A stretch of DNA of 64,000 nucleotides, taken from an uncultured Candidatus Poseidoniales archaeon (lineage in GTDB: Archaea; Thermoplasmatota; Poseidoniia; Poseidoniales; Thalassarchaeaceae). A program made the translations under genes and the position numbers. This document shows, one piece after another, positions 1 through 64,000 of this stretch. The notes below the pieces were generated by a model. The model worked only from the letters and a program-made list of their open reading frames with translations, was not told where the DNA came from and made no database searches. How positions within the stretch are numbered: position 1 is the stretch's first letter; each line of letters begins with the position of its first letter. The DNA is taken from assembly GCA_902511005.1 (NCBI GenBank), contig CABXDN010000004.1, positions 28,404-92,403 on the forward strand. The letters are read 5' to 3'.

Positions 1-1034
1 TGATGGACTCCTTTTTCTTTAGATGGTGAATATCTTCCTCTTTCATAAGATTTTGAAGAAACTCCTCTTTGTGTAGCTTCTACAATCTCTTGGTCTTCTG
101 CTTCTACTTTATCTAAATCTCCTCCTGCACCTTTTCCAAGCATTGATTTTTCACCTACAAAGCCATGATAAACTATTCTTGTTCTATCGACTGAGATTGG
201 ATTTACAACATTTACAGATAGACCCCATGGATAAAAGTTCAACATCAAACCAGGATATATCCAATAATAGTAAGCGGCTATTTTTTGTCCAAAGTCAGGT
301 GACGATTCTGGTAAATCGAAACATGCCTCTCCTTCGTTAGCAATACCTATTTGCAAAACACCTCCTTCGAATAATTCTGTGCTATATGAGTCATAATCAA
401 GCACACTGTGTAAGTCTCCATGTACAAACGGAATATGAAAACCTTCGAGATAATTATCTACGTAGAGTGCCCAATTAGCATTAATATCATAAGACCTATG
501 CCTTGATTCATCATATTCAAAAGATTCAATATTCATCCACCCTATTCTATTTTGCATTTCATTTATCACAGTATCAAAAAATTGTTCTCCACCTAAGAAT
601 ATTATTCCATTCCATTTTTTAATATTGAACTCTCTTAGATTATCAGAGACGGCGGGGAAGTTTTCGACATCTGTAAATTCTGGCATATTCCTCATGCATC
701 CATCTAATCCAAATGTCCGACCATGATATCTACATTTGAGGGATTTCAGATCACAAGGCTTTGTAGCAATTAGCATACCTCTGTGTGTACATACATTTGA
801 TAGACATCTTATCTGTTCATCTTTAGTTAATATTAATGCTTCTCCAAGAATATTTTCTAATTGAGGTAAAGGTATGATATTATTCTCATTAAGTTGACTT
901 ACATGTGCTGCAAAGTGAAATGAATTAGAAAGTCTAGAGAGAATTTCTGAAAATAGGGATTCTTCTGTGTAGTATCTTGATGGTAAAGTATGTGCTTTAC
1001 AAATATCAGAATCTATGATAGGCGCAGCAACCAT
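1..1034 (-). CDS. Rieske [2Fe-2S] non-heme iron oxygenase, alpha-subunit-like. The N-terminus is at 1034 and the C-terminus runs off the left edge, so the gene is partial.
   Basis: The six-frame track misses this gene because it has no in-window stop. My reading of the minus strand from ATG 1034..1032 (an in-frame stop lies just upstream at 1046..1044) gives MVAAPIIDSDI... The Rieske motif CTH-x16-CRYH is present, followed by a mononuclear-iron-like E-x2-H-x4-H (EGFHIPFVH). The frame stays open for about 345 aa to position 1. Confidence 0.7.
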   Translation of the reverse strand, partial: MVAAPIIDSDICKAHTLPSRYYTEESLFSEILSRLSNSFHFAAHVSQLNENNIIPLPQLENILGEALILTKDEQIRCLSNVCTHRGMLIATKPCDLKSLKCRYHGRTFGLDGCMRNMPEFTDVENFPAVSDNLREFNIKKWNGIIFLGGEQFFDTVINEMQNRIGWMNIESFEYDESRHRSYDINANWALYVDNYLEGFHIPFVHGDLHSVLDYDSYSTELFEGGVLQIGIANEGEACFDLPESSPDFGQKIAAYYYWIYPGLMLNFYPWGLSVNVVNPISVDRTRIVYHGFVGEKSMLGKGAGGDLDKVEAEDQEIVEATQRGVSSKSYERGRYSPSKEKGVH

Positions 1035-1190
1035 TGTGTTGACTCAGATGAATCCATATTCAGTTATTTTCCTGTGGGGGTGTCGAATTTCTGAATCTTC
1101 GATCTCCAATTTACATAAGCAAATGAGGGAATAGACCATAGAATTATTGAACCTATCCAAGCTATTGCAGAACCGACTATCAAACCATAT

Positions 1191-1922
1191 TCAATCATTG
1201 ACCACATCGCTATAATTGAGTATGCTGCAACTGACCCCCCCCCCCATCATCATAGGGCCTGCTGCGCCTAGAGGAACCGACGGTCCTTGAGCAATCCATA
1301 ATGCTACCATGCTTGTAAGAAATATTGCAGGGAATACTGATGCTAGACCCGCAATTAGGGGCATTCCTAATCCTGAAATTATAACTGCAATACCTATAGC
1401 AGTGGCAGCCACAAAACCTCTGGAAACAAGGATTTTCTTACTGACTTGATTATTTCCCTTTGGTGCAGGTTTCAGATTCCAGCACATAATAGCTCCAAGT
1501 GTTCCAACTAATACAAATCCTGTAATTGCTATTTGATAGGAAGAGTAATTTTTATCGATAGCTAAATCTACAGTTTTAATTGCGAATATACCTGTACTCG
1601 TCCATACTAATAGTGAGCATATACTAGTTACAGCGAGCCTTTTATTTGAATTCCATGTTTTCGGTAGTTTACTAGGTAGAATCGCCCAAGTTGAAAGAAA
1701 TATTGCATTGATTAACATTCCTGCAGGTACTATCGCCAGACTAAGAATCAATGAATCATCTCCGCCTTCTGATCCCATCCCTATAGCAGCAGGAATAATT
1801 GTGGTTGGTATAGTTCCTAGGATTCCTCCCAAAACGCCTCCATATTTCTCAATAAGTACGGTCACAGTCGTCGCAACAACTCCCGCCATTACCGCAGCTA
1901 GCAAGGCGGTCTGTCCATCCAT
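1191..1922 (-). CDS. Polytopic membrane protein with an internal duplication of two roughly 110-aa hydrophobic halves.
   Basis: 243-aa ORF in the track. It is Gly/Ala/Ile-rich with at least six predicted TM helices, and the two halves (ALLAAVMAGVV... and ILVSRGFVAATAIGIAV...) resemble each other. No catalytic motif was recognised. It contains a C10 homopolymer at 1236-1245. Confidence 0.5.
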   Translation of the reverse strand: MDGQTALLAAVMAGVVATTVTVLIEKYGGVLGGILGTIPTTIIPAAIGMGSEGGDDSLILSLAIVPAGMLINAIFLSTWAILPSKLPKTWNSNKRLAVTSICSLLVWTSTGIFAIKTVDLAIDKNYSSYQIAITGFVLVGTLGAIMCWNLKPAPKGNNQVSKKILVSRGFVAATAIGIAVIISGLGMPLIAGLASVFPAIFLTSMVALWIAQGPSVPLGAAGPMMMGGGVSCSILNYSDVVND

Positions 1923-1983
1923 GATGGCTCGTACGGATAACTAACCAAGAAGTCTTCAGCGAGTCTTCCAGAGCGTGTGTTTG

Positions 1984-3357
1984 ATGTGGTGGCAGTATTC
2001 CACAGCCATCGTGGTAGATTGGCCTGAGGCGGGAACCGCTGTTCGTTTGGTAGTGAAGACTTGGGCTGGAGAGGCTTCACATGAAGGCCTTGCATTGCCT
2101 CCAGCAGGGCCTAAATTAGTAACTATGAAGTTAGTAAATGGTTACAATATTTCTTATCCTGAAATCGTGGTTCAAAGTGTTGAGATTCTTGATTCTGTAG
2201 AAATACATGAGGAAGAAAAAGCACCATTTATCCCCCAAGATGAATCTTTACCTCTTGTTCATTTAATCCATACTGGAGGTACGATTGCATCAAAAGTTGA
2301 TTACAAGACAGGTGCAGTATCTGCTCGTTTTGAACCAGATGAATTATTAGATGCAGTTCCTGAACTCCGTTCTATTGCCAGAATCCATGTTGTAAAATTA
2401 GGTAACATGTGGTCAGATGATATTCGCCCACGTCATTGGAATCGTATGTTGAAGGCTACTGAGGAAGCGTTCTCAGAAGATGCAGTGGGAGTTGTCATTA
2501 CTCATGGCACCGATACATTACATTACACTGCTGCAGCAATGTCTTACGGATGGTCGGGTCAAGGTGGTAGGCCTTCAGGAAGAATAGTTCTAACTGGTTC
2601 TCAACGTTCTCCCGATAGAGGTTCATCTGATGCTGCTGAGAATCTTATAGCAGCAGTTCATTGGGCTGCTAATGGGCCCAAACCTAGTGGTTATGGCGAC
2701 TCAGCAGTAGTTGTACTTCATGCAGATTCTTCCGATGGCCGTTGCGCAGTTCTTCCTGGCTGTGCGTCTCGTAAATATCATTCTTCAAGACGAGGTGCTT
2801 TCAAATCTATAAATCAAAATCCCCTTGCTCATGTTCTTGTGAATAAGGGTTCAGCGACAATAGAATTATTTGAACCAAGAGCTCATGATGCTAGAATTGA
2901 ATCAGAATCTCCGACTTATTTTGATGAGTCTATCCGTATTGCAGAATTTTCCGCAGGTCCTCACTTACATTCAGACTTAGTCCAGGCGGCAATTGATTCG
3001 GGTTACGATGCCCTGTATTTCCATGGTACAGGTCTCGGACATTTACCTATACAAGATCCTGAGGATGATAGTCCTGAAAATACCAAATTAAGATTTACAG
3101 TGGAAGATTACTGTAAATCTGGAGGGATAGTGGTGTTAACTACTCAAACGATTCATGGGCCAGTACATTTGGATGTTTATTCCAAAGGACGTATTCAACA
3201 AGAAATAGGTATGATAGGACACGGGTCACTTTGTCCTCCAAGTTCTGGTTTAGTTAAGTTACATCATCTTCTTTCAGTTAGTAATGTAAGAGATTATGTG
3301 GCCTTAGGATGGGAACAAGACCTGTGTGGTGAAAACCCATATGATTCCCAATCTTGA
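1984..3357 (+). CDS. gatD: Glutamyl-tRNA(Gln) amidotransferase subunit D (GatD), with an asparaginase-like domain.
   Basis: Asparaginase motifs HTGGTIAS and GVVITHGTDTL are present. The N-terminal roughly 95 aa align with archaeal GatD: EGLALPP and AGPKLVTMKLVNGYNI match GatD EGYIMPP and AGDTLVLKLENGYNI from memory. The start is therefore upstream of the internal Met at 2125, either ATG 1984 or GTG 1975. No glnS-like gene is evident, consistent with the GatDE route. Confidence 0.7.
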   Translation: MWWQYSTAIVVDWPEAGTAVRLVVKTWAGEASHEGLALPPAGPKLVTMKLVNGYNISYPEIVVQSVEILDSVEIHEEEKAPFIPQDESLPLVHLIHTGGTIASKVDYKTGAVSARFEPDELLDAVPELRSIARIHVVKLGNMWSDDIRPRHWNRMLKATEEAFSEDAVGVVITHGTDTLHYTAAAMSYGWSGQGGRPSGRIVLTGSQRSPDRGSSDAAENLIAAVHWAANGPKPSGYGDSAVVVLHADSSDGRCAVLPGCASRKYHSSRRGAFKSINQNPLAHVLVNKGSATIELFEPRAHDARIESESPTYFDESIRIAEFSAGPHLHSDLVQAAIDSGYDALYFHGTGLGHLPIQDPEDDSPENTKLRFTVEDYCKSGGIVVLTTQTIHGPVHLDVYSKGRIQQEIGMIGHGSLCPPSSGLVKLHHLLSVSNVRDYVALGWEQDLCGENPYDSQS

Positions 3358-3407
3358 TTAAAGTTCGAGCCGACTCTGTCAATAACCGTCTGTTAGTTCG
3401 AAACGTT

Positions 3408-4958
3408 ATGACGGGGGTGTCGCCGAGTGAAAATTTGGATAATTTCCGTCAACTTGCAAATAATCCCGGCGATAGGATATCGGTACAAAATCTAAGAAAA
3501 TCAGGTCGGATGACTGCTAGAGAAAGGATTTATGCTTTAATTGACTCCGACTCATTTGTTGAAATTGATGCTTTTGTTCAGCATCGTTCAGGTGATCACA
3601 ACTTACACCTTCATCGTCCTTTTGGAGATGGAGTCGTTGCTGGTCACGGCATGCTCGATGGACGAAGAATAGTATGTTTTGCCCAAGATTATTCAATATT
3701 CGAAGGAACAATGGGTGAGATGCATGCTAAAAAAATAGCAAAGATAGCGGAATTCGCAGAGAAATCTCAATTGCCTATTATAGGTATTTGGGATGGAGAT
3801 GGTCAACGTGCTTACGAAGGAGTTCCTGCTTTAGGTGCTACAGGGGAATTGCTTGATATTCTAGTAGCATGTTCTGGCCGTATACCGATAATCTCGTTAG
3901 TTCTCGGCACTGTTTCAGGCGTTAGTGCCTTAGCAGCTGGGTTATCTGATTTTGTGATACTTGGTTCTGAGCACGGGCAGATGTTTATGCGTAGCCCGTA
4001 TTTCATTCCAGAGGTTATTAGTGGGGAAATCAATGAACAAACACTCGGTGGTGCTGAGTCTCATGCAAGTCGTAGTGGAGTTGCATGCTTAGTTGCTAAT
4101 GATGAACACGATGCAATAAATATTGCAGCAGAAATACTAGGTTACTTGCCAGATCACACTCTTGCCGAACCATTTAACGTTAATTCAGGAGATCCATGGG
4201 ACCGTAAATGTAAGAAATTAGAGAAGATAGTTCCATCTGACTCCAACAAACCCTATGATATGTTGGAAGTAATAAGAGAAGTCGTCGATGAACAACGATT
4301 TTTAGAACTCTTTCCATCCTATGCTGATAATATTTTAGTTGGTTTTGCCCGCCTTGATGGCCAGTCGGTTGGTATTGTTGCTAATCAGCCAAAAGTATTA
4401 GCGGGTTGTTTAGATATTGATGCTTCAGTTAAATCTGCCAGATTCATTAGAACTTGTGATGCATTCAATATACCTGTAATTACATTTGTTGATGTCCCCG
4501 GATTTCTCCCAGGAACGGTTCAAGAATGGGGAGGAATTATTCGTCATGGTGCGAAGATGCTCTATGCTTATGCCGAAGCAACAATTCCTAAACTTACAGT
4601 GGTGACTAGGAAAGCGTACGGCGGTGCTTACTTAGCTATGTCATGCAAACACCTTGGTTCTGACTACAATATATCTTGGCCCACTGGTGAATTAGCAGTA
4701 ATGGGCGCAGATGGTGCCGTGAATATCATTCATCGCCGTGAACTGGAGCAATCAGATAATAGATTAGAAACTCATTCTGAACTTGTAGACGAGTATAGGA
4801 ATAAATTCGGAGACCCATATGTCGCAGCAAAAAACGGCTGGTTAGATGACGTAATTGAACCTGCAGATACTAGAAAAATGTTGATTCAGGCATTGAGGCC
4901 TCTTAAAACAAAGAGAGAATGGATTCCGCCTAAGAAACATGGTAATATCCCTCTCTAA
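3408..4958 (+). CDS. Acyl-CoA carboxylase carboxyltransferase beta subunit / methylmalonyl-CoA carboxyltransferase (PccB family).
   Basis: 534-aa ORF of the carboxyltransferase family with two crotonase-like halves. Motifs include GGAESHASRSGVA and a C-terminal YVAAKNGWLDDVIEPADTR. Start is the ATG at 3408, or the TTG at 3354 that overlaps the gatD stop. Confidence 0.8.
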   Translation: MTGVSPSENLDNFRQLANNPGDRISVQNLRKSGRMTARERIYALIDSDSFVEIDAFVQHRSGDHNLHLHRPFGDGVVAGHGMLDGRRIVCFAQDYSIFEGTMGEMHAKKIAKIAEFAEKSQLPIIGIWDGDGQRAYEGVPALGATGELLDILVACSGRIPIISLVLGTVSGVSALAAGLSDFVILGSEHGQMFMRSPYFIPEVISGEINEQTLGGAESHASRSGVACLVANDEHDAINIAAEILGYLPDHTLAEPFNVNSGDPWDRKCKKLEKIVPSDSNKPYDMLEVIREVVDEQRFLELFPSYADNILVGFARLDGQSVGIVANQPKVLAGCLDIDASVKSARFIRTCDAFNIPVITFVDVPGFLPGTVQEWGGIIRHGAKMLYAYAEATIPKLTVVTRKAYGGAYLAMSCKHLGSDYNISWPTGELAVMGADGAVNIIHRRELEQSDNRLETHSELVDEYRNKFGDPYVAAKNGWLDDVIEPADTRKMLIQALRPLKTKREWIPPKKHGNIPL

Positions 4959-5686
4959 TCGAATAGCCTTTCTAAAATGTAACTCAATGGAGGTAATTTT
5001 TCTACATTCTCATGGAGGAAAAATCGTTTCCATGCCTCCAAATGCTGAGCAGCGAGCATTATTACTGCAAAATCATCTATTTTAGAATATTCATTATATG
5101 ATATTGAAACATTTTTCCTTTCTTTAATCATACAACTATCTTCTCCACCCGGATTGGCATCTAAATCGACTGAAATATCTGCTTCTCCACTTTCAATTAT
5201 TGATATATCCCATGGTCCTGAGACTAATTTTCTCCGCCCATTAACTGGAATAATCTCTCCTCCAGACTCAGACCATGCTGCTGCAATTGATCGAGCAGTA
5301 GACCCCCCTCCCCTGATTTTTAAAATAGATTTACTTGGATTTATACCTATATATTTCGCTGCTTCTATGAAACCATAACCGTCAGTATTGATTCCATACC
5401 ATATTCCATTAGTTCTCATTAATTGATTGATAGAATTAATTTCTTCTTGATTGGATATACCCAATAGTTCTCCAACAATATGTTTCAGTGGTGAGGTGAT
5501 AGATATCCATAAGTCGCCATCTAATTGTTCAATATTTCTCTTGAATTCTTTTGAGTTATTTGCTTCTAAAAATACATCTTTAACTTCTTCTATCTCGAGC
5601 GCATTTCCTACTATGTTGAATAGTCTTGGTGTCAAAGAATGAGAGATAGGGAAACCTGAGATGCCCCAATAGGCGGGTGTCTTCAC
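4955..5686 (-). CDS. aroE: Shikimate 5-dehydrogenase.
   Basis: The N-terminus AYWGISGFPISHSLTPRLFN matches the AroE substrate-binding motif (GVIGNPIxHSxSP). A central NTDGYGF and a Rossmann segment GGGSTARSIA are also present. Confidence 0.75.
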   Translation of the reverse strand: MKTPAYWGISGFPISHSLTPRLFNIVGNALEIEEVKDVFLEANNSKEFKRNIEQLDGDLWISITSPLKHIVGELLGISNQEEINSINQLMRTNGIWYGINTDGYGFIEAAKYIGINPSKSILKIRGGGSTARSIAAAWSESGGEIIPVNGRRKLVSGPWDISIIESGEADISVDLDANPGGEDSCMIKERKNVSISYNEYSKIDDFAVIMLAAQHLEAWKRFFLHENVEKLPPLSYILERLFD

Positions 5687-5748
5687 ATGACCTCCTACGA
5701 ATTGTTAGCAATGAAGGTTTCAAGTGAGTAGTTCGACCGGAAAGCCTG

Positions 5749-7464
5749 ATGGACAGTGATTTGGATATCGCCCGCAGGGCAGAAGCTAGGCCTATAGAAG
5801 AGATTGCCGCGAAGCTCGGACTTTCTACTAACGACTTGATTATGCAGGGTCCAACCATTGCTAAAATTAAGTGGGATACTATGAAATCTAAGTCTTCAGA
5901 TAAGCAAGGTTTCTTGATTCTTGTCACTTCTGTTAACCCAACCCCGTTCGGTGAAGGAAAAACAGTTACTACAATAGGTCTGAATCAGGGTTTAAATCGT
6001 CGAGGGCACAACGCTTCTTGTGTAATTAGAGAGCCATCCATGGGGCCTGTTTTTGGAATTAAGGGAGGGGCTGCGGGTGGTGGTTTTTCCCAAGTAATTC
6101 CTATGGAACAAATCAACCTACACTTCACTGGGGATTTACATGCTGTAACATCCGCACACAATCTTTGTTCTGCCATTCTCGATAATTATTTGCATAGGGA
6201 CAACGAACTAGATATTGATACAAACCGTATCTTCTGGCCACGAGTTATTGATATGAATGATCGTTCATTAAGAGAAGTGACAATTGGTTTAGGGGGTAAA
6301 ATGAATGGCCTTGTTAGAAGCGATAGATTTGATATTACAGCTGCGAGCGAAGTCATGGCTATCCTTTCTTTATCTAGAGATTATTCAGATTTACGTGCTC
6401 GTTTAGGTCGAATTATTATCGCAGAATCGAAGTCAGGGAAACCTGTAACTGCAGATGACATTGGTGCGGCTGGATCTATGGCATTACTACTAAGAGACGC
6501 TCTTTTACCAAATTTAGTCCAAACTTTAGAAGGTGACCCCGCCTTTGTTCATTGCGGGCCATTCGCAAACATAGCTCATGGTAATTCTTCGATTATTGCA
6601 GACTCTCTCGCTTTATCCTGTTCTGATTATGTGGTCACCGAAGCAGGATTTGGAGCAGATATGGGTGCAGAGAAAGCTCTTCATATCAAAGCTCTAGCAT
6701 CTGGAAAAACTCCTGATTGTGTCGTAATAAATGTCACAGTTAGGAGTATGAAACTCCATGGAGGGGGTTTTTCAACTGGCGGCGGAAAAAGGCCCCCTAA
6801 AGAAGAATTAGAGTCGGAAAATGTAGAAGCCACGCGCAAGGGTTCCAGCAGTAATCTTCGTCGGCATGTTCGAAATATTTCTATGACAGGCCTCCCAGTA
6901 GTGGTGTCAATTAACAAATTCTCTACAGATACTGATGATGAAATTAATGCAATTAGCGAAGAGGCCAAACTAGCAGGGGCAAGAGAAGTTGTAATTTTCG
7001 AAGGCCATGCTAATGGAGGAGAAGGTGCAGGTAATCTTGCAGATGCAGTTGTAAAGGCGTGTTCAGAACATGAAAGTGCAGGTCGACCTTACAAACCGAT
7101 AGTCGAATCAGGTATGTCAGTTAGTGAAACTATTCTGAAGATTGCCACAAATGTATACGGCGCTCATACAGTCGATTTCAGTTCACAAGCCCACCATGCT
7201 TTTGAGGTTCTTAAAAAATGGGATATGGATAAGCTTCCAGTATGTATGGCTAAGACTCAGTATTCATTTAGTCACGAAGCATCTGAACTCGGAGCACCAA
7301 CTGGCTTTACTTTACCAATAAGAGAAATTAGAATAAACGCAGGTGCCGGATTTTTAGTGGCAATTTGTGGTTCAATGATGACCATGCCTGGGCTCCCAAG
7401 AAGGCCTGCTGCTATGGATATGGATATGGATGAAGATGGCAACCTACTCGGAGTATTTGGTTGA
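5749..7464 (+). CDS. fhs: Formate--tetrahydrofolate ligase.
   Basis: 571 aa. N-terminus SDLDIARRAEARPIEEIAAKLGL and P-loop-like TPFGEGKTVTTIGL are typical of Fhs. Confidence 0.9.
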   Translation: MDSDLDIARRAEARPIEEIAAKLGLSTNDLIMQGPTIAKIKWDTMKSKSSDKQGFLILVTSVNPTPFGEGKTVTTIGLNQGLNRRGHNASCVIREPSMGPVFGIKGGAAGGGFSQVIPMEQINLHFTGDLHAVTSAHNLCSAILDNYLHRDNELDIDTNRIFWPRVIDMNDRSLREVTIGLGGKMNGLVRSDRFDITAASEVMAILSLSRDYSDLRARLGRIIIAESKSGKPVTADDIGAAGSMALLLRDALLPNLVQTLEGDPAFVHCGPFANIAHGNSSIIADSLALSCSDYVVTEAGFGADMGAEKALHIKALASGKTPDCVVINVTVRSMKLHGGGFSTGGGKRPPKEELESENVEATRKGSSSNLRRHVRNISMTGLPVVVSINKFSTDTDDEINAISEEAKLAGAREVVIFEGHANGGEGAGNLADAVVKACSEHESAGRPYKPIVESGMSVSETILKIATNVYGAHTVDFSSQAHHAFEVLKKWDMDKLPVCMAKTQYSFSHEASELGAPTGFTLPIREIRINAGAGFLVAICGSMMTMPGLPRRPAAMDMDMDEDGNLLGVFG

Positions 7465-7476
7465 GGCTGTGATTGT

Positions 7477-8535
7477 GTGCGACAAATTAAGAAGCTCGAT
7501 GAAGGAGTTCGTCTAAGGATTGAATCCGAAGACGATCTATGGGTTCTGGCTCAATTATGCCGCCCACAATCTACTTTGGGTATGCTTTCTCATCGAAGAG
7601 ATTCAACAACCGGGACGAAAGAAGATGGTCGCGCTAAAAATGCTGAAAGAAAGCCTATGTGGATAGTTCTTGAAGTAGAGAAAACAGAGTTCCAGGCATT
7701 TACTGATAATCTCCGAGCACATGGTATAATCAAAGATGCTAATTTCGACATAGGCTTACATCATACACATATTATTTCTCCAGGTGATGAAATAGAATTA
7801 TCATTCCCTGGTGGCCTTGTTAAATCTGACTTGATACTTCTCAAAGAAACAATCAAATCAGGTTCAAAGGCAAAATCTGGCCTGATTGTTGTTGAAAATG
7901 ATGAGATAATTCTCTTTGAAGTCACTTCTCATGGCATTCGTGATGTGTCACAATTTAGTATGCGTGGAGGCGGTAAAAGAATCTCCGACTCAACCAGTGT
8001 ACGCAAAAGTTTTTTCGAGAGAGTTGCGAAAGAAACTGCATTAGTATTTACTGAAAAAATACCTTTAATTATATGCGGCCCCGGTCTTGCAAGAGAGCAA
8101 TTTGAATCTATTTTACGATTAATCGGCGCTAAAAATCAGATTCTGAACATTGCTGCATCAATAGGTGGTCGTCCTGCTGCCAATGAAGTACTTGCTGAAG
8201 GATTAGCGGACTCATTTTTGGGCGAACATGCTCTCGTATCCCAGATTAAAACAATAGAAGAAGGGTTGAAGAGGATTTCAACAAACGGAGCGGTTTCTTA
8301 TGGCTCGAGATTTATTTCTGAGGCCGCGGATGCAGGGGCAATCGAAGTTCTCGCTATTGACGCTCAATTACTTCGGAGTCTAGATTCAGGAATTCGGGAG
8401 TCATGGGAATCAATTTCAGAAACGATTATTTCATCTAAGGGCCGTGTGATTCAAGTATCTCAAGATCATGATTCTGCTCAGCAACTGATGGGGTTAGGTG
8501 GAGCGTTGGCTCTACTTAGATGGAAAATGGATTGA
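7477..8535 (+). CDS. Pelota / Dom34 mRNA surveillance protein.
   Basis: 352 aa with a GTG start. The N-terminal DDLWVLAQLCRPQSTLGMLSHRR resembles the Pelota DDLWHLYNLI...RR segment. No GGQ motif is present, which argues against aRF1. The C-terminal eRF1-like domain 3 is AVSYGSRFISEAADAGAIEVLAIDAQLL. Confidence 0.65.
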   Translation: MRQIKKLDEGVRLRIESEDDLWVLAQLCRPQSTLGMLSHRRDSTTGTKEDGRAKNAERKPMWIVLEVEKTEFQAFTDNLRAHGIIKDANFDIGLHHTHIISPGDEIELSFPGGLVKSDLILLKETIKSGSKAKSGLIVVENDEIILFEVTSHGIRDVSQFSMRGGGKRISDSTSVRKSFFERVAKETALVFTEKIPLIICGPGLAREQFESILRLIGAKNQILNIAASIGGRPAANEVLAEGLADSFLGEHALVSQIKTIEEGLKRISTNGAVSYGSRFISEAADAGAIEVLAIDAQLLRSLDSGIRESWESISETIISSKGRVIQVSQDHDSAQQLMGLGGALALLRWKMD

Positions 8536-9191
8536 TTACAGTGTCTATATCTGATATTCAAATAGTTGCTTTCGGTAATCCCTCAAAAAACGATAATTCA
8601 TTTAATTTATTATCAAAATCTAAATTATTAGGCGCTAAAACAAATTTCTTAACTTGTAAAGATAATGAATCTTTTTCGAATTTTAATCACGGGACTATAG
8701 ATTGGAGAAAGATGACAAATGGTATTCACTGGCTTGTAAATTCTACTGAAACTATACTTTCTGGTATATCTCCTAGATCAGCCTTAGGTGCTGGAATGAC
8801 CTTTGGGGAACTAGAAGGTGCCCGAATGGTCATGGTGGTTGACGTACCAGATAATTCAGAGGATTTGAGTAAAGCTTGGGGGTTTGTGATTAATAGGATA
8901 CGTCAAATACATGTACTTTTTCTAACCTCAGAAGCGTTATTTGCCATCTCAAAATTAGAAGGAGTCGGAGTTGAAGATTTACTTAAAGAAATACGGAATA
9001 GAGGATTAGTGCCTCACGTGTGTAGTTATATTGCTGATGAACGAAGGGCTCTTGTTGAACATTCACTAGGTTCAATTGATGTGGTGACTAATGATACTCT
9101 TGAACCATTAGAATGGCTTGCAAGATTCATTTGTAATCTTCCGCTCTCTGAATCAGGTAATTCGGGTGTGAAAAGCGCTTGTTTGAGTTAA
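8520..9191 (+). CDS. Hypothetical protein.
   Basis: 223-aa ORF overlapping the pelota 3' end by 16 nt. It is AT-rich and no family was recognised by eye. Confidence 0.4.
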   Translation: MENGLITVSISDIQIVAFGNPSKNDNSFNLLSKSKLLGAKTNFLTCKDNESFSNFNHGTIDWRKMTNGIHWLVNSTETILSGISPRSALGAGMTFGELEGARMVMVVDVPDNSEDLSKAWGFVINRIRQIHVLFLTSEALFAISKLEGVGVEDLLKEIRNRGLVPHVCSYIADERRALVEHSLGSIDVVTNDTLEPLEWLARFICNLPLSESGNSGVKSACLS

Positions 9192-9235
9192 TATTAGGGT
9201 TTAATAATTAAATCTCTGTAATCTTTCTTAAGTTT

Positions 9236-9280
9236 AAAAGGGACTATTAGCAACAATCCCTTTTGAAGGGTCACCCTTTC
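9236..9280 (+). terminator. Hairpin AAAAGGGA-13 nt-TCCCTTTT followed by the near-palindrome AAGGGT-C-ACCCTT. It is a candidate intrinsic terminator or protein-binding site.
   Basis: An 8-bp stem (9236-9243 / 9257-9264) with a T4 tail lies 45 nt downstream of the 8520..9191 stop. An adjacent 6+1+6 palindrome sits at 9266-9278. There are four alternating copies of AAAGGG. Confidence 0.4.
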
Positions 9281-9304
9281 GGCCAACCCTCGGGGGATGT
9301 AAGT

Positions 9305-10423
9305 ATGCCATTACGATTAGGTCCGGCAGGTGTGCCATTATCATGTAAAGGAAGGACTATTGTCGAGGGAATGGACGATATTACAGTCCTTGGATTAGAT
9401 GCAATGGAGATACAGACTGTACGTACAGTTCAACCAAAACATTTTGATCAATACTGGCAAGCAGGTATACTTTCATGGGACTCTGATATTGAGATGAATA
9501 TGCATGGTCCATATTATGCGGAACTTCTTGGTAATCGTCGTGAACGTAATCGAAGTCTATTGAAAATGGAATCGAGTATGCAAGCAGGAAAAATCTTGAA
9601 TGCTCGTCATTTGACATATCATGTAGGCCCATATGGAGATTATGAACCAGGTACAAGTGCTAATGAGCAAGTAGCTAATGTATTTTCAGGAGTTGTTGAC
9701 AGAGTAAGGTCAATTTGGGGAGTTGCTAAAGAAGAGTTAGACTACGCTGCATTCCCATGGATACATGAATCTGAACCTTCTCTCGTAGGAATTGAAACCT
9801 CTGGCCGTCAAGAATTATGGGGCACTATAGAAGAAGTTCTTGAAGTTTGTAATCACGTTGAAGGAACAGTCCCAGTAATCAATATGGCACATATTCATGC
9901 ACGAGGTCACGGGAAGATGAAGACAAGTGAAGACTATGCTGAATTATTCGATTTAGTCAGAGAAAGTTATGGTGGAAAGAAATTCTACTGTCATTTCGCT
10001 GGCGTGGAACATAGAATGGGTAATGCATTACACTACACTCAAATTAAAAAGTCTGATCTTAAATTTGAGCCTTTTGCAGAATATCTAGCGGAAGAAGGTG
10101 AATGGTTGGATATAACGATAATTTCGGATTCGCCTTTACTTGAACACGATGCTATGTATATGTTGCAGCATTATGACAAAGCGAGACAGAGGTTATTGGA
10201 GATTCGAGCGCGTGATGAACGTCAAGTGAAATTAGCTCGACAAGCAGGCATGTCAGATGATGAATTAGCAGAATTTGAAAGACAAGCTGCTGAGGAGAAA
10301 TCTAAAGCAGCAGAGAAAGAATCTGAATCAAAAGAGCCCGCTAAGAAAATAGCACCTAAGAAAGCAGACACTAGTTCTATGATTTCTTTCGAAGATGCCG
10401 ATGATGATGACGATATTTTCTGA
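9305..10423 (+). CDS. Endonuclease IV-like AP-endonuclease family 2 TIM-barrel protein with a Lys/Glu-rich C-terminal tail.
   Basis: Alignment by eye to E. coli Nfo: HGPYYAELLGN against HDSYLINLGHP, HLTYHVGPY against LLNFHPGSH, LVGIETSGRQ against VIENTAGQG, VINMAHIHARGHG against CIDTCHAFAAGYD, and YCHFAGVEH against HLNDAK. One metal-ligand Asp appears replaced by Asn. The C-terminal roughly 70 aa are charged and low-complexity (EEKSKAAEKESESKEPAKK...DADDDDDIF). Start taken at ATG 9305; the track ORF begins at an upstream TTG at 9263. Confidence 0.5.
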   Translation: MPLRLGPAGVPLSCKGRTIVEGMDDITVLGLDAMEIQTVRTVQPKHFDQYWQAGILSWDSDIEMNMHGPYYAELLGNRRERNRSLLKMESSMQAGKILNARHLTYHVGPYGDYEPGTSANEQVANVFSGVVDRVRSIWGVAKEELDYAAFPWIHESEPSLVGIETSGRQELWGTIEEVLEVCNHVEGTVPVINMAHIHARGHGKMKTSEDYAELFDLVRESYGGKKFYCHFAGVEHRMGNALHYTQIKKSDLKFEPFAEYLAEEGEWLDITIISDSPLLEHDAMYMLQHYDKARQRLLEIRARDERQVKLARQAGMSDDELAEFERQAAEEKSKAAEKESESKEPAKKIAPKKADTSSMISFEDADDDDDIF

Positions 10424-10432
10424 AGTATCAAA

Positions 10433-10999
10433 TTATTCAATATGACTTCTTACTAATGCCGAACATGGCATTTTTGGTGGGTCGCTAAATCCAAAATTAG
10501 CTTTAGGGTGAAATTTTTTATATTCTCCTAAATCATTTTTCTTGAATTCTGCCTTCGCGAAAGTCAATTTCGATAACCTGTCTACTGCATACCACTCCTT
10601 TTTCCCATTTTTTGTTTTACCATATGTTTTTGTTCCAAAAATAAGCCATCCAAAGAAATATTCGATACTTGCAACAAACCATAAAGGCCTTTTCTTAGTC
10701 AAGAATGAAAATCCTCTACTCCATTCAAAATGGCAATTCAGATCTTTAGTTTCAACTTTCATCATATTTCCGCTATCTTCTACCTTTAAATCTTCAATTT
10801 GAATGATATCAAATTCATAAAGAGAGGAAATATAATTTGCAATTTCCTCATTAGGGGCAATGAGGACTTTTGACCCATCTGATTTTGCCCACATTATATC
10901 TGAGAAACTACCAAAGGGGGTATTCCTCCAAGTACCAACAACTATTCTATCTCCTGATGAGAAACCACACGATGTGATGCGCCCTTCAAAAATATCCAT
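10433..10999 (-). CDS. Hypothetical protein.
   Basis: 188-aa ORF, Lys/Phe/Trp-rich in its C-terminal half. No family recognised. Confidence 0.4.
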   Translation of the reverse strand: MDIFEGRITSCGFSSGDRIVVGTWRNTPFGSFSDIMWAKSDGSKVLIAPNEEIANYISSLYEFDIIQIEDLKVEDSGNMMKVETKDLNCHFEWSRGFSFLTKKRPLWFVASIEYFFGWLIFGTKTYGKTKNGKKEWYAVDRLSKLTFAKAEFKKNDLGEYKKFHPKANFGFSDPPKMPCSALVRSHIE

Positions 11000-11064
11000 G
11001 CTCTTTCGTAGAAACTTTAGTTAATGAAATACTGTATAACACTACACGTCATTTAGTAGGTTGC

Positions 11065-11140
11065 TGGTGGGACTGGCCGGACTTGAACCGGCGGCCTCCG
11101 CATCTTCAGTGCGGCGCTCTCCCAGCTGAGCTACAGTCCC
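11065..11140 (-). tRNA. tRNA-Phe (anticodon GAA), with the 3' CCA encoded.
   Basis: The reverse complement GGGACTGTAGCTCAGCTGGGAGAGCGCCGCACTGAAGATGCGGAGGCCGCCGGTTCAAGTCCGGCCAGTCCCACCA folds as a cloverleaf. It has a 7-bp acceptor stem, D arm GCTC/GAGC, anticodon loop CTGAAGA, T arm GCCGG-TTCAAGT-CCGGC, discriminator A and CCA. Confidence 0.9.
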
Positions 11141-11187
11141 TTTAGCGTGCATGGCACCGCGCTTTGCTCTTCAATTGTTCCGAGAAC

Positions 11188-12048
11188 TCAATTTGCTTCT
11201 GAAAGTACTTTCGTCTGCATTTCATGGAGTGCTGAATTACCTTTTTCGGCCATATCGAGCAATGCGTTGAGTTGTTTGCGGGTGTATGTTGATTCTTCGC
11301 CCGTGCCTTGAACTTCCACAAACTCTCCGTTACTTGTCATAACAACATTCATGTCAACATCCGCATTGCTATCTAAGATATAGTCTAAATCAAGATATAT
11401 GTCATCGCCCAATAATCCTACACTAATTGCCGCTACATTATTGCTAATCACTCTATTTTCATGTACAGTTTTCTGCTCATCAGTTAGGTGGGGTGCTTTC
11501 CAACCATTTTTCAGATCTTCTCTACTTGGTCTCATGTCTTTAGGCAAACATTCACCACTAGAAATCAGTCTGCGAACAGCTAATCTTAGAGCGATACATG
11601 CTGCTGTTATTGATGCACATCTGGTTCCCCCGTCTGCATTTAGAACATCGCAATCTACTGTCAAAGCCAGAGGTCCAAGTTGCTCTAAATCAATCGCTCC
11701 TCGTAATGAACGAGCAACCAATCTTTCAATTTCTTGCGTTCTCCCTTTCGCTCCACTTCTTTCTCTACGGAATCTACTATCTGTAGAACCAGGTAACAAT
11801 GAGTATTCTGCATGAACCCAGCCTCTATTCGAATCTCGGGGAAACCATCTTGGCAAACCATCAGCCTTAGTTACACATGCCAAAATAACTGTATTCCCTT
11901 GACGGTATAATATAGATGCTAACGCATTAGGTGTGAAATCTAGAGTAACCTCAATTTCTCTTAATTCATCATGTTCTCTTTCTGTTTCGAAATCGCCACT
12001 CTTCATCTTAGCCATAGATGTCGGGCTGACCTCCCTCTCATGAATCAT
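11188..12048 (-). CDS. rph: Ribonuclease PH, bacterial type.
   Basis: AEYSLLPGSTDSRFRRERSGAKGRTQEIERLVARSLRGAIDLEQLGPLALTVDCDVLNADGGTRCASITAACIAL is close to E. coli RNase PH ([41 protein letters not shown]...DCDVIQADGGTRTAAITGA). There are 4-nt start/stop overlaps with mogA. Confidence 0.85.
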   Translation of the reverse strand: MIHEREVSPTSMAKMKSGDFETEREHDELREIEVTLDFTPNALASILYRQGNTVILACVTKADGLPRWFPRDSNRGWVHAEYSLLPGSTDSRFRRERSGAKGRTQEIERLVARSLRGAIDLEQLGPLALTVDCDVLNADGGTRCASITAACIALRLAVRRLISSGECLPKDMRPSREDLKNGWKAPHLTDEQKTVHENRVISNNVAAISVGLLGDDIYLDLDYILDSNADVDMNVVMTSNGEFVEVQGTGEESTYTRKQLNALLDMAEKGNSALHEMQTKVLSEAN

Positions 12049-12596
12049 TCTCTTCTGGCATGAGCAGGTCTGAATGAATTTACTACCTCTGAATGTGTCG
12101 TAATATAGGGCCCACCTATCAAATCAACACAATATGGTACGGCTGAAAAAATTTCATCTAAGATTTCTCTAATCGACCTAGGTGAACCTGGTAAATTAAT
12201 TATTAGACATTCACCCCTTATTCCTGCTATTTGCCTAGATAGTATGGCAGTAGGGACATATTTTAAGGAGATATTCCTCATTTGTTCACCGAATCCAGGA
12301 AGTATCCTATCACATACTGCTTCGGTAGCTTCAGGGGAAACATCTCTTGGTGCAGGGCCGGTGCCTCCCGTAGTGAGAATTACTGAACAGTTCTTATTAT
12401 CTACTAAATCACATAATTCATTTTCTATTCGTATTTTTTCATCAGGTACAATTACCCTAACTGTTTCCCAAAGTGATGATATCGCATCTTCCAAGAACCC
12501 CTCGATTGCAGGCCCACTAAGGTCTTCATAATCGCCGGAACTTGCTCTATCCGATGCTGTTAAAATTCCAAATCTGCACAAACCATCGCCTTCCAT
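12045..12596 (-). CDS. mogA: Molybdopterin adenylyltransferase (MogA/MoaB family).
   Basis: RFGILTASDRASSGDYEDLSGPAIEGFL aligns with E. coli MogA RIGLVSISDRASSGVYKDKAIPALEEWL. The TTGGTG motif is present. Confidence 0.85.
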   Translation of the reverse strand: MEGDGLCRFGILTASDRASSGDYEDLSGPAIEGFLEDAISSLWETVRVIVPDEKIRIENELCDLVDNKNCSVILTTGGTGPAPRDVSPEATEAVCDRILPGFGEQMRNISLKYVPTAILSRQIAGIRGECLIINLPGSPRSIREILDEIFSAVPYCVDLIGGPYITTHSEVVNSFRPAHARRE

Positions 12597-12787
12597 CGGC
12601 CTTCTATAAACAGCAATGAATCAAAACGCCATCGGTCCGAATCTTTGACAAACTGATGGACATGTTCAAAGACCTCCATGCTAGCAAAGGTCTCCCGGAG
12701 GTTTGCAAGTGTTGAGTCTACCCAAACATACACGCCGTTGCTATACCCCATTTTTCCATCAAGAATCTTTCTTGTTGGCATTTGCAT
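12560..12787 (-). CDS. Small hypothetical protein (75 aa). Questionable.
   Basis: This ORF fills the otherwise empty 240-bp divergent region between mogA and the RPA gene. Its 3' end overlaps the mogA start by 37 nt. Composition is not AT-rich, which is compatible with coding. No family recognised. Confidence 0.25.
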   Translation of the reverse strand: MQMPTRKILDGKMGYSNGVYVWVDSTLANLRETFASMEVFEHVHQFVKDSDRWRFDSLLFIEGRWKAMVCADLEF

Positions 12788-12837
12788 CGGTAGTTAAAGT
12801 AGTCTCGCCATTACAATCCTGATGTAGGTGTAGTATT

Positions 12838-14529
12838 ATGACAGATTATGAGAAATATGCAACGCAAGTTGCTTTGGTCAAAGAAGAATGTAAAGATGCA
12901 GATAATAATGAAATCGCAGAAGAATTTAGGAGATATGAAGAAGAATTCTTGATAGAACCTAATGATGCAGTAAGGTCTGTAATTCTTAAATTTATGAAGG
13001 CATCAGGCCAGGAAATCAAATCAATATCTAATGCTCAAACACGTGTTGAGAAAAAGGTGGATAGATTTTCAGATTTAGGTTCAGAAGATAAGAATGTAAC
13101 TATTGAAGTTGCAGTTGTAACATATGTTCCTCGTGTCCAAATGGTTCGTGGTGAGGAAAAACAAATCGCTTTTGGATGGATCGAGGATAATCCTTGGGAA
13201 TCCAATGATAAAAGAGAGAGATGGGACTTCAAAGATTGGGGGTCACATTCAGAAAATCTTGCACCCAACTCCGTCGTTAGACTCGAGGGAGTATCTGTGA
13301 ATGAATGGAATGACAAACGTTCGATTAATATTAATCGTTCGAGTAGAGTTACTGTTCTTCGCGAAGGGGGTCCATCAGTACCTCCTGTGAGTGATGAACC
13401 GGTAACAATAGAAAAGGCATCCGAAAATGAAGGCTATGTCACACTTTTAGCGAGAATAATATCGCTTAAACCCGACGTTATAGTAAAAAGAGATGGTAGC
13501 GGTAGTTTAGATATATTTAGAGGAACTTTTGCAGATTCGTCGGGTAAAATAAGCTTTCTTTCATGGGTTCCTGTTAATCATGAAATTGGAGATTTAGTGA
13601 AAATCGAAGGTGCGATGATTCGAAAATTTAGAGAGACTCCCGAAGTTAATATCAATGACAGAACTAAAATAGAAAAATATCATGATAATAATTTCGCTAG
13701 TACAGAAGAATTATCTGAAGTTACAACCTCAAAGATTGGTGATTTAAGGAACGGTATGAAAGATGTAATTACTACAGTCCAAGTAGAATCTTGGCAGTCT
13801 CGTACATTTACTAATTCAGATGGTGAAGAGAAGATAGTTAGGAGTGGAGACATCATGGATCCTACTGGCAGATGCCGCCTTACCGCTTGGTGTGAAATAG
13901 ACCCTAAGCCAGGGGACTTTCTTCACTTAACTGGTGCTCGAGTTCAATTTTGGCAAGGTTCTCCTGATCTTGTTGTTGATAATTCAGATCAGGTATCTAA
14001 CCTTACAGATGCACCATGGGAATCTATTGATCCTGAGCAACATTGGGTAGATATCGAACTTTCTAAACTTGTCACAAGTGGTTCTAGAAGGGGAATTAAG
14101 ACACGAGGCACGATTGTCGCGATTAGGTCTGATTCTGGCATAATACAAAGATGCCCAGAGTGTCGCAGGATTCTTCGAGAAAGTGCTTGTTTGGAGCATG
14201 GTCCGCAGCAGGGGGTAGAAGATTTAAGGTTAAAATTTGTAGTGGATAATGGTATCCATAATGCCTCATTAATATTAGGTAAGGAGCCTTCTGAAAAATT
14301 ATTAGGGAAAAGCCAAGAGGAGATTAAAGAAAGTATCTCTAAAAGTAGCCAAGGAGATTTTCTTACCGAAGTAAGGAATAATTATCTAGCTAGAAAGGTT
14401 ACAATTCATGGCCGCTCATTAGTAGATGCACAAGGTGCTATGATATTAGCTGAAGGAGTTATTTTTGATGATACATCAAATGAAAACGCAGCCAATTTAG
14501 TTATGGAAGAATGGGGGGTGCTTCTATGA
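12838..14529 (+). CDS. Replication protein A (RPA1-like) ssDNA-binding protein, with multiple OB folds and a C4 zinc ribbon.
   Basis: 563 aa. OB-fold-like units repeat roughly every 110 aa. The zinc ribbon CPECRR...CLEHG is typical of archaeal and eukaryotic RPA70-like proteins. It sits next to an RPA32-like gene. Confidence 0.65.
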   Translation: MTDYEKYATQVALVKEECKDADNNEIAEEFRRYEEEFLIEPNDAVRSVILKFMKASGQEIKSISNAQTRVEKKVDRFSDLGSEDKNVTIEVAVVTYVPRVQMVRGEEKQIAFGWIEDNPWESNDKRERWDFKDWGSHSENLAPNSVVRLEGVSVNEWNDKRSININRSSRVTVLREGGPSVPPVSDEPVTIEKASENEGYVTLLARIISLKPDVIVKRDGSGSLDIFRGTFADSSGKISFLSWVPVNHEIGDLVKIEGAMIRKFRETPEVNINDRTKIEKYHDNNFASTEELSEVTTSKIGDLRNGMKDVITTVQVESWQSRTFTNSDGEEKIVRSGDIMDPTGRCRLTAWCEIDPKPGDFLHLTGARVQFWQGSPDLVVDNSDQVSNLTDAPWESIDPEQHWVDIELSKLVTSGSRRGIKTRGTIVAIRSDSGIIQRCPECRRILRESACLEHGPQQGVEDLRLKFVVDNGIHNASLILGKEPSEKLLGKSQEEIKESISKSSQGDFLTEVRNNYLARKVTIHGRSLVDAQGAMILAEGVIFDDTSNENAANLVMEEWGVLL

Positions 14530-15488
14530 TTAATCAAATTAGAGTAGGTAGGCAGAGTGCAATAAGAATTTTTGCTCAAGAATATTCTGATTCAAATCTT
14601 CCTTTGGAAGGAGTAGGAGAATACGCCCCCTCATTCATTATTACTAAATTAGGTGCAAAAGTTAATCGCGCACTTTTCGGAGGCGTAATTGATAGATTTG
14701 AAAGAAGAGATGGTGACAATGGCCCTTCTTATTCCGGTCAATTAAGAGATGCCACAGGTGGAGTTCACCGTTTCCAAATAGCTCCCTTTCAACCAGAATT
14801 ACATGCTGATGCTGAAGAACTTCTTGCACGATTTGAGTCGGGTGACCGATTTCTTATGATGATGGTAGGTCGTGCACGATGGTTTGAAAGTGATGATGGA
14901 GGGATTTTCACATCTTTCCGCGCAGAAGAATTTTGTATAGTTGAGAGAGAAGTTTATGTTAATTGGTTAGTTGAAACTTCTGAAGCAACATTGAGAAGAT
15001 TATCTGCATACTCGGCATCATTAGGTTCGGATAATAACTCAGAAGCCCTAGAGGCTTCAGGAGTTCCTTCCGACTTAATTGAAGGAATGATTCTAGCCAA
15101 AGACCACTACGGCGCTTTTGATCCAGAAAGCTACAGAGTAGGTGTATTACAGGGTCTCTCAATGGCTCTGAATTCTAATGGAGAAATTGAAACTATGATG
15201 GCATCCTCTGAGAGTACACGATCAGATAGTGATTTAGACAATCCCACATCGAGTGTCTCAGTAGCAGAAAAACCTAAGTTGGAACCTCAAGGTGATGTTG
15301 AAGATTTAATTCTAAATGTAGTAAGAAATTCATCAGATGTTAATGGTATACCATATGACTCGATTGTCCTTGCTTGTACAGAAGCAGGATTCTCGAGGGA
15401 ATCCTCTGAAGATGCAATCGAAGACTTAAGGGATATAAAGTGTCAAATTATTGAACCTAGGTTTGGATTTTTCCAAATTCTTGACTAG
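14526..15488 (+). CDS. RPA32-like small subunit, with an OB fold and a C-terminal winged helix.
   Basis: Its start overlaps the upstream stop as ATGA (14526-14529). An N-terminal OB-fold-like region (GVIDRFERRDG...GQLRDATGGVHRF) is followed by an Asp/Ser-rich linker and a C-terminal wH-like segment (GIPYDSIVLACTEAGFSRESSEDAIEDLRD). Confidence 0.55.
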   Translation: MINQIRVGRQSAIRIFAQEYSDSNLPLEGVGEYAPSFIITKLGAKVNRALFGGVIDRFERRDGDNGPSYSGQLRDATGGVHRFQIAPFQPELHADAEELLARFESGDRFLMMMVGRARWFESDDGGIFTSFRAEEFCIVEREVYVNWLVETSEATLRRLSAYSASLGSDNNSEALEASGVPSDLIEGMILAKDHYGAFDPESYRVGVLQGLSMALNSNGEIETMMASSESTRSDSDLDNPTSSVSVAEKPKLEPQGDVEDLILNVVRNSSDVNGIPYDSIVLACTEAGFSRESSEDAIEDLRDIKCQIIEPRFGFFQILD

Positions 15489-16450
15489 TTATTTTTTCTT
15501 TCTGCGAGTAAATTATCTATTTTTGATAACTTGTCTCTTACTCTATCTATTGCCCCCGAATCACTTAGGTCAATTTCTGTTGATGAGTTCATTTTCGCAC
15601 CTTTAATTTCTGCAATATTAGTCGCTACCAATACTAATTTATCTCTTACTTTATCATTAGATAATGGCCATCCTCTCCTCGTTGCGAGCCTGAGGAGTAA
15701 ATCGCTCTCCTTTTCCCCCCAAAAACCTTCATGACTTCTAATAATTGTACTTATCATCCGATCCAAATCTTCAATTCTTGCTTGTATGGTTAAGATATCT
15801 CCTTGAGTTGTAAAGTCAGAATTCTCAAAGCCTATCAGTAGCGAATCATGTGCATCTTCTAGTGCTGCACTAGATGCAATATTTATCTCAACTTCTTGTT
15901 TTTGATCTAAATGTGGAAGTTCAACTGATTTTATTCGTTCATTTAATTCCGAAGTTCCATTTGGATTGTTAGCAATATTTAAAATTCCATTTCTCCTTAA
16001 ACTTCTTTTTATCCTTCCCCATGCGTTAAATTGGCTTGTTAATACTCCTGCAACTCTTCCCATTAATATGGTTCTATTTCCGGTTAGTGGCAGTTCTAGG
16101 TGTTGGCACATAACGTGCAATTTTTCTCTATCTAGTTCAGCTAATCTTTCAATTGTCATTCGTCTTGAATCAAAATTCAGATGTAACCATAATCTCTGTC
16201 TTCTTTCTTTATGGGAACCTGATGATTTAATCCCAAATATTTTCAAAACTTCGCCAATTTCTTTATGAGGCATCGACTGAATTCCGTCCCAAGATAAATC
16301 TAGATTATCAAGGATTTGATATTGAATTAATCTTGCTCTAAGTACTTCTACAGAGCCGGATTTACTAAGTTCAAAACCTTCTGCTTTTTGTCTCAGTGAC
16401 ATCAGACGAGATCGGTATAGGTCATCTAGTAATACTTCGTCAACCTGCAA
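15485..16450 (-). CDS. SAP-domain-containing protein of unknown function.
   Basis: 321 aa. An N-terminal SAP-like helix-loop-helix (LSKSGSVEVLRARLIQYQIL) is followed by a second similar unit (RLAELDREKLHVMCQHLELPLTGNRTILMGRVAGVL). The C-terminal half is coiled-coil-like. Confidence 0.4.
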   Translation of the reverse strand: MQVDEVLLDDLYRSRLMSLRQKAEGFELSKSGSVEVLRARLIQYQILDNLDLSWDGIQSMPHKEIGEVLKIFGIKSSGSHKERRQRLWLHLNFDSRRMTIERLAELDREKLHVMCQHLELPLTGNRTILMGRVAGVLTSQFNAWGRIKRSLRRNGILNIANNPNGTSELNERIKSVELPHLDQKQEVEINIASSAALEDAHDSLLIGFENSDFTTQGDILTIQARIEDLDRMISTIIRSHEGFWGEKESDLLLRLATRRGWPLSNDKVRDKLVLVATNIAEIKGAKMNSSTEIDLSDSGAIDRVRDKLSKIDNLLAERKNN

Positions 16451-16553
16451 AACCTATCTCCTCTGTGTGGCCGAGAATTATCCTGCATGATATTAATTGC
16501 GTATGAATTAATGATTCAGTATGTATTTTGGCAGTTAAATCTGAAAGCCGGAA

Positions 16554-17627
16554 TCAATTATTAAAAAAATCGATACCCGCAATCTTTGAACTCTCAATCA
16601 CTCTTCTCCAATCTTTTTCAGTCGCAATCATTGCTACTTCATAACCAGAATATGGAATTACTCTATCTACCGCGATTGTTCTTTTCCCGTCATTCGAAAT
16701 TGTTTCAATTCTAAATTCAACTAGTACTTCATTTGTGTTTGCTTCCCCTTCTAAATCATGAAATGCCTGTTCCATAGTCAAGTCTCTATGTTCTTCGGCC
16801 TGTTTCATGAGAGTACTCATTTTCCGATGTCTAGTAAGGATACCTATACCGTTTAATTGATTTTCATCCATCCTCCCGATGAAATGATTTTGAATTTTCC
16901 AAACTGTTTCACCTTCAATTTCTGAAAATAATTTAGAATTTTTATTGGGATAATTCTTCCTCCCTACTAATACCACTAAATCTGAATATGCAGTTGGTAA
17001 AAAATGGTTGTCTCCTCTATTTTGAGGGTCAGGTAGTAAGGTATGTCTTCTTTCACTGATGTTTAATGTAGAATAAATAACTCTTGGAATTATATAGCCA
17101 TCTATTTCTTTATTTTGACGTAGTTTTTCCATCCAAGCATACCTTTCTAATTCATTTCCTAGCGATTCGTTTCTCTTTTCAATTTCTATAAATGCGACTG
17201 GAGATAAAACTCTCATTCCTCTACGTGATCTTCTTAACTGTCTCCTAATCAACTTTGATTCGCACAAGATTATAGCAGATTTTGGCTGATATTGGATTTT
17301 ATTTTCTGAAACTAATACCATATTCGGTGTTCTAGGAGTTCTTGCTCCATGTACCTGGCAATTTGCTTCATACATTTCCACTTGTTTACCATGTAGAAGT
17401 TTCGCAGGCATCGCAAGTAAGTCTAAGTCGCCATTCTGAAGGCTCTCTAATGCTTGGGTAAAAGATTCTTGTTCTTCATTTTCTATTTGAGTATCAGGCG
17501 CCTCATTAGATTCAAAAAATTTCTCCATATATTGGTCAACTGGGCATGATGATATAGAGAGGGTTCCAAATTGTATTCTTTCCATATTCGCGTCCACCTC
17601 ATGGGAGGGAGCACGTACCGTACTCAA
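16554..17627 (-). CDS. Hypothetical protein (357 aa).
   Basis: Long ORF with no motif I can assign. Weak resemblance to HemC was rejected. It is Arg-rich (RRQLRRSRRGMR), and lies 103 bp upstream of the SAP-domain gene on the same strand. Confidence 0.4.
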   Translation of the reverse strand: MSTVRAPSHEVDANMERIQFGTLSISSCPVDQYMEKFFESNEAPDTQIENEEQESFTQALESLQNGDLDLLAMPAKLLHGKQVEMYEANCQVHGARTPRTPNMVLVSENKIQYQPKSAIILCESKLIRRQLRRSRRGMRVLSPVAFIEIEKRNESLGNELERYAWMEKLRQNKEIDGYIIPRVIYSTLNISERRHTLLPDPQNRGDNHFLPTAYSDLVVLVGRKNYPNKNSKLFSEIEGETVWKIQNHFIGRMDENQLNGIGILTRHRKMSTLMKQAEEHRDLTMEQAFHDLEGEANTNEVLVEFRIETISNDGKRTIAVDRVIPYSGYEVAMIATEKDWRRVIESSKIAGIDFFNN

Positions 17628-17686
17628 ACTAACCGGCTAGACACTTATTGATATAGGCGACCCCTTCTAACGTGCATTGAATTACC

Positions 17687-18667
17687 ATGGTCTCCCTCCG
17701 TTCGGCTCAGCAACAACTTCGAAAAAGAAGAAATATTGTTGAAGAAGCCTTGGAAGATTTTGTGCAAGAAAAGATGGCCAGTACTCAGGCACCTGCTATG
17801 ACTTTAGCTCGTGAAGTATTGCTCGCAGGAGGGAAGAGATACCGTCCAGTTCTTACGATGTTAGCCTTTGAATCAGCAGGTGGTGAAGATGTATCTGAAG
17901 TTATGGACCTCGCTCTTGCCGCGGAATTAATTCATACTGCAACTTTAGTGCATGATGATATCTATGACTTTTCTAAGACTAGAAGGGGTAAACCTACTCT
18001 GCACGCATCCCATGGCCTAGCACACGGAATAATTGGAGGCGACTATTTATTTGTTCTCGGATTTGGTTTAGGTGGGAAATATGAGGCTAAAATTGTAGAA
18101 AAAATGGCAGAGACCTGCGCTAACATAGCTTCTGGTGAGTTGTTACAGCATGAACATATAGGGAATCTAGCGACAACACCTGAAAATTATTATTCAATTA
18201 TTGATGGAAAAACAGCTGGGCCTTTTGCTACCGCATGTGCTTGTGCTGCAATTGTTGCTGGTGCTTCAGATGAGGTAGTTTATTCTCTTGAAGAATTTGG
18301 TTGGGAAGTAGGCAGAGCATTCCAACTAGTAGATGACTTACTAGATTTGACTGGTGATGAAAATATGGGTAAACCTAGGGGTGGCGATGTACACGAAGGT
18401 AAAATGACTCTTCCAATCATTCATGCATTAACTATGCTGCATGGAATCGAACGTGAACAATTAGCAGATGTGTTACAAAATTTCTCAGATGATCGTTGGA
18501 ATGAATTAGTATCGCTACTTTCAACCGCAGGTTCTTTTGAATATTCGGAACAATTAATTGAAAATCATGTAAATAGAGCTCTACTTCAATTGGAATCCTT
18601 GCCTCAAAGCATTGCAAGAAACTTAATGGAAGAAGTTGCTAAAAGGTCCCGTTCAAGGAAGAAATAA
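17687..18667 (+). CDS. Polyprenyl (geranylgeranyl) diphosphate synthase.
   Basis: First aspartate-rich motif LVHDDIYD and second FQLVDDLLD are present, along with a GKPxGxD-like segment (GKPRGGDVHEGKMTLP). Confidence 0.9.
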   Translation: MVSLRSAQQQLRKRRNIVEEALEDFVQEKMASTQAPAMTLAREVLLAGGKRYRPVLTMLAFESAGGEDVSEVMDLALAAELIHTATLVHDDIYDFSKTRRGKPTLHASHGLAHGIIGGDYLFVLGFGLGGKYEAKIVEKMAETCANIASGELLQHEHIGNLATTPENYYSIIDGKTAGPFATACACAAIVAGASDEVVYSLEEFGWEVGRAFQLVDDLLDLTGDENMGKPRGGDVHEGKMTLPIIHALTMLHGIEREQLADVLQNFSDDRWNELVSLLSTAGSFEYSEQLIENHVNRALLQLESLPQSIARNLMEEVAKRSRSRKK

Positions 18668-18694
18668 AATTTAATCAGTACTCTTGGTGAAGAT

Positions 18695-19795
18695 ATGAGT
18701 TTCAAAAAAGACTGGGAAGTTATTGTCATTGGAGGTGGCCCTGCTGGTTCAACAACTGCAAGGTATATTGCAGAAGGAGGTTGTGACGTTCTAGTTATTG
18801 ATGGAAGAGATCCTATTGGGACGCCTTTACAATGTGGTGAATTAGTGCCGACTAACGATGAAATGCGTCGCCTTTGCCCAGATGTACCAGATATTGATGA
18901 TTTGTTACAAACACCTCCAAGTGCAATATCAAGAAAAACCTCTGAAATGCATTTAGTCCCGCCCTCTGGAAAACCTCTCCGTTACTCATTTGAAGGATTT
19001 ATGTTAAATCGAGTAGTTCATGATGAAGCTCTTGTTGATTTGGCCAAATCAAACGGTGTAGAATATTTAGTCGATTCAAGAGTTGACTCTGTAGATGGCA
19101 ATACGGTCAAATTAAGAGATGGCAGAGAATTTTCTGCAAAAGTAATAGTTGGTGCAGGTGGACATAATGATCCCTTGAGGAGAAGTTTTTGGAATGAATC
19201 TAGTCTAAAAATTCCCGTCAAATTTGTTTTGATGGATGGCGATTTTGGCGATGCAGTAGAGCTACATTTTGGTTCAATGGCTCCTGGCGGTTATGCTTGG
19301 ATGTTTCCTAAAGAAAATGGAGCTAATATTGGCGTAGGAATCCAGAATAAGTTTTCCAAAGGTAGAAATTTGAATGATTTGACTGAAAACTTCGTCAATC
19401 GCTATGAGGGTAATATTACATTCACTGGAGCAGGTTCATTGCCTATGTCAGGTACTATTACGACTTTTGTCAAAGGCAACTATGTCCTAGTAGGTGACTC
19501 TGCAGGGATGGTTCTACCATCAAATGGTGCGGGGATCACTATCGCTATGATAGGCGGAAGGATTGCAGGGCAGGTGATTTCTGAACATCTCAAATCTGGT
19601 GTTCCTTTATCTGAATTTGAAACTCGCTGGAAAAAGCAGATGGGTAAGGTAATGAGTAATTCCAAAAGAGCATTTATTTTTGGTAGTTATATCTTAAGGT
19701 TACCTGATTGGATAATTAATTTAATTTTCAATCGTTTCACGAAACCCTTTGTTTGGAGATCAATAACTTGTAGGAATATGTTTTTCATTTTTTGA
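18695..19795 (+). CDS. Geranylgeranyl reductase (digeranylgeranylglycerophospholipid reductase family), FAD-dependent.
   Basis: N-terminal FAD fold DVLVIGGGPAGSTTARYIAEGGCDVLVID. It is 366 aa and sits next to the GGPP synthase gene. Confidence 0.8.
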   Translation: MSFKKDWEVIVIGGGPAGSTTARYIAEGGCDVLVIDGRDPIGTPLQCGELVPTNDEMRRLCPDVPDIDDLLQTPPSAISRKTSEMHLVPPSGKPLRYSFEGFMLNRVVHDEALVDLAKSNGVEYLVDSRVDSVDGNTVKLRDGREFSAKVIVGAGGHNDPLRRSFWNESSLKIPVKFVLMDGDFGDAVELHFGSMAPGGYAWMFPKENGANIGVGIQNKFSKGRNLNDLTENFVNRYEGNITFTGAGSLPMSGTITTFVKGNYVLVGDSAGMVLPSNGAGITIAMIGGRIAGQVISEHLKSGVPLSEFETRWKKQMGKVMSNSKRAFIFGSYILRLPDWIINLIFNRFTKPFVWRSITCRNMFFIF

Positions 19796-19805
19796 GTTTG
19801 GATTA

Positions 19806-20570
19806 TTATTGTGGTTTTTCTGCTTGCCATATAGTTGCCATTCCGGGGAATATGACTTTGGCACGTGAATTAACAAACCCTACTTCTTCTAACATCTTAG
19901 TATAATCTTTAGTTGTTCCAAAGTGAACATATGTTTTAGTCAGCCACTTCCATGGGTGATCATCTTGCTTACATACTATCTTTGCATAACTTCCTACCCA
20001 CGTTCTCATCCACAACCAGCCCAAAAGTCCATGAATTTTATTGATTTTTGCAGGGTCTACAATTACTACTGATGAACCTGGTTTCAGGACACGATATACT
20101 TGCGCTAATCCCTCTCTCTTATCGTACCAATCTCTGAATGAAAATAGCGAACAGACCGCGTCAAAGGAATTATCATCAAATGGTAATTTTTCTGCTTTAC
20201 CTTCTACGAATGTTGCTTCTGAAAAACCATTCATTGTCCTTGATTTGTTAACTCTCGGTTCTGCAACGCGTAGCATTTCAGGAATAGGGTCGAGACATAC
20301 TAACTCATTTCCTTCGAATTCTTCAGCAAAACTACCCGGTCCGCAACCTACTTCCAATACACGACCATCCAGAGGTAACCTATTCCTCACCATTCGTCTC
20401 CATTTTGAAACCTGCCCTAGAGTTGCAAAGCGATTTATTTTATCGTAAACTGGTATCGTTGCTTCAAGGTTTCTTTGGAGCTCATCCCAGTCTTTTTCGC
20501 CGATAGTCTCGGTATCCATATTATGTCGCGGAAGACTCAGGTATTTGGTACGTACTGATATTAATGTCAA
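19806..20570 (-). CDS. UbiE/MenG-type SAM-dependent methyltransferase (demethylmenaquinone / ubiquinone methyltransferase family).
   Basis: SAM motif I VLEVGCGPG is present. IPVYDKINRFATLGQVSKWRR resembles the UbiE/COQ5 signature (YDxMNxxxSxGxHRxWK). A KPGSSVVIV motif is also present. Confidence 0.75.
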   Translation of the reverse strand: MTLISVRTKYLSLPRHNMDTETIGEKDWDELQRNLEATIPVYDKINRFATLGQVSKWRRMVRNRLPLDGRVLEVGCGPGSFAEEFEGNELVCLDPIPEMLRVAEPRVNKSRTMNGFSEATFVEGKAEKLPFDDNSFDAVCSLFSFRDWYDKREGLAQVYRVLKPGSSVVIVDPAKINKIHGLLGWLWMRTWVGSYAKIVCKQDDHPWKWLTKTYVHFGTTKDYTKMLEEVGFVNSRAKVIFPGMATIWQAEKPQ

Positions 20571-20656
20571 AGTGATTAGTGTGATACAGTTTAGGTTGCT
20601 TATCGGTTATTATCATATACTAATTTTAGGTCGACAATGATATACAGGTGCTGAAT

Positions 20657-20971
20657 ATGTCTAGGGAAGATGTTTTACGTTCAATTAAAAATGCAGAAAT
20701 AGCGGCCACTGAGACGCTATCAGATGCAAAAAAAGAAGCAGCATTCATAATTTCTCAAGCAAGACAAAATGCATCAGAAATTTTGACATCCGGTCGTTCA
20801 GACTCCGAGTCTAACGCCCAAGGTTTGATTTCAAAAGCGCGCGAGAGTGCTGGTTCTGAAGCAGAAGTCGTTTCAAACGACGGAAAAGTTGCACAGAAAA
20901 GTATTCATGATTCTGGGATTAAAAATCGTCAAAAGGCAGAAAAAATTGTAATTGACGCTTTTAGGAATTAA
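20657..20971 (+). CDS. atpH: A1Ao ATP synthase subunit H.
   Basis: First gene of a colinear H-I-K-E-C-F-A-B-D operon. It begins MSREDVLRSIKNAEIAA and is a small alpha-helical Ala/Glu-rich stalk protein. Confidence 0.7.
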   Translation: MSREDVLRSIKNAEIAATETLSDAKKEAAFIISQARQNASEILTSGRSDSESNAQGLISKARESAGSEAEVVSNDGKVAQKSIHDSGIKNRQKAEKIVIDAFRN

Positions 20972-20997
20972 TTTTAATTATTTTGGAGGTTAAAATC

Positions 20998-23094
20998 ATG
21001 TCTCAGGTTAAAACACAGCAAATGGGTCGTTTACTCGCTGCTGGTAGCAAAGATCTGATTGATGAAGTAGTTGATGCGTTGGCAGAATTAAACGCATTAC
21101 ACATAATAGAATACGATGGTACGGATGAAGGTTTTAATCTAGGTACTCCGAAAGAAGAGGCAGAAGAAGTAGGAAAACGTCTGTCTAAATTACGCTCTGC
21201 AGCATCTCTTGTTGATGTTTCTGGTCCGAAAAAACCAGTGTCTGCAAAGAAGATCCGTTCAGAGCTCGAAAATAATCTCTCGGAGGCAGTAGAACATCTT
21301 TTGGAAAAAAGTACTCGTCTTGATTCAGTCGAGAATAGTCTGTCCTCCCTAGAGGAAGAAGCGGCTGTCTTGGAATTAATTTCATCAATTGATTTAGATG
21401 TAGAGTTATTATCTGGTTATTCGGAATTATCTTCATTCGTAGGCACTGTGAATGATTTAGAAATGGCTAAAGAAATCACATCTAATAGCCTCTTCTTTAG
21501 CGGCGTATCTAAAAAAACTAAGGTAATTGCTGTTTTTGTTAAAAATAGTGATTCTAACGACACACAATCTCAATTGAATGCATCCGGATTCCAGGCAATT
21601 AACCTTCCAGAGAATGGCAATGGCAGTTCACATATTTTACTCTCAGATGTACGTGAATCAATCAGCGCACTATCTAAAGAGAAGTCATCAATAAGTGAAG
21701 AGATAGATAATTGGACAAACGAATTCGGAGAATCTCTAGTTTGTGGTTTAGAATTATTAGAGAGAGAACACGATATTCTGACTGCACCTGTTAAAATTGC
21801 AGTTTCGGAGCATGCTTTTTTCATCGATGGATGGATAGAAATGTCTCGCTCCGAGGAAGTTAAATCTGCTCTATCAAAATCTTGTCTATACACTGAGGTT
21901 TCTCCCTTTGTGCTGAAGGCAGGCGGTGGTGGTCATGGGCATTCAGATCATGCTCATCATCAAGAGATGCCCCCTATCTCCTATCAAAATAGAAAAGTCA
22001 GTAAGCCAATGGAATTACTTACTGATGCAGTAGGGAGGCCAGCGTACGGAAGGATAGATCCTACCTTGTTTATGTTTGTTACTTATCCAATTTTCTTTGG
22101 AATGATGCTTGGAGATATGGCATATGGTCTGATTACTATTTCTCTTGGAGCATTTATAATGAGTCGTGCAGGTTCCAATGATATGATGAATCTGGGTGGG
22201 AAATTCTTGGTTTATATTGGACTAGGGACTTTTGCATTTGGTTACCTCTATGCTGAATTCGCAGGTTGGGAGATATTCCCTCATGGGCATCATAATCCTG
22301 CTGAGGCTCTTGCTGTATTCTATCCTGAGATTCCTCATCATGAATATCATGTATGGTCTCAGTCACTACCCTTTAGTATCGAACTGGCATTCCCATTCCA
22401 CAGAGTTGTATCGGTTGAAGATCATGGAAATCTTGAACACTTAGCAGTATTAACTATTTACTTAGGATTAATACATATTATGTTTGGTAGATTGATTGGA
22501 TTCAGAGACGTTCTTCTATACGGGACTGATCATGGTCATGTTGGTTTCCTTGCAGCATTTTTCGAACACGGTGTTTGGATGATTCTATTAGTTGGGGGTT
22601 TCATATTCTCATACGGCTATATTGGTTCAAAGAACTATGGTTATGAAGTCGAATACATGATTTTACCTGGTGCTATGATAGCAATATCTGCAATCATCTT
22701 GCTTGTATGGACACTTTACAAATACCATGGCATTCCTTTTGTGATCAGTTTGATCCTATCTCCTATTGAGGCGATTGGGATGATGCCCTCAGTAATCTCT
22801 TATGTCCGTCTTTTCGCAGTAGGTGTAGTCGGTGTTAAAATTGCCGAGACTGGCAATGTGAAGTTATTCGAGCCTATGGCACATGCTATCGACCATGGCG
22901 ATTTCTTAGTCGTCCCATTCCTTTTGATTGGTTGGTTAGCAGTTCAATTCTTTGCATGGGGTCTGGGGGTATTCAGTCCTAATATTCATGCGGCCAGGCT
23001 TCATTTCGTAGAATGGATGAGGCAATATTATGATTCTAGCGGAGAGGCATTCGAGCCTTTCGGTTTCCGCTCGCACCATGTGGAGGTCGAGTGA
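20998..23094 (+). CDS. atpI: A1Ao ATP synthase subunit I (a-subunit, membrane stator).
   Basis: A roughly 330-aa N-terminal soluble coiled domain is followed by a C-terminal polytopic domain with the conserved Arg-containing helix (SYVRLFAVGV). A GGAGG sits at -8 to -12 of ATG 20998. Confidence 0.9.
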   Translation: MSQVKTQQMGRLLAAGSKDLIDEVVDALAELNALHIIEYDGTDEGFNLGTPKEEAEEVGKRLSKLRSAASLVDVSGPKKPVSAKKIRSELENNLSEAVEHLLEKSTRLDSVENSLSSLEEEAAVLELISSIDLDVELLSGYSELSSFVGTVNDLEMAKEITSNSLFFSGVSKKTKVIAVFVKNSDSNDTQSQLNASGFQAINLPENGNGSSHILLSDVRESISALSKEKSSISEEIDNWTNEFGESLVCGLELLEREHDILTAPVKIAVSEHAFFIDGWIEMSRSEEVKSALSKSCLYTEVSPFVLKAGGGGHGHSDHAHHQEMPPISYQNRKVSKPMELLTDAVGRPAYGRIDPTLFMFVTYPIFFGMMLGDMAYGLITISLGAFIMSRAGSNDMMNLGGKFLVYIGLGTFAFGYLYAEFAGWEIFPHGHHNPAEALAVFYPEIPHHEYHVWSQSLPFSIELAFPFHRVVSVEDHGNLEHLAVLTIYLGLIHIMFGRLIGFRDVLLYGTDHGHVGFLAAFFEHGVWMILLVGGFIFSYGYIGSKNYGYEVEYMILPGAMIAISAIILLVWTLYKYHGIPFVISLILSPIEAIGMMPSVISYVRLFAVGVVGVKIAETGNVKLFEPMAHAIDHGDFLVVPFLLIGWLAVQFFAWGLGVFSPNIHAARLHFVEWMRQYYDSSGEAFEPFGFRSHHVEVE

Positions 23095-23125
23095 TATCAC
23101 ATTCCAAGTGTAATGCTTAGAAAAA

Positions 23126-23446
23126 ATGGAGGAAAAAAATATGAATAACAGAAATAAAATGAGAGGAATGAGTATGTTGCTAACATTATCGTCAATTGTG
23201 ATGATTGCTAGCAGCGTTCAGGCGGAAGACAATGCATCTACAGAAGCTGCATATGCAAACATCGGTGCAGGTATTGCACTAGGTTTAGCAGGAATTGGAA
23301 CTGGCTTAAGCCAAGGGCCAATTGGAGCTGCTGCTGTAGGAATGATTGCAGAAGATAGCAGTAAGTTCGTTAACGGACTAATCTTCACTGCTCTACCTGA
23401 GACAATTGTCCTTTTCGGATTTCTTGCACTATTCTTGCTCGGATAA
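23126..23446 (+). CDS. atpK: A1Ao ATP synthase subunit K (c/proteolipid). It is a single hairpin with an N-terminal hydrophobic extension.
   Basis: Gly-rich helix GAGIALGLAGIGTGLSQG and the ion-binding Glu (ALPETIVLFG) are present. An extra N-terminal segment MLLTLSSIVMIASSVQAEDNAS resembles a signal peptide. Confidence 0.85.
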   Translation: MEEKNMNNRNKMRGMSMLLTLSSIVMIASSVQAEDNASTEAAYANIGAGIALGLAGIGTGLSQGPIGAAAVGMIAEDSSKFVNGLIFTALPETIVLFGFLALFLLG

Positions 23447-23499
23447 GCAGAATTTTGTAGGTTCCTATAATGAATAATTAAAACACGAGGTGTAATGAA

Positions 23500-24057
23500 A
23501 TGACATTGGATGCATTAGCAAACGAAATCGCTGCCCAAGCGAAAGCAGAGGCAGAATCGATTATCGCAGCCGCTAAGCAGCAAGCTGAAGAAATTGAGGA
23601 TGAGGCAAAAGCAGTAGCTTCTTCTTTCTCCTCAGATATGAAAGCACGTGCTGAGCGAGAGAGCGCCCAGTTGTCAGTAGAAGTAGTAGCATCAGCTAAA
23701 CAAGCAAACCAAAAGCATCTTCTAATCGCTAGACGCGAAGAATTGGATGAGACATGGAATTCAATACGTGTATCGGTGGCGTCACCAGATCTCAAAGGTC
23801 GTTCTGATGTCCTGAGTGCACTTTTAGCTGAAGCGAGCAAATCTGGAGAAGGAATGTTACTTCGTCCAGTTTCGACTGATCGCAAAGCGCTTGAAAAAGG
23901 GAATTTTTCTCTTGGTGACGACGTTGAAGGATTAGGGGGCTTTGTCCTCGAATCTAAAGACGGTTCAATAGTACTTGATTATCGATTTGATAGTCGTCTA
24001 GAAGAAGCTTGGAATACTAATCTAGGTACTGTAAATAAAACTTTATTTGGTAATTAA
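23500..24057 (+). CDS. atpE: A1Ao ATP synthase subunit E.
   Basis: Ala/Glu/Lys-rich N-terminal helix MTLDALANEIAAQAKAEAESIIAAAKQQAEEIEDEAKA with a C-terminal globular domain. Position in operon fits. Confidence 0.8.
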   Translation: MTLDALANEIAAQAKAEAESIIAAAKQQAEEIEDEAKAVASSFSSDMKARAERESAQLSVEVVASAKQANQKHLLIARREELDETWNSIRVSVASPDLKGRSDVLSALLAEASKSGEGMLLRPVSTDRKALEKGNFSLGDDVEGLGGFVLESKDGSIVLDYRFDSRLEEAWNTNLGTVNKTLFGN

Positions 24058-24068
24058 TTGGTGAAAAT

Positions 24069-25124
24069 ATGACTGGAATAGTAAGTGGCCGTTCTAATAT
24101 TTACAATGCTTCAGCTCGCGCTAAAGCACGTAAGGCTTCTCTAATTGATCCCACCCGTATGCGACAATTGTTGCAATTAGGTCCGGAATCAATTGGTGCA
24201 AGTATTGGTGAGCTAGGATATCGTTCTGAAATGGATATATATTCTGCTCGTATGGACGGAGCAGATGCAGTAGAAGCTGCACTTTTCCACAATCTTGATA
24301 ATGATCTATCTGAGGTAATGAGATTCTGTCAAGGGCCTCTCAAATCAATAGTTTCAGTCTATGTTGAACGTTTCTCTTATGAGAAGGCAAAGACCGTTCT
24401 CCGTGCAGTTAACGGCGGATGTTCAGATGAATTAATTGAATCACAAATCCTTCCTTCTGAAAATCCTAAGAATTCATTATGGCTTGAAATTGTTAGGAAT
24501 ACAGAGACAGTTGCAGAAGCAGCCAGTGCAATGGCAGGTACGCCTTGGGGTAAGGAATTAGGTAAATTGGAAGGTGCAGAATCAACACTAGAAGAAATGG
24601 AAGATGCATTGGATAGACAATACTACAATCACGCCTTGAAAGTTTCTCGAGGAAAGGATTCCAGCATCCATCTAATGAAGTATATCAGGACCGAGATCGA
24701 CCATCGAAATATAATTAATCAATTCCGTGAACTACGTCAAAATATTTCTCCAGACAAACGTTTACAGATGGTTATTTCAGGCGGTCGTATTCAGAACTCA
24801 GTAATGGCACAAGCGTCCCAAGCAACATCTCAGGAAGCGATAGTAGATGCTCTTCGCCGTAGCAACTCATTTGATGATGAGGGGTTCGATGAAGCACTTC
24901 AACAGTCAAAAGTCACTGGTTCTTTAGATCCAATAGCATCTCTTTTGACACATAAAAGGCATGCGATGCTAAAGCGTTTCGCGTATCTTAATCCTGTGTC
25001 ATCATTCCCAGTGATTTACTATATCGAGCGTAAAGTGCTCGAAATACAGAATCTTCGTCTTCTTGTGCGTGGGAAGACGATTGGCCTCACATCAGAGGTA
25101 TTAGAAGCGCATATGGATTTTTGA
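24069..25124 (+). CDS. atpC: A1Ao ATP synthase subunit C.
   Basis: 351-aa helical protein between E and F. N-terminus RSNIYNASARAKARKASLIDPTRM is typical of subunit C. Confidence 0.8.
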   Translation: MTGIVSGRSNIYNASARAKARKASLIDPTRMRQLLQLGPESIGASIGELGYRSEMDIYSARMDGADAVEAALFHNLDNDLSEVMRFCQGPLKSIVSVYVERFSYEKAKTVLRAVNGGCSDELIESQILPSENPKNSLWLEIVRNTETVAEAASAMAGTPWGKELGKLEGAESTLEEMEDALDRQYYNHALKVSRGKDSSIHLMKYIRTEIDHRNIINQFRELRQNISPDKRLQMVISGGRIQNSVMAQASQATSQEAIVDALRRSNSFDDEGFDEALQQSKVTGSLDPIASLLTHKRHAMLKRFAYLNPVSSFPVIYYIERKVLEIQNLRLLVRGKTIGLTSEVLEAHMDF

Positions 25125-25134
25125 GGTAGATAAT

Positions 25135-25434
25135 ATGGAAATAGCAGTAGTCGGTTCCCTTGATTTTACCCTTGGTTTCCAACTTGCGGGTGTTTTGAGA
25201 TTACACAACCCTGCTAATCTAGATGAGTTGACTTCAACGATGAAGTCTCTATTAAATGAAAAAGAAGTAGGAGTTGTTGTAATTGATAACTCCGATTTAT
25301 TACAGCTTCCGGAAAGATTGCGAGTGCAACTATCCGAAAGTATCACACCCACTGTATTGGGTATTGGGACCGAAGAGGATAATACCCTCAGAGAGTCCAT
25401 CAAGTCGGCCCTAGGAGTCGATTTGTGGAAGTAA
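25135..25434 (+). CDS. atpF: A1Ao ATP synthase subunit F.
   Basis: 99 aa beginning MEIAVVGSLDFTLGFQLAGV. Confidence 0.85.
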   Translation: MEIAVVGSLDFTLGFQLAGVLRLHNPANLDELTSTMKSLLNEKEVGVVVIDNSDLLQLPERLRVQLSESITPTVLGIGTEEDNTLRESIKSALGVDLWK

Positions 25435-25468
25435 ATCCTAGAAAAAAAATAAAGGAAGTGAATTAAAA

Positions 25469-27211
25469 ATGAGTGAAGAAAATGGAGTGATTTATCGCAT
25501 CTCTGGACCAGTTGTAACCGCAGTAGGAATTTCGCCAAGAATGTATGAAGTTGTGCGAGTAGGTGATGAAGGTTTAATGGGAGAAGTTATTGAATTACAC
25601 GGCGAACAATCAGTTATTCAGGTATATGAGGAAACCTCAGGTGTCAGACCTGGTGAACCGGTTATTAGAACTGGACAAACCTTGTCTGTTCAACTAGGTC
25701 CAGGTCTTTTAACTAAGATTTATGATGGTATTCAGAGACCTCTACCTGAACTTGAGAAGACCATGGGTGTCTTTATCAAAAGAGGAGTCGATGCAGATGG
25801 TTTAGATTTAGAAAAGAATTGGGATTTCAAAGCAACTGCTAAGGCAGGTGACTCAGTAACGTCAGGGGATGTTATTGGAACAGTCCAAGAAACAAAGACT
25901 ATCGAACATAGAGTCATGGTTCCTCCGGGTACCTCAGGTGTCATCAAAAACATTAGTTCCGGTGAATTTAATGTGACTCAAACTGTTTGTACTTTAGAAG
26001 ATGGAAATGAAATTCAAATGATGCAAAAATGGCCAGTTCGTACGCCTCGTCCGTTTACAAAGAAACACGCTCCTGAGGTTCCTTTGCAAACAGGTCAAAG
26101 AATTCTAGATTTCCTTTTCCCACTAGCTAAGGGAGGAACTGCAGGAATTCCTGGTCCATTTGGTTCAGGTAAAACAGTCACACAACAGCAACTTGCTAAG
26201 TGGTCTGATGCAGATATTGTCGTCTATATCGGATGCGGTGAACGTGGTAATGAGATGACTGAAGTTCTCGATGAATTCCCTCATCTCATGGATCCTAAAA
26301 CGGGTGAAGCTTTGATGAACAGGACTACTATGATTGCTAACACTTCTAATATGCCAGTTGCAGCCAGAGAAGCTTCAGTTTATACTGGTATTACAATCGC
26401 CGAATATTTCAGAGATATGGGCTATGATGTTGCTTTAATGGCTGATTCAACTAGTCGTTGGGCAGAAGCAATGAGAGAAATTTCATCTCGTTTAGAAGAG
26501 ATGCCGGGTGAGGAAGGTTATCCTGCATATCTTTCCAGCCGTCTTGCAGAATTCTATGAGAGAGCAGGAAGAGTCGAGACTCTTGCAGGAGGAGATGGTT
26601 CAGTATCTGTAATAGGTGCCGTTTCACCTCCTGGTGGAGATATTTCAGAACCAGTCAGTCAAGGGACTCTGCGTATCGTTAAGGTATTCTGGGGTCTTGA
26701 TGCTGGTCTTGCGCGTCAGAGGCATTTCCCTGCAATTAATTGGCTAAATTCCTACTCACTATATCCTCCGTCGCTTGATCAATGGTATAGAGATAATATC
26801 AAGAGTGATTTCCCTGAACTTAGGACTGAAATCAGTGCCTTACTTCAAGTTGAAGCAGAATTACAAGAAATCGTTCAGTTAGTGGGTTCCGATGCTTTAC
26901 CAGTCGATCAACAACTAACTCTAGAAGTTGCTCGTATGATTAGAGAATTTTTCCTACAACAGAATGCATTCCATGACGTAGATACTTATACTGACTTAAA
27001 ACTCCAATATACTATGGCTAAGGCCATACTTTCTTTCCAAGAAGAATCGAAGAAGGCTTTAGCAGGTGGTGCCGCTCTTGAAGACGTAGTTAACGTACCA
27101 GCACGTACTGACCTAATGAGGGGAAGATTCGAATCAGGTTATGAAGAAAAAATCGATAAAATGTTAGAAACTATGATCAAACAAATTGCCGAGACTATGG
27201 AGGATAACTGA
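25469..27211 (+). CDS. atpA: A1Ao ATP synthase catalytic subunit A.
   Basis: Walker A GPFGSGKT. The non-homologous insert typical of A-subunits and the conserved [10 protein letters not shown] motif are present. Confidence 0.95.
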
Positions 27212-27223
27212 GAGGTGGTATAA

Positions 27224-28609
27224 ATGACTGGAAAAGAATATAGAACAATCACTGACGTAAAAGGACCTCTTGTGTTCCTAAATAAAACTGAACCTGTTGC
27301 CTTTGGAGAGATTGTAGAATTACGCCTCACTGATGGTACTTTGAAGAATGGGCAAGTCCTAGATACATCTGACGACCAAGTTATCGTTCAGGTTTTCGAA
27401 GGTACTGCTTCAATTGATAAACAAACAGGGATAAAATTCCTTGGTGACGTGTTTAAGTTACCAGTAAGCACAGACATGATTGGAAGAATCCTTGACGGTG
27501 CTGGACGTCCAAGAGATGGTGGGCCTGCTATTGTAGCAGACGAAATGGCAGACATTATTGGTGCTGCTATCAACCCTTATTCTCGTCAGAGCCCTGATAC
27601 ATTTATTCAAACCGGAATATCTGCAATTGATGCTTGTACTTCATTAGTTCGTGGTCAGAAACTACCTATTTTCAGTGCTTCAGGACTTCCTCACAATGAT
27701 ATCGCATTACAAATTGCTCGACAGGCTAAACTGGTAGACAGTGATGATGACTTCGTAGTAGTTTTCTGTGCTATGGGAATCACGGCAGAAGAATACAATT
27801 TCTTCGTTCATGATTTGGAAAGAACTGGCGCTCTAGAGAATGCCTGTCTTTTCGTTAATCTTGCTGATGACCCTGCTGTTGAGAGATTAATTACTCCAAG
27901 ATTGGCTCTTACTGCTGCTGAATATTTAGCTTTCGAGAAGGATTATCACGTATTAGTCATCTATACAGACATGACTAACTATTGTGAATCGCTACGTCAA
28001 ATAGGTGCAGCGCGTGAAGAAGTCCCTGGTCGTAGAGGTTATCCTGGATACATGTATACTGATTTAGCAATGTTATATGAGCGAGCAGGTTTGGTTAAGG
28101 GGAAGAAAGGTTCAATCACTCAATTCCCTATATTGACAATGCCTGGTGACGATATTACTCATCCTATACCAGATCTTTCTGGATATATTACCGAGGGGCA
28201 AATTGTTATTTCTCGTGAGCTTCATCAGAAAGGAATTTATCCTCCGATTAACGTTCTACCTTCTCTATCTCGACTTATGAATGCAGGGATTGGTGACGGT
28301 AAAACTCGTGAAGATCATAAATCAGTTTCTGATCAACTTTATGCAGCATATGCTCAAGGAAGGGAATTACGTGGTTTAGTGGCAATTGTAGGTGAAGATG
28401 CTTTGAATGAGCGTGATTTACAGTTATTGAAGTTCGCGGATATTTTTGAGAATAAATTCCTTCGACAAAGTCGTGATGAAGATCGTTCAATTTCAGAGGG
28501 AACTCTTGATTATGCTTGGGAACTGCTTTCAAATATTGATACAAAATATCTTGTACGTCTTGATCAAAAGTGGATTGATAAGTATCATCCAACTGACAAA
28601 AAAGAATGA
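27224..28609 (+). CDS. atpB: A1Ao ATP synthase subunit B.
   Basis: 461 aa with a degenerate P-loop and the conserved [14 protein letters not shown] motif. Confidence 0.95.
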
Positions 28610-28634
28610 ATAAATTTAGAATTATAGTTAGGAG

Positions 28635-29261
28635 ATGAGAAAGATGGCACTAGACATCAAACCAACACGCTCAGAACTGATAAATTTGAAACGTCGTATT
28701 AAACAGACTTCAAGTGGATATAATCTCCTTAAAATGAAGAGAGATGGTTTATTCTTTGAATTCCGTACACTGTTGGCTGAGATGATTGCAGCAAGAGAAG
28801 AACTTGTGGGAACTTACCGCGACGCATTGAAATCTATTGCCTTAGCGTCATCTATTGAAGGTGGGTTAGCTGTAAAAAGCGCGGCAATTGCAGCAACATC
28901 AGGGCCAGAAGTAATGGTATCAAGAAGAAATATAATGGGTGTCGTTGTTCCTAAAGTTGAAGGTGCAAATCTTACAACCACTGTTGAAACGAGACCTACT
29001 GGAATTATTGGTGGTTCGCCATATATCGATGAATCTGCAGATTCTTATTCTATATTAATATCAAAAATTGTCAAGGCAGCAGAAATGGAAGCAACTCTGA
29101 AAAGACTTCTTGAAGAGATTGAAGCTACAAAAAGACGTGTAAACGCCTTGGAATTTGTTGTTATTCCTGAAATGAAAGAAGCACAATCATTCATTCAACT
29201 AAGATTAGAAGAGATGGAGAGAGAAGAAACATTCCGTCTTAAGAGATTCAAAAACAAGTAA
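28635..29261 (+). CDS. atpD: A1Ao ATP synthase subunit D.
   Basis: 208 aa. Motifs TRSELINLKRRIK and EATKRRVNALE are present. Last gene of the operon. Confidence 0.9.
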   Translation: MRKMALDIKPTRSELINLKRRIKQTSSGYNLLKMKRDGLFFEFRTLLAEMIAAREELVGTYRDALKSIALASSIEGGLAVKSAAIAATSGPEVMVSRRNIMGVVVPKVEGANLTTTVETRPTGIIGGSPYIDESADSYSILISKIVKAAEMEATLKRLLEEIEATKRRVNALEFVVIPEMKEAQSFIQLRLEEMEREETFRLKRFKNK

Positions 29262-29347
29262 CTTTGTATTTCTTTCTGCATAGCAGCACACACGGTTTGA
29301 TAGGGGGTAATCTATGCTCAGTAGTCAAGTGAGATGGAGGGGTGACT

Positions 29348-31762
29348 ATGTCTGACAGCAAACCAATTGTTATTGATAAAGAAACTTGGAATCAAAATGA
29401 GTTTCTAGAAACCATTTGCAATCGCTATTTTATTATCGGTAATCAATCTAGTATTGGTAATATCTCATGGGAGATTAATAGTCGTAATGACGAGGATATT
29501 AGCTCAAGTCTCGTTCTTCTTAACAAGCATCTCAAACCTCTAAGTTTGATAGGGTTATTAGATGAGGGTAATCCTCCTACATTGACAATAACAAGATATC
29601 CAGTTGATCCCGTATATGTTCCATTCTGGCAGCAGATATTAATTTGGGTGACAATGTTTTCATTTACTACATTAGCAGGAAGTTATTGGATATCTCAATA
29701 TGAGGCGAGTAATTCAGTACTGGCATTTGAGTCATTAAAAGAATCCTTTGTATATTTTAGTTTCCCTATTTTCTCCGTTACCATGTCGGCTCATCTTTTT
29801 AGAAAATATATTGCATCCCTCTTTGAGGTCGAAGTTGGTAATTTAGTACCAGTAGCATTTCCTTTGATATCTCCCTTCTGGCCATTTGGAATTGTAGGTG
29901 TTTTTGGTCAAAAGCGCATTGATACCATAACATATCCGAATCGTCGTTCGTTAGGTTTGATTGAATCATCATCTGCATTTGTATTCTTAATAGGAGGTTC
30001 TATTTTATCGCTCATAGGTATTACATTGACCTCTGATTTACCTCCCGAAATTATATCTAATCCAATACTATTAGAATTAAACGTTATAGTTGATTTATTG
30101 TCGAATCTATTTATTGATTCGGATATCTCAGTAAGGCTTCAGTGGGTCCACCCATTAGTTCTAGCAGGTTCTGGATTATCGATAATTGGTTGGATACTTC
30201 TTCTCCCTATACCTGGGTTCCCTGGTGATAGAATTTTACATTCAATACTTGGTCCTAAAAACCTCGAATCAAATGAAAATGAAACTTCATTATTCTTAAT
30301 CACTCTAGGAATTATGTGCATAGTTTTCTTAGAAACTATATTTTGGCCTTGGTTGATTCTTGCATCATTGGCATCTTGGAGAAGATTTAGTGGAGATCAT
30401 ATACCAACTCCCTTGGTAGTAGATGAGGCATTTGGTATTGATAGGAAATTTCGAAATACATTTACTACAGCGATAGTTGTTGCATTACTGCTAGGTTTTC
30501 CAGGAGTTCACCCAGTTAAACAAATTTCTAATTTAGAAGAGGGCTTGGATATATCGAGTTGGGATAATCAGATAGATTACCTAGATGAAGGGATTAATTC
30601 TTTGGGTCTGTATCCTTCAGGGATAATGCCTGTTTCTGGGACAATACAGGTTTTAATCGAGGGAGATAATGAAAGATGGGATATTGACTCTGAATGTTTT
30701 GATGATAAATTAATTTGCTATTTTGAAAATATCAGTCAAAATAATCATGGTTCATTTGACTTTTCGATTTTAGATAATAATTTAACCGAAACTTCTCCAG
30801 TACAGTTACGTTTTATCATAGAGACAGGAGACTCAACTAAAGAACATGTTATCGCAGTCAAGTATCCTAATATCACATCTCCCGATCCTCTTTGGCATAG
30901 AGATGATGAATCTCCAAAAGAAAGAATTTGTATAAATATTGAAGTTATTGAAAACCAATCTGGTAATTTAACCGTAAGTTCAAATCCATTCTGGTCAATA
31001 GAAAATTCAAGTTTCCTTTCAGGGGGTGAGAATGAATTATGCCTTATATCAGAAAAAGGAGGCTGGGAATCGTTAAAAATCGGTAATTCAGGAATTTCTG
31101 GCTATAGAATGGGACCTATTGTTGAATTTGAATCTGATAATGGCGAAAAAACAATTTGGAATTTGCCGATTGAAAATTCTTATGTTAATATATACCTGAA
31201 TCAAACCACTGGTCTTAGATTAAATCAAGTCACAGATGGTGTACTATATTCCGACACATTCAGCTCACCGTTCTGTCCTTCTGAAAATATTATTCCGACA
31301 TTAGACTCGAATTCAACGGATAATCTTACTCTTTTGATAGGTTCACCAATTATTATTGATGGAGATTATGAGAATAGGAGTATATTGGTCCCTGAAAGCG
31401 GATGGATAGTAAATTGTGATGCTGAAAATTCAAGGGCATATTCTCTGAAATCAGGTTTTGATATAGACATAGACGGTTTAATGATGAATGACTCAAAATT
31501 ACCATTCTCAGATCTAACTATTAATTCAAGGGAAGACACGGATCTAAGTTTAACTCTAGACATATCTAGTAATTTAAGAAATGACTCTGGATTAGAAATC
31601 TCATTGCCAGATTCAATCCCTGCAAATGATTCAGTAGATATTGGAATCAATTTTAATGAAATAGATAGTGAAATCTGGAAAGTATTTTGGATTACCCAAG
31701 ATTCCGATAGTTTAACTCTACATTTTGTATTAAAATGCCCCATTGGGGGATGCAACAATTGA
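29348..31762 (+). CDS. Large membrane protein with an N-terminal M50/S2P-protease-like polytopic domain (zinc motif apparently lost) and a roughly 400-aa Asn/Ser/Asp-rich putative extracellular domain.
   Basis: LLPIPGFPGDRILHS matches the M50 NLLPIPPLDGGRIL motif. At the position expected for HExxH the sequence reads MSAHLFRKY, so E is replaced by L and the second H by K. There are about 9 predicted TM helices in the first 380 aa. The C-terminal domain carries more than 12 N-x-S/T sequons. The region is noticeably more AT-rich than the flanking operon. Start is ATG 29348; the track ORF begins at GTG 29342. Confidence 0.45.
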   Translation: MSDSKPIVIDKETWNQNEFLETICNRYFIIGNQSSIGNISWEINSRNDEDISSSLVLLNKHLKPLSLIGLLDEGNPPTLTITRYPVDPVYVPFWQQILIWVTMFSFTTLAGSYWISQYEASNSVLAFESLKESFVYFSFPIFSVTMSAHLFRKYIASLFEVEVGNLVPVAFPLISPFWPFGIVGVFGQKRIDTITYPNRRSLGLIESSSAFVFLIGGSILSLIGITLTSDLPPEIISNPILLELNVIVDLLSNLFIDSDISVRLQWVHPLVLAGSGLSIIGWILLLPIPGFPGDRILHSILGPKNLESNENETSLFLITLGIMCIVFLETIFWPWLILASLASWRRFSGDHIPTPLVVDEAFGIDRKFRNTFTTAIVVALLLGFPGVHPVKQISNLEEGLDISSWDNQIDYLDEGINSLGLYPSGIMPVSGTIQVLIEGDNERWDIDSECFDDKLICYFENISQNNHGSFDFSILDNNLTETSPVQLRFIIETGDSTKEHVIAVKYPNITSPDPLWHRDDESPKERICINIEVIENQSGNLTVSSNPFWSIENSSFLSGGENELCLISEKGGWESLKIGNSGISGYRMGPIVEFESDNGEKTIWNLPIENSYVNIYLNQTTGLRLNQVTDGVLYSDTFSSPFCPSENIIPTLDSNSTDNLTLLIGSPIIIDGDYENRSILVPESGWIVNCDAENSRAYSLKSGFDIDIDGLMMNDSKLPFSDLTINSREDTDLSLTLDISSNLRNDSGLEISLPDSIPANDSVDIGINFNEIDSEIWKVFWITQDSDSLTLHFVLKCPIGGCNN

Positions 31763-32709
31763 GAGTGGCAATAATTGGGGTAGGTTCTATTGGAGGGATT
31801 ATTCTTGGTGCTATGGCAGATACTGATGTAGATTTAGTCTGTATTTCTAGGGGTTCCACTGCAACAAGTTTGTCTAACTTGGGACTAGTTTTACACACTC
31901 CTGAAGGGAGCATAGAAGTTGTCCCTTCCGAAAGATATCTGCTAGTAGACAGTCAAGCTGGTCCTCTTTCAGAGCAGATACGAGGTACCTGCGATATCGC
32001 AATAATTTGTGGGAAGACGCTTGATACACCAGCATTAGCCGAATTAGCATCCGAGGTACTTACAGAAAACGGATATGCGTTGACTATCCAAAATGGGTTG
32101 GGTAACGCAGAAATATTAGCCAATAGGATTGGTCGTGAACGTATATTTGTCGGTTCACTTACCCATGCAGCCTGGCGAAGTGATGAAGGAGAGGTTCATT
32201 GGGTAGGTAGAGGGAGTATTAATCTCGGTGCATTGAACATAGAAGAAAATGTTAGAGCAGAACCTCTTCTAAGGATTCTTAATGATGCCGATCTCAATGC
32301 TACATTAAGTAATGATATTCAACAGATTCTTTGGAAAAAATTACTGATTAATGTCGCAATTAACCCAGTTTGCGCTATTGCTGGAGTTCGTAATGGGGCT
32401 CTTTTAGAAGTCAATTCACTTTGGCAACAAGCAATGCAGGCTATGCGTGAAGCCGCTATTGTAGCACGCGCTAGTGGAGTAGATTTAGGCGATATAAAAT
32501 TAGAAAAGTATCTTCGAGAAGTAGTAACGATCTCTCCTGAGAATAGATGCTCGATGCTACAAGATATAATGGCAGGCAGACCTACTGAGATTGATGCATT
32601 ATGTGGTGCAGTAGTTCTAAGGGGTGAGGCTGAAGGAATACCGACCCCTTGTAATGCAATATTACATGGGCTGATCAAAGGGATTGAAAAGTCTTCTAAA
32701 TTTGATTGA
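31750..32709 (+). CDS. panE: 2-Dehydropantoate 2-reductase (ketopantoate reductase).
   Basis: Rossmann N-terminus LRVAIIGVGSIGG. CSMLQDIMAGRPTEIDALCGAVV matches the PanE SMLQDxExGRxTEIDxxNGxVV segment. It overlaps the upstream gene by 13 nt. Confidence 0.8.
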   Translation: MQQLRVAIIGVGSIGGIILGAMADTDVDLVCISRGSTATSLSNLGLVLHTPEGSIEVVPSERYLLVDSQAGPLSEQIRGTCDIAIICGKTLDTPALAELASEVLTENGYALTIQNGLGNAEILANRIGRERIFVGSLTHAAWRSDEGEVHWVGRGSINLGALNIEENVRAEPLLRILNDADLNATLSNDIQQILWKKLLINVAINPVCAIAGVRNGALLEVNSLWQQAMQAMREAAIVARASGVDLGDIKLEKYLREVVTISPENRCSMLQDIMAGRPTEIDALCGAVVLRGEAEGIPTPCNAILHGLIKGIEKSSKFD

Positions 32710-32712
32710 TAT

Positions 32713-34347
32713 TTATTCTAAGTCTTTATTGTAATGTAAGCCAATATTTTCTTTCCTAGATAATGATGCACTAACTACAATTTTTGCAACTTGTATAAGG
32801 TTTCTTAGTTCTACTAGATCTTGTGTAGGTTTACATCTTTCCCAGATTATATTAACTTCATTTTCTAAATGATTGATTCTTCTTTCTGCTCTTTTCAGTC
32901 TATCGTTACTTTTTACAATCCCTACATCCATTGTCATAGTTGTTCTCAGGGCGTCTAAATCTGTACGTAAAGGCGAATGTTCAATTAATGTGGAAAGATT
33001 ATCTGCGCGCCAGAGTGGAATATTTTTAGGTAACTTCTGTAATTCATTTTGATTGTATTTTTCAATTATATTTTTCGCTGCCCGTTCTGAATATACCACC
33101 GCTTCAAGAAGACTGTTTGATGCTAGCCGATTTGCTCCATGTAACCCGGTTCTTGCTACTTCTCCAATTGCATAAAGTCCTGGCATCTTTTTATCATTTA
33201 CAAGCGCATGACCATAGTGGTTAACATTCACACCACCGACCATGTAGTGAGCAGCTGGAATCACAGGAATCGGATCTTTCCCAATAGAAATTCCATAGGA
33301 TTTTAATTTTTTATCTATATTTGGAAACTTTTCAATCAATTTATTTTGATTTAAGTGTTCAGTAATCAGAAATACATGTTTATCTCCCGTTTTCTTTAAT
33401 TCGGAATCAATAGCTCTTGCTACAATATCTCTTGTACCAAGTGATCCCATTTCAGAATATTTATTCATAAATGAATGGTGCTCTGGGTTTTCAAATTCTG
33501 ATTTTTTCCAGTTTTTAATATCCTGTTTAGTCATTAAAATTGCACCATATCCTCTCATTGCTTCAGTAATTAAAAATGGTCTGGAACTATCTAAGGACAA
33601 TGATGTGGGGTGGAATTGTATAAATTCAATATCTTTAATATCTGCTCCAACTCTAAGTGCCATTCCAACTCCATCACCTGTTGCAATTGATGGGTTTGTT
33701 GTCGAACGATGTAGGTAACCAACCCCTCCTGTAGCTAAAACTATCGCTTTTGCAGGTAATGTATGTACTACTCCTGAAGGTGCAAGGCACCAAACACCAA
33801 CCACTCCCTTTTCTGGCGATCGATATTCTTTCTGAATTAGATCAATTCCCATCCAATTTTCTAGTATTACAAATCTGTCATCAATTTCTCCCGATGTGGA
33901 CTTAGTTAGTGCTCTCTCAATTTCTTCTCCAGTGGCGTCCTTTGAATGTAGTATTCTTTCATCTGAGTGTCCGCCTTCTCTAACTCTATCAAATTCTCCA
34001 CTCTCATTCTTATCAAAACGGACTCCGTGTTTGATTAAATCTCTTATTCTATCCGCTGCTTCTAATACTACTGATTCAACTACTTCTTCATTGCAAAGCC
34101 CGGCGCCGGCAGAAATGGTATCTTTTACATGGGCATCAATAGCATCTTGATCTTCTGGGTTAAGTACACCAGCAATTCCTCCTTGTGCCCAATTTGTATT
34201 CGATGTAGAGATATTCTTTTTAGTAATTAAAGCAACATTCAGTCCCTTCTGTACGCAACGATGTGCTAAAAATAAGCCCGCTATCCCTGAACCAATAACT
34301 GCAACATCTACTGGCTCCATTAATTCGTCTTCGACGATGTCACCCAT
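32713..34347 (-). CDS. nadB: L-aspartate oxidase-like FAD flavoprotein (NadB/SdhA family, non-covalent FAD type).
   Basis: VAVIGSGIAGLFLA is the FAD fold. NTNWAQGGIAGV lacks the His that binds FAD covalently in SdhA. RPFLITEAMRGYGAIL is the active-site loop, and GLHGANRLASNSLLE is C-terminal. 544 aa. No nadA or nadC gene is adjacent, so the assignment rests on motifs only. Confidence 0.65.
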   Translation of the reverse strand: MGDIVEDELMEPVDVAVIGSGIAGLFLAHRCVQKGLNVALITKKNISTSNTNWAQGGIAGVLNPEDQDAIDAHVKDTISAGAGLCNEEVVESVVLEAADRIRDLIKHGVRFDKNESGEFDRVREGGHSDERILHSKDATGEEIERALTKSTSGEIDDRFVILENWMGIDLIQKEYRSPEKGVVGVWCLAPSGVVHTLPAKAIVLATGGVGYLHRSTTNPSIATGDGVGMALRVGADIKDIEFIQFHPTSLSLDSSRPFLITEAMRGYGAILMTKQDIKNWKKSEFENPEHHSFMNKYSEMGSLGTRDIVARAIDSELKKTGDKHVFLITEHLNQNKLIEKFPNIDKKLKSYGISIGKDPIPVIPAAHYMVGGVNVNHYGHALVNDKKMPGLYAIGEVARTGLHGANRLASNSLLEAVVYSERAAKNIIEKYNQNELQKLPKNIPLWRADNLSTLIEHSPLRTDLDALRTTMTMDVGIVKSNDRLKRAERRINHLENEVNIIWERCKPTQDLVELRNLIQVAKIVVSASLSRKENIGLHYNKDLE

Positions 34348-34525
34348 ATTACTCTCGATGGGGGGGCTCTGAATGAATCTTCGCTTATTTTTCCGGTTAA
34401 CGGCCTAAAATAAGAGGTCTATTTTTCGCTCTGCTGCGCTCTTGTCCTCCTCAATGTTCATAGACGGAAATGCGGCAGCCAACTAATGATGTCGGCGAGA
34501 AATTGCTGATATTATATGGTGATGG

Positions 34526-37500
34526 GATGCATCTAGTAAGAATTGAACTTGAAAATTTCAAATCATTTGGTGGACAAATAATTATACCATTTGAGGAGGG
34601 ATTCACTGCAATAACAGGCCCTAATGGTTCAGGGAAGTCTAATTGTGGAGATGCTATACAATTTGTTTTAGGGCCTAAATCTACTCGTTCTCTTCGTGCA
34701 TCTAATGTTTCAGAATTAATATTCAACGGTGGAGGCGGAGGGAAAGCTGCTCGAAATATGTCTGCAACGCTTGTTTTTGAAAACTCGCCCGAATCTGATG
34801 GTCGCCGTAGATTAAGAATTGATACCGAAGAAGTTTCATTTACGCGTTCAGTCAGATTAAACCGTAAAAACGATACGATTTCATCATATTACATCAATGG
34901 TAATCCTTCTACTGCCACTGAAATGAGGAGAGTTTTGGCTGAAGCAGGCCTACATGGCGATGGTTACAACATTGTATTGCAAGGAGATGTCACGAATCTG
35001 GCCTCTATGACTCCTCACAAAAGGAGAGGAGTCCTTGAAGAAGTAGCTGGGGTGACTGCTTATGACGATGAAATACGTCGTGCTAATAATCAACGTAAGG
35101 TAGTCGAAAACAATATTGAAACTATCGATTTATTTGAAGAAGAACAAAAAACAAGGCTAAAAGGTTTGGAAAAAGAGCGCCAACAGGCATTGAAATTTAA
35201 AGATCTGAAAGATGAATTAGATTTGAACAAGGTAGTCCTTCAACAATCTAGGCACCGTAATAGATTAGATGAGGTCAGACTTTTGGGCGAGGAGCGTTCA
35301 AGTTATTCTGAACAAATCACTGGCCTCACAGAGAATATAAGGGCTGGGAATCAAAATCTAGGCAACTTCGATGAAGAACTTGTACAAATTGGAAATGATT
35401 TAGATGATATAATGAGCGGAGACGCGAGAGAATTACTAGATACTATTCGTCAACATGAAATTGATATCGAAACTAATTCTGACAGAGTAGGCGATCAATT
35501 GAAAATTATCGAATCTACTGAAGAAGATATTGAAATTATTCGAGAAGATTATGAAAGCGCAGAGAATGCAAGGGAGTCTGGTCAAGAAGAGTTGAATCAA
35601 GCCAAGGAATCTTTATTGAAAGCAGACTCTGATCTTATTCAGGCTGCTTCTGACGAGAAACAAGCAAGGGAGGCAATCCAGTCAGGAGATAGACATGGTC
35701 GTGATTTAAATCGTGCACTTGGTCAAGCAACCGACTTAGTTGCAGAAAAGCATCAAGAGTATTCTATTGCTAGATTAGAATCAGATAGGGCGGAGCAAAC
35801 TGCTCAAATTTCCTCCGAAAAACTAGCAGATTTGGAAGAAGAATACGAACAAGCGACACTTAATAGAGATGATTTAACATTAGTCGGAGAAGAGATTCAA
35901 GGTGGTGGAGGACAGGTAGACCGAACTGCTTTGGCGAATGAATTACAAAGATTAACTAAGCAAGAAATTGGATTGCGTGAAGATCGAGATCGCTCTGAAG
36001 TTAAGGCTAGAGATGCAGAAGTTGAATTGGCAAAGGCCAGAGCAAGACAAGAAGCCAAAGCAAATAGGCCAGGGTCGGCTATAACTATAGCTGCTCTAAC
36101 AAAATTAAGGCAGAGCGGAGAGATTAAGGGCATTCTTGGCACATTAGGTGAGTTATGTTCTCCAAAAGATGCAGCGCATGAAGATGCATTAGCATTAGCG
36201 CTAGGGAATGGTTTGAGGAGCATAGTAGTCACTAATGACGAAGTTGCAGCCGAGTGTATCAAGTGGCTTCGACTTAATGTTGGAGGGCGTGCAACATTCT
36301 TACCTCTAAATAAATTGAATGTATCTAGGCCACAAGGAAGGACATTAATTGTCGCTAGAAATCAGGGAGTCCTTGGTTTTGCTCATGATTTACTAGATTA
36401 TGACTTAGAAGTCGATATTGCAGTTAGATATGCCTCTAGAAATACCCTGATTGTACAATCAATGGATGTGGCACGAAAGAATATGGGCGGTGTCCGCATG
36501 GTTACACTGAAAGGAGATATCATCGAAGGTTCAGGTGCAATGACTGGAGGTTCTCCTGCAGGCTCTTCAAGGCCGCGTTTCGGGGGGGGCAGTCCGGGGC
36601 AACTAGGTTCTGAGAGGCTTGAGAGATCAGTTGAAGAAGCGAATCTAATTTATTCAACTGTTGAAGCAGCATTAAGAGAATTACGTACTAATCAACAGAA
36701 ATTACGTGATCAAATCCATGGTCTAGACGATAGTGATCAATCGGTTAAGATACGTGAGTGGAAATCTGATCTTTCACGTGCGCAGAAAGATGTTGATGAG
36801 ATAGGTAAAAAGATTATATCTGCTAGAGATGAATTCTCACGTGTTGATAAATTATTCATTTCATCTAAGGAAGCGGCCGATAAAGCGAATCTGGATCATG
36901 AAGAATCGCTCAAATCAAGATCTGACGCCGCTACTGCACTTCAAAATCATACACCCGATCATCTTTCAGAAATATTAAGGAACGCAGAAAAAACAAGGAC
37001 AGATGCTGAAAGGACGAAGATTGTATCCGATGCTGCAATTCTTAATGGGACTGAAAGAATGGATATTCTTTCGAATAGGTTGTCTGAACTTTCCAGACAA
37101 ATAAACAATAAAGAAAAATTAATTTCTGACGCTAGGGAGGCAATAGTTTCTCTGCAAGAATCTATAACTAATTCTCAAGAGTTATTGGTGGACTTAAAGG
37201 GACAATCTTCACAATTTGATGAAGAACAGCAAATTCTAACCCAACGTCGAGAAATAATTATTGAAGAGAGAGCGAGTTTAAGGGCTACTCTAGATTCACA
37301 TTCTCAGAAACGTGAAACATTAACCTCAAGGATTGAAGAATTGAATATTCAAATCCAACAAAAAAGAGCGGCAGTGAATGAAATTGTCGCAGAATTAGCA
37401 GATGCGGAAATCGACGTACCATCTGCTGACATCCAATTACCCACTGTGGCCGAGGCGGAAAGAGTAGTGCAGGGACTCGAACGTCGCCTCGGTCATCTAG

Positions 37501-38459
37501 GTGATGTCAATATGTTAGCTATAGAGCAATACGACATTGCAGTCGAACGTGTAGCTGGGCTAATAGAAGATGGAAAAATACTCCGGCAAAGGCGTGACGA
37601 CCTTGTAGGTATTGCAGATAGACTTGAATCTGAGAGGAAAAAGAGGCTTCTCCTAGTATTTGAACACGTAAATAGAAATTTCAGTCGTGTGTATGCGCAG
37701 TTACAACCCGGTGGAATAGGTAGTCTTCGGTTAGAGAATCTAAAGAATCCATTTGACGGAGGTCTTGAGATGGACTGCGTACCTCCTGGTAAGAATAGTA
37801 AAACTCGTAGAAATTTATTATCAGGTGGTGAAAAATCGATGGCTGCTCTAGCCCTAATATTCGCGATACAAGATTACGAGCCAAGTCCATTCTATTATTT
37901 CGATGAGGTTGATCAAAATTTAGATCCATTTAATTCTGAATTAATTGCTGCACTTTGTTTAATGCGTTCACAAAGGGCGCAATTCATCATGGTCACATTA
38001 AGAAAAGTCAGTTTGAATCTCGCTAATCACCATATCGGTATCACCCATGCAGGTGATGGATGTAGTCGCCGAATAACTGATTTCGATCGTGCTGCTGCGC
38101 TACAGATGAGTGAAGAGATGGAAAAAGAAGAAGCCGCTCGAAAACAGTCAGAAACTGAACGTTCAGAATTAGTATTACCTGATCCTGAAAAGATGCCACG
38201 AGTCCCTGAGCCTCTTGGGACTCCTAAGTCATTAGGGGGTCTGGCGGAAAGGGCAGGTTTAGATATTGATGAATCCGAGGTAGATGAGATAGGTGAAGAA
38301 TCTTCAAAAACTGGGGATTTAATCGCATTAAGGGAAAGAACTGAAGATTGGACTGAAGATATTGAGGAAGCTGATATAATTCAAAATGCATTGGTCGATG
38401 AAGAAAATCTCAAGAATAGTAATGACGAGGTTACTTCACCTGAAGTAGAAATTGAGTGA
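34526..38459 (+). CDS. smc: Chromosome segregation protein SMC, with a roughly 140-aa acidic C-terminal extension.
   Basis: N-terminal Walker A head MHLVRIELENFKSFGG...ITGPNGSGKSN. Long coiled coils and a hinge region are present. The C-terminal head carries the signature LSGGEKSMAALALIFAIQDYEPSPFYYFDEVDQNLD. Start is the ATG at 34526, downstream of the track start. Confidence 0.9.
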
Positions 38460-38467
38460 GGTGAATT

Positions 38468-39475
38468 ATGTCCGTTTTCGATGGTAACTCTATGAAAGAT
38501 GACATAGTTTCAAGATTACTTGGCGGAGAAGCAGATCTTGAAACTAATCGTTATCTTGATAGACTGGTTGAATTATCTCTTGTTGAAGAAGCAGAACATC
38601 AGTTCTTGATAGATCCCTTCGATAGGTCTGTAGCATTAGTATTCCAAATGTTCCATAATACTGATCTTGACCCATGGGACGTTGACCTTTCTGTTTTTCT
38701 AGAATTATTCAATCAAAGAATTAACGAATCAGAAAATATAGATTTACCAACATGCGGTAGATTAGTTAGGATGGCCTGGTCAATTCTCCGTGGCCAAGCC
38801 AGTTCACTTCTTGAAAGGCAAGAACGATCTCTTATTGATGAGGAGGTCGAAGAAACGTGGGATTTCGAGGATTCTTGGGAATCTGAATTTTCGGATGAAG
38901 ATTATAATTTCTCAGTAGGTGTCCTTACTGGGGCTGCTAGCGATGTGTTACCTACTATGCTCGAAGGTAGAATACATCGAGAAGAGGGGCGCCCAGTAAC
39001 TCTGGGGGAGTTACTTATGGGGCTCCAAGCAGCAGGTAGACTTTCAGAAGAACAAAAGATGCGAGAAGAAATAGCAAAAGAACGTCGCGAGGCTAATGAA
39101 AAAGCCAGAGCTAGGTTTGGAGGTAGTTTACATGTTGAGAATTTGGAAGACGATTTGAAAAGAACTTGGGATGCATTAAGGAGTCGTACTCTCGAAGAAA
39201 AAGAATCTACGAATCTTAGTGAGATAGTTGAAGTTTTAGAGAAAGGCTCTATTGATTCAGGATTAAGTATTGAAGATGCGAAATCAGAGGCTCAAGTCAC
39301 TGCGTTGATATCGTCTCTTTTTCTAACTCATCGAGGATATGCTGAAGTTTCTCAAGATCTAAATGGCAATATTTCGTTAAAAAATCTTCACCTTCGAGAC
39401 AATGACTTTTCAACTTTAACTAACCGTCTTAATCCTAAAGTAAGGCTTACTGAGAGGGTGATATCCAATGAGTGA
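38468..39475 (+). CDS. scpA: Segregation and condensation protein A (kleisin).
   Basis: It lies immediately downstream of smc. DLDPWDVDLSVFLELF matches the ScpA N-terminal motif. The middle is acidic, and the gene overlaps scpB by 8 nt. Confidence 0.8.
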   Translation: MSVFDGNSMKDDIVSRLLGGEADLETNRYLDRLVELSLVEEAEHQFLIDPFDRSVALVFQMFHNTDLDPWDVDLSVFLELFNQRINESENIDLPTCGRLVRMAWSILRGQASSLLERQERSLIDEEVEETWDFEDSWESEFSDEDYNFSVGVLTGAASDVLPTMLEGRIHREEGRPVTLGELLMGLQAAGRLSEEQKMREEIAKERREANEKARARFGGSLHVENLEDDLKRTWDALRSRTLEEKESTNLSEIVEVLEKGSIDSGLSIEDAKSEAQVTALISSLFLTHRGYAEVSQDLNGNISLKNLHLRDNDFSTLTNRLNPKVRLTERVISNE

Positions 39476-40088
39476 TGCTAGTCTTTCAATTATTCTTGAG
39501 GCGATAATGTTCACTTCAGGTCGTTCTATGTCTACAGATGAGTTATCAAAAATTGTAGATAAAACCAGTGTAGATGTAAATACTGCCCTATCTGAATTAC
39601 AAGCAAGAATTAAACGAAGACAAGATTCTGCTTTGCAATTAACTGAAGTTTCTGGCCGTTGGATATTTGAGGTTCGCCCCAGTCTTTCGCCTCATTTACC
39701 GGAATCATTCCGCCCTGACACTCCACAAAGACTCCTTCCTGCCGCTGCCTTAATCGCCTACCACCAGCCAATGGCCCAATCTCAATTGGTAGAGATGCTT
39801 GGACAAAGAGCTTACGACCACGTAAGAGAATTAGCAAACCTAGGGCTTATCGATAGGCGTAGGGATGGCCTAACGCGTCGTCTAACTACAACTAGGAGGT
39901 TTGCAGAATATTTTGGTTGCCCAGAAGTAGACTATCGCGCTGTTCGTTCATGGTTCCGTTCTGAAGCCACCAAAGCGGGCCTGACTAGTGCTCAACTTGC
40001 TGCTTCCCTTGCACCTGATGAACAAATGTCTATTTCAGAGTTTATTGAAGAAGAAAATAATTCCAATTCTACAGTATCTGAGAATTAG
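39468..40088 (+). CDS. scpB: Segregation and condensation protein B.
   Basis: LSIILEAIMFTSGRSMSTDELSKIV is a typical ScpB N-terminus (LEAxLFxSGEPxSxxEL). The size fits two winged-helix domains. Confidence 0.8.
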   Translation: MSDASLSIILEAIMFTSGRSMSTDELSKIVDKTSVDVNTALSELQARIKRRQDSALQLTEVSGRWIFEVRPSLSPHLPESFRPDTPQRLLPAAALIAYHQPMAQSQLVEMLGQRAYDHVRELANLGLIDRRRDGLTRRLTTTRRFAEYFGCPEVDYRAVRSWFRSEATKAGLTSAQLAASLAPDEQMSISEFIEEENNSNSTVSEN

Positions 40089-40089
40089 A

Positions 40090-41382
40090 TTAATCTCCTC
40101 TAATCTTTAATAGTGCTGCTTCAACAGTTGCCATAGTTATTCTTTCACCACTTTCTTTGACCATATTAGCAACTAAATCAATTTCTTCATCCTTTGCACC
40201 CGCCGAACTTATCATATTCTTTAGATGTAATTTCATATGTCCTGCCTGTATTCCTACGGTGGCTAATGCTCTGAGTGCACCTAAATTTTGCGCCATCCCT
40301 GCTGCTGCCATTACTTTAGCCAAATCATTAGCGCTCTTTATCCCTAAAAGCGCTACATTTGCCTGAGCTCCAGGGTGTATTCTTACCGCTCCGCCTACAA
40401 GTCCTACAGCCATTGGGCATTCGATAGATCCAACTAAATTACCATCTGAATCCTTTTCCCAATGTGTCATTGAGGTATATTGTTTTTCATGTGCACAATA
40501 TGAATGAGCGCCTGATTCTATTGCACGCCAATCTTGTCCACATGCGATTGCTATAGGGGAAATAGCATTCATTATACCTTTGTTGTGAGTAGTTGCTCTA
40601 AACGGATCTGCAGCTGCAAAATGATATGCTTGTAATACTCCTTCAATTACTTCTGAACCTTGACTTGCTTCTCCTTTGTCTGACATTTCTTCAGGGGTAA
40701 AAGTTGCACTAACTCTAGCTAACCGGTGTATTGCCAAATTACTAATAATTCTCAAGATAACCGTTCCTTTCGATAATGATTCTATCTTAGGTGCAATAGT
40801 TTCAGCCATTGTATTTACTGCATTTGCTCCCATTGCATCTCTACAATCTACAAGGATATGGACAATAACCATTGGTCCAGACATGGTTTCTATTATTCTC
40901 ACTTCAACATCTTTACAACCACCTCCGAACTTTACTAAAATTGGATCGACATCATTACACGACTGAATCAGTTCGTCTTTTGCTGCAAGAATCAGATCTC
41001 TTGATTCTTCTGGATTTTCGCATCCAACGATTTGTATTTGGCCAATCATTATCGGGTCAGTATTATCTGATCTAAACCCGCCTTTAGCCTGGCATCTCTT
41101 TGCCATGTTAGATGCTGCAGCCACTACGCTCGCTTCTTCTACTACGAACGGAACTAGATAGTGTTCATCATCTATGATAAAATTCGTTGCTACTCCTATG
41201 GGTAGGGAATATCTTCCAACGACATTTTCAATCATCCTGTCTGCAGTGTCTTCTGATAATTCCGCATCTGCCCAAGCGTTAGTCTGTTCTTCAGTCAAAC
41301 CAGCTATATCTGCTAATTTCTGTCTTCTTTCAGGCACTGATAGTTTGTAAAACCCTTTCAATCGACTGTTATCTACTGGCAT
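40090..41382 (-). CDS. hmgA: Hydroxymethylglutaryl-CoA reductase, class II.
   Basis: 430 aa. ENVVGRYSLPIGVATNF matches the class II ENVIG / PxGVAxNF motifs. DAMGANAVNTMAE is also present. The size is class II. Confidence 0.9.
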   Translation of the reverse strand: MPVDNSRLKGFYKLSVPERRQKLADIAGLTEEQTNAWADAELSEDTADRMIENVVGRYSLPIGVATNFIIDDEHYLVPFVVEEASVVAAASNMAKRCQAKGGFRSDNTDPIMIGQIQIVGCENPEESRDLILAAKDELIQSCNDVDPILVKFGGGCKDVEVRIIETMSGPMVIVHILVDCRDAMGANAVNTMAETIAPKIESLSKGTVILRIISNLAIHRLARVSATFTPEEMSDKGEASQGSEVIEGVLQAYHFAAADPFRATTHNKGIMNAISPIAIACGQDWRAIESGAHSYCAHEKQYTSMTHWEKDSDGNLVGSIECPMAVGLVGGAVRIHPGAQANVALLGIKSANDLAKVMAAAGMAQNLGALRALATVGIQAGHMKLHLKNMISSAGAKDEEIDLVANMVKESGERITMATVEAALLKIRGD

Positions 41383-41554
41383 GTTTCCACCATTCTTTGG
41401 CAGAGCATACTACTTGTAATCTCTTTGCTTTATTCTAGTCTAATCGACTCTTTTATCCGGTTGAGAGTTAAGGGGCAGTATTGTTCATTTTTATTGAATA
41501 TTATTTACTTAATGTCTAATGAAAATCAAATTTTCTTATATTTCGAATGAATTA

Positions 41555-41720
41555 AAGCGTTAATAATGTTGTTAACGGGTTGTTAACGTGTCTAAAAAGC
41601 GTTAATAAAGCGTTAATAATTAATGGAATTAAATGCTTTATTAGTTTATTTTCGTATTTTTTATTCCGAATCTGATTTTTAATACGTTAATTTAGATGAA
41701 AATAAGCGTAATAATGCGTG
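41555..41720. repeat. Array of short direct and inverted repeats with a CGTTAA / GTTAAC core, next to an extremely AT-rich tract. It is a candidate origin or operator array.
   Basis: AAAGCGTTAATAA occurs at 41555-41567 and 41597-41608. AGCGTTAATAA is at 41609-41619. A degenerate AAGCGTAATAA is at 41704-41714 and ACGTTAAT at 41684-41691. Tandem GTTGTTAACG lies at 41568-41577 and 41579-41588. Upstream, 41470-41550 is about 80% A+T. Confidence 0.6.
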
Positions 41721-41753
41721 AACATTATGAACTAGTAGTATCTCACGTTGAAT

Positions 41754-43706
41754 ATGTCTGCCGCAGGGGTTAGTATGCTAGACTTACCTTCCGTAAGGGG
41801 CAATCCCTTCGACAACAGACCTATTGAAGCATCTCGTGCTCACGATCTAGTCGGAAGGCAAAAAATACTTCACCGATGGAGAGACCATATTCTCTCAGGC
41901 TCACCCAGAATGATATTGCTAGTTGGGGAACCAGGTTCAGGTCGCACATCAATGATTAACACCATATCTTCTCAAACACCAAAGAAATATATTGGTCAGT
42001 TTTTGTCAGATGACGACGACCAAGTCCGTACAGTATTACATGAAATCGTAACTCACTTTGGTTCATTCCAGCCAATACCTACAATGAATCAATTATCCCA
42101 AAAGTTAGTTTCTATTCTTGATGAAGAAAAGGGTCCGTTGCCTCTTATTGCATTAGACTATCCTTCTCGGGCAACCGACATCAATATTTTTCTTTCAAGA
42201 ATTTCTCCGATACTATCTAGATTAAGGGCCATGATTATAGTGACTATTACTGAATCTCAACTCCTAGAACTCGACTTAGAACTCAAAGAAATGTTTGATG
42301 AACCAGAGAGGATACCTAATTTTACTAAAAAAGAGATTCAAGAAATGGTAAATAACAGAATGAGAATTAAATCCAAAGAGAAATGGAATATTAATTCTAA
42401 AATCCTTGAATCAATTCACTCCAGCACTGGAGGAAATCCTCGCGAAGTAATCAAGATATTGAAATGCTTAGTTGACGAGAAAAGAGAGCTGGGTTATGAT
42501 GGGACTTTAGAGAACTTAATGGCATGGCAAAATCAAACACCGCCTAGTGCCGAATCAACAGTGATTAGTCCACCCTCTACTACAGAGGAAAATAAAGTAG
42601 AAATAACTCCGATTATTAATTTTGAAACAAATAAAATAGATGAGTTGATCGAAGATGATGATGATTTTATCGTTGATGAAGAACCTTTAGATATGTGGGA
42701 TGAGGATGATGATAATGATGATGATGAAGACCCGATTTGGTCCGAAAGTTTCTCATTCGAAGATAATATCGAGAGTCCTGCAGAAGATACAAACATTATT
42801 GATGTTAATCTTCATCATAGAATTTCAGAACTTGAAGAAGAGGAGAATGTGGACTCCATTCCCTCAACAGAACCCCTAATCCCTAAAATAAATTCTGAAC
42901 CTATCTTGGAGACCGAATTATTTATGCAACCGGGTACTGAACCACCTAAAAGTTCAATTTCTGGGGGTGCATTTGGTGGTTTGCGTGCACGTCTCGCAAA
43001 GACATCTTCTGATATGATTGAAAATGAGATTAGTGATGTTCCAATAACTTATGCAGACACACCTCAATCTCAACCGACCTTAGATCGATTCGTAGATAGT
43101 CATAAACTAGTCCAAGATAAAAAAACTATTGCCGAATTACCGAATTACTCTAATGCCTCTTTCGATAGTAATGTCGAACCCAGCAATTATGACCGAGTAA
43201 TGAGTGATGAAGGTGCCGAATGGTCGGTAGCACCTCCTTTCTCATCTACTTTACCTGAATCCTCATTTGAATCTGATGTGATCCCCTCAAATTCTGATTC
43301 TGAACATAAGGATCCAATCCAGTCAGAAGCAACTTTTTTTGAAGAGTTCAATGAGCCCGAAGAAATAATTCAGCCGGTCCCAGCAAATTCTCACGAATTA
43401 TCTTCTATCCCAACTGATAAATTAATTCCTAATTTCTCAAATTTTGAACCAAGATGGGACCCCGACCGCCCTTTGGATACTGCGCGTTTTTATTTATTAT
43501 CGGATGCTGAAAGATTAATTTTACAAATATCATCAATAAGAGAAATATCTCCCTCTGATGATGAATTACAAGCCCGATTAGAAGTAGGTAGGCCACGTTT
43601 ATCCCAACTTTACAATAGTTTACATAAATCAGGCCTACTATCAGTAAGAAAACAAGGTCGAACACGTTTATTCAAATTAAGCAATGCTGCTGCTGAAGAA
43701 TTTTGA
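41754..43706 (+). CDS. Divergent Orc1/Cdc6-like AAA+ protein with degenerate Walker motifs, a long acidic disordered insert and a C-terminal winged helix.
   Basis: The N-terminus LVGRQKILHRWRDHILSGSPRMILLVGEPGSGRTSMI follows the Orc1/AAA_16 pattern. The Walker A Lys is replaced by Arg (GSGRTS). The Walker B position reads LIALDY, so DE has become DY. A sensor-2-like TGGNPREVIKILKCL is present. Residues about 260-560 are Asp/Glu/Ser/Pro-rich low complexity (DDDDFIVDEEPLDMWDEDDDNDDDEDP). The C-terminus LSQLYNSLHKSGLLSVRKQGRTRLFKL is wH-like. Confidence 0.55.
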   Translation: MSAAGVSMLDLPSVRGNPFDNRPIEASRAHDLVGRQKILHRWRDHILSGSPRMILLVGEPGSGRTSMINTISSQTPKKYIGQFLSDDDDQVRTVLHEIVTHFGSFQPIPTMNQLSQKLVSILDEEKGPLPLIALDYPSRATDINIFLSRISPILSRLRAMIIVTITESQLLELDLELKEMFDEPERIPNFTKKEIQEMVNNRMRIKSKEKWNINSKILESIHSSTGGNPREVIKILKCLVDEKRELGYDGTLENLMAWQNQTPPSAESTVISPPSTTEENKVEITPIINFETNKIDELIEDDDDFIVDEEPLDMWDEDDDNDDDEDPIWSESFSFEDNIESPAEDTNIIDVNLHHRISELEEEENVDSIPSTEPLIPKINSEPILETELFMQPGTEPPKSSISGGAFGGLRARLAKTSSDMIENEISDVPITYADTPQSQPTLDRFVDSHKLVQDKKTIAELPNYSNASFDSNVEPSNYDRVMSDEGAEWSVAPPFSSTLPESSFESDVIPSNSDSEHKDPIQSEATFFEEFNEPEEIIQPVPANSHELSSIPTDKLIPNFSNFEPRWDPDRPLDTARFYLLSDAERLILQISSIREISPSDDELQARLEVGRPRLSQLYNSLHKSGLLSVRKQGRTRLFKLSNAAAEEF

Positions 43707-43715
43707 GGGATAAAT

Positions 43716-44012
43716 ATGTCAGATAATGGGAATATAGTTACAAGGAAAAAAGTTGAAGATTATCTTGCTTTAACGGCTGAAGCCAGAATCAAAGCAACTC
43801 CTATTACTAATAATGATGAGGATGAAAAAAGATTGAATTCCATGCTTAGAATGTGTGATGATTACCAACATGATGCTCGTTATTTTATGAATGAAGGGGA
43901 CCTAGTTCGTGCTTTCGGAGCGATAAATTATGCCCATGCATGGATTGATGCTGCGGTAAGAATAGGCTTAATGGATGGGCATGATGATGATCGCTTATTC
44001 ACATTACCTTAA
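43716..44012 (+). CDS. Small conserved-looking hypothetical protein (98 aa), possibly of a DUF357-like archaeal family.
   Basis: It starts 10 bp after the Orc1-like stop on the same strand. The C-terminal AFGAINYAHAWIDAAVRIGLMDGHDD reads like a conserved helical core. The family assignment is from memory only. Confidence 0.35.
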   Translation: MSDNGNIVTRKKVEDYLALTAEARIKATPITNNDEDEKRLNSMLRMCDDYQHDARYFMNEGDLVRAFGAINYAHAWIDAAVRIGLMDGHDDDRLFTLP

Positions 44013-44401
44013 TTATGAATTAAACGCAGAACATTTCTTGAAGTTACTTCAATATATGATCCTCCATTATTTATCAATCTCTCTTTCAATCTCCTGTCTA
44101 CAGTTAGTACTGGCCAGCCATTTTTTGTAGATAAATCGAGTAACATCCCATCAGTGTGCCTAATTCCTTCTGGTGCCTCAATAAATTCTGACTTCCTATC
44201 TAATAAATCTAATAACAAACCTTTGCGGTGATTTGATAGCGAAATCAACTCTTCTCTAACTTTTGATAAAAGAAGATATTTTGGTTTTCCAATTACTTTA
44301 CTCATAGAAACATCTAGATTTAGGCCAGCATCAATTAATGCAGCCCATCCACAAGCGTCTATTAGGACGCAATTCATTGATTCACCCCAAAATAGTTCCA
44401 T
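44009..44401 (-). CDS. PIN-domain protein (VapC-like fold). It belongs to the conserved archaeal aIF2-gamma neighbourhood.
   Basis: 130 aa. The N-terminal acidic residue sits in a beta-strand (CVLIDACGWAALIDAG), and the C-terminal TVDRRLKERL is typical of PIN. It overlaps the aIF2-gamma 3' end by 20 nt. Confidence 0.55.
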   Translation of the reverse strand: MELFWGESMNCVLIDACGWAALIDAGLNLDVSMSKVIGKPKYLLLSKVREELISLSNHRKGLLLDLLDRKSEFIEAPEGIRHTDGMLLDLSTKNGWPVLTVDRRLKERLINNGGSYIEVTSRNVLRLIHN

Positions 44402-45626
44402 GACCTATTAAACGCCATCTGGAACCTACTCTTCTCGATAATGTAATTCTACTACCCACTTTAGCACAAATAGGCAATCTAAGAGAAATTTTTGATACCT
44501 TTCCTTTCTTAGCAACTGTTCCTACTGATGTAGCGGTAGCTGAATTTATCATTAACATCTCATTCATTGATAATGGTCGAACAGGATCTGAACCTCCATC
44601 TCCACCGGCAACCATCTTCTCTAGTAATTCCAGTTCTAGTTCTAATGTCTGCCATATTGGTGGTAATTCGCCTTCTTTTGCCATGACTTGACCGGATAAC
44701 TCATCGGCCTTTGTAGCGACAGGATCGAGAGGTGTAGCGATACCACAAAGTCCTCCTGCATGTGCAGTTTCAAGATTTATTCCTCCTCCTTTAATACTCT
44801 CAATATAAGTTTCAAGTGGTTCCCATCGAGTTTTATTTCCTTCTTGTATTCTTCTTCCTGGGGCAATCATTATCTTATCTCCGACATTGAAAGATCCCTC
44901 GACTATACTTCCTCCGATAATACCGCCTGATAGTTCGTTTGGGCGAGCTCCTGGGCGATTGGTATCGAAAGATCTAGCTACATACATCAAACCAACATCT
45001 TCTTGTGAACGATCAGGAGTTGGGATAGTATGTTCAATTGCTTGTATTAAGACATCTAGGTTTACATCATGATGAGCCGAAATAGGTATTATAGGGGCTT
45101 CTTCAGCTATAGTTTCCTTAACGAAATCTTTGATTTCATTATATGATTCCATCGCCCTCTCTTGTGAAACTATATCTATTTTATTTTGCACGATTACAAT
45201 ATTTTTGATTCCTGCAATTTGTAATGCTGCTAAATGTTCTCTTGTTTGAGGTTGAGGGCACTTTTCGGTAGCAGAAATCAGCAACAATGCCCCATCCATT
45301 ATGGAAGCCCCAGATATCATTACTGCCATCAGAGTTTCGTGACCTGGTGCGTCAACAAACGAAACAACTCTCAATAGATCTTTATCGGAATCTTTCTTAC
45401 CTTCAGGATGCTTTCCTTTAGCATAATATTCTCCATCAACTGTCGAATAGAATGTAGTATCTGCATAACCAAGTTTGATGCTGATGCCTCTCTTTCTCTC
45501 TTCTGAATGAGTATCAGTCCAAGTACCAGAAAGAGCTTGTGTTAGCGTCGTTTTACCATGATCGACATGTCCGACCATACCAATATTTACTTCGGGCTGT
45601 CTTTTAATCTCAGCCAGAAGCATCAT
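44382..45626 (-). CDS. eif2g: Translation initiation factor aIF-2 gamma subunit.
   Basis: G1 motif VNIGMVGHVDHGKTTL. DAPGHE, NKID and SAH G-motifs are present. 414 aa. Confidence 0.95.
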   Translation of the reverse strand: MMLLAEIKRQPEVNIGMVGHVDHGKTTLTQALSGTWTDTHSEERKRGISIKLGYADTTFYSTVDGEYYAKGKHPEGKKDSDKDLLRVVSFVDAPGHETLMAVMISGASIMDGALLLISATEKCPQPQTREHLAALQIAGIKNIVIVQNKIDIVSQERAMESYNEIKDFVKETIAEEAPIIPISAHHDVNLDVLIQAIEHTIPTPDRSQEDVGLMYVARSFDTNRPGARPNELSGGIIGGSIVEGSFNVGDKIMIAPGRRIQEGNKTRWEPLETYIESIKGGGINLETAHAGGLCGIATPLDPVATKADELSGQVMAKEGELPPIWQTLELELELLEKMVAGGDGGSDPVRPLSMNEMLMINSATATSVGTVAKKGKVSKISLRLPICAKVGSRITLSRRVGSRWRLIGHGTILG

Positions 45627-45636
45627 CCCCTACCGT

Positions 45637-46152
45637 TCACTCCTCTTCATTGGAAGTGGTTTCGATAGGTACATCTTCTTCGTCTCCTAGAATCGATCCT
45701 AGAGACTTCTTGCCATATTCCAATACCTTTAGGTTTAGTTGACGAGTATCTGTACTAATAGTATTACCACGAAGGTTTCGGCGACGACGTAGACCATCAT
45801 ACTTGTATCTGTAAATCTTTGAATTTTTCTTAACATAACGCTTGCCTTTGTATCCGGTACCTGCTGTAATAAGTATTGATTTTACATTACCACCTTCCAA
45901 TTCTGAACGCATTGGACGGCCAGTTTTATCAGAGCCGCCAGTAATTTGAAGTTTGTAGCCATTTAGTGAACTCTCTCCTTCCCCTACAAACATACCTTCA
46001 ACAGAGTCTCCAATCTTCTTTCCTAGGAAATGATTGAAGTTTGAACCAGTAATTTCTACTGAAAAAGAACGACCCTTAGCACTAGGCTTAGTATCGTTGA
46101 TTACCGCTTTGAAAGATTGCTCACCTGCCATATTAGTCACCTTAGACGGCAT
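45637..46152 (-). CDS. rps6e: 30S ribosomal protein S6e.
   Basis: FKAVINDTKPSAKGRSFSVEI...GYKLQITGGSDKTGRPMR matches the S6e core (KITGGxDKQGFPM). The real start may be the internal MAGEQSF at 46131. Confidence 0.85.
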   Translation of the reverse strand: MPSKVTNMAGEQSFKAVINDTKPSAKGRSFSVEITGSNFNHFLGKKIGDSVEGMFVGEGESSLNGYKLQITGGSDKTGRPMRSELEGGNVKSILITAGTGYKGKRYVKKNSKIYRYKYDGLRRRRNLRGNTISTDTRQLNLKVLEYGKKSLGSILGDEEDVPIETTSNEEE

Positions 46153-46206
46153 CCCGACATACGGCCCCTATAAGAGCGGTTCGGAAGCCCCTATGACGAG
46201 TAAGAA

Positions 46207-47412
46207 TCATCTTTGTAGATCCATCTCAATCCTAGTAGCAAGATTTGCAGGCGCTACATTGTTCATTGTTATGTACTGCGTTCTTCCTCTTCCAATGTTT
46301 GATTTATCGTTTCTTGTCTCAATTAATCCCTCATTTTGGAGTAATTTTAGATGTTTCCAGAATGTAGTATGGCTCTTAGGTTTCGATTCATATTCTTCAC
46401 ATACTAAGTGATATAATTTCTCTGCATCTCCTGTATTTATTTCTGATTCCTTCTTCAATCTTCTACATAAGCCGAGCATAATTAATTTTTGATCTTTAGA
46501 AAGGCCGTCTACTTGACTCGGTTCTATAGAAGCTGTTCTCACTGAACTTTGTTCGATATCGCTGATTAAGACTTCTCCTCTACCTGCAGACTCTGCTTTT
46601 CTAATTGCAGAATCAAGTAATTCTATTGCTAATCTTGCATCGCCTGAATCGCTTGCCATAGTTCCAATTTTTTCAAGAATTTCTTCACTTATTGACCCAC
46701 TTCTACAGGCAATGTCGGCTCTTTGTCTTGTAATTTCAATGAGTCCTTTCTTGTTATATGGCCTTAGTTGTAAGATATTACTAGCCCCTAATCTAGAGAT
46801 TATCGCTGGCTCAAATAATTTTAGTAACATTGAATCCTGACTTACTAGAATTAGTGATAATGAACCTTGTCTTTCTTGACTCTCATCTATCCGTAAGAGT
46901 TTGTATATTAAATCGAAATTATCCCTTCTAACCAACGCGTCTACCTCATCTAATACGAGTAAAAGATGATTATTATGAGTTCTTAGATTTCTTCGTATCG
47001 ATTGGATTATTTCACCCGAACTTAATCCTCTTTCTGGATGCCCAGAATCTAGAGATATCGCTATTTGTTGTAAAACCTGAGACGTAGAGGGGTTATTTCT
47101 GCAGTTAACATGCGAATAAGAAATTTTTCTTTTACCTTCTAAATGCTTTAACAAATCCTGTCCAAAGCGCCTACTCAGAACCGTTTTACCAGATCCAACA
47201 GGGCCCGTAATCACTGCTCTACAACTTGAATTATGATTCTCTATATGGGAAAACATACTTGCGAGTTCACTTAATTCTTTATCTCTACCTACTAGATTAT
47301 TAGGTGTCCAATCAAACGAAATCGGTTCTCTATTGATTAGGATTTTACCCGCGCCTATCCGGTCGAGGTATCCTGACATTAATTTGCTATTTATTCGGTC
47401 GTTCTTAGACAT
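46207..47412 (-). CDS. orc1: Orc1/Cdc6 replication initiator, canonical.
   Basis: Walker A GPVGSGKT, Walker B LLLVLDEVDAL, sensor 2 ARLAIELLDSAIRKA and a C-terminal winged helix. 401 aa. Confidence 0.9.
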   Translation of the reverse strand: MSKNDRINSKLMSGYLDRIGAGKILINREPISFDWTPNNLVGRDKELSELASMFSHIENHNSSCRAVITGPVGSGKTVLSRRFGQDLLKHLEGKRKISYSHVNCRNNPSTSQVLQQIAISLDSGHPERGLSSGEIIQSIRRNLRTHNNHLLLVLDEVDALVRRDNFDLIYKLLRIDESQERQGSLSLILVSQDSMLLKLFEPAIISRLGASNILQLRPYNKKGLIEITRQRADIACRSGSISEEILEKIGTMASDSGDARLAIELLDSAIRKAESAGRGEVLISDIEQSSVRTASIEPSQVDGLSKDQKLIMLGLCRRLKKESEINTGDAEKLYHLVCEEYESKPKSHTTFWKHLKLLQNEGLIETRNDKSNIGRGRTQYITMNNVAPANLATRIEMDLQR

Positions 47413-47458
47413 ATCCGGAACAATATGTTACTATACCTGTTTCTAATAATATTTCTAA

Positions 47459-48568
47459 TCACGGTATCTCATCAAATTGGTAGCCATGCTCCCAACTCTT
47501 CTCACCCAGCGATACTTCTAGCTCAAAAGGTGTGATAAGTGGCTTAGCATATTTGACAGCATCATCTATTGCAATTCTTGGGCATGCTGTATTGACAAAT
47601 GCATCTACGGGATAGAAGTCGATTAGATCAGGACCAACATGATCTAGAGCCAATAGATAACCTTTTTTGCCATGCTTTTTAAGCAGATTTTTCATTCTTA
47701 TAGCCAGATTTCTTCTCATTTGTCCAGGTTTTTCTCCAATTAATATTCCAAAATTCTTCGCATTATCAACTGCAAAAATCAGCCCCATTCGTTGCCTTAA
47801 TAATCTCTCAATTCGGCCAAATGACATTTCACTGGCATCTCCTGTGTATGGGTCTAGTAAGGCTAATGGTTTACCTGTGTGCATAACTAAACCAATGGGG
47901 TGAAAGTCTCCTGAGCCTAGGAAAAGATAGTGTCCAATCTCGGGGTCATCTCCTGAGTAATTACACCCTAGAACTTGACCTGGAAAAGTCAACCTTGCGC
48001 CACCCACTGGTATTTCAACCTCGAAGCCTGCACTCTCAAATCTTTTCTTATAATCGAATAATAAATGTAGATGTTGAATAGAACCTACTAGTCCTAATTT
48101 GGTTCCAGTTAGAGGGGCGACTCTCCCCACCGCATCAACAAATCTTTCCATTGCTTCTTCGTCAGTCAGATCCAACTCTTCTCCAGAATTCGCCAACCTT
48201 GCCTCTGCAATTGCTTTATGCTGTGCTAAAATAGGTAAGACTGGATCAATCACAGGGTCTCCTTCGTATGTAACTGGAATAAAATGAGTTGGCATTCCTG
48301 AATCAATATTCATTTGAGAATGACCCATGTGAGCAACTAATTCCACTCCCATCATTTTCATCTTGTCATGTACTAAATCACATGCTCCATAACAAGGGTC
48401 TGCTGCTAGAATAACTTTAGCTGCCGATTCATCTTCTATTGAATCCATCATCTCTAAAGCTTGCATCTTGAGTCCTTCTGGAACCTGCAGAGCTACGAGT
48501 CGATGATCATTCTCTTTAATTCTTGCAACCAAATCTTCTAGTTCGAAATCATGTTTATTTAAGTCCAA
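47459..48568 (-). CDS. dph2: 2-(3-amino-3-carboxypropyl)histidine synthase (diphthamide biosynthesis, Dph2).
   Basis: The three-domain Dph2 layout is present, with conserved Cys in PCYGACD and further Cys in the second and third domains. N-terminus LVALQVPEGLK. 369 aa. Confidence 0.8.
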   Translation of the reverse strand: MDLNKHDFELEDLVARIKENDHRLVALQVPEGLKMQALEMMDSIEDESAAKVILAADPCYGACDLVHDKMKMMGVELVAHMGHSQMNIDSGMPTHFIPVTYEGDPVIDPVLPILAQHKAIAEARLANSGEELDLTDEEAMERFVDAVGRVAPLTGTKLGLVGSIQHLHLLFDYKKRFESAGFEVEIPVGGARLTFPGQVLGCNYSGDDPEIGHYLFLGSGDFHPIGLVMHTGKPLALLDPYTGDASEMSFGRIERLLRQRMGLIFAVDNAKNFGILIGEKPGQMRRNLAIRMKNLLKKHGKKGYLLALDHVGPDLIDFYPVDAFVNTACPRIAIDDAVKYAKPLITPFELEVSLGEKSWEHGYQFDEIP

Positions 48569-48581
48569 ATTACCAACCCCT

Positions 48582-49160
48582 TCAGTCTACTATCTCGACC
48601 TTTCCATCGATGATGTCAATTCTTGCAAGTGTTCTTATCGGCCATGTTGGTTTTTCACGATTTAGTCTTTTACGACCTTCTCCCTTTTCGATTGCTATAA
48701 CGATATCTTGTAAAATAACTCCCATATTCTCTAAAGTCTCTAGCAATGGTTCTAGTGTCCCACCTGTTGATATAACGTCATCAACAATTAAGATTCGTTC
48801 TCCAGGATTAATATCATTTATGTAAACTGTAGATTGTGAATAACCTGTAGCAACATCAACTTTAGTTTCTCCATCCATTCCATATGATCTCTTACGAATT
48901 ACTACTGTTGGCTTTCCAGTTGCATCCCCTACTGCAGCCAATAAAGGTAATCCCATTGCTTCAACCGTGACAATTAGATCAACCTTTGACCAGTCGACAC
49001 TTTCGACAATTAGATCGCGAGTAGCACGCAAAACCTTAGCATCCATACGTGGAATACCATCCGAAATAGGATGTATGAAATAAGGATAATCACCTTTCCA
49101 AATTATTGGTGAACCACGCAAAGATTCATGTAAAATTGAGAGGGGAGTATTGGGCGTCAT
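48582..49160 (-). CDS. hpt: Purine phosphoribosyltransferase (archaeal hypoxanthine/guanine PRT type).
   Basis: PRPP-binding motif ILIVDDVISTGGTL. The N-terminus LRGSPIIWKGDYPYFIHPISDGIP resembles archaeal Hpt. Confidence 0.65.
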   Translation of the reverse strand: MTPNTPLSILHESLRGSPIIWKGDYPYFIHPISDGIPRMDAKVLRATRDLIVESVDWSKVDLIVTVEAMGLPLLAAVGDATGKPTVVIRKRSYGMDGETKVDVATGYSQSTVYINDINPGERILIVDDVISTGGTLEPLLETLENMGVILQDIVIAIEKGEGRKRLNREKPTWPIRTLARIDIIDGKVEIVD

Positions 49161-49171
49161 GCCCTACACAC

Positions 49172-49708
49172 TCAGACTAGTCCCTTCAATTGCTCGGAAC
49201 CTTCGATTACTTTGATAGTACAAGGAGTAGGGAACTTACAATTTGCCTTACGTAGTGCATCTCTTGCAACTAGGTAATGTTCAGGAGTAGTTACGATTGA
49301 TATTACTGTCTGCCCTCTTTGAACACGTGCTGCGGTCCCTACATTCTTTCCAAATGCTTGTCTCATACCTTGTGATACACGATCTGCTCCAGCTCCAGTA
49401 GCCTGTTTATTTTCTCTAAGTATTTGATGAGGGTATGTGTGCATCCTTAATGCATAATTGTCCCCTGCTGCATCTCTGATTCTTGCATTGGCAACTTGAC
49501 GTGCTGCTTCTAATGCCTTATCTTGAATTTGACATGAGTTATCTGCTAGAAGAGAAACCTTGACCGGAAATCCTCCTGCTTCTGCTACCTTTCTATTACC
49601 CATAAAATAACGAAGAATTCGATTATTAGGTACACCTCCAGTGTACTGACGTCTTGTGAATGCCTGACCCTTGAGTCTGCGGTACATGGATGCGGGCTTA
49701 CGTGCCAT
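49172..49708 (-). CDS. rpl10e: 50S ribosomal protein L10e (uL16).
   Basis: MARKPASMYRRLKGQAFTRRQYTGGVPNNRILRYFMGN is the L10e N-terminus. Start taken at the MARK Met rather than the upstream in-frame Met. Confidence 0.9.
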   Translation of the reverse strand: MARKPASMYRRLKGQAFTRRQYTGGVPNNRILRYFMGNRKVAEAGGFPVKVSLLADNSCQIQDKALEAARQVANARIRDAAGDNYALRMHTYPHQILRENKQATGAGADRVSQGMRQAFGKNVGTAARVQRGQTVISIVTTPEHYLVARDALRKANCKFPTPCTIKVIEGSEQLKGLV

Positions 49709-49790
49709 TCGAACTACCTCGACTTCGGCCGACTGGCCTACCGTATTTAACAATAAGTGAGTAGAAGAAACTATCTTCGACCATCATAAA

Positions 49791-50732
49791 TCAAGAAGTT
49801 GTAAGTCTTTCACTCTCGAGTTGAACGATTTTCACCCCTATTAAAATCATTATAAATCCTATAATAATAGTGTATCCCAATCTCTCATCTAGTAACCACC
49901 AACCGCCTAATATCCCAAAAACAGGAACTAAGAAAATATATGATGATGCAGAAGTAGCACCTAGTTTTTCTATTCCAATAGTGAACCAGTAATATGCGAG
50001 TACAGTCGAAAAAGCTCCTAAATAGAATATTGCAAACCACCCCTCTTTTGATGGATTTGGTATGCCATAATTCCAAGTCTCATAAATCATAAAGGGCGTA
50101 ATCATAATTGTACCTATCATGGAATACCAAACAACAATCTCTAATGATGAATAATTATTTTCACCATCTTTGCCCTCCATCAAACGTTTGGTCATATTTG
50201 TAGTAGTCGCCCAAGATAGTGACGCGAAAAGTATCAGTAGATCGCCAAATATCCTTTCTTCAAATTTAATTTGTGTATTCGGACTCCATCCCGTGACTAT
50301 TCCTACGCCTAAAAATCCACATAATAAACCTAAAAACATTTTTTTAGATATTTCTTGACCAAGTAAAGGAGCGGCTAGTATTACTGTGAATATCGGGTTA
50401 AATGTGATTATCAAAGATGCGTCTCCTGCAGCAGTATAGAACATACCATGCATAAAGAAAAATTGATAGCATAATACTCCAGTAAAGCCGATTATTATCA
50501 AACTCCTAAATGTTTTCTTATTATCTGGAAACCACCTTACATCTTTCCCACTTACAGCATTAACAGCGAACCATAGATAGAAAATCATCATCGTTAATAT
50601 GTACCTTAACCAAGCTCCCGTCATGGGTGGTAATTCTAATGATAACATCCTCCCGATAGCCCAAGATAGTCCCCAAATTATTGCTACCATAATCATGAGT
50701 AAGTGTGTTCCAAAGTTATTATCTTCCTTCAT
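49791..50732 (-). CDS. EamA/DMT-superfamily transporter.
   Basis: 10-TM protein with two EamA-like repeats (ASLSWATT... and the GAFSTVLAYYWFTIGIEKLGATSAS signature). Confidence 0.75.
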   Translation of the reverse strand: MKEDNNFGTHLLMIMVAIIWGLSWAIGRMLSLELPPMTGAWLRYILTMMIFYLWFAVNAVSGKDVRWFPDNKKTFRSLIIIGFTGVLCYQFFFMHGMFYTAAGDASLIITFNPIFTVILAAPLLGQEISKKMFLGLLCGFLGVGIVTGWSPNTQIKFEERIFGDLLILFASLSWATTTNMTKRLMEGKDGENNYSSLEIVVWYSMIGTIMITPFMIYETWNYGIPNPSKEGWFAIFYLGAFSTVLAYYWFTIGIEKLGATSASSYIFLVPVFGILGGWWLLDERLGYTIIIGFIMILIGVKIVQLESERLTTS

Positions 50733-50889
50733 CGAACCACTCTATCTGTAACTTCCGATAACCTGTAGTAATTTATGTATCCGCCTGTCAATATATACTT
50801 ACTTTCTACCCCTGCCAAGCGATTTGCTTATGCACCCCCTGCTTTGTGGTATTACTCACGCTCCGGCGTTAGCATTGGAATGATTAGAA

Positions 50890-53586
50890 ATGTCGAAGAG
50901 ATCAATGTTAGATCAATTTGCTGAAATCAAGGCTCAGCACCCCGATACGGTCTTATTTTTTAGAATGGGAGATTTTTATGAAATGTTTCATGAAGATGCA
51001 GTTGTTGCATCAGAAGTTCTCGGAATAACATTAACTAGTCGTGATAAAAATTCCGATAACCCTGTTGCGATGGCAGGTGTTCCATGGCATTCAGTCGAGT
51101 CTTATCTTCAGTCAATGCTACGCGCAGGTTACAAAGTTACTATGTGTGAACAGGAAGAAGAGTTACGTCCGGGTTCTAAGATTCTTGAAAGAGTAGTTAC
51201 CAGAGTTTACACTCCTGGTTCATTATATGAGGAGAACCTTATTGGAGAAGACGGCTCGAGTATTTTAGCTGCAATTTCAGTTAAGGATGACAAAATTGGA
51301 CTAGCAATACTCGATTCTTCAACAGGCCGTTCTTGGGTTCAAGAGCAATCAGGTGCGGGACGATGGGAGAGGATTAAAGATGAAATCCAACGTTGGTCAC
51401 CTAGTGAATTAGTTGTATCTAAAAAAGATGCTTTATCAGATGTTATACTATCATTAGTTTCCGATCTAGATAATATACTAATGAGTATTCATGATGCTAA
51501 CGCTGAGCAAAGGCTACAATCAGTTCGTGAACATCTGCAAATTTCTGATCTTGGGAGTGTTGATTTAGATTCTAAACCATTGGCACTTCAGGCCTGTGGA
51601 CTTGCGGCAGGATATATCGCCCATTTACATCTAATTGACACTGTTCCTCTCAGAGAAGTACATTTTGATGCAGACGATGGCCACCTTGTTCTAGATCAGA
51701 CCACTTTAAGAAATTTGGAATTAAGCCATACTCTGATAGGTGAGAAGCAAGGTTCACTAATTCAATGCATAGATTCGACAAGAACTTGGATGGGCAGAAG
51801 ACTACTAAAAGAGTGGATAATGAGGCCTCTAACAAATAAAGAAATTATTGCATCAAGGCATTTAGCCGTCAGAAGTTTATTCAAGGCTCCAAGGAGGTTA
51901 GACTCAATACGAGAGAATCTTAAATCGATGCGAGATTTAGAGCGTTTATCTACTCGACTGGCTTATGGTAGAGCGAATGCAAGAGATTTAGTTGCAGTTT
52001 CTGAATGCTTAGAAAGAATGCCCAAATTACAGACATTACTGACTGAAGGTAACTCTGAACTCCTTCATAGTTCCTCTTTAGGTTTGAATAATTTAGATTC
52101 AATAAGAGAACTTATCTGCAGTAAAATTGTTGATGAACCTCCCGCATCGATAAGAGATGGTGGTATTTTCCGATATGGTGTCGATAAACAACTTGATGAT
52201 CTAAGAAGTAAAGCAAGTGAAGGTACCAGTTGGCTGAAAGAATTTGAGTCTAAAGAGAGAGAAAAACTTGATATCCCGAATCTTAAAATAAAGCATAATA
52301 GGCAATTTGGCTTTTTTATCGAGATTACTAAATCACACGTAGGTAAGGTTCCGGATAATTACAGACGACGACAAACAATGACTAATGCAGAAAGATATAC
52401 TACTGATGAGTTAGTAGGCTGGGAAGAGATAATACTCACTGCTGACGATAGGGCAAAGGCTCTTGAAAAAGAGCTTTTCATTAATCTCAGAAATAGCGTA
52501 GCCAATCATTCATCCGAATTAGCAACAATAGCAAGGCAAATAGCTACAACTGATGTAATATCTTCCTTTGCAATTCATGCTAGAAAAAACTCTTGGTGTA
52601 AACCAGAAATAACGGATGAGAGCAAGATAGAGATTATTTCTGGTCGTCATCCCGTATTAGAAGCAGATGGAAGATTTGTCCCAAATGATGTCAAGTTAGA
52701 TGAAAAGAGGAGTTTCTTATTACTGACTGGTCCAAATATGGGTGGTAAATCTACTTATCTTCGGCAAACTGCACTGATATCAATTTTAGCTCAAGCCGGA
52801 TCTTATGTGCCTGCTGAAAAAGCTAAGATTGGATTAATAGATCGTGTTTTCACAAGAGTTGGTGCTCATGATGATCTACGCCGAGGCCGTTCAACGTTTA
52901 TGATGGAGATGATTGAAGTAGCTCATATATTGCGCCGTGCCACTGATAAAAGTCTGATTTTACTAGATGAAATCGGTCGAGGGACTTCAACCTTTGATGG
53001 TTTAGCCATAGCTTGGTCCGTTACTGAAGATATCTGTAAAAGGTTAGGTTCTAGAACTCTTTTCGCCACACATTATCATCAACTAATTGGATTAGAAGCT
53101 GAATTTAAAAATTTAGCAAATATTCATGTCCAAGTAGCAGATGTCAATGGAGAAATACGCTTTCTTCACACAATTTCAGAAGGTTCTTGCGATGACTCCT
53201 ATGGGGTTCAGGTAGCAGCATTAGCAGGTTTACCAATTTCAGTGGTTGAGAGGGCTAGAGATTTACTTATATTTCTTGAAAGTCAGGCTCAAGGCGCCAA
53301 AGCAGGTTCTTCCAATTCGCCAGATTCAAGACCAAATGGTCAATCCAGTATTTACGGTTGGATGTTAAACTCTGCGAATCAAAATGAATTAATTCCTAAT
53401 GAATCGAAACCATTAGTTTTAGATGTAAAAGAAGAAATAATTATTGATCCTGTGCTCAAAGAAATTTCAGCACGTCTTCGCTCTTTAGATCCGGATAATC
53501 TAAGTCCTAGAGAGTCTCAAGAGGTTTTGTATGCTATGATTGATTCACTTGAAAAATCTAGATTTTCTGATTTATTGGAGGAATAA
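50890..53586 (+). CDS. mutS: DNA mismatch repair protein MutS, bacterial MutS1 type.
   Basis: Mismatch-binding N-terminus LFFRMGDFYEMFHEDA, Walker A GPNMGGKST, DEIGRGTST and a helix-turn-helix C-terminus. 898 aa. Confidence 0.95.
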   Translation: MSKRSMLDQFAEIKAQHPDTVLFFRMGDFYEMFHEDAVVASEVLGITLTSRDKNSDNPVAMAGVPWHSVESYLQSMLRAGYKVTMCEQEEELRPGSKILERVVTRVYTPGSLYEENLIGEDGSSILAAISVKDDKIGLAILDSSTGRSWVQEQSGAGRWERIKDEIQRWSPSELVVSKKDALSDVILSLVSDLDNILMSIHDANAEQRLQSVREHLQISDLGSVDLDSKPLALQACGLAAGYIAHLHLIDTVPLREVHFDADDGHLVLDQTTLRNLELSHTLIGEKQGSLIQCIDSTRTWMGRRLLKEWIMRPLTNKEIIASRHLAVRSLFKAPRRLDSIRENLKSMRDLERLSTRLAYGRANARDLVAVSECLERMPKLQTLLTEGNSELLHSSSLGLNNLDSIRELICSKIVDEPPASIRDGGIFRYGVDKQLDDLRSKASEGTSWLKEFESKEREKLDIPNLKIKHNRQFGFFIEITKSHVGKVPDNYRRRQTMTNAERYTTDELVGWEEIILTADDRAKALEKELFINLRNSVANHSSELATIARQIATTDVISSFAIHARKNSWCKPEITDESKIEIISGRHPVLEADGRFVPNDVKLDEKRSFLLLTGPNMGGKSTYLRQTALISILAQAGSYVPAEKAKIGLIDRVFTRVGAHDDLRRGRSTFMMEMIEVAHILRRATDKSLILLDEIGRGTSTFDGLAIAWSVTEDICKRLGSRTLFATHYHQLIGLEAEFKNLANIHVQVADVNGEIRFLHTISEGSCDDSYGVQVAALAGLPISVVERARDLLIFLESQAQGAKAGSSNSPDSRPNGQSSIYGWMLNSANQNELIPNESKPLVLDVKEEIIIDPVLKEISARLRSLDPDNLSPRESQEVLYAMIDSLEKSRFSDLLEE

Positions 53587-53587
53587 T

Positions 53588-55534
53588 ATGTCATCTAATT
53601 CTCGGCAGTCAATCATCCAACTTGATGAGTTAACTATTGATTTAATCGCCGCAGGAGAAGTAGTGGAAAGGCCTGCTCAAGTGGTAAAGGAACTAGTTGA
53701 AAATTCTATAGACTCAGGTAGCAGCCAAATAAGAATTGAGATTGAAAAAGGTGGATTTGATAGAATATCTGTTATTGATAATGGGCATGGAATACCTAGA
53801 GAAGAATTGAAACTAGCGATTAAAAGACATGCCACAAGTAAACTTTCAGTACCTGAAGATCTTAATCGAATCGTTACTAAAGGTTTTAGAGGCGAAGCAT
53901 TAGCATCAATTGCTGCAGTTAGTGAGTTGATATTATCAAGTAAAGTTAAAGATTCAGATGGGTTTTCTATCTTAGTAGATAATGGAGTTGTTGGAAAAAT
54001 TGAGCCAGTTGGTATAGCTCCAGGTACAAAGGTAGATGTCCTTAATTTGTTTAAAAAAATCCCTGCACGTTTATCTTTTCAAAGAAGGCCTTCAACTGAG
54101 AATGCAGCAATTGTAGATATAGCAATCTCTTTGGCCTTGAGTGAACCGAAAACAGGAATAATAGTGGAATTAGACGGAAGAAAAGTACTAGATTGTCCTC
54201 CTTGCGAAGGTATGGAAGACCGATTATACGATCTCTTTGGTTCGACATCGTCCAAATTAATTTCACTAGAATTTTCAGATGATGATAGAGATGCGCCGGG
54301 TGATGAAGTTTGGAGTGGATGGATATCTCCACCCGGAATATCACGTTCACGTTCAGATGATATTCACGTTCTCGTCAATGGACGTCCAGTTAGCACAGGG
54401 CCATTTCTTCAATCAATAAGAAGAGGCTATCATACTAGACTAATGGTGGGGCGCCATCCTATTGGCGTAATATCTCTTAATTTACCTCCAAGCGAGGTAG
54501 ACGTAAATGTTCATCCTACAAAACGTGAAGTTAGATTGCAATATTCTTGGAGAGTTTTGGAGAGATTAGAGCGGTCTATTCAATATACTCTCAGTAAAGT
54601 TTCAACACAACCTGAATCTAAGAATTTAACATTACTTGAAGGATTGGAAGTTAAGCCAGATAATGTCCAAAATTCGGATATATTTGTTCCATCATGGGCT
54701 CAAGTAGAAAATAAAGAAACTATACAGACTCACTTTAGTAGCATTCGAGGAGCAATGCCATCGAGTGAAAGATTAGGAAATAAAATCTCATCAAATGAAT
54801 TAGAACAAGAAACATTGCCAGGTCTGAACCCTAATCCGATATCTCCCTCATTATCTTCTGCAGAGCGTTCGTTACACCGACTTTCTATCTCAGGAGATTC
54901 AATTTCTCCAATAGACGAACCGACACCTAAAGCAGCAATAATACCAGAGTTGCCCGAAATGGAAGTATTATGTCAGTTTTCTAATTCATATATATTGGCT
55001 GAAGGTAATAATGAATTATTTATCATTGATCAACATGCTCTTCATGAAAGAATCAGATATGAGCGATTGCGTCCTTCTATGGTTGACTGGGATCCTCAAA
55101 AATTAATCATATCAGTCCCAATATCATTGGGGGTAAGGGAATTAGCCGCTGCTCGTTCTGAGTCTAAAAGACTCTTACAATTGGGTTTTGAATTTTCTGA
55201 ATCTGACGAAGGAATTGTGGTTACTTCGGTCCCAAATGTACTTGTTGGAGATAGTGGATTAATTGAATTTTTACATGACATTCTGATTGATATATCATCT
55301 AATCCAGAATCAGGAGGGATAGATACAGTTGAAAAATTACGAGATAAAGTTGCTTTTATGAAGTCCTGTAGAGGTTCAGTTAAAGCAAATCAGAAACTGA
55401 ATCTTTCAGAAATGAGACGTCTTTTAATGGATATGCGTACAGTTCCAAATCCATGGGCATGTGTTCATGGAAGACCTACTATTCTCAAGTTGACTCAAAA
55501 TCACCTGGACAAGCATTTTGGACGTCATGGTTGA
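53588..55534 (+). CDS. mutL: DNA mismatch repair protein MutL.
   Basis: GHKL ATPase N-terminus IDLIAAGEVVERPAQVVKELVENSIDSG and DNGHGI. The C-terminal dimerisation domain carries an endonuclease-type DQHALHERIRYE motif. GGAGG lies upstream of the ATG. Confidence 0.95.
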   Translation: MSSNSRQSIIQLDELTIDLIAAGEVVERPAQVVKELVENSIDSGSSQIRIEIEKGGFDRISVIDNGHGIPREELKLAIKRHATSKLSVPEDLNRIVTKGFRGEALASIAAVSELILSSKVKDSDGFSILVDNGVVGKIEPVGIAPGTKVDVLNLFKKIPARLSFQRRPSTENAAIVDIAISLALSEPKTGIIVELDGRKVLDCPPCEGMEDRLYDLFGSTSSKLISLEFSDDDRDAPGDEVWSGWISPPGISRSRSDDIHVLVNGRPVSTGPFLQSIRRGYHTRLMVGRHPIGVISLNLPPSEVDVNVHPTKREVRLQYSWRVLERLERSIQYTLSKVSTQPESKNLTLLEGLEVKPDNVQNSDIFVPSWAQVENKETIQTHFSSIRGAMPSSERLGNKISSNELEQETLPGLNPNPISPSLSSAERSLHRLSISGDSISPIDEPTPKAAIIPELPEMEVLCQFSNSYILAEGNNELFIIDQHALHERIRYERLRPSMVDWDPQKLIISVPISLGVRELAAARSESKRLLQLGFEFSESDEGIVVTSVPNVLVGDSGLIEFLHDILIDISSNPESGGIDTVEKLRDKVAFMKSCRGSVKANQKLNLSEMRRLLMDMRTVPNPWACVHGRPTILKLTQNHLDKHFGRHG

Positions 55535-56727
55535 AGTATTTCTAGAGTTTTTATCATTTCAAGAAAATCAGGATGTGTGACTTTAATTATTTCAGGATTC
55601 ATTATTTTCCCACCACAGTAAGTTGCTAAAATCACTGCCGTCATTGCTAATCTATGATCCATATGAGTATCTATAGGTTCATTTGGTATCTTAGGTATTT
55701 CTCCACCTAGTAAAGATAGTCCGTCTTTCTTTGTAGAACAACTGAGTGAAAATTCTCTAAGAAGTTCGCAAGTTCTGAAGATTCTATCAGACTCTTTACC
55801 CTTAGTATGTGCTGCCCCAATAATATCGCCTCCACTAGATATTGCCATTAATGCGGCAGCAGGAGTAATTATGTCACTTGCATCTCTAAGATTTATTATA
55901 TTTATATCTGGATCTTCTAATAATTCTAGTGTATTAAAGAGTAATTCATCTATATCTTGTTCTTCAATTTCTACCTGTAAATTTTGGTGTAAGTTGTCTA
56001 GTAAGATAGCCATAGGATAAAGGCTCATTTCACTAGGTATTTTTACTGTCTTTGGAGTTATAATTTCCCAACTGGAAAGTTCTATTGTGTTGCCTAGGAT
56101 ATTCTGTTTCAAACCCCATTTTTCGGCTATCTTACAGGTTAATTGCAAATACCCTCTACTAACTTCTTGTCCAATAATTGTTAAGTTCATTGCACTCTTA
56201 AAATCCGAAGAGCATAATATTAGTGCACTTATCGGTTGACTTGACTCTGAGGCATCAATTTCTATGTCTTTCGGATTTATTGGGCCTTTGACTGTACATG
56301 GGAATCCATCTGAAGATATTTCACAACCTAATTGTTTCAGACACGATGATAATATTGAATTACTCCTTTTTCGCAAAGAGATATCGCCATCGATAGTTAT
56401 CTCAGAATCAAAGGTTGCAGCTAAAGCAGTCATTATTCTAGCAACAGTACCTGAATTCCCGCAATATATGGTTTCTTTTGGAAGAATAAGACCATTCTTG
56501 GGTGGATATACAATCCATTTAGAAGTTTTTTTACTTATTTTTACACCCATTTTTTCTAAGCATTTTGCCATTGATACGATATCCTCTCCAGGGGTTCCCT
56601 GAAAATTAATTTCGGTAACTTCAGATGATTTTGATGCAAGCATTAGTTCCCTAATCATATGACTCTTTGAAGGTGGTAATTTGTAATGAAAAACACCATT
56701 TGGGGTCATAGGTTGTATCTGTTCCAC
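55525..56727 (-). CDS. aroA: 3-Phosphoshikimate 1-carboxyvinyltransferase (EPSP synthase).
   Basis: N-terminus LPPSKSHMIRELMLAS matches PGSKSxxxRALxLAA. C-terminal MDHRLAMTAVILA matches DHRxAMxFAxAxL. 400 aa. Confidence 0.8.
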   Translation of the reverse strand: MEQIQPMTPNGVFHYKLPPSKSHMIRELMLASKSSEVTEINFQGTPGEDIVSMAKCLEKMGVKISKKTSKWIVYPPKNGLILPKETIYCGNSGTVARIMTALAATFDSEITIDGDISLRKRSNSILSSCLKQLGCEISSDGFPCTVKGPINPKDIEIDASESSQPISALILCSSDFKSAMNLTIIGQEVSRGYLQLTCKIAEKWGLKQNILGNTIELSSWEIITPKTVKIPSEMSLYPMAILLDNLHQNLQVEIEEQDIDELLFNTLELLEDPDINIINLRDASDIITPAAALMAISSGGDIIGAAHTKGKESDRIFRTCELLREFSLSCSTKKDGLSLLGGEIPKIPNEPIDTHMDHRLAMTAVILATYCGGKIMNPEIIKVTHPDFLEMIKTLEILQP

Positions 56728-56763
56728 AACTTTGCATAGTTGGGTACTTGTTGAATACTCTTG

Positions 56764-57609
56764 TCAGGAGTCCACAATTCTTATTGCATCTCCAAAGTCA
56801 CATTCTTGGTCCCAAGATCTGGCTCTTTCCTCAACTTGATTGAGTTTCATTTCTTCCTCAATACTGCCCCCCCTCAACTTAACTAAATTATTTCTTTTCA
56901 ATAATCTTGGACTTAATCCAGGTAATATCACGCCTATTGCACGAGGCACTCTTCCGGGGTATACATCATTGACGTGTGATGCGATATTTGTCGTACAGTT
57001 ATTGAATAGACTATTATAAAATTCAGGATTTTCATATAACTGGTTGGTCCTTCTAAGATAAGATTCTAACATCCTACATTGATTTCCTTCTCCTAGGATT
57101 ATAGCTTCAAAAAGATGTGTTTCTGATTTCCTGCATCTACTTCTTACTCCGATTACATCTTTCTCAGTAGCCCAAACATACATTATCTCAAACTCTCTCA
57201 ATAATCCTTTGATGGGACTGAACTTTTCTCCGGGTTCTCTTCTTACTTCAATAGAGCAAGAAATCCTTGTGCCATCCTTAAATTCAAAACTTAGAAGAGT
57301 ATGAGCAATCGGTCTTCTTGTCGGGTAAAAATATTCTAAAACTAACCATATTTTAGTACAGTCTGAAATCTTGAATCTTTTTTCTATCCATTTTTCGTCA
57401 AAATCTTTAGTAGTTCTCCAATCAAAATCTCTTACATTTTTAAGTATTACTTCATCATTATCTATCTCTGCATATGCAATATATTTATTTTCGTTGACCC
57501 ATGATAAATCATTTGAAGGTGTCAAGTGTCTAATTCGTCTCCAAACTGAATAAATACCTATTATACACAAGATTAGGAGACTTAAACCCAGCAGAGTCAG
57601 GTTGCTCAT
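56764..57609 (-). CDS. Membrane-anchored hypothetical protein, possibly DUF4105/Lnb-like.
   Basis: N-terminal TM segment LTLLGLSLLILCIIGIY. An NNCTTNIASHV segment is reminiscent of the DUF4105 NNC(T/S)T motif. The family call is from memory and uncertain. Confidence 0.4.
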   Translation of the reverse strand: MSNLTLLGLSLLILCIIGIYSVWRRIRHLTPSNDLSWVNENKYIAYAEIDNDEVILKNVRDFDWRTTKDFDEKWIEKRFKISDCTKIWLVLEYFYPTRRPIAHTLLSFEFKDGTRISCSIEVRREPGEKFSPIKGLLREFEIMYVWATEKDVIGVRSRCRKSETHLFEAIILGEGNQCRMLESYLRRTNQLYENPEFYNSLFNNCTTNIASHVNDVYPGRVPRAIGVILPGLSPRLLKRNNLVKLRGGSIEEEMKLNQVEERARSWDQECDFGDAIRIVDS

Positions 57610-57654
57610 ACATCTTCAGAAGATGACACAAACAAGAAACCTCCTATCGGTTAG

Positions 57655-57741
57655 TGGCGCGGCAGGGGAGATTCGAACTCCCGAGGTGAAACACCACTGG
57701 ATTAGCAATCCAGCGCAATGGCCAGGCTATGCGACTGCCGC
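57655..57741 (-). tRNA. tRNA-Ser (anticodon GCT), class II with a long variable arm and encoded CCA.
   Basis: The reverse complement GCGGCAGTCGCATAGCCTGGCCATTGCGCTGGATTGCTAATCCAGTGGTGTTTCACCTCGGGAGTTCGAATCTCCCCTGCCGCGCCA folds as a cloverleaf. Anticodon stem-loop CTGGA-TTGCTAA-TCCAG, a 14-nt variable arm and T loop TTCGAAT. Confidence 0.85.
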
Positions 57742-57787
57742 AATATGCATCCGAGTTTTGATTATGGCTTAAGAAGAACGGTCTCAA

Positions 57788-62512
<4,725 letters not shown>

Positions 62513-62668
62513 AAAATCACTGTATTATTGGGGTGTCAGGGGGTTATTGAATGCTTTCGATATCTTTCTCCAAATTAGCCTAAATACCTCTAAAAAGAGC
62601 CTTTCATGATTTTATTCTCTGAGAAAACACTCGGCACGATTAAACGGGATTCATTTCTCCCGCGAGCA

Positions 62669-63475
62669 ATGAGTTTGCCTCTGGTATGCGTTACTCTTAC
62701 GGGTTGCACTGTTGATGCAATGCTGAAAGATGCAGCTAGAGCCACTGCGGCAGGAGCAGATATCGTCGAAGTTCGTCTCGATAAATTATGGGTAATCGAG
62801 CAAGAACCAGAACCAGTTGAAGTGAGAAATTCAGATTCTACAGATACGCGTAGATCAACTTATGTCGCTCCAACATATCTTCAACAACCAATCGATTCGG
62901 TTGATCTTGATTCCTCATTAATTTCATTTAGAACTGGAATAGAATTGCCTGTAATTTTGACTTGCAGGCCAGAGAGGCAAGGGGGTCACTATCCTGGTTC
63001 TGAAAAAGATCGTATTGCAGTTTTATCAAAGGCGATAAAGAGCGGCGTAAGTTGGATTGACTTAGAAATTGATATCGATACCAAGGAAAGAAAGAAATTA
63101 GTTAAATTAACAGGAGATAGTACAAAAATCATAGCATCAAATCATTACGACGGTCCTCCAAGTTCTCCTGAGGATATAGTTGAAGAAATTTTGGACATTT
63201 CTGATTCCGGAGATATAATAAAATTTGTATTTAACACAAGTGGTAAAAAAGATGCATTGAAACTATTTGATGTTGCTTGGAGAACGAAGGAATCAGAATG
63301 TAAATTATCTATTATGGGTATAGGTGCAGGCGGTGATTGGACCCGTATTCATGCCCCTTTACTTAATCAAAATATTGTATATACTACAATGGAAAATGGT
63401 TGGCATCTCGCTCAGCAAGGAAAAATAAATACTAGTGATCTCCAAACCGCTTGGAAACTACTGGAATATAATTAG
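62669..63475 (+). CDS. aroD: 3-Dehydroquinate dehydratase, type I.
   Basis: LPLVCVTLTGCTVDAMLKDAARATAAGADIVEVRLD matches the AroD N-terminus (VxxxxxDxxxxxxxGADxVExRxD). A catalytic Lys region is present downstream. Start is the ATG at 62669. Confidence 0.75.
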   Translation: MSLPLVCVTLTGCTVDAMLKDAARATAAGADIVEVRLDKLWVIEQEPEPVEVRNSDSTDTRRSTYVAPTYLQQPIDSVDLDSSLISFRTGIELPVILTCRPERQGGHYPGSEKDRIAVLSKAIKSGVSWIDLEIDIDTKERKKLVKLTGDSTKIIASNHYDGPPSSPEDIVEEILDISDSGDIIKFVFNTSGKKDALKLFDVAWRTKESECKLSIMGIGAGGDWTRIHAPLLNQNIVYTTMENGWHLAQQGKINTSDLQTAWKLLEYN

Positions 63476-64000
63476 TTCTGTTCTTCTAATAATGGGATAA
63501 CTTCTTTATCTCCTACACTAGAATTATCTAATCCATATGAATTATATTTGCTATTGATTATGAAAGGGACAATTAAGCAAGATAGAGGTAGAATTGCTAC
63601 CAATATGTATGCAGTGAATTTAGGCAAAACCAGCCTTTCCTCGACATCTACTAAGAGTTCGATATTCAATACGCCACCCGCTGCTGATTGATCTGTATTC
63701 CGGTTATTATCCCAATTATCAAAAACCAGATAATATTCCGTTTGAGTTTCACCAAACCAAGATGATGAGACGGAATCTATTGCTACCGAAAAGTAACCTT
63801 CTGTGACCTTTTCATAACTGTGTACGTCTCTAAATGGCATCCAAGTTGCAGTATCTCTATATTCAACAGGTAAGAATCCAATTACATCTAACCAATCTTC
63901 AGTTCTAAGATCGTAATTACCCTCATAGAAATCCCAATTGCCATCCGTCATCAAGTATATGTCGCCTTTAGCACCGTTACTTGGTGGTGATTCAGGGTCT
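63472..64000 (-). CDS. Hypothetical protein with a C-terminal transmembrane anchor. Partial: the N-terminus lies beyond the right edge.
   Basis: The reading frame stays open upstream of the track start to the window end. The soluble part is Trp/Asp/Tyr-rich, followed by a hydrophobic C-terminal helix AYILVAILPLSCLIVPFII and a short tail. Confidence 0.4.
   Translation of the reverse strand, partial: DPESPPSNGAKGDIYLMTDGNWDFYEGNYDLRTEDWLDVIGFLPVEYRDTATWMPFRDVHSYEKVTEGYFSVAIDSVSSSWFGETQTEYYLVFDNWDNNRNTDQSAAGGVLNIELLVDVEERLVLPKFTAYILVAILPLSCLIVPFIINSKYNSYGLDNSSVGDKEVIPLLEEQN

Follow-up and report, generated by a model that had tools for sequence, protein, structure and literature searches.

Rhomboid pseudoproteases such as the iRhoms and Derlins have lost catalysis and retained client binding, while to our knowledge pseudoproteases of the site-2 protease (S2P) family have so far been described for plant EGY3 only. 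EGY3 is a chloroplast S2P-family pseudoprotease without the HExxH motif that stabilises partner proteins (PMC10978774, PMC9355673), and as a plant thylakoid protein it has been reported from plants only (PMC9355673). The active members of the S2P/M50 family (Pfam PF02163, MEROPS M50) take up their substrates by beta-augmentation of a re-entrant loop (PMC11486902). Among them, MjS2P (3B4R) and SpoIVFB (8VJL/8VJM) are zinc proteases with cytoplasmic CBS domains, and the three-domain S2Ps of the Thermoplasmata, the Methanomassiliicoccales and other Thermoplasmatota (annotated as 'site-2 protease family protein', PF02163; for example P0205, P0376 and P0429) keep both of the catalytic motifs, as HE[LMF][GA]H and NLLPxGQLDGGH.

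Here we describe gene X, found in a 64,000-nt stretch of DNA from a Poseidoniales archaeon (the window), which is annotated as 'hypothetical' and without a Pfam domain everywhere. X is a true, highly diverged homolog of the S2P/M50 intramembrane metalloproteases, and is probably the order-wide Poseidoniales (Marine Group II, MGII) descendant of the three-domain S2P of other Thermoplasmatota, a dead enzyme in which the S2P fold has been kept. At about 20% identity, its architecture is collinear with that of the active Thermoplasmatota proteins, the parts in common being a ~90-aa alpha/beta domain, an M50 core with the re-entrant loop, a basic loop, a last transmembrane helix (TM) and a sequon-rich Ig-like C-terminal domain, whereas X and its orthologs are without both catalytic motifs. 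The original prediction described X as a fusion to a sequon-rich ectodomain. Since intact Thermoplasmata and Methanomassiliicoccales S2Ps share this arrangement, the three-part architecture is, judging from the sequences, inherited from active Thermoplasmatota S2Ps and not a new fusion.

With MjS2P and SpoIVFB, X shares the six-TM topology and the re-entrant beta-loop after the metal-binding helix (probability 0.98-1.00) at a sequence identity of 10-14%, but it has no zinc ligands, carries an N-terminal cytoplasmic domain instead of the CBS domains, and adds a seventh TM and a predicted extracellular domain. Like EGY3, it is an S2P homolog without HExxH that is conserved across its own lineage, and its order-wide motif loss together with purifying selection (dN/dS 0.02-0.21) fits a pseudoprotease of the EGY3 type; unlike EGY3, X has also lost the Asp ligand, and no large glycosylated ectodomain has been described for EGY3. 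The two likely arose, or lost catalysis, independently, because EGY3 is reported as plant-specific and the nearest relatives of X are archaeal active S2Ps. The original prediction could match X to no described family, but M50/S2P fits and a described analog exists. The likeness to iRhoms and Derlins is one of analogy only, as these eukaryotic proteins are serine-type rhomboids, unrelated to X in fold and family.

Results

Gene X (29348..31762; this and all features below lie on the + strand) encodes an 804-aa protein, as delimited from the ORF list, the N-termini of its homologs and dN/dS. An in-frame GTG at 29342 is an alternative start to the ATG at 29348, and the latter agrees with the aligned N-termini of the homologs. 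A Shine-Dalgarno-like GGAGG (29336..29340), read from the sequence 8 nt 5' of the ATG, is kept as GGAGG or GGTGG at close loci. Everything that the original prediction had read directly from the letters proved correct, namely the ORF coordinates, the AHLFRK motif, the CPIGGCNN end, the more than 12 sequons (13 by our count), the Asn/Ser/Asp-rich C-terminal part of ~400 aa (Ser 12.6%, Asp 9.4%, Asn 9.1%), the start 86 nt past the stop of atpD (PF01813, E 4e-56) and the overlap with panE. So did the AT-richness of the gene, with a GC content of 34.4% against 39.0% for the window and 37.8-42.2% for atpA, atpB, atpD and panE. The GC3 of X (24%) is the same as that of its neighbours (23-28%), so the AT-richness is due to amino-acid composition and not to a foreign origin; horizontal transfer was rejected on this ground and also because the gene is syntenic order-wide. 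A decaying pseudogene was likewise rejected, as the ORF is intact in all lineages with dN/dS at about 0.1.

Only profiles of homologs linked X to M50. As a single sequence, X gave no M50 match against Pfam and NCBIfam, nor against the PDB by phmmer, and the family profile gave none against PDB sequences. The X family profile, by comparison, retrieves bona fide Peptidase_M50 proteins of the same architecture. When the X family was aligned to these active relatives with hhalign (99.5%, E 5e-23, 493 columns), query residues 18-540 paired with template residues 5-521, covering all three domains. An HMM built from the active S2Ps matches the window ORF in return (E 7e-23), and the active set links to MjS2P 3B4R (E 6e-6). 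The Pfam M50 model PF02163 matches 4 of the 36 X family members directly, and one member scores 26.5 bits against a cut-off of 27.2. The membrane domain of X is thereby connected to M50, as originally predicted.

The predicted structure points the same way. An AF2 model of X (pLDDT 80.6, pTM 0.82) adopts what appears to be an S2P fold, and its only Foldseek matches in the PDB with a probability of at least 0.98 are 3B4R, 8VJL and 8VJM, the next best reaching no more than 0.44; the TM-score against 3B4R, normalised on 3B4R, is 0.52. The LLPIP match on which the original prediction was based is not spurious, because this confident model matches S2P structures and nothing else. From hhalign, HMM, AF2 and Foldseek evidence together, we place the S2P/M50-like membrane core at aa 94-398 (29627..30541), with six TMs and a seventh that would lead the chain outside. 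It is preceded by an N-terminal, presumably cytoplasmic alpha/beta domain (aa 1-93; 29348..29626), common to the active Thermoplasmatota S2Ps, for which AF2 predicts helices at 16-25 and 51-65 and strands at 28-33, 39-45, 67-72 and 78-83 (pLDDT about 85), and which hhalign aligns to the N-terminal domain of the active relatives.

The catalytic positions of this core are degenerate. In the MAFFT alignment, H-E-x-x-H falls on A-H-L-F-R of the site A148-H149-L150-F151-R152-K153 (29789..29806), while hhalign shifts the match by one residue, to H-L-F-R-K. The corresponding columns across the 36 members read A28/S3, S24/H6/N3 and R19/Q14; HExxH was found in none of the family members, and in TM2 of the family neither a Glu nor a second His is conserved. 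The clade to which the window belongs still has one His at the motif position, where 24 of the 36 members have Ser. The second site, NxxPxxxLDG, corresponds to LLLPIPGFPGDRIL (aa 284-297; 30197..30238) by MAFFT, hhalign and column counts. Here the Asn of NxxP has become Leu in X (Leu, Ser or Met in most members) and the Asp ligand has become Pro292, in a column that reads P33/A2/S1. D294 lies two residues past the ligand column, opposite the second Gly of LDGG, and its column is D18/G15, residue 294 being Gly in MGIIa. It had been proposed that the GD of PGDRIL retains the Asp of the S2P signature, but this Asp is not the zinc ligand, whose column has Pro in all but three of the 36 members, and consequently X has lost the NxxP Asn and the catalytic Glu along with its three metal ligands. 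The reduction of HExxH to AHLFRK, with the Glu and the second His gone, therefore stands as predicted, but it is not the whole of the loss, as the NxxP Asn and the Asp ligand are gone as well. Across the homologs surveyed, the catalytic columns are substituted in 36 of 36 members, there is no intact HExxH elsewhere in X, and no alternative conserved His/Asp/Glu set was found in the helices of the family. With every catalytic position replaced, X is most simply read as the catalytically dead intramembrane-protease fold of the original prediction, and would be proteolytically inactive.

By conservation score, the most conserved segments of X are the former NxxP helix (0.64), the former LDG turn (0.58) and the re-entrant loop (0.55), the former HExxH helix scoring 0.41, and within the core it is the LLLPIPGFPGDRIL region that is conserved most. 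The re-entrant beta-loop GNLVPVAFPLISPFWPFGIVGVFGQKRID (aa 164-192; 29837..29923), placed by AF2 and conservation, is the counterpart of the substrate-capturing loop of S2Ps, with beta strands predicted at 166-169, 184-187 and 195-198 between TM2 and TM3. P168, W178, P179, F180 and G181 are invariant order-wide, as are the motifs WPFG and LPIPxFPG. That these cleft elements are conserved could also be due to the demands of folding or packing and not to ligand binding. Before TM7 lies the basic cytoplasmic loop WRRFSGDHIPTPLVVDE (aa 344-360; 30377..30427), which is aligned with the GxxHPPPLND loop of the active relatives. Read from the sequence, basic residues are concentrated in the loops predicted to be cytoplasmic, and the predicted helices, the S2P topology and the positive-inside rule combine to suggest an N-in/C-out orientation.

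The chain outside the membrane, aa 399-804 (30542..31759), is a predicted ectodomain of tandem Ig-like/PapD-like beta sandwiches with 13 sequons, eight Cys and the CPIGGCNN end, as delimited by sequons, Cys residues and Foldseek. The 13 N-x-S/T sequons in the C-terminal ~400 aa (16 in the whole protein) compare with 6.1 +/- 2.2 expected from composition. Summed over the 36 members, the ectodomain holds 378 against 160 expected (2.36x), an excess beyond chance, while the N-terminal domain (1.08x) and the membrane core (1.25x) show none. Cys450, 457, 528, 565, 643 and 690 are kept order-wide, and C797/C802 within MGIIb. A Foldseek search with the full-length AF2 model, made from an 18-sequence alignment and of low confidence (pLDDT 55.8), matched Ig-like arrays down to E 4e-9, and at the same position the active relatives have Ig_VWA7, HYDIN-like Ig, NEW3 and FixG_C domains. 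The roughly 400 aa would thus form surface Ig-like modules, probably disulfide-bonded and N-glycosylated, placed outside by the seventh TM. The ectodomain is the fastest-evolving part of X, and X evolves much faster than its neighbour genes. All three domains are under strong purifying selection, dN/dS being 0.02-0.21 in each.

MGIIb has intact orthologs of X in no fewer than 99 GTDB species, and others were found in MGIIa and in a divergent lineage; the GTDB scan was run with the narrower alignment A4 and reports only the MGIIb-type motif, because the wide alignment A3 has no stretch conserved enough. The dead family spans the Poseidoniales, both MGIIa and MGIIb, as a single-copy gene in a fixed genomic slot, the atp-X-panE block. 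In MGIIa, and in 80 of 80 MGIIb loci, X comes directly after atpD and shares its strand. At its 3' end, the ORFs place an overlap of 28 nt (31735..31762) with the start of panE, the ketopantoate reductase gene, or of 13 nt if panE begins at its second ATG, and adjacency to or overlap with panE was seen in every locus with enough flank. This includes the divergent locus L092, where three genes lie between atpD and X and the overlap with panE persists. The active homologs of other Thermoplasmatota sit in variable, unrelated contexts, never near atp genes. A corA gene-inversion in Poseidoniales was also considered and set aside, as it concerns a different locus.

Locus comparison revealed a conserved element, CACACGGTTTGATAGGGG (29288..29306), in the spacer between atpD and X, which is possibly a promoter element. 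It is kept in many MGIIb loci and is similar in one MGIIa locus. The spacer gave no match in an Rfam search and no stable RNA fold (z = +1.43). In the window, the motif has 8 matches against 2.8 expected, with most copies intragenic, and it was not found there as a general motif at a fixed distance from starts. With a promoter belonging to X itself, transcription would be expected to begin some 25 nt past GGTTTGATAGGGG. Given this element and the insertion in L092, co-transcription of X with the ATP synthase genes is no more than a suggestion.

Discussion

What, then, might a dead S2P be retained for throughout an order? We tentatively favour the view that X acts without catalysis, as a 'substrate-trap' receptor or scaffold. 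In what was once the active-site cleft, an extended stretch of a membrane client might still be bound through beta-strand augmentation, and the client would then be held there uncut. The fast-evolving and presumably glycosylated ectodomain, for its part, could supply a surface interaction, with a ligand, a particle, a neighbouring cell or a virus. In this, X would resemble iRhoms, Derlins and plant EGY3, in which a dead intramembrane-protease fold has been turned to holding or stabilising partner proteins.

Several other explanations have to be set against this one. The thought that X is still a protease, with a non-canonical catalytic centre such as a metal site of H268, D192 or D359, is prompted by a few polar residues kept within the core or close to it (R190, D192, R199, T228, H268, R295 and D359) and by the one motif His that the window's clade has retained. 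However, the relatives that bear HExxH conserve the same polar residues just as well, which makes these structural features of the subfamily, not replacements; moreover, 24 of 36 members have Ser in place of the motif His, H268 is itself replaced in 6 of 36, and TM2 offers neither a conserved Glu nor a second His, so that we consider a surviving protease very improbable. We give equally little credence to the idea that X is transcribed together with the A-type ATP synthase genes and helps the enzyme as an accessory or assembly protein. Its place right behind atpD, in the same orientation, at all 80 MGIIb loci and in MGIIa would suit such a factor, as would the Shine-Dalgarno site and a spacer without a bacterial-type terminator, although the scan model is bacterial and hence uninformative for an archaeon. 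But the whole block atp-X-panE-nadB-smc is syntenic, and the adjacency of X and the atp genes consequently carries little functional signal; in L092 it is the overlap with panE, not the neighbourhood of atpD, that is retained, the active homologs of other Thermoplasmatota are never near atp genes, and the spacer holds a conserved element of its own.

The remaining alternatives are closer to the substrate-trap reading. X could be mainly a surface glycoprotein, that is, an adhesin, an envelope or S-layer-like protein, or a virus or toxin receptor, with the dead S2P core as a mere multi-pass anchor. An ectodomain that is sequon-enriched, probably disulfide-bonded and Ig-like agrees with this, evolution that is fastest in the ectodomain and faster in X than in its neighbours is as expected of exposed surface proteins, and S2P proteins do serve as bacteriocin receptors (RseP/EntK1, PMC9672952). 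A mere anchor, however, would have no need of the order-wide invariance of WPFG and LPIPxFPG or of a conservation peak at the former cleft, and the cytoplasmic N-terminal domain is likewise conserved at low dN/dS; we regard the anchor as unlikely, if still deserving of attention. The surface-glycoprotein and substrate-trap readings are not mutually exclusive, and both can hold. It is more doubtful that X regulates intramembrane proteolysis as an iRhom-like decoy or adaptor, competing for substrates of an active protease elsewhere in the genome or delivering them to it. Its retained substrate-capture elements would serve such a purpose, and in other families dead intramembrane-protease paralogs, the iRhoms and Derlins, steer the fate of clients. 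Yet no active M50 gene lies in the 64-kb window or near the MGII loci examined, cluster look-ups, which carry no taxonomy, placed none of the closest active relatives in Poseidoniales, and M50 is not mentioned in an MGII comparative-genomics paper.

Returning to the substrate trap, a more elaborate version of it can be envisioned, improbable as we take it to be, in which the Poseidoniales S2P has turned into a non-proteolytic transmembrane receptor. Binding of a ligand or particle at the Ig-like ectodomain would control whether a membrane-tethered client is captured or released in the fossil cleft, and this would be relayed to the cytoplasmic alpha/beta domain. If true, such a receptor would amount to 'regulated intramembrane proteolysis without the proteolysis'.

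Conclusions

Marine Group II are the dominant planktonic archaea of the surface oceans and are uncultured. The identification of X as a dead S2P gives an order-wide gene so far called 'hypothetical' a structural identity and a testable function, and extends the S2P-family pseudoproteases from plant EGY3 to archaea. It also offers a natural experiment, useful for separating binding from catalysis, in that the catalytic residues are gone and the cleft for substrate capture is what is most conserved. In MGII, the fast-evolving and presumably glycosylated ectodomain may serve in adhesion to particles or cells or in recognising viruses. Should the receptor reading hold, X would be a first for prokaryotes, an S2P pseudoprotease that signals or scaffolds, and one present throughout the planktonic archaea that are most abundant at the ocean surface.

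Genomic context and distribution of X

The ORF studied here, X (804 aa), occupies the + strand from 29342 (GTG) or 29348 (ATG) to 31762. The ATG is the likely start, since the N-termini of homologs align there and a GGAGG precedes it by 8 nt; residues are numbered from it unless stated otherwise. Archaeal A-type ATPase genes, the A and B subunits and then subunit D (PF01813, E 4e-56), lie 5' of X, and panE (ApbA/ApbA_C), nadB on the opposite strand and smc lie 3'. The original prediction was correct about the 86-nt gap after atpD, the overlap with panE and the AT-richness of X (GC 34.4% vs 39.0% in its surroundings). Third-position GC equals that of the neighbouring genes, so the AT-richness stems from amino-acid composition, and foreign origin was ruled out as its source. 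The only tRNA genes in the window are tRNA-Phe(GAA) at 11065-11140 (-) and tRNA-Ser(GCT) at 57655-57741 (-).

A first database search gave 277 relatives, all from marine 'Euryarchaeota' or Thalassarchaeaceae, all labelled 'hypothetical' and none with a Pfam domain. Scanning GTDB with one genome per species, we found 99 X loci, all assigned to Poseidoniales, Thalassarchaeaceae or MGIIb (MGII, Marine Group II); the nearest ortholog, 92% identical, is in a single-cell genome, and the divergent half of the family, with 'PTFPGGR', belongs to the Poseidoniaceae (MGIIa). The gene immediately 5' of X is atpD in 80/80 loci and panE follows in every locus with sufficient flank, the atpD-X-panE order being the same in MGIIa and MGIIb. 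The block is still recognisable at L092, which lies on a 3.0-Mb contig and represents a more divergent lineage; there three genes without a Pfam match (406, 73 and 228 aa; 5377-7920) are inserted between atpD and X while a 41-nt X/panE overlap is kept. The tight link is thus that of X with panE rather than with atpD. Co-transcription with the ATPase operon, originally held to be probable, is one of two options, the other being a start of X at the conserved spacer element. The same locus has a 652-aa gene between panE and nadB (12143-14101). At two MGIIa loci, L086 (12246-13016) and L087 (12211-12966), a 251-256-aa gene without a Pfam domain lies between nadB and smc, and is absent from the window and the MGIIb loci.

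The atpD-X spacer holds a conserved intergenic element, CACACGGTTTGATAGGGG (29288-29306), about 42 nt 5' of the X start. It is common to many MGIIb loci and lies upstream of X at L006-L013, L016, L031, L035, L044 and L087; a similar element, CGGTTTGACAAGGGGGG, is seen at one MGIIa locus. CACACGGTTTGATAGGGG matches nothing in Rfam, does not form a stable RNA fold and may be a promoter element. Upstream of a few other window genes, e.g. 17687+, 45637- and 56764-, there is a loose [TC]ATAGGGG-like element. Other MGIIb clades (L019, L020, L022, L026, L030, L053, L056, L075) have a different spacer element, GAGGGGTCAAAnCGGACCyCCCC, whose conservation and possible GGGGTC/GACCCC hairpin suggest a clade-specific regulatory or terminator-like structure.

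Homology to site-2 proteases

As a single sequence, X matched no S2P (site-2 protease) or M50 entry in Pfam, NCBIfam or PDB, and a profile of 18 family sequences found no S2P among PDB sequences. Deeper profiles revealed the connection to Peptidase_M50. When 1.84 billion representatives were searched with the family profile (hmmsearch), the matches comprised about 45 clusters of family members (790-886 aa) and, at E 5e-8 to 9e-4, distant proteins aligned over residues ~18-450; 10/10 of those scanned were Peptidase_M50 (PF02163, E 1e-21 to 1e-25), with HE[LM][GA]H and NLLPxGQLDGGH both intact. Profile-profile comparison joined the family to this active group (99.5% probability, E 5e-23, 493 columns), an HMM built from the active proteins alone matched X (E 7e-23) and no other window ORF, and the active group itself matched 3B4R, the S2P structure of M. 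jannaschii (E 6e-6). PF02163 directly matched 4 of 36 diverse family members, and one member scored 26.5 bits against a cut-off of 27.2 bits.

A structure model built on a shallow alignment had low confidence (pLDDT 55.8). A second, of residues 1-404 with 66 sequences from MGIIb, MGIIa and active Thermoplasmatota S2Ps, reached pLDDT 80.6 and pTM 0.82. Its high-probability Foldseek matches in PDB were MjS2P 3B4R (prob 1.00, TM 0.52 on target) and SpoIVFB 8VJL and 8VJM (0.99 and 0.98), all others having prob <= 0.44. In the model an N-terminal alpha/beta domain precedes TM1 (93-119); then come TM2, the former HExxH helix (127-158), three short strands (166-169, 184-187, 195-198), TM3 to TM6, and last a seventh helix (366-382). 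The model thus reproduces the elements of the S2P core and differs from it in this extra TM helix. X therefore has the S2P fold and is a diverged homolog of S2Ps. The LLPIPxxxGDRIL signature, present as LLLPIPGFPGDRIL at 284-297, is not spurious, as the only high-probability structural matches are S2Ps, and X, originally thought to match no described family, can be placed in M50/S2P.

Loss of the catalytic residues

The AHLFRK that stands for HExxH was found at 148-153. MAFFT sets H-E-x-x-H opposite A148-H149-L150-F151-R152, and hhalign, shifted by one, opposite H149-L150-F151-R152-K153; in either register the Glu and second His are gone, as had been claimed. Across 36 diverse members, the first-His column (MAFFT register) holds A28, S3 and other 5, the Glu column S24, H6, N3 and other 3, and the second-His column R19, Q14, H2 and E1; the Asn of NxxP is chiefly Leu, Ser or Met, and the Asp ligand of LDGG is P33, A2 and S1. 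HExxH occurs nowhere in the core of any family member. Every catalytic and metal-binding position is thus replaced throughout the Poseidoniales, in support of a catalytically dead S2P fold, and X is predicted to be unable to hydrolyse peptide bonds. The Asp of GDRIL in the signature noted originally, D294 (D296 in GTG numbering; column D18, G15, other 3), falls opposite the second Gly of LDGG and is not the zinc ligand. Few polar residues stay conserved (R190, D192, R199, T228, H268, R295, D359), and all are kept equally in active relatives, which marks them as subfamily features and makes a substitute active site built from them unlikely.

Ectodomain and topology

The C-terminal ~400 aa are indeed Ser-, Asp- and Asn-rich, end in CPIGGCNN and carry 13 sequons vs 6.1 +/- 2.2 expected from composition. 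Over the 36 members this domain has 378 sequons vs 160 expected (composition-matched, 2.36-fold), and the N-terminal domain (1.08x) and core (1.25x) are at expectation. Cysteines 450, 457, 528, 565, 643 and 690 are conserved order-wide, and 797 and 802 within MGIIb. A low-confidence full-length model gave strong local Foldseek matches (to E 4e-9) to Ig-like, PapD-like and ASH-type beta sandwich arrays: hydin repeats, pilus chaperones, Sap S-layer domains and Gram-positive adhesins. The same place is taken in active relatives by Ig_VWA7, HYDIN/VesB-like Ig, NEW3, FixG_C or fn3 domains, so the fusion is not particular to X; its architecture was inherited from active Thermoplasmatota S2Ps. These intact relatives, from Thermoplasmata, Methanomassiliicoccales and other Thermoplasmatota, are labelled 'site-2 protease family proteins', and 0/6 of their loci checked were near atp or panE.

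In six-TM S2Ps both termini are cytoplasmic, so the seventh helix would place the C-terminal domain of X outside. Loops predicted to lie in the cytoplasm are basic (GQKRIDTITYPNRRS; WRRF...DRKFRN), those predicted to lie outside acidic or neutral. Three independent lines agree on this predicted topology, and the C-terminal domain would be extracellular and N-glycosylated. Glycosylation is not expected at the NQS and NIS sequons of the predicted cytoplasmic N-terminal domain (29447-29470; aa 34-41, GTG numbering) or at NET (aa 313), which the predicted topology puts on the cytoplasmic side of the core; NQS is conserved in the majority of MGIIb members, presumably on other grounds.

Selection and possible function

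X is kept by purifying selection: nine pairs of close orthologs gave dN/dS values of 0.02-0.21 for every one of the three domains, with a range of 0.08-0.13 for the dead core. It is also the fastest-evolving gene of the syntenic block (27224-38459 vs L006-L085, other X loci), identities at the same divergence being ~93% for AtpB, ~85% for AtpD, ~65% for SMC, ~55% for PanE and ~35% for X. Within the protein, divergence is fastest in the ectodomain (long-range identity 16% vs 26-27% in the N-terminal domain and core). In the core, mean majority frequency is highest for the former NxxP helix (0.64), followed by the former LDG turn (0.58) and then the re-entrant loop (0.55), in which P168, W178, P179, F180 and G181 are invariant; the former HExxH helix (0.41) is among the least conserved.

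The original candidates, a receptor, an adhesin anchor or a regulator, remain the ones to choose between. In S2Ps, substrates are captured when they add a beta-strand to the re-entrant loop (PMC11486902), and since no part of X is better preserved than this loop and the LPIPxFPG turn opposite it, binding without cleavage is suggested; we infer that the former substrate cleft is still in use. Most likely, loop and turn would hold an extended segment of a membrane client, leave it uncut, and act together with the surface-exposed Ig-like array. A pure surface glycoprotein, with the dead core as a passive anchor, ranks second to such a receptor or scaffold; it would fit the sequon-rich ectodomain, and would leave the preserved loop and turn without a role. 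A protease regulator ranks third; no active S2P gene lies within the window or near the loci examined.

Among described proteins the nearest analog of X is EGY3 of plant thylakoids, a pseudoprotease that is without HExxH and stabilises partner proteins (PMC10978774). EGY3 has been reported from plants only (PMC9355673), and the function of archaeal S2Ps in general is given as unknown (PMC9263693). X is an archaeal S2P pseudoprotease, and an order-wide one.

What the first reader, a model, noticed from the sequence alone, without database searches (positions are those of the whole stretch)
41383..41753. Origin-like intergenic region: AT-rich unwinding-element candidate flanked by an array of CGTTAA/GTTAAC-core repeats
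The 365-bp divergent region between hmgA and the Orc1-like gene is about 75-80% A+T. It contains a roughly 80-bp tract of near-pure A/T (41470-41550) and then at least six copies of an 11-13-nt repeat (AAAGCGTTAATAA, twice exact, plus close variants) with two tandem GTTGTTAACG units. All are built on the palindromic GTTAAC core and lie within about 170 bp. Archaeal replication origins characteristically lie beside orc1/cdc6 genes and consist of a duplex unwinding element flanked by repeated initiator-binding boxes. This region has that architecture, but its repeats do not resemble the canonical ORB or mini-ORB sequences. It could be a non-canonical origin or an operator array for the adjacent wH-containing protein. 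A canonical orc1 lies only 4.5 kb away with almost no flanking intergenic DNA of its own.
Basis: partly seen in the sequence, partly recalled or inferred. Interest (0 to 1): 0.75.

Follow-up and report, generated by a model that had tools for sequence, protein, structure and literature searches.

The report
Conserved GCGTTAA box array, marine archaea
The repeats are real: eight evenly phased GCGTTAA boxes sit at almost fixed positions in front of one lineage-specific DNA-binding ATPase-like gene in every Marine Group II archaeon examined, so they are most likely that protein's own docking and control site, not the chromosome's main replication origin.

Summary
The window comes from a Poseidoniales (Marine Group II) archaeon. 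The 371-bp hmgA/650-aa-gene intergenic region holds eight GCGTTAA-type boxes (41557-41722). All five CGTTAAYAA matches in the 64-kb window lie here. The same array lies upstream of the orthologous gene in about 78 genomes of 37-63% GC. Inner spacing is invariant (14/11/17/11 bp), an AT-rich 72-78-bp spacer follows, and the last box abuts a TATA-like element about 30 bp before the ATG. When another gene is inserted next to hmgA, the array stays with the 650-aa gene.

That gene is not an Orc1/Cdc6 family member. It encodes a narrow-family AAA+ domain closest to clamp loaders, with Walker A K→R and no Walker B glutamate, then an acidic disordered linker and an ArsR-like winged helix.

No canonical ORB occurs in the window. 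Strand asymmetry at four-fold degenerate sites keeps one polarity from 1 to about 73.5 kb, with no reversal at the array or at orc1.

Best reading: a fixed-geometry, self-regulating nucleoprotein site bound by the adjacent protein. A minor or dormant origin, or a chromosome-organising site, is not excluded.

The parts
40090..41382 (-). hmgA (HMG-CoA reductase), the divergent upstream neighbour
   Evidence: PF00368, E = 5.5e-104. It is the upstream neighbour in all related loci that extend far enough. Its distance to the array varies between genomes.
41383..41753 (.). Whole intergenic region: 371 bp, 28% GC. It is the largest and most AT-rich intergenic region in the window.
   Evidence: Other intergenic regions of the window are 37-52% GC.
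41470..41550 (.). It is not conserved in relatives.
   Evidence: The equivalent segment is only 5-12 GC points below the locus average in relatives, and its length varies.
41557..41563 (+). Box 1, GCGTTAA (ATG -197)
   Evidence: Present at the same position in 63 of 64 parsed loci, 14 bp before box 2.
41572..41578 (-). Box 2, TTAACGG on the + strand (reads CCGTTAA on the - strand)
   Evidence: The box 2 to box 3 distance is 11 bp in 64 of 64 loci.
41583..41589 (-). Box 3, TTAACGT on the + strand (reads ACGTTAA on the - strand)
   Evidence: Boxes 2-3 and 4-5 form a dyad-symmetric four-box unit, two boxes pointing left and two pointing right.
41599..41605 (+). Box 4, GCGTTAA
   Evidence: The box 3 to box 4 distance is 17 bp in 64 of 64 loci.
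41610..41616 (+). Box 5, GCGTTAA
   Evidence: The box 4 to box 5 distance is 11 bp in 64 of 64 loci.
41617..41683 (.). Spacer between box 5 and box 6. Its sequence varies, its length is constrained, and it is the most AT-rich segment (19% GC here).
   Evidence: The box 5 to box 6 distance is 72-78 bp, mode 77-78. Spacer GC is 18.5, 32 and 43.5% against locus GC of 38, 49 and 57% in three GC classes. No conserved RNA structure and no Rfam hit.
41684..41690 (+). Box 6, ACGTTAA (ATG -70)
41706..41712 (+). Box 7, degenerate GCGTAAT (family consensus GCGTrAg)
   Evidence: Consensus from 68 sequences.
41716..41722 (+). Box 8, GCGTGAA, at the expected BRE position
   Evidence: Box 6 to box 8 is 32 bp in 53 of 64 loci. 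Box 8 to ATG is 36-38 bp in the 53 of 64 parsed loci whose alignment starts at the ATG. The box is nearly invariant.
41724..41729 (+). ATTATG (family consensus ATTAWG), a putative TATA element about 30 bp before the ATG. This implies a leaderless or near-leaderless mRNA.
   Evidence: Conserved columns. No Shine-Dalgarno-like sequence precedes the ATG, unlike many other genes of the window. The promoter assignment is an inference.
41754..43706 (+). 650-aa gene: degenerate AAA+ domain (residues ~26-260), acidic disordered linker (263-565; 24% D+E), winged helix (~576-649)
   Evidence: The family comprises only 207 clusters among 1.84 billion representatives. Sources name it ArsR-family/wHTH regulator or hypothetical protein.
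46207..47412 (-). Canonical orc1/cdc6, 4.5 kb away, with 46-bp and 54-bp flanking gaps
   Evidence: TIGR02928 at 218 bits (cut-off 181), plus Cdc6_lid and Cdc6_C. The linkage is conserved in related loci at 4.2-7.6 kb.
34470..40088 (+). SMC, a ScpA-position ORF and ScpB, an operon pointing towards the array
   Evidence: TIGR02169 at 726 bits (just below its 729.4-bit cut-off) and PF04079. Conserved here in most but not all lineages.

Best explanation
The region is the cognate binding-site array of the protein encoded immediately downstream. That protein is specific to Poseidoniales. It has a catalytically degenerate AAA+ domain, a long acidic disordered linker and a C-terminal winged helix.

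Proposed mechanism, all inferred:
- The winged helix reads the asymmetric heptamer GCGTTAA.
- Four boxes arranged with two-fold symmetry (boxes 2-5), plus box 1, form a high-affinity nucleation cluster.
- Three further boxes lie 7 and 10 helical turns downstream on the same face of the DNA, and the last occupies the BRE position next to the TATA-like element.
- Oligomerisation through the AAA+ domain bridges or wraps the AT-rich, fixed-length spacer. This builds one rigid nucleoprotein complex over the gene's own promoter and sets the protein's level by autoregulation.

Shown: the existence, exclusivity, geometry and deep conservation of the array; its linkage to this gene; the domain make-up of the protein; and the absence of a replication-polarity switch. 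Inferred: that this protein is the binder, the promoter assignment, and the looping or wrapping.
For: - Exclusivity. All 5 CGTTAAYAA matches in 64 kb are here. In 80 related loci GCGTTAA occurs at 9.45 per kb in the upstream 450 nt against 0.019 per kb elsewhere. Of 120 metagenome hits to the box 2-3-4 pattern, 96 are linked to the gene. Of these, 88 lie at the expected 100-260 nt, 6 lie 87 nt upstream of the aligned start, and 2 sit at stretch ends with hmgA alongside. The other 24 look like chance matches or unrelated repeats.
- Geometry. Spacings of 14/11/17/11 bp are invariant in 63-64 of 64 loci. The spacer is 72-78 bp, box 6 to box 8 is 32 bp, and box 8 to ATG is 36-38 bp where the alignment starts at the ATG. 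This holds across genomes of 37-63% GC.
- Linkage to the gene, not to hmgA. The distance to hmgA varies. Distant family members keep TTAACG/CGTTAA boxes. With ahpC inserted, the boxes lie between ahpC and the gene.
- The winged helix is the most conserved part of the protein, with a run of about 40 nearly invariant residues at 40-85% overall identity. It is ArsR/MarR-like.
- Box 8 abuts a conserved ATTAWG about 30 bp before an ATG that lacks a Shine-Dalgarno sequence.
- The four-fold-site strand asymmetry does not change sign. The strand term is -0.168 left of the array and -0.092 right of it. A constant-polarity model gives RSS 64, a switch at 41.5 kb gives 155, and the null gives 179. The 10-kb extension to the right gives -0.14.
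Against: - No binding data exist, so another factor, including Orc1, could read the boxes.
- Eight phased boxes with a constrained AT-rich spacer are more than simple autoregulation usually needs, and they resemble initiator or partition complexes.
- This intergenic region is exceptionally AT-rich for this genome and always lies within 4-8 kb of orc1, which itself has no room for an origin.
- No canonical ORB was found that would place the origin elsewhere.
- The strand-term amplitude may drop from -0.17 to -0.09 at 41-44 kb (unadjusted p = 0.013-0.018). That would fit a minority-use origin, although the extension at -0.14 argues it is noise.
- Genome-wide target sites could not be surveyed.
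Confidence: 0.55

Rival explanations
1. The array is a non-canonical replication origin, main, secondary or dormant. The boxes act as initiator sites for the adjacent AAA+/winged-helix protein and/or for Orc1, and the AT-rich spacer between box 5 and box 6 is the unwinding element. The promoter-proximal boxes double as an autoregulatory site, as at many orc1-linked origins and at dnaA.
For: - A gene for an AAA+ plus winged-helix protein lies beside an array of oriented boxes that flank the most AT-rich, length-constrained segment.
- It is the largest and most AT-rich intergenic region of the window.
- Linkage to orc1 at 4-8 kb is conserved, and orc1 has only 46-bp and 54-bp flanks.
- No canonical ORB occurs in 64 kb or in 84 related loci.
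- The predicted AAA+ fold has two helices between strands beta-2 and beta-3, reminiscent of the initiator-specific motif.
- The skew amplitude may step at 41-44 kb.
Against: - The four-fold-site strand asymmetry does not reverse from 1 to 73.5 kb. Both sides are significantly negative.
- Related loci also show no sign flip (weak evidence, because the same genes are compared).
- The SMC operon and the eIF2-gamma/S6e/orc1 cluster both point towards the site, which would be head-on to forks leaving it.
- The boxes flanking the spacer are direct repeats, not inverted.
- The protein is not an Orc1/Cdc6 member and lacks the Walker A lysine and the Walker B glutamate.
- The spacer is only 43.5% GC in GC-rich lineages.
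Confidence: 0.15
2. The array is a chromosome-organising landmark, either centromere-like or an SMC-loading site. The pseudo-ATPase polymerises on the phased boxes and recruits partners through the conserved short motifs of its acidic linker. It would be a functional analogue of ParB-parS placed next to smc-scpAB.
For: - The array appears to be a single, unique, deeply conserved multi-box site per genome.
- It lies next to SMC, a ScpA-position ORF and ScpB in most lineages, including distant family members.
- The long disordered linker carries several invariant short motifs, which suggests partner binding.
- A non-hydrolysing AAA+ domain suits a scaffold role.
Against: - Several lineages lack smc-scpAB at this locus but keep the array and the gene.
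- hmgA always lies between them.
- No ParA-like or other partition ATPase is nearby.
- There is no direct evidence for any interaction.
- The precise register with the gene's own start codon is explained more simply by promoter control.
Confidence: 0.12
3. The array is an operator for a different, unlinked transcription factor that co-regulates the divergent pair hmgA (isoprenoid lipid synthesis) and the 650-aa gene. The adjacent protein would not be the binder.
For: - The array lies in a divergent promoter region shared with hmgA in nearly all genomes.
- No experiment ties the boxes to the adjacent protein.
Against: - The array keeps register with the 650-aa gene, not with hmgA.
- It stays with that gene when ahpC separates the two.
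- The box sequence and the protein's recognition helix (RxRLSQ) are co-conserved even in the most distant family members.
- The boxes are absent from other promoters in ~75 kb of this genome.
Confidence: 0.08

Closest known systems
Archaeal Orc1/Cdc6-ORB replication origins (for example Sulfolobus oriC1, Pyrococcus oriC; ORB consensus CTTCCAGTGGAAACGAAAGGGGT as quoted in PMC4153887)
   Same: A gene for an AAA+ plus C-terminal winged-helix protein lies beside an array of oriented repeats that flank an AT-rich segment. The repeats overlap the gene's own promoter. A canonical orc1 is nearby.
   Different: The box sequence is unrelated to ORB or mini-ORB. The protein is not in the Orc1/Cdc6 family and has degenerate ATPase motifs. 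The boxes flanking the spacer are direct, not inverted. There is no strand-bias polarity switch at the site.
Bacterial DnaA-box clusters (oriC, the dnaA promoter, datA/DARS)
   Same: Short asymmetric boxes in helically phased clusters are read by an AAA+ protein with a separate DNA-binding domain. Such clusters include non-origin ones used for autoregulation or titration. Both box and DNA-binding domain are very highly conserved.
   Different: The domain of life, fold details and box sequence all differ. Here the Walker A lysine is replaced by arginine throughout the family. Only one cluster per genome is known so far.
Iteron-plasmid Rep systems (phased iterons, plus an inverted-repeat operator at the rep promoter)
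   Same: Direct and inverted copies of one short repeat lie next to the gene for a winged-helix binder, with about one helical turn of phasing. The proposed logic is dual: assembly site and autorepression.
   Different: This is a vertically inherited core chromosomal locus in conserved synteny, not a mobile replicon. The protein has an AAA+ domain and a single winged helix, not the tandem winged helices of Rep.
ArsR/SmtB- and MarR-type winged-helix autorepressors
   Different: Those are small dimeric proteins with one or two palindromic operators. Here the protein is 650 aa with an AAA+ domain and a disordered linker, and it faces eight heptamer boxes spread over 166 bp in mixed orientation.
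Clamp-loader (RFC) AAA+ subunits; Sulfolobus Orc1-2 as a precedent for an initiator-type ATPase acting as a transcription factor (own knowledge)
   Same: The best sequence and fold matches of the AAA+ and lid domains are RFC subunits. A Q-x-T-L-D-x-[FY]-V motif in the linker resembles archaeal PCNA-binding boxes.
   Different: All scores are far below family cut-offs. There is no SRC or Walker B DE motif. RFC subunits lack a sequence-specific winged helix.

Membership tests
Archaeal Orc1/Cdc6-dependent origin (oriC with ORB elements) | ORB or mini-ORB repeats (core TTCCAnTGGAAA, with or without a G-string) | tested here: not met
   With up to 2 mismatches there are 28 matches against 33 expected, and none is clustered. 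The extended pattern gives 2 matches against 1 expected. No positional enrichment in 84 related loci. The GCGTTAA box is unrelated in sequence.
Archaeal Orc1/Cdc6-dependent origin (oriC with ORB elements) | Lies immediately beside an orc1/cdc6 gene | tested here: not met
   The adjacent gene is not an Orc1/Cdc6 member. The true orc1 is 4.5 kb away, 4.2-7.6 kb in relatives.
Archaeal Orc1/Cdc6-dependent origin (oriC with ORB elements) | AT-rich unwinding element flanked by inverted initiator sites | tested here: inconclusive
   The spacer between box 5 and box 6 is the most AT-rich segment in all GC classes. However, its flanking boxes are in direct orientation, and it is only 43.5% GC in GC-rich genomes.
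Archaeal Orc1/Cdc6-dependent origin (oriC with ORB elements) | Reversal of replication-associated strand compositional bias at the site | tested here: not met
   The strand term of the four-fold-site AT skew is -0.168 on the left, -0.092 on the right and -0.14 in the extension. The constant-polarity model fits far better than a switch at 41.5 kb.
Archaeal Orc1/Cdc6-dependent origin (oriC with ORB elements) | Initiation activity (marker frequency, autonomous replication, 2D gels) | not testable with these tools
   No read-depth data or whole genome could be accessed.
Orc1/Cdc6 protein family (for the 650-aa gene) | Matches the family models (TIGR02928, PF22703 Cdc6_lid, PF09079 Cdc6_C) | tested here: not met
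   No hit even at E <= 1, whereas the window's true Orc1 hits all three. A family profile finds only 207 clusters among 1.84 billion proteins, so it does not reach Orc1/Cdc6. hhalign against Poseidoniales Orc1 aligns only the Walker A region, at 51% probability.
Orc1/Cdc6 protein family (for the 650-aa gene) | Functional Walker A (GxxGxGKT/S) and Walker B (hhhhDE) | tested here: not met
   The family has invariant G58-x-x-G61-x-G63-R64-T65-S66 and D135-Y136 (H or V in distant members).
Orc1/Cdc6 protein family (for the 650-aa gene) | AAA+ core, lid and C-terminal winged helix in that order | tested here: met
   Predicted structure and secondary structure. The difference is a ~300-residue disordered linker between the lid and the winged helix.
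Orc1/Cdc6 protein family (for the 650-aa gene) | Initiator-specific helical insertion between beta-2 and beta-3 | tested here: inconclusive
   The model has two helices (90-104 and 108-124) between strands 79-81 and 131-135, but pLDDT there is only ~50-70. The fold searches do not rank initiators above clamp loaders.
ArsR/SmtB-type autorepressor with operator | Winged helix-turn-helix of the ArsR/MarR type | tested here: met
ArsR/SmtB-type autorepressor with operator | Binding site overlapping the gene's own core promoter | tested here: inconclusive
   Box 8 abuts a conserved ATTAWG about 30 bp before the ATG. The promoter has not been mapped experimentally.
ArsR/SmtB-type autorepressor with operator | Small dimeric protein with a single imperfect palindromic operator | tested here: not met
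   The protein is 650 aa with an AAA+ domain and a linker. It faces eight heptamer boxes over 166 bp.
Iteron-type Rep/iteron module | Helically phased repeats next to the gene for their binder | tested here: met
   11-bp phasing of boxes 2-3 and 4-5. Same-orientation distances are 42, 11, 72-78 and 32 bp. That the adjacent protein is the binder is inferred.
Iteron-type Rep/iteron module | Resides on a plasmid, virus or integrated element | tested here: not met
   The locus lies in conserved core synteny across the order. There are no homologues in the 120 fetched viral stretches. PHROG and PADLOC give only generic AAA+ hits.
Clamp-loader (RFC) subunit | Reaches the family score cut-offs; Walker B DExx and SRC arginine finger | tested here: not met
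   The best hit, NF003230, scores 22 bits against a cut-off of 441. AAA_lid_RFC1 scores 16 bits against 34.9. There is no DE or SRC motif. RFC subunits are nevertheless the nearest matches.

The most novel reading that the evidence does not exclude
The array and its protein form a previously unrecognised chromosome landmark system, specific to this lineage, in one of the ocean's most abundant archaeal groups. A pseudo-ATPase AAA+/winged-helix protein polymerises on a unique eight-box site beside smc-scpAB and near orc1. The site then serves as an SMC-loading or centromere-like site, or as a secondary or conditionally used replication origin with its own non-Orc1 initiator.
Probability: 0.2. 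Interest if true: 0.85.

Novelty: new variant of a known kind. Interest (0 to 1): 0.55.

Why it matters
Marine Group II archaea are abundant and uncultured, and nothing is known about how they start replication or organise their chromosome. This locus offers a defined and testable protein-DNA pair:
- a seven-base box;
- eight sites with exact geometry, conserved across an order whose genomes range from 37 to 63% GC;
- a single-copy, order-wide protein with an unusual make-up: an AAA+ domain with arginine in place of the P-loop lysine, a motif-rich acidic linker and an invariant winged helix.

If it is only an autoregulated factor, it is still a new protein family with an unusually elaborate control region. 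If it marks an origin or an SMC-loading site, it would be a new solution to a basic chromosome function in archaea.

The skew analysis also suggests that orc1 in this lineage is not next to the dominant origin, which is itself unusual for Euryarchaeota-type genomes.

Tried and rejected
- Canonical ORB or mini-ORB near orc1 or anywhere in the window or related loci: none beyond chance. No other repeat family occurs in the window.
- Structured RNA in the spacer: the RNAalifold consensus is empty. Rfam finds only two tRNAs elsewhere.
- Orc1/Cdc6 homology of the adjacent protein: rejected at the sequence and profile level. The fold searches give a flat AAA+ list with RFC subunits first.
- Selective avoidance of GCGTTAA outside the array: 20 observed against 24 expected under a fifth-order Markov model, so no specific avoidance. 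The 6.5-fold deficit against base composition reflects rare sub-words.
- A step in skew amplitude at the array, as a sign of a minority-use origin: the best step lies at 41.4-44.4 kb with unadjusted p = 0.013-0.018 among about 40 tested positions. The next 10 kb returns to -0.14, so I treat it as noise or gene-specific codon effects.
- Viral contigs: GCGTTAA-N4-GCGTTAA hits are chance matches or unrelated iteron-like arrays, with no homologue of the protein.
- Stand-alone small winged-helix paralogues suggested by the profile search: the one checked, P0178, is a contig-end fragment of the same gene, followed by DUF357. The others were not looked up.
- Defence-system or phage origin of the gene: only generic AAA+ hits.
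- Literature: no paper on Poseidoniales replication origins or on this protein was found.
- Leftward extension of the skew analysis: one look-up found nothing, and the other added only 743 nt.
Full report
**What is there**

The window is archaeal, 39% GC. Homologues and related contigs place it in Poseidoniales (Marine Group II, Thalassarchaeaceae-like).

The finding lies in the 371-bp gap between hmgA (40090-41382, minus strand; PF00368, E = 5.5e-104) and a 650-codon gene whose in-frame ATG is at 41754. The gap is 28% GC. It is both the largest and by far the most AT-rich intergenic region of the window; the others are 37-52% GC.

It holds eight copies of a heptamer:
- GCGTTAA at 41557, 41599 and 41610;
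- its complement at 41572 and 41583;
- ACGTTAA at 41684;
- two degenerate copies, GCGTAAT at 41706 and GCGTGAA at 41716.

The last copy is followed directly by ATTATG, and the ATG comes 30 bp after that.

The motif CGTTAAYAA has five exact matches in 64 kb, all within 62 bp, against 0.83 expected. The needed corrections are that the core is an asymmetric heptamer and not the GTTAAC palindrome, that there are eight boxes and not six, and that the 41470-41550 tract is 78% A+T and not nearly pure.

**Conservation**

A scan of one genome per species recovered 80 loci encoding relatives of the 650-aa protein, all Poseidoniales, with 37-63% GC.

- In the 450 nt upstream of the gene, GCGTTAA occurs 335 times (9.45 per kb). 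In the remaining ~1 Mb of those loci it occurs 20 times (0.019 per kb).
- The boxes align in register across the order.
- Start-to-start distances are 14, 11, 17 and 11 bp between boxes 1 to 5 in 63-64 of 64 parsed loci.
- Box 5 to box 6 is 72-78 bp (mode 77-78). Box 6 to box 8 is 32 bp in 53 of 64 loci. Box 8 to the ATG is 36-38 bp in the 53 of 64 loci whose alignment starts at the ATG.
- Same-orientation distances (42, 11, about 77, 32 bp) are near multiples of a helical turn.
- Boxes 2-3 and 4-5 form a two-fold symmetric unit, two pointing left and two pointing right.
- The spacer between box 5 and box 6 varies in sequence but is the most AT-rich segment in every GC class: 18.5, 32 and 43.5% GC against 38, 49 and 57% for the loci.
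- The spacer has no conserved RNA structure and no Rfam match.

**The array belongs to the downstream gene**

- The distance from the array to hmgA varies, whereas the distance to the downstream ATG is fixed.
- Very distant family members, with profile E-values of 1e-38 to 1e-104, sit in the same synteny and still have TTAACG/CGTTAA boxes upstream.
- In one lineage an ahpC gene has been inserted next to hmgA, and the boxes lie between ahpC and the family gene.
- A metagenome scan for the box 2-3-4 pattern returned 120 stretches. In 88 the pattern lies 100-260 nt upstream of a family gene. In 6 it lies 87 nt upstream of the aligned start. Two are cut at the stretch end with hmgA alongside.
- The other 24 carry only the pattern itself or unrelated repeat arrays in other organisms. 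Chance alone should give about that many such hits for 17 specified bases in that collection.
- I therefore found no second copy of the array elsewhere in these genomes. Single or paired boxes genome-wide could not be surveyed.

**The protein**

The predicted structure has moderate confidence in the folded parts. It shows an AAA+ core and lid (residues ~26-260), a ~300-residue disordered linker (24% Asp+Glu) that carries several invariant short motifs, and a winged helix at 576-649.

The winged helix is the most conserved part. ELQARLEVGRPRLSQLYNSL...SVRKQGRTRLFKLS is nearly invariant among proteins that share only 40-85% identity overall. It resembles ArsR/MarR-type domains.

The P-loop reads GxxGxGRTS, with arginine in place of the lysine, in every family member, including the most distant. 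The Walker B aspartate is followed by Tyr, His or Val and never by Glu. ATP hydrolysis is therefore unlikely.

The protein is not an Orc1/Cdc6 member:
- It gives no hit to TIGR02928, Cdc6_lid or Cdc6_C even at E <= 1, while the window's true Orc1 hits all three.
- A family profile finds only 207 clusters among 1.84 billion representatives.
- hhalign against Poseidoniales Orc1 aligns only the P-loop region, at 51% probability.
- The small winged-helix-only hit that was checked (P0178) is a contig-end fragment of the same gene.

Public sources call the protein hypothetical or an ArsR-family/wHTH regulator.

**Is it an origin?**

For:
- The architecture is an AAA+/winged-helix gene beside oriented boxes that flank an AT-rich, length-constrained spacer.
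- The AT-richness is exceptional for this genome.
- A canonical orc1 always lies 4-8 kb away and has only 46-bp and 54-bp flanks.
- No canonical ORB occurs in the window or in 84 related loci. The ORB consensus is taken from PMC4153887.

Against: At four-fold degenerate third positions, the coding-sense AT skew depends strongly on gene orientation. The strand term is -0.138, which lowers the weighted RSS from 179 to 64. This means the top strand carries T>A at near-neutral sites whichever strand is coding.

- The term is negative in all four segments of the window: -0.17, -0.19, -0.11 and -0.07.
- It is negative on both sides of the array: -0.168 and -0.092.
- It is -0.14 in a further 10 kb fetched to the right from a contig that is 99.8% identical in the overlap.
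- A model with a polarity switch at 41.5 kb fits barely better than no strand effect at all (RSS 155).
- Related loci also show no sign flip across the array, though that is weaker evidence because the same genes are compared.
- The SMC operon and the eIF2-gamma/S6e/orc1 cluster both point towards the site.

An origin that fires in most cell cycles should reverse the bias. This one does not, and neither does any position within 46 kb left or 26 kb right of orc1.

A possible halving of amplitude at 41-44 kb (unadjusted p = 0.013-0.018 among about 40 candidate positions) could mean minority use. The extension argues for noise. A dormant or rarely used origin cannot be excluded.

**Most likely mechanism**

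The boxes are the binding sites of the adjacent protein's winged helix. The symmetric four-box unit plus box 1 nucleates binding. The AAA+ domains join the protomers. The complex then reaches the three promoter-proximal boxes across a bendable AT-rich spacer of fixed length.

Box 8 sits where TFB would contact the BRE, next to the conserved ATTAWG. The ATG has no Shine-Dalgarno sequence before it, unlike many genes of the window, so the mRNA is probably leaderless. Occupancy would then control the gene's own transcription.

The steps shown are the anatomy, the conservation and the linkage. Binding, promoter position and looping are inferred. I put this reading at 0.55, an origin of some kind at 0.15, a chromosome-organising or centromere-like site at 0.12, and an unlinked regulator shared with hmgA at 0.08.

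**Comparison and novelty**

The system works most like initiator-type box clusters (Orc1-ORB, DnaA boxes, Rep iterons), which double as autoregulatory sites. It is not a member of any of those families, because defining features were tested and not met: the ORB sequence, Orc1 family membership, the polarity switch and a mobile context.

I found no description of the array or of the protein family in the searchable literature. I class it as a new variant of a known kind: a cognate protein and box array at its own promoter, with unusual scale, rigidity and protein make-up.

Interest is moderate to high. The origin claim that made the finding attractive is weakened. What remains is a deeply conserved, experimentally tractable protein-DNA system in a major uncultured marine lineage, together with the hint that orc1 is not origin-adjacent there.

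Noticed in passing
window 1-64000 and L205 10871-20870: There is a strong strand asymmetry at four-fold degenerate sites that does not depend on gene orientation. The top strand has T>A (strand term -0.138 +/- 0.014) and weakly C>G. Polarity is uniform over ~73.5 kb. This implies one dominant replication direction across the whole region, orc1 included.
   Followed up: yes
window 41925-41951 and 42144-42164: In the 650-aa protein the Walker A lysine is replaced by arginine (GEPGSGRTS), and the Walker B aspartate is followed by Tyr instead of Glu. Both changes are found in all family members examined, including the most distant.
   Followed up: yes
window 43071-43094: The motif Q-P-T-L-D-R-F-V (residues 440-447) in the disordered linker resembles archaeal PCNA-interacting boxes. 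Q[PS]TLDx[FY][VT] is conserved in 11 of 17 aligned relatives (the closer subclade only). Together with the RFC-like AAA+ matches, it hints at a link to the replisome.
   Followed up: partly
window 42675-43469: The acidic linker carries several invariant short motifs: DEEPxDLWD, ETELFMxPGTEPP, FGGLRxRLAKT, EGAEWxVEP and FxPxWDxD. These sit in otherwise variable, low-confidence sequence and look like partner-binding sites.
   Followed up: no
window 38468-39475: The ORF between smc and scpB, where scpA would be expected, has no Pfam or NCBIfam hit. It may be a divergent kleisin.
   Followed up: no
window 50890-55534 and 57788-62477: Bacterial-type MutS and MutL, and GyrA and GyrB, lie 9-20 kb from the array (domain calls on the near-identical contigs). 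So many DNA-metabolism genes are concentrated in this region: SMC/ScpAB, Orc1, MutSL and gyrase.
   Followed up: no
L203 5214-5678; L201 8193-9266; L202 6640-7686: In distant relatives an ahpC/peroxiredoxin gene is inserted between hmgA and the family gene. In others an extra gene of ~350 aa with no Pfam hit sits between the family gene and DUF357.
   Followed up: partly
L037 (PAQG01000020.1): This contig carries the complete archaeal ScpA-to-Dph2 synteny but is deposited under the title 'Acidimicrobiaceae bacterium'. It is probably mis-binned.
   Followed up: no
L120 ~2003-2055; L166 ~2701; L187 ~1733; L291 ~59; L303 ~10730: Unrelated viral and metagenomic contigs carry their own arrays of GCGTTAA/TTAACG-type repeats, some at 11-bp phasing. 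The viral ones (L120, L166, L187) encode no homologue of the 650-aa protein, and the metagenomic ones (L291, L303) showed no N-terminal match. These look like independent iteron-like elements.
   Followed up: partly
L069, L072-L080 (upstream of position 8001 or equivalent): A divergent subgroup (30-35% protein identity) has a rearranged array: boxes at -199(+), -183(-), -168(+), -157(+), -146(+) and a single proximal box at -39. The box sequence is kept while the layout changes.
   Followed up: partly

What the first reader, a model, noticed from the sequence alone, without database searches (positions are those of the whole stretch)
41754..44012. Degenerate Orc1/Cdc6 paralog with a giant acidic insert, plus a tightly linked small protein, next to the repeat array
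The 650-aa protein has an Orc1-like AAA+ N-terminus. The Walker A lysine is replaced by arginine (GEPGSGRTS) and the Walker B reads LIALDY instead of hhhhDE, so ATP hydrolysis is probably impaired. A roughly 300-aa Asp/Glu/Ser/Pro-rich disordered region follows (runs such as DDDDFIVDEEPLDMWDEDDDNDDDEDP), then a C-terminal winged helix. Ten bp downstream is a 98-aa protein with a conserved-looking helical core. A canonical Orc1/Cdc6 with intact motifs lies 2.5 kb downstream on the opposite strand. An ATPase-dead initiator paralog beside origin-like repeats could be an origin-specific regulator or decoy, a second initiator for a distinct origin, or the sensor of an uncharacterised system. I do not recognise this exact architecture.
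Basis: partly seen in the sequence, partly recalled or inferred. Interest (0 to 1): 0.7.

Follow-up and report, generated by a model that had tools for sequence, protein, structure and literature searches.

The report
Hydrolysis-dead Orc-like DNA-binding protein with box array
A conserved, unnamed single-copy gene of the abundant marine archaea Poseidoniales (Marine Group II) encodes an Orc/Cdc6-like nucleotide-binding domain whose catalytic residues are replaced family-wide, a 300-residue acidic disordered linker and a DNA-binding winged helix, and it sits beside a conserved array of phased 8-bp boxes that it most likely binds.

Summary
A 650-aa ORF (41754-43706) has an AAA+ domain with GSGRTS and LIALDYP motifs, a 301-aa acidic disordered linker and a C-terminal winged helix. 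A 98-aa gene follows it, and a canonical Orc1/Cdc6 lies 2.5 kb away.

This is not decay. The K-to-R and E-to-Y changes are family-wide (119/120 and 120/120 homologs). dN/dS is 0.04 for the AAA+ domain. The gene is syntenic in all 80 Poseidoniales genomes fetched and in more distant Thermoplasmatota.

The 98-aa protein is DUF357, a near-universal archaeal core gene, so it is probably not a specific partner.

The "repeat array" is real. There are 6-7 RCGTTAAY boxes per intergenic region, about 650-fold enriched, usually 11 bp apart, at fixed distance from this gene's start and overlapping a TATA-like element.

Best reading: a nucleotide-binding, non-hydrolysing site-specific DNA-binding protein that assembles on its own upstream boxes and autoregulates. 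A role at a non-canonical replication origin is not excluded.

The parts
41383..41753 (.). Intergenic region between HMG-CoA reductase (minus strand) and the target gene. It carries the conserved RCGTTAAY box array and the putative core promoter.
   Evidence: GCGTTAA is present in 77/77 orthologous intergenic regions. Density is 12.5/kb inside against 0.019/kb outside over 1.15 Mb. The region is 264-439 bp long in Poseidoniales.
41557..41564 (+). Box 1 (GCGTTAAT), about -197 from the ATG.
   Evidence: the position is conserved (histogram).
41571..41578 (-). Box 2 (CCGTTAAC on the minus strand). It is degenerate in this genome and reads GCGTTAA in most orthologs.
41582..41589 (-). Box 3 (ACGTTAAC on the minus strand), 11 bp from box 2.
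41599..41606 (+). Box 4 (GCGTTAAT).
41610..41617 (+). Box 5 (GCGTTAAT), 11 bp from box 4.
   Evidence: Eleven bp is the dominant same-strand spacing (151 pairs).
41684..41691 (+). Box 6 (ACGTTAAT), about -70 from the ATG.
41706..41733 (+). Proximal element GCGTAATAATGCGTGAACATTATGAACT. It holds two GCGT half-boxes abutting or overlapping a BRE/TATA-like ATTATGAA centred about 24 nt before the ATG. It is the putative core promoter and operator.
   Evidence: Found at a fixed distance (78-80 nt upstream of the RGNPF codon) in 48 of 49 loci where the pattern was found.
41754..43706 (+). Target gene, 650 aa: AAA+ plus lid, acidic disordered linker, ArsR-type winged helix.
41778..41828 (+). Invariant N-terminal motif LDLPxxRGNPFDxRPIE. 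The NPF core is shared with some of the canonical AAA+-wHTH relatives (P0228, P0238).
41925..41951 (+). Walker A with Arg in place of Lys (GEPGSGRTS).
   Evidence: R in 119/120 close homologs and in most distant members.
42144..42164 (+). Walker B without the catalytic Glu (LIALDYP). The Asp is invariant.
   Evidence: DY in 120/120 close homologs. Where the Walker B motif was found in distant members it reads D[YFLHVMCTSA]P, never DE.
42429..42443 (+). Sensor-2-like motif GGNPR. It aligns with GNPRE of the canonical relatives and corresponds to GDAR of Cdc6.
   Evidence: G229, P231 and R232 are invariant; alignment.
42537..43442 (+). Acidic disordered linker of about 300 aa with conserved short motifs: EEPxDxW (42678-42698), GTEPP (42930-42947), FGGLxxRL (42972-42995), PITYAD (43038-43058), EGAxWxV...STLP (43209-43259). 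A further motif, PxWxxDxPLD (43446-43478), lies just past the linker, before the winged helix.
   Evidence: pLDDT below 50 except for islands at aa 410-420 and 480-503. Invariant columns in A1. Composition. dN/dS 0.27-0.38.
43479..43703 (+). C-terminal ArsR/SmtB-type winged helix-turn-helix. The recognition helix is RPRLSQLYNSL.
   Evidence: Profile against PDB: BigR 1.9e-5, ArsR 1e-4, HlyU 5e-4. Modelled as H-H-H-strand-strand with pLDDT 84-92. dN/dS 0.03.
43716..44012 (+). DUF357 gene (98 aa), co-oriented and probably co-transcribed. It is a universal archaeal core gene and probably not a dedicated partner.
   Evidence: Pfam PF04010 62.5 bits. PDB 2oo2 and 2pmr. Directly downstream in the Poseidoniales loci that extend past the target gene (79 of 80; L077 ends before it). 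Separated from the target by gene X in other lineages. Core-gene status from PMC12680538.
46207..47412 (-). Canonical Orc1/Cdc6 (context only). It is flanked by only 46-54 bp of non-coding DNA.

Best explanation
The gene encodes a lineage-specific, single-copy core protein of Poseidoniales and related marine Thermoplasmatota. It is a very divergent member of the Orc/Cdc6-like AAA+-winged-helix superfamily.

Its P-loop, Walker B Asp, sensor-1 Thr and sensor-2 Arg are invariant. The catalytic Lys is Arg and the catalytic Glu is absent. It most likely still binds a nucleotide but does not hydrolyse it, so the AAA+ module acts as a conformational or assembly module rather than a motor (inferred).

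The nearly invariant ArsR-type winged helix most likely recognises the RCGTTAAY boxes. These occur, essentially uniquely, as a phased array of 6-7 sites upstream of its own gene (inferred from co-occurrence and geometry). Boxes 11 bp apart lie on one face of the helix, which suggests cooperative assembly of several protomers, as with DnaA-box or ORB arrays.

The proximal boxes abut a BRE/TATA-like element about 24 nt before the start codon. Binding there should autoregulate the leaderless target-DUF357 transcript, and possibly the divergent HMG-CoA reductase gene (inferred).

The roughly 300-residue acidic linker, with its conserved aromatic/acidic short motifs, would tether partner proteins or modulate DNA binding (speculative).
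For: Family-wide substitutions:
- R in 119/120 and DY in 120/120 close homologs.
- Distant members keep GSGRTS and D-x-P.
- Invariant G60, G63, G65, T67, S68, D137, T168 and R232.

Purifying selection: dN/dS is 0.036 for the AAA+ domain, 0.03 for the wHTH and 0.27-0.38 for the linker.

Fold:
- pLDDT 84, pTM 0.80.
- Foldseek top hits are Orc1/Cdc6.

Transitive homology:
- A2 against canonical AAA+-wHTH relatives: 99.7%, E 5e-27.
- Those relatives against Cdc6: 97.6%, E 3e-12, including the wH.

The wHTH is ArsR-type.

Boxes:
- Present in 77/77 intergenic regions; 311 copies inside against 22 outside in 1.15 Mb.
- Only 4 GCGTTAA in the 64 kb window, 3 of them here.
- 11-bp spacing in 151 pairs. 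The array-to-target-start distance has sd 9 bp, against 40 bp to HMGR.
- The proximal element sits at a fixed distance in 48/49 loci.
- The same inverted CGTTA arrays lie upstream of the gene in distant lineages, down to about 25% identity.

One syntenic locus was found in each of the 80 species genomes fetched.

Precedent: Orc1-2 of Saccharolobus is an Orc1 homolog that acts as a transcription regulator switched by ATP binding (PMC9738581).
Against: - No binding experiment exists. The link between boxes and protein rests on adjacency and co-conservation, and the whole 18-kb neighbourhood is syntenic, so linkage alone is weak.
- ArsR-type regulators normally bind inverted repeats as dimers, not phased direct repeats.
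- An upstream array of five boxes 140-200 bp from the start is more elaborate than simple autorepression needs.
- Only 64 kb (window) and 18 kb (loci) per genome were searched, so other box clusters (a regulon) or their absence genome-wide are unknown.
- Nucleotide binding by an Arg-containing P-loop is assumed, not shown.
- No conserved arginine finger was seen, so AAA+-type oligomerisation is uncertain.
Confidence: 0.5

Rival explanations
1. The intergenic region is the chromosomal replication origin of Poseidoniales, or one of its origins. The boxes are non-canonical ORB equivalents. The protein is an origin-specific factor: a permanently nucleotide-locked initiator, co-initiator or regulator that works with the nearby canonical Cdc6. 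This would mirror the usual archaeal pairing of an origin with the adjacent initiator gene.
For: - The AAA+-wH architecture is Orc-like, with Cdc6/Orc1 as best structural matches.
- The gene lies 2.5 kb from the canonical Cdc6, which has only 46-54 bp of non-coding DNA on either side.
- No canonical ORB occurs in the 64 kb window or in 80 loci.
- This is the largest true non-coding gap in the window. The other apparent gaps hold a tRNA or small ATP-synthase genes.
- The array is unique in all sequence examined.
- The box phasing resembles DnaA/ORB arrays.
- In this genome the spacer between boxes 5 and 6 is very AT-rich.
- In Methanomassiliicoccales the origin lies at orc1/cdc6.1 near the ATP-synthase genes, and those genes are also in this window (PMC4153887).
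- ATP-bound, non-hydrolysing Orc1-1 is replication-proficient in Sulfolobus (PMC3607249).
Against: - The region is short: 264-439 bp, and 242-274 bp in sister lineages.
- In higher-GC genomes the spacer is not markedly AT-rich.
- The boxes flanking the spacer are in direct, not inverted, orientation.
- The geometry is fixed relative to the gene start, with a TATA-like element, which a promoter/operator explains.
- No replication data or whole-genome skew could be obtained. Within the window, skew simply follows gene orientation.
Confidence: 0.22
2. The boxes are bound by a different factor, and the protein acts elsewhere. It could be a scaffold or adaptor whose acidic linker recruits partners, or a chromosome-organisation factor linked to the neighbouring SMC-ScpAB operon. 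Its position next to the boxes would then reflect only the frozen synteny of this region.
For: - The whole block SMC-ScpA-ScpB/HMGR/target/DUF357/PIN/eIF2gamma/S6e/Cdc6 is syntenic wherever the fetched contig covers it. Adjacency is therefore not specific.
- The conserved short motifs in the linker imply protein partners.
Against: - The array keeps a fixed distance to this gene's start, not to HMGR.
- The wHTH is the most conserved part of the protein (dN/dS 0.03), matching a very conserved DNA motif.
- Boxes are present in every lineage examined that has the gene.
Confidence: 0.15
3. The gene is a decaying, pseudogene-like Orc1/Cdc6 copy specific to this genome.
For: Only the substitutions of the canonical catalytic residues.
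Against: - The substitutions are shared by 119-120 of 120 homologs and by distant lineages.
- dN/dS is 0.036 in the AAA+ domain.
- The ORF is intact and syntenic in most of the 80 loci; in five (L069, L074, L075, L077, L080) tblastn matched only part of it.
Confidence: 0.01
4. It is the sensor or effector of an uncharacterised defence or stress system (STAND/AAA+-type).
For: Weak nSTAND1, AAA_16 and DS41-like similarities in the target and its relatives.
Against: - The only PADLOC hit is mad8 at E 0.0018, which is not significant.
- It is a single-copy core gene in a frozen housekeeping neighbourhood, not a variable island.
- There is no effector domain.
Confidence: 0.03

Closest known systems
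Archaeal Orc1/Cdc6 initiators (e.g. S. solfataricus Orc1-1/Orc1-3, PDB 2qby; A. pernix ORC1, 2v1u)
   Same: - Order of domains: AAA+ core, lid, then a C-terminal winged helix.
- Best structural matches.
- Sensor-2 Arg motif in the lid.
- The gene lies beside an array of short repeated boxes.
   Different: - No match to the Orc1/Cdc6 or Cdc6_C models.
- Walker A Lys is Arg and the Walker B Glu is lost.
- A 300-aa acidic linker is inserted between lid and wH.
- The wH is ArsR-type.
- The boxes are RCGTTAAY, unrelated to the ORB consensus.
Orc1-2 of Saccharolobus islandicus (non-initiator Orc1 homolog, DNA-damage regulator; PMC9738581)
   Same: An Orc-like AAA+-wH protein used as a sequence-specific transcription regulator, with nucleotide state as the switch.
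   Different: Orc1-2 has intact ATPase motifs, and loss of hydrolysis is lethal. It controls a genome-wide regulon, has no long disordered linker and belongs to a different lineage.
Bacterial DnaA with DnaA-box arrays and dnaA autoregulation (own knowledge)
   Same: An initiator-clade AAA+ domain plus a DNA-binding domain. Arrays of about 9-bp boxes with helical phasing lie next to its own gene and serve both autoregulation and origin function.
   Different: A different DNA-binding fold. DnaA hydrolyses ATP and has an arginine finger. No evidence here for DNA unwinding.
Eukaryotic ORC subunits with degenerate ATP sites (Orc2, Orc3; PDB 7jgr, 5uj7) (own knowledge for motif states)
   Same: Orc-family AAA+ folds that have lost catalytic residues yet remain essential structural or DNA-binding subunits.
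   Different: Those act within a hetero-hexamer. There is no evidence here for complex formation with Cdc6.
ArsR/SmtB winged-helix regulators (BigR 3pqj, HlyU 4k2e)
   Same: The recognition-helix region (xRLSQxxNxL...G...R) matches by profile (E 1.9e-5).
   Different: Those are small dimeric repressors without AAA+ domains. The score here is below the NCBIfam cut-off (22 against 55 bits).

Membership tests
Orc1/Cdc6 replication initiators (TIGR02928; Pfam Cdc6_lid PF22703, Cdc6_C PF09079) | Significant match to the family's sequence models | tested here: not met
   No Orc1/Cdc6, Cdc6_lid or Cdc6_C hit at E<=1 (Pfam) or <=0.01 (NCBIfam). hhalign against Poseidoniales Cdc6 gives only 65% over 97 columns. 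The neighbouring gene scores 218 bits.
Orc1/Cdc6 replication initiators | AAA+ core plus lid fold of the initiator type | tested here: met
Orc1/Cdc6 replication initiators | Catalytic Walker A GKT/S and Walker B DE | tested here: not met
   GSGRTS and hhhhDY, family-wide.
Orc1/Cdc6 replication initiators | C-terminal Cdc6-type winged-helix domain directly after the lid | tested here: not met
   The wH is separated from the lid by about 300 disordered residues. It matches ArsR-type, not Cdc6_C, profiles.
Orc1/Cdc6 replication initiators | Binds ORB elements and recruits MCM at an origin | not testable with these tools
   No canonical ORB is nearby. The origin position in Poseidoniales is unknown.
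Broader Orc/Cdc6-like AAA+-wHTH superfamily (remote homology) | Profile-profile homology over AAA+ and lid to canonical AAA+-wHTH proteins that are themselves homologous to Cdc6 | tested here: met
   A2 against A6: 99.7%, E 4.8e-27, 234 columns. A6 against Cdc6: 97.6%, E 3.4e-12, 324 columns. Caveat: the A6 members were chosen from hits of the A2 profile.
ArsR/SmtB wHTH regulators (NF033788, PF01022) | Match to the family model above cut-off | tested here: inconclusive
   NF033788 scores 22.4 bits against a cut-off of 55. A profile of the C-terminus hits BigR, ArsR and HlyU chains at 1.9e-5 to 1e-3.
DUF357 (PF04010), for the 98-aa gene | Match above the gathering score | tested here: met
   62.5 bits against 29.4. 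PDB relatives are 2oo2 and 2pmr.
Known anti-phage defence proteins (PADLOC) | Match to a defence-system model | tested here: not met
   Only mad8 at E 0.0018, 15.8 bits.

The most novel reading that the evidence does not exclude
The box array is the replication origin of Marine Group II archaea, or a centromere-like unique chromosomal site. The protein would be its dedicated, permanently nucleotide-locked Orc-like specifier. It would replace canonical ORB/Cdc6 recognition and use its long acidic linker motifs to recruit the replication or SMC machinery.
Probability: 0.2. Interest if true: 0.85.

Novelty: new variant of a known kind. Interest (0 to 1): 0.6.

Why it matters
Poseidoniales are among the most abundant archaea in the surface ocean and have no cultured representative, so nothing is known experimentally about how they replicate or regulate their chromosome.

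This gene is a conserved, unannotated core gene. Public records call it 'hypothetical protein', 'ArsR family regulator' or 'ExeA'. It comes with a precisely defined candidate DNA target, which makes it directly testable by EMSA or DAP-seq with recombinant protein, and by read-depth origin mapping in metagenomes.

It also offers a natural example of an Orc-like AAA+ domain kept under strong selection after losing its catalytic residues. That bears on how nucleotide binding without hydrolysis is used as a switch in initiator-type proteins.

If the box array turns out to be the origin, it would define a non-canonical archaeal origin-initiator pair. It would also give a landmark for growth-rate (peak-to-trough) estimates of these organisms.

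Tried and rejected
- Canonical ORB search (TTCCAGTGGAAAC, up to 3 mismatches) gave chance-level matches in the window. In the 80 loci there were only scattered single hits.
- A scan of viral contigs for GCGTTAANNNNGCGTTAA returned 120 or more unrelated contigs. That is what chance gives for 14 specified bases in a collection of that size, so it was not pursued.
- The afdb50 fold library was unavailable.
- Direct phmmer and profile searches against PDB sequences gave only P-loop-level hits: midasin, Rpt3, RFC and Cdc6.
- Literature searches for Poseidoniales/MGII with Orc1, origin or GC skew found no description of this protein or of the MGII origin.
- PADLOC was negative.
- Gene X of the sister lineages has no homolog in the window or in the Poseidoniales loci.
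- GC skew within the window follows gene orientation and is uninformative for the origin.
- The sigma-70 promoter scanner was not used because archaeal promoters are not covered.
- Two apparent large intergenic regions (20571-20982 and 23095-23499) turned out to hold small ATP-synthase genes.
Full report
**Observation**

The window is archaeal. Around the finding lie SMC (34470-38459), ScpA, ScpB, HMG-CoA reductase (40090-41382, minus strand), the target ORF, a 98-aa ORF, then a PIN_9 protein, aIF2-gamma, S6e, a canonical Orc1/Cdc6 (46207-47412, minus strand) and Dph2.

The target ORF runs 41748-43706 from a TTG. All the sequence features reported are present:
- GEPGSGRTS at aa 60-68
- LIALDYP at aa 133-139
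- a 301-aa linker with 24% D/E, 5% K/R and net charge -58
- a C-terminal winged helix
- the 98-aa ORF starting 9 nt after the stop codon
- the canonical Cdc6 2.5 kb away, with GSGKT, DEVD and GDAR motifs

**Not a decaying copy**

A search of 5.8 billion proteins found 198 relatives, all from marine metagenomes or MAGs labelled Euryarchaeota, Methanobacteriota or Thermoplasmatota.
- Among the best 120, 119 have Arg at the Walker A lysine position and all 120 have DY after the Walker B strand.
- A profile search of 1.84 billion cluster representatives extended the family to members of 500-1000 aa with only about 25% identity. These mostly keep GSGRTS, have D followed by a non-acidic residue and Pro, never have DE, and keep the C-terminal wHTH.
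- Invariant columns include the P-loop glycines, T67, S68, D137, T168 (sensor-1 position) and R232 in a GGNPR motif that corresponds to the GDAR sensor-2 motif of Cdc6.
- Against the two closest orthologs, dN/dS is 0.036 for the AAA+ domain, 0.03 for the wHTH and 0.27-0.38 for the linker.

The altered site is the selected state of the family. From established AAA+ mutagenesis (own knowledge), a Walker A Lys-to-Arg change and loss of the Walker B Glu usually leave nucleotide binding intact and abolish hydrolysis. I infer a nucleotide-binding, non-hydrolysing module.

**Fold and family placement**

An AlphaFold2 model of residues 1-265 built with a 17-sequence alignment has pLDDT 84 and pTM 0.80. 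It shows a five-stranded AAA+ core plus a four-helix lid, with two helices between strands 2 and 3.
- Foldseek also puts A. pernix ORC1 and S. solfataricus Orc1-1 first, with RFC close behind.

By sequence the protein matches no Orc1/Cdc6 model. Pfam gives only sub-threshold AAA_16 and AAA_22. NCBIfam gives weak RFC-large, ArsR and TIGR03015 hits far below cut-off.

Profile-profile comparisons gave:
- target against the Poseidoniales Cdc6 family: 65% probability over the first 97 columns
- target against a set of 360-440-aa AAA+-wHTH proteins with canonical GKT and DE motifs, found just beyond the family: 99.7%, E 5e-27 over the whole AAA+ and lid
- that canonical set against Cdc6: 97.6%, E 3e-12 over 324 columns, including the winged helix

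The canonical set was chosen from hits of the target profile, so this test is not fully independent.

The C-terminal domain matches ArsR/SmtB-type regulators (BigR 1.9e-5, ArsR 1e-4, HlyU) and not Cdc6_C.

The protein is therefore best described as a very divergent member of the broad Orc/Cdc6-like AAA+-winged-helix superfamily. It is not a recent paralog of the neighbouring Cdc6.

The full-length model confirms that residues 264-565 are predicted disordered. Small higher-confidence islands coincide with conserved short motifs. The wHTH is confidently folded. Conserved linker motifs (EEPxDxW, GTEPP, FGGLxxR, PITYAD, ALWxV..STLP) and PxWxxDxP just before the winged helix persist across the family.

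**Distribution and context**

In one genome per GTDB species, 114 stretches encode a relative. The 80 loci fetched are all Poseidoniales, covering both MGIIa and MGIIb labels.

Wherever the fetched contig covers it, the loci share the same order: SMC-ScpA-ScpB, HMG-CoA reductase on the opposite strand, a 264-439-bp intergenic region, the target, DUF357, then PIN, aIF2-gamma, S6e, Cdc6 and Dph2 on the opposite strand.

The four more distant Thermoplasmatota lineages examined keep this order. One of them is on a 2.06-Mb contig. In these lineages an additional 345-349-aa gene without any Pfam match lies between the target and DUF357, with overlapping stop and start codons.

DUF357 is one of the 76 archaeal single-copy core genes used for phylogenomics (PMC12680538). 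It is far more widespread than the target family. The 98-aa gene is thus probably co-transcribed but is unlikely to be a dedicated partner.

Public annotations of family members are 'hypothetical protein', 'ArsR family regulator', 'winged helix-turn-helix transcriptional regulator' or 'ExeA'. No paper describing the family was found.

**The repeat array**

The intergenic region upstream of the target carries copies of (A/T)GCGTTAA(T/C), with core RCGTTAAY.
- GCGTTAA occurs in 77 of 77 orthologous intergenic regions, 311 times in 24.9 kb. Outside, it occurs 22 times in 1.15 Mb of flanking sequence, a roughly 650-fold enrichment, with no second cluster.
- In the 64-kb window there are four GCGTTAA, three of them here. 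Five of the eight RCGTTAAY matches are also here.

The layout is conserved:
- one box on the plus strand near -200
- two on the minus strand near -185 and -175
- two on the plus strand near -158 and -147
- a spacer of about 70 bp
- one box near -70
- a proximal element GCGTnAnnAnGCGTGAAYATTAWGWA

Adjacent same-strand boxes are 11 bp apart in 151 cases. The distance from the array to the target start is tight (sd 9 bp), while the distance to the HMGR start varies (sd 40 bp).

The proximal element lies 78-80 nt upstream of the RGNPF codon in 48 of 49 loci where it was recognised. This puts an ATTATGAA-like sequence about 24 nt before the ATG. That is the expected place for an archaeal TATA box of a leaderless transcript (own knowledge of archaeal promoters), with GCGT half-boxes over the BRE position.

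The distant lineages also carry inverted arrays of TAACG...CGTTA 100-165 bp upstream of the gene.

**Mechanism**

The most economical reading has five steps:
1. The nearly invariant wHTH recognises these boxes.
2. Several protomers assemble on one face of the DNA.
3. Binding at the proximal boxes autoregulates the gene.
4. The AAA+ module, locked in a nucleotide-bound state, serves assembly or sensing.
5. The acidic linker motifs recruit partners or modulate DNA binding.

Shown by the data are the conserved architecture, the selection on it, the box array and its geometry. Inferred are who binds the boxes, the effect on transcription and the nucleotide chemistry.

A precedent for an Orc1 homolog acting as a transcription regulator switched by ATP binding is Orc1-2 of Saccharolobus (PMC9738581).

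**Is it an origin?**

Arguments for:
- The Orc-like architecture, and the general archaeal habit of pairing an origin with the adjacent initiator gene.
- The canonical Cdc6 has no room for ORBs next to it, with 46-54 bp of flanking non-coding DNA.
- No canonical ORB occurs in the window or in the 80 loci.
- This is the largest true non-coding gap in the 64 kb. The other apparent gaps hold a tRNA or small ATP-synthase genes.
- In Methanomassiliicoccales the origin lies at orc1/cdc6.1 near the ATP-synthase genes (PMC4153887). The ATP-synthase operon is also in this window.
- Hydrolysis-deficient, ATP-bound Orc1-1 remains replication-proficient in Sulfolobus (PMC3607249).

Arguments against:
- The region is short.
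- The spacer is not AT-rich in higher-GC genomes.
- The boxes flanking the spacer are in direct orientation.
- The promoter-like geometry is already explained without an origin.

Whole-genome skew and coverage data were out of reach. I give this reading about 0.2.

**Verdict**

The family is an undescribed variant of Orc/Cdc6-like AAA+-winged-helix DNA-binding proteins. It is conserved as a core gene across a globally abundant archaeal order and has a well-defined candidate binding-site array. It is not a pseudogene, not a defence gene, and not demonstrably an initiator.

Noticed in passing
L081:9863-10912; L082:10010-11056; L083:9684-10721; L204:9845-10885: In non-Poseidoniales relatives, a 345-349-aa gene with no Pfam or NCBIfam match sits between the target gene and DUF357, with overlapping stop and start codons (apparent operon). 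Its C-terminus is a conserved helical AEDEGxLSxAVELYGALGR motif. It has no homolog in the window or in the Poseidoniales loci.
   Followed up: partly
window 20657-20970 and 23142-23447 (and about 20.6-32 kb overall): Two apparent 400-bp intergenic gaps hold small ORFs that look like A-type ATP synthase subunits H and K (proteolipid). The ATP-synthase operon lies 10-20 kb from cdc6, as reported for the origin region of Methanomassiliicoccales (PMC4153887).
   Followed up: partly
window about 41640-41650 and the equivalent position (about -110) in orthologous intergenic regions: A short (G/T/A)TACTG(A/T) element recurs in the spacer between boxes 5 and 6 in many Poseidoniales loci (e.g. gtactgtaag, ttactgagag). 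It is not a CGTTAA box and its function is unknown.
   Followed up: no
window 15979-16030: A tandem repeat of 2.1 copies of TTAAAATTCCATTTATCC lies directly next to the only GCGTTAA outside the target's intergenic region. Both are inside a minus-strand ORF (15485-16450).
   Followed up: no
window 44009-44401 / 44382-45626: The PIN_9-domain ORF overlaps the start of aIF2-gamma by 20 nt, and its stop overlaps the DUF357 stop region. DUF357-PIN-aIF2gamma-S6e forms a compact, conserved block, which suggests DUF357 belongs functionally with translation or ribosome genes.
   Followed up: no
L038 (PAQG01000020.1); protein P0368: Two public records carrying this archaeal locus or protein are labelled as bacteria (Acidimicrobiaceae bacterium; Planctomycetaceae bacterium). 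These are probably mis-binned contigs.
   Followed up: no
L204 (ERZ28548065, contig of 2,064,030 bp, locus at 1,055,357-1,073,201): In a probably complete genome of a distant lineage, the locus lies at 51-52% of the contig length. The sample label reads 'chicken_3', which is odd for a marine-type lineage. This could be coincidence.
   Followed up: no
L015, L025, L060, L076 (between DUF357 and PIN); L034, L040, L063, L073 (between Cdc6 and Dph2): Some genomes have 0.4-3 kb insertions at these two junctions in an otherwise frozen gene order.
   Followed up: no
proteins P0107, P0128-P0130, P0174, P0179, P0181, P0188: A minority of family members have Lys at the Walker A position. In every one of them where the Walker B motif was found, the Glu is still absent. 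The K/R state has therefore flipped more than once, while loss of the catalytic Glu looks universal.
   Followed up: partly
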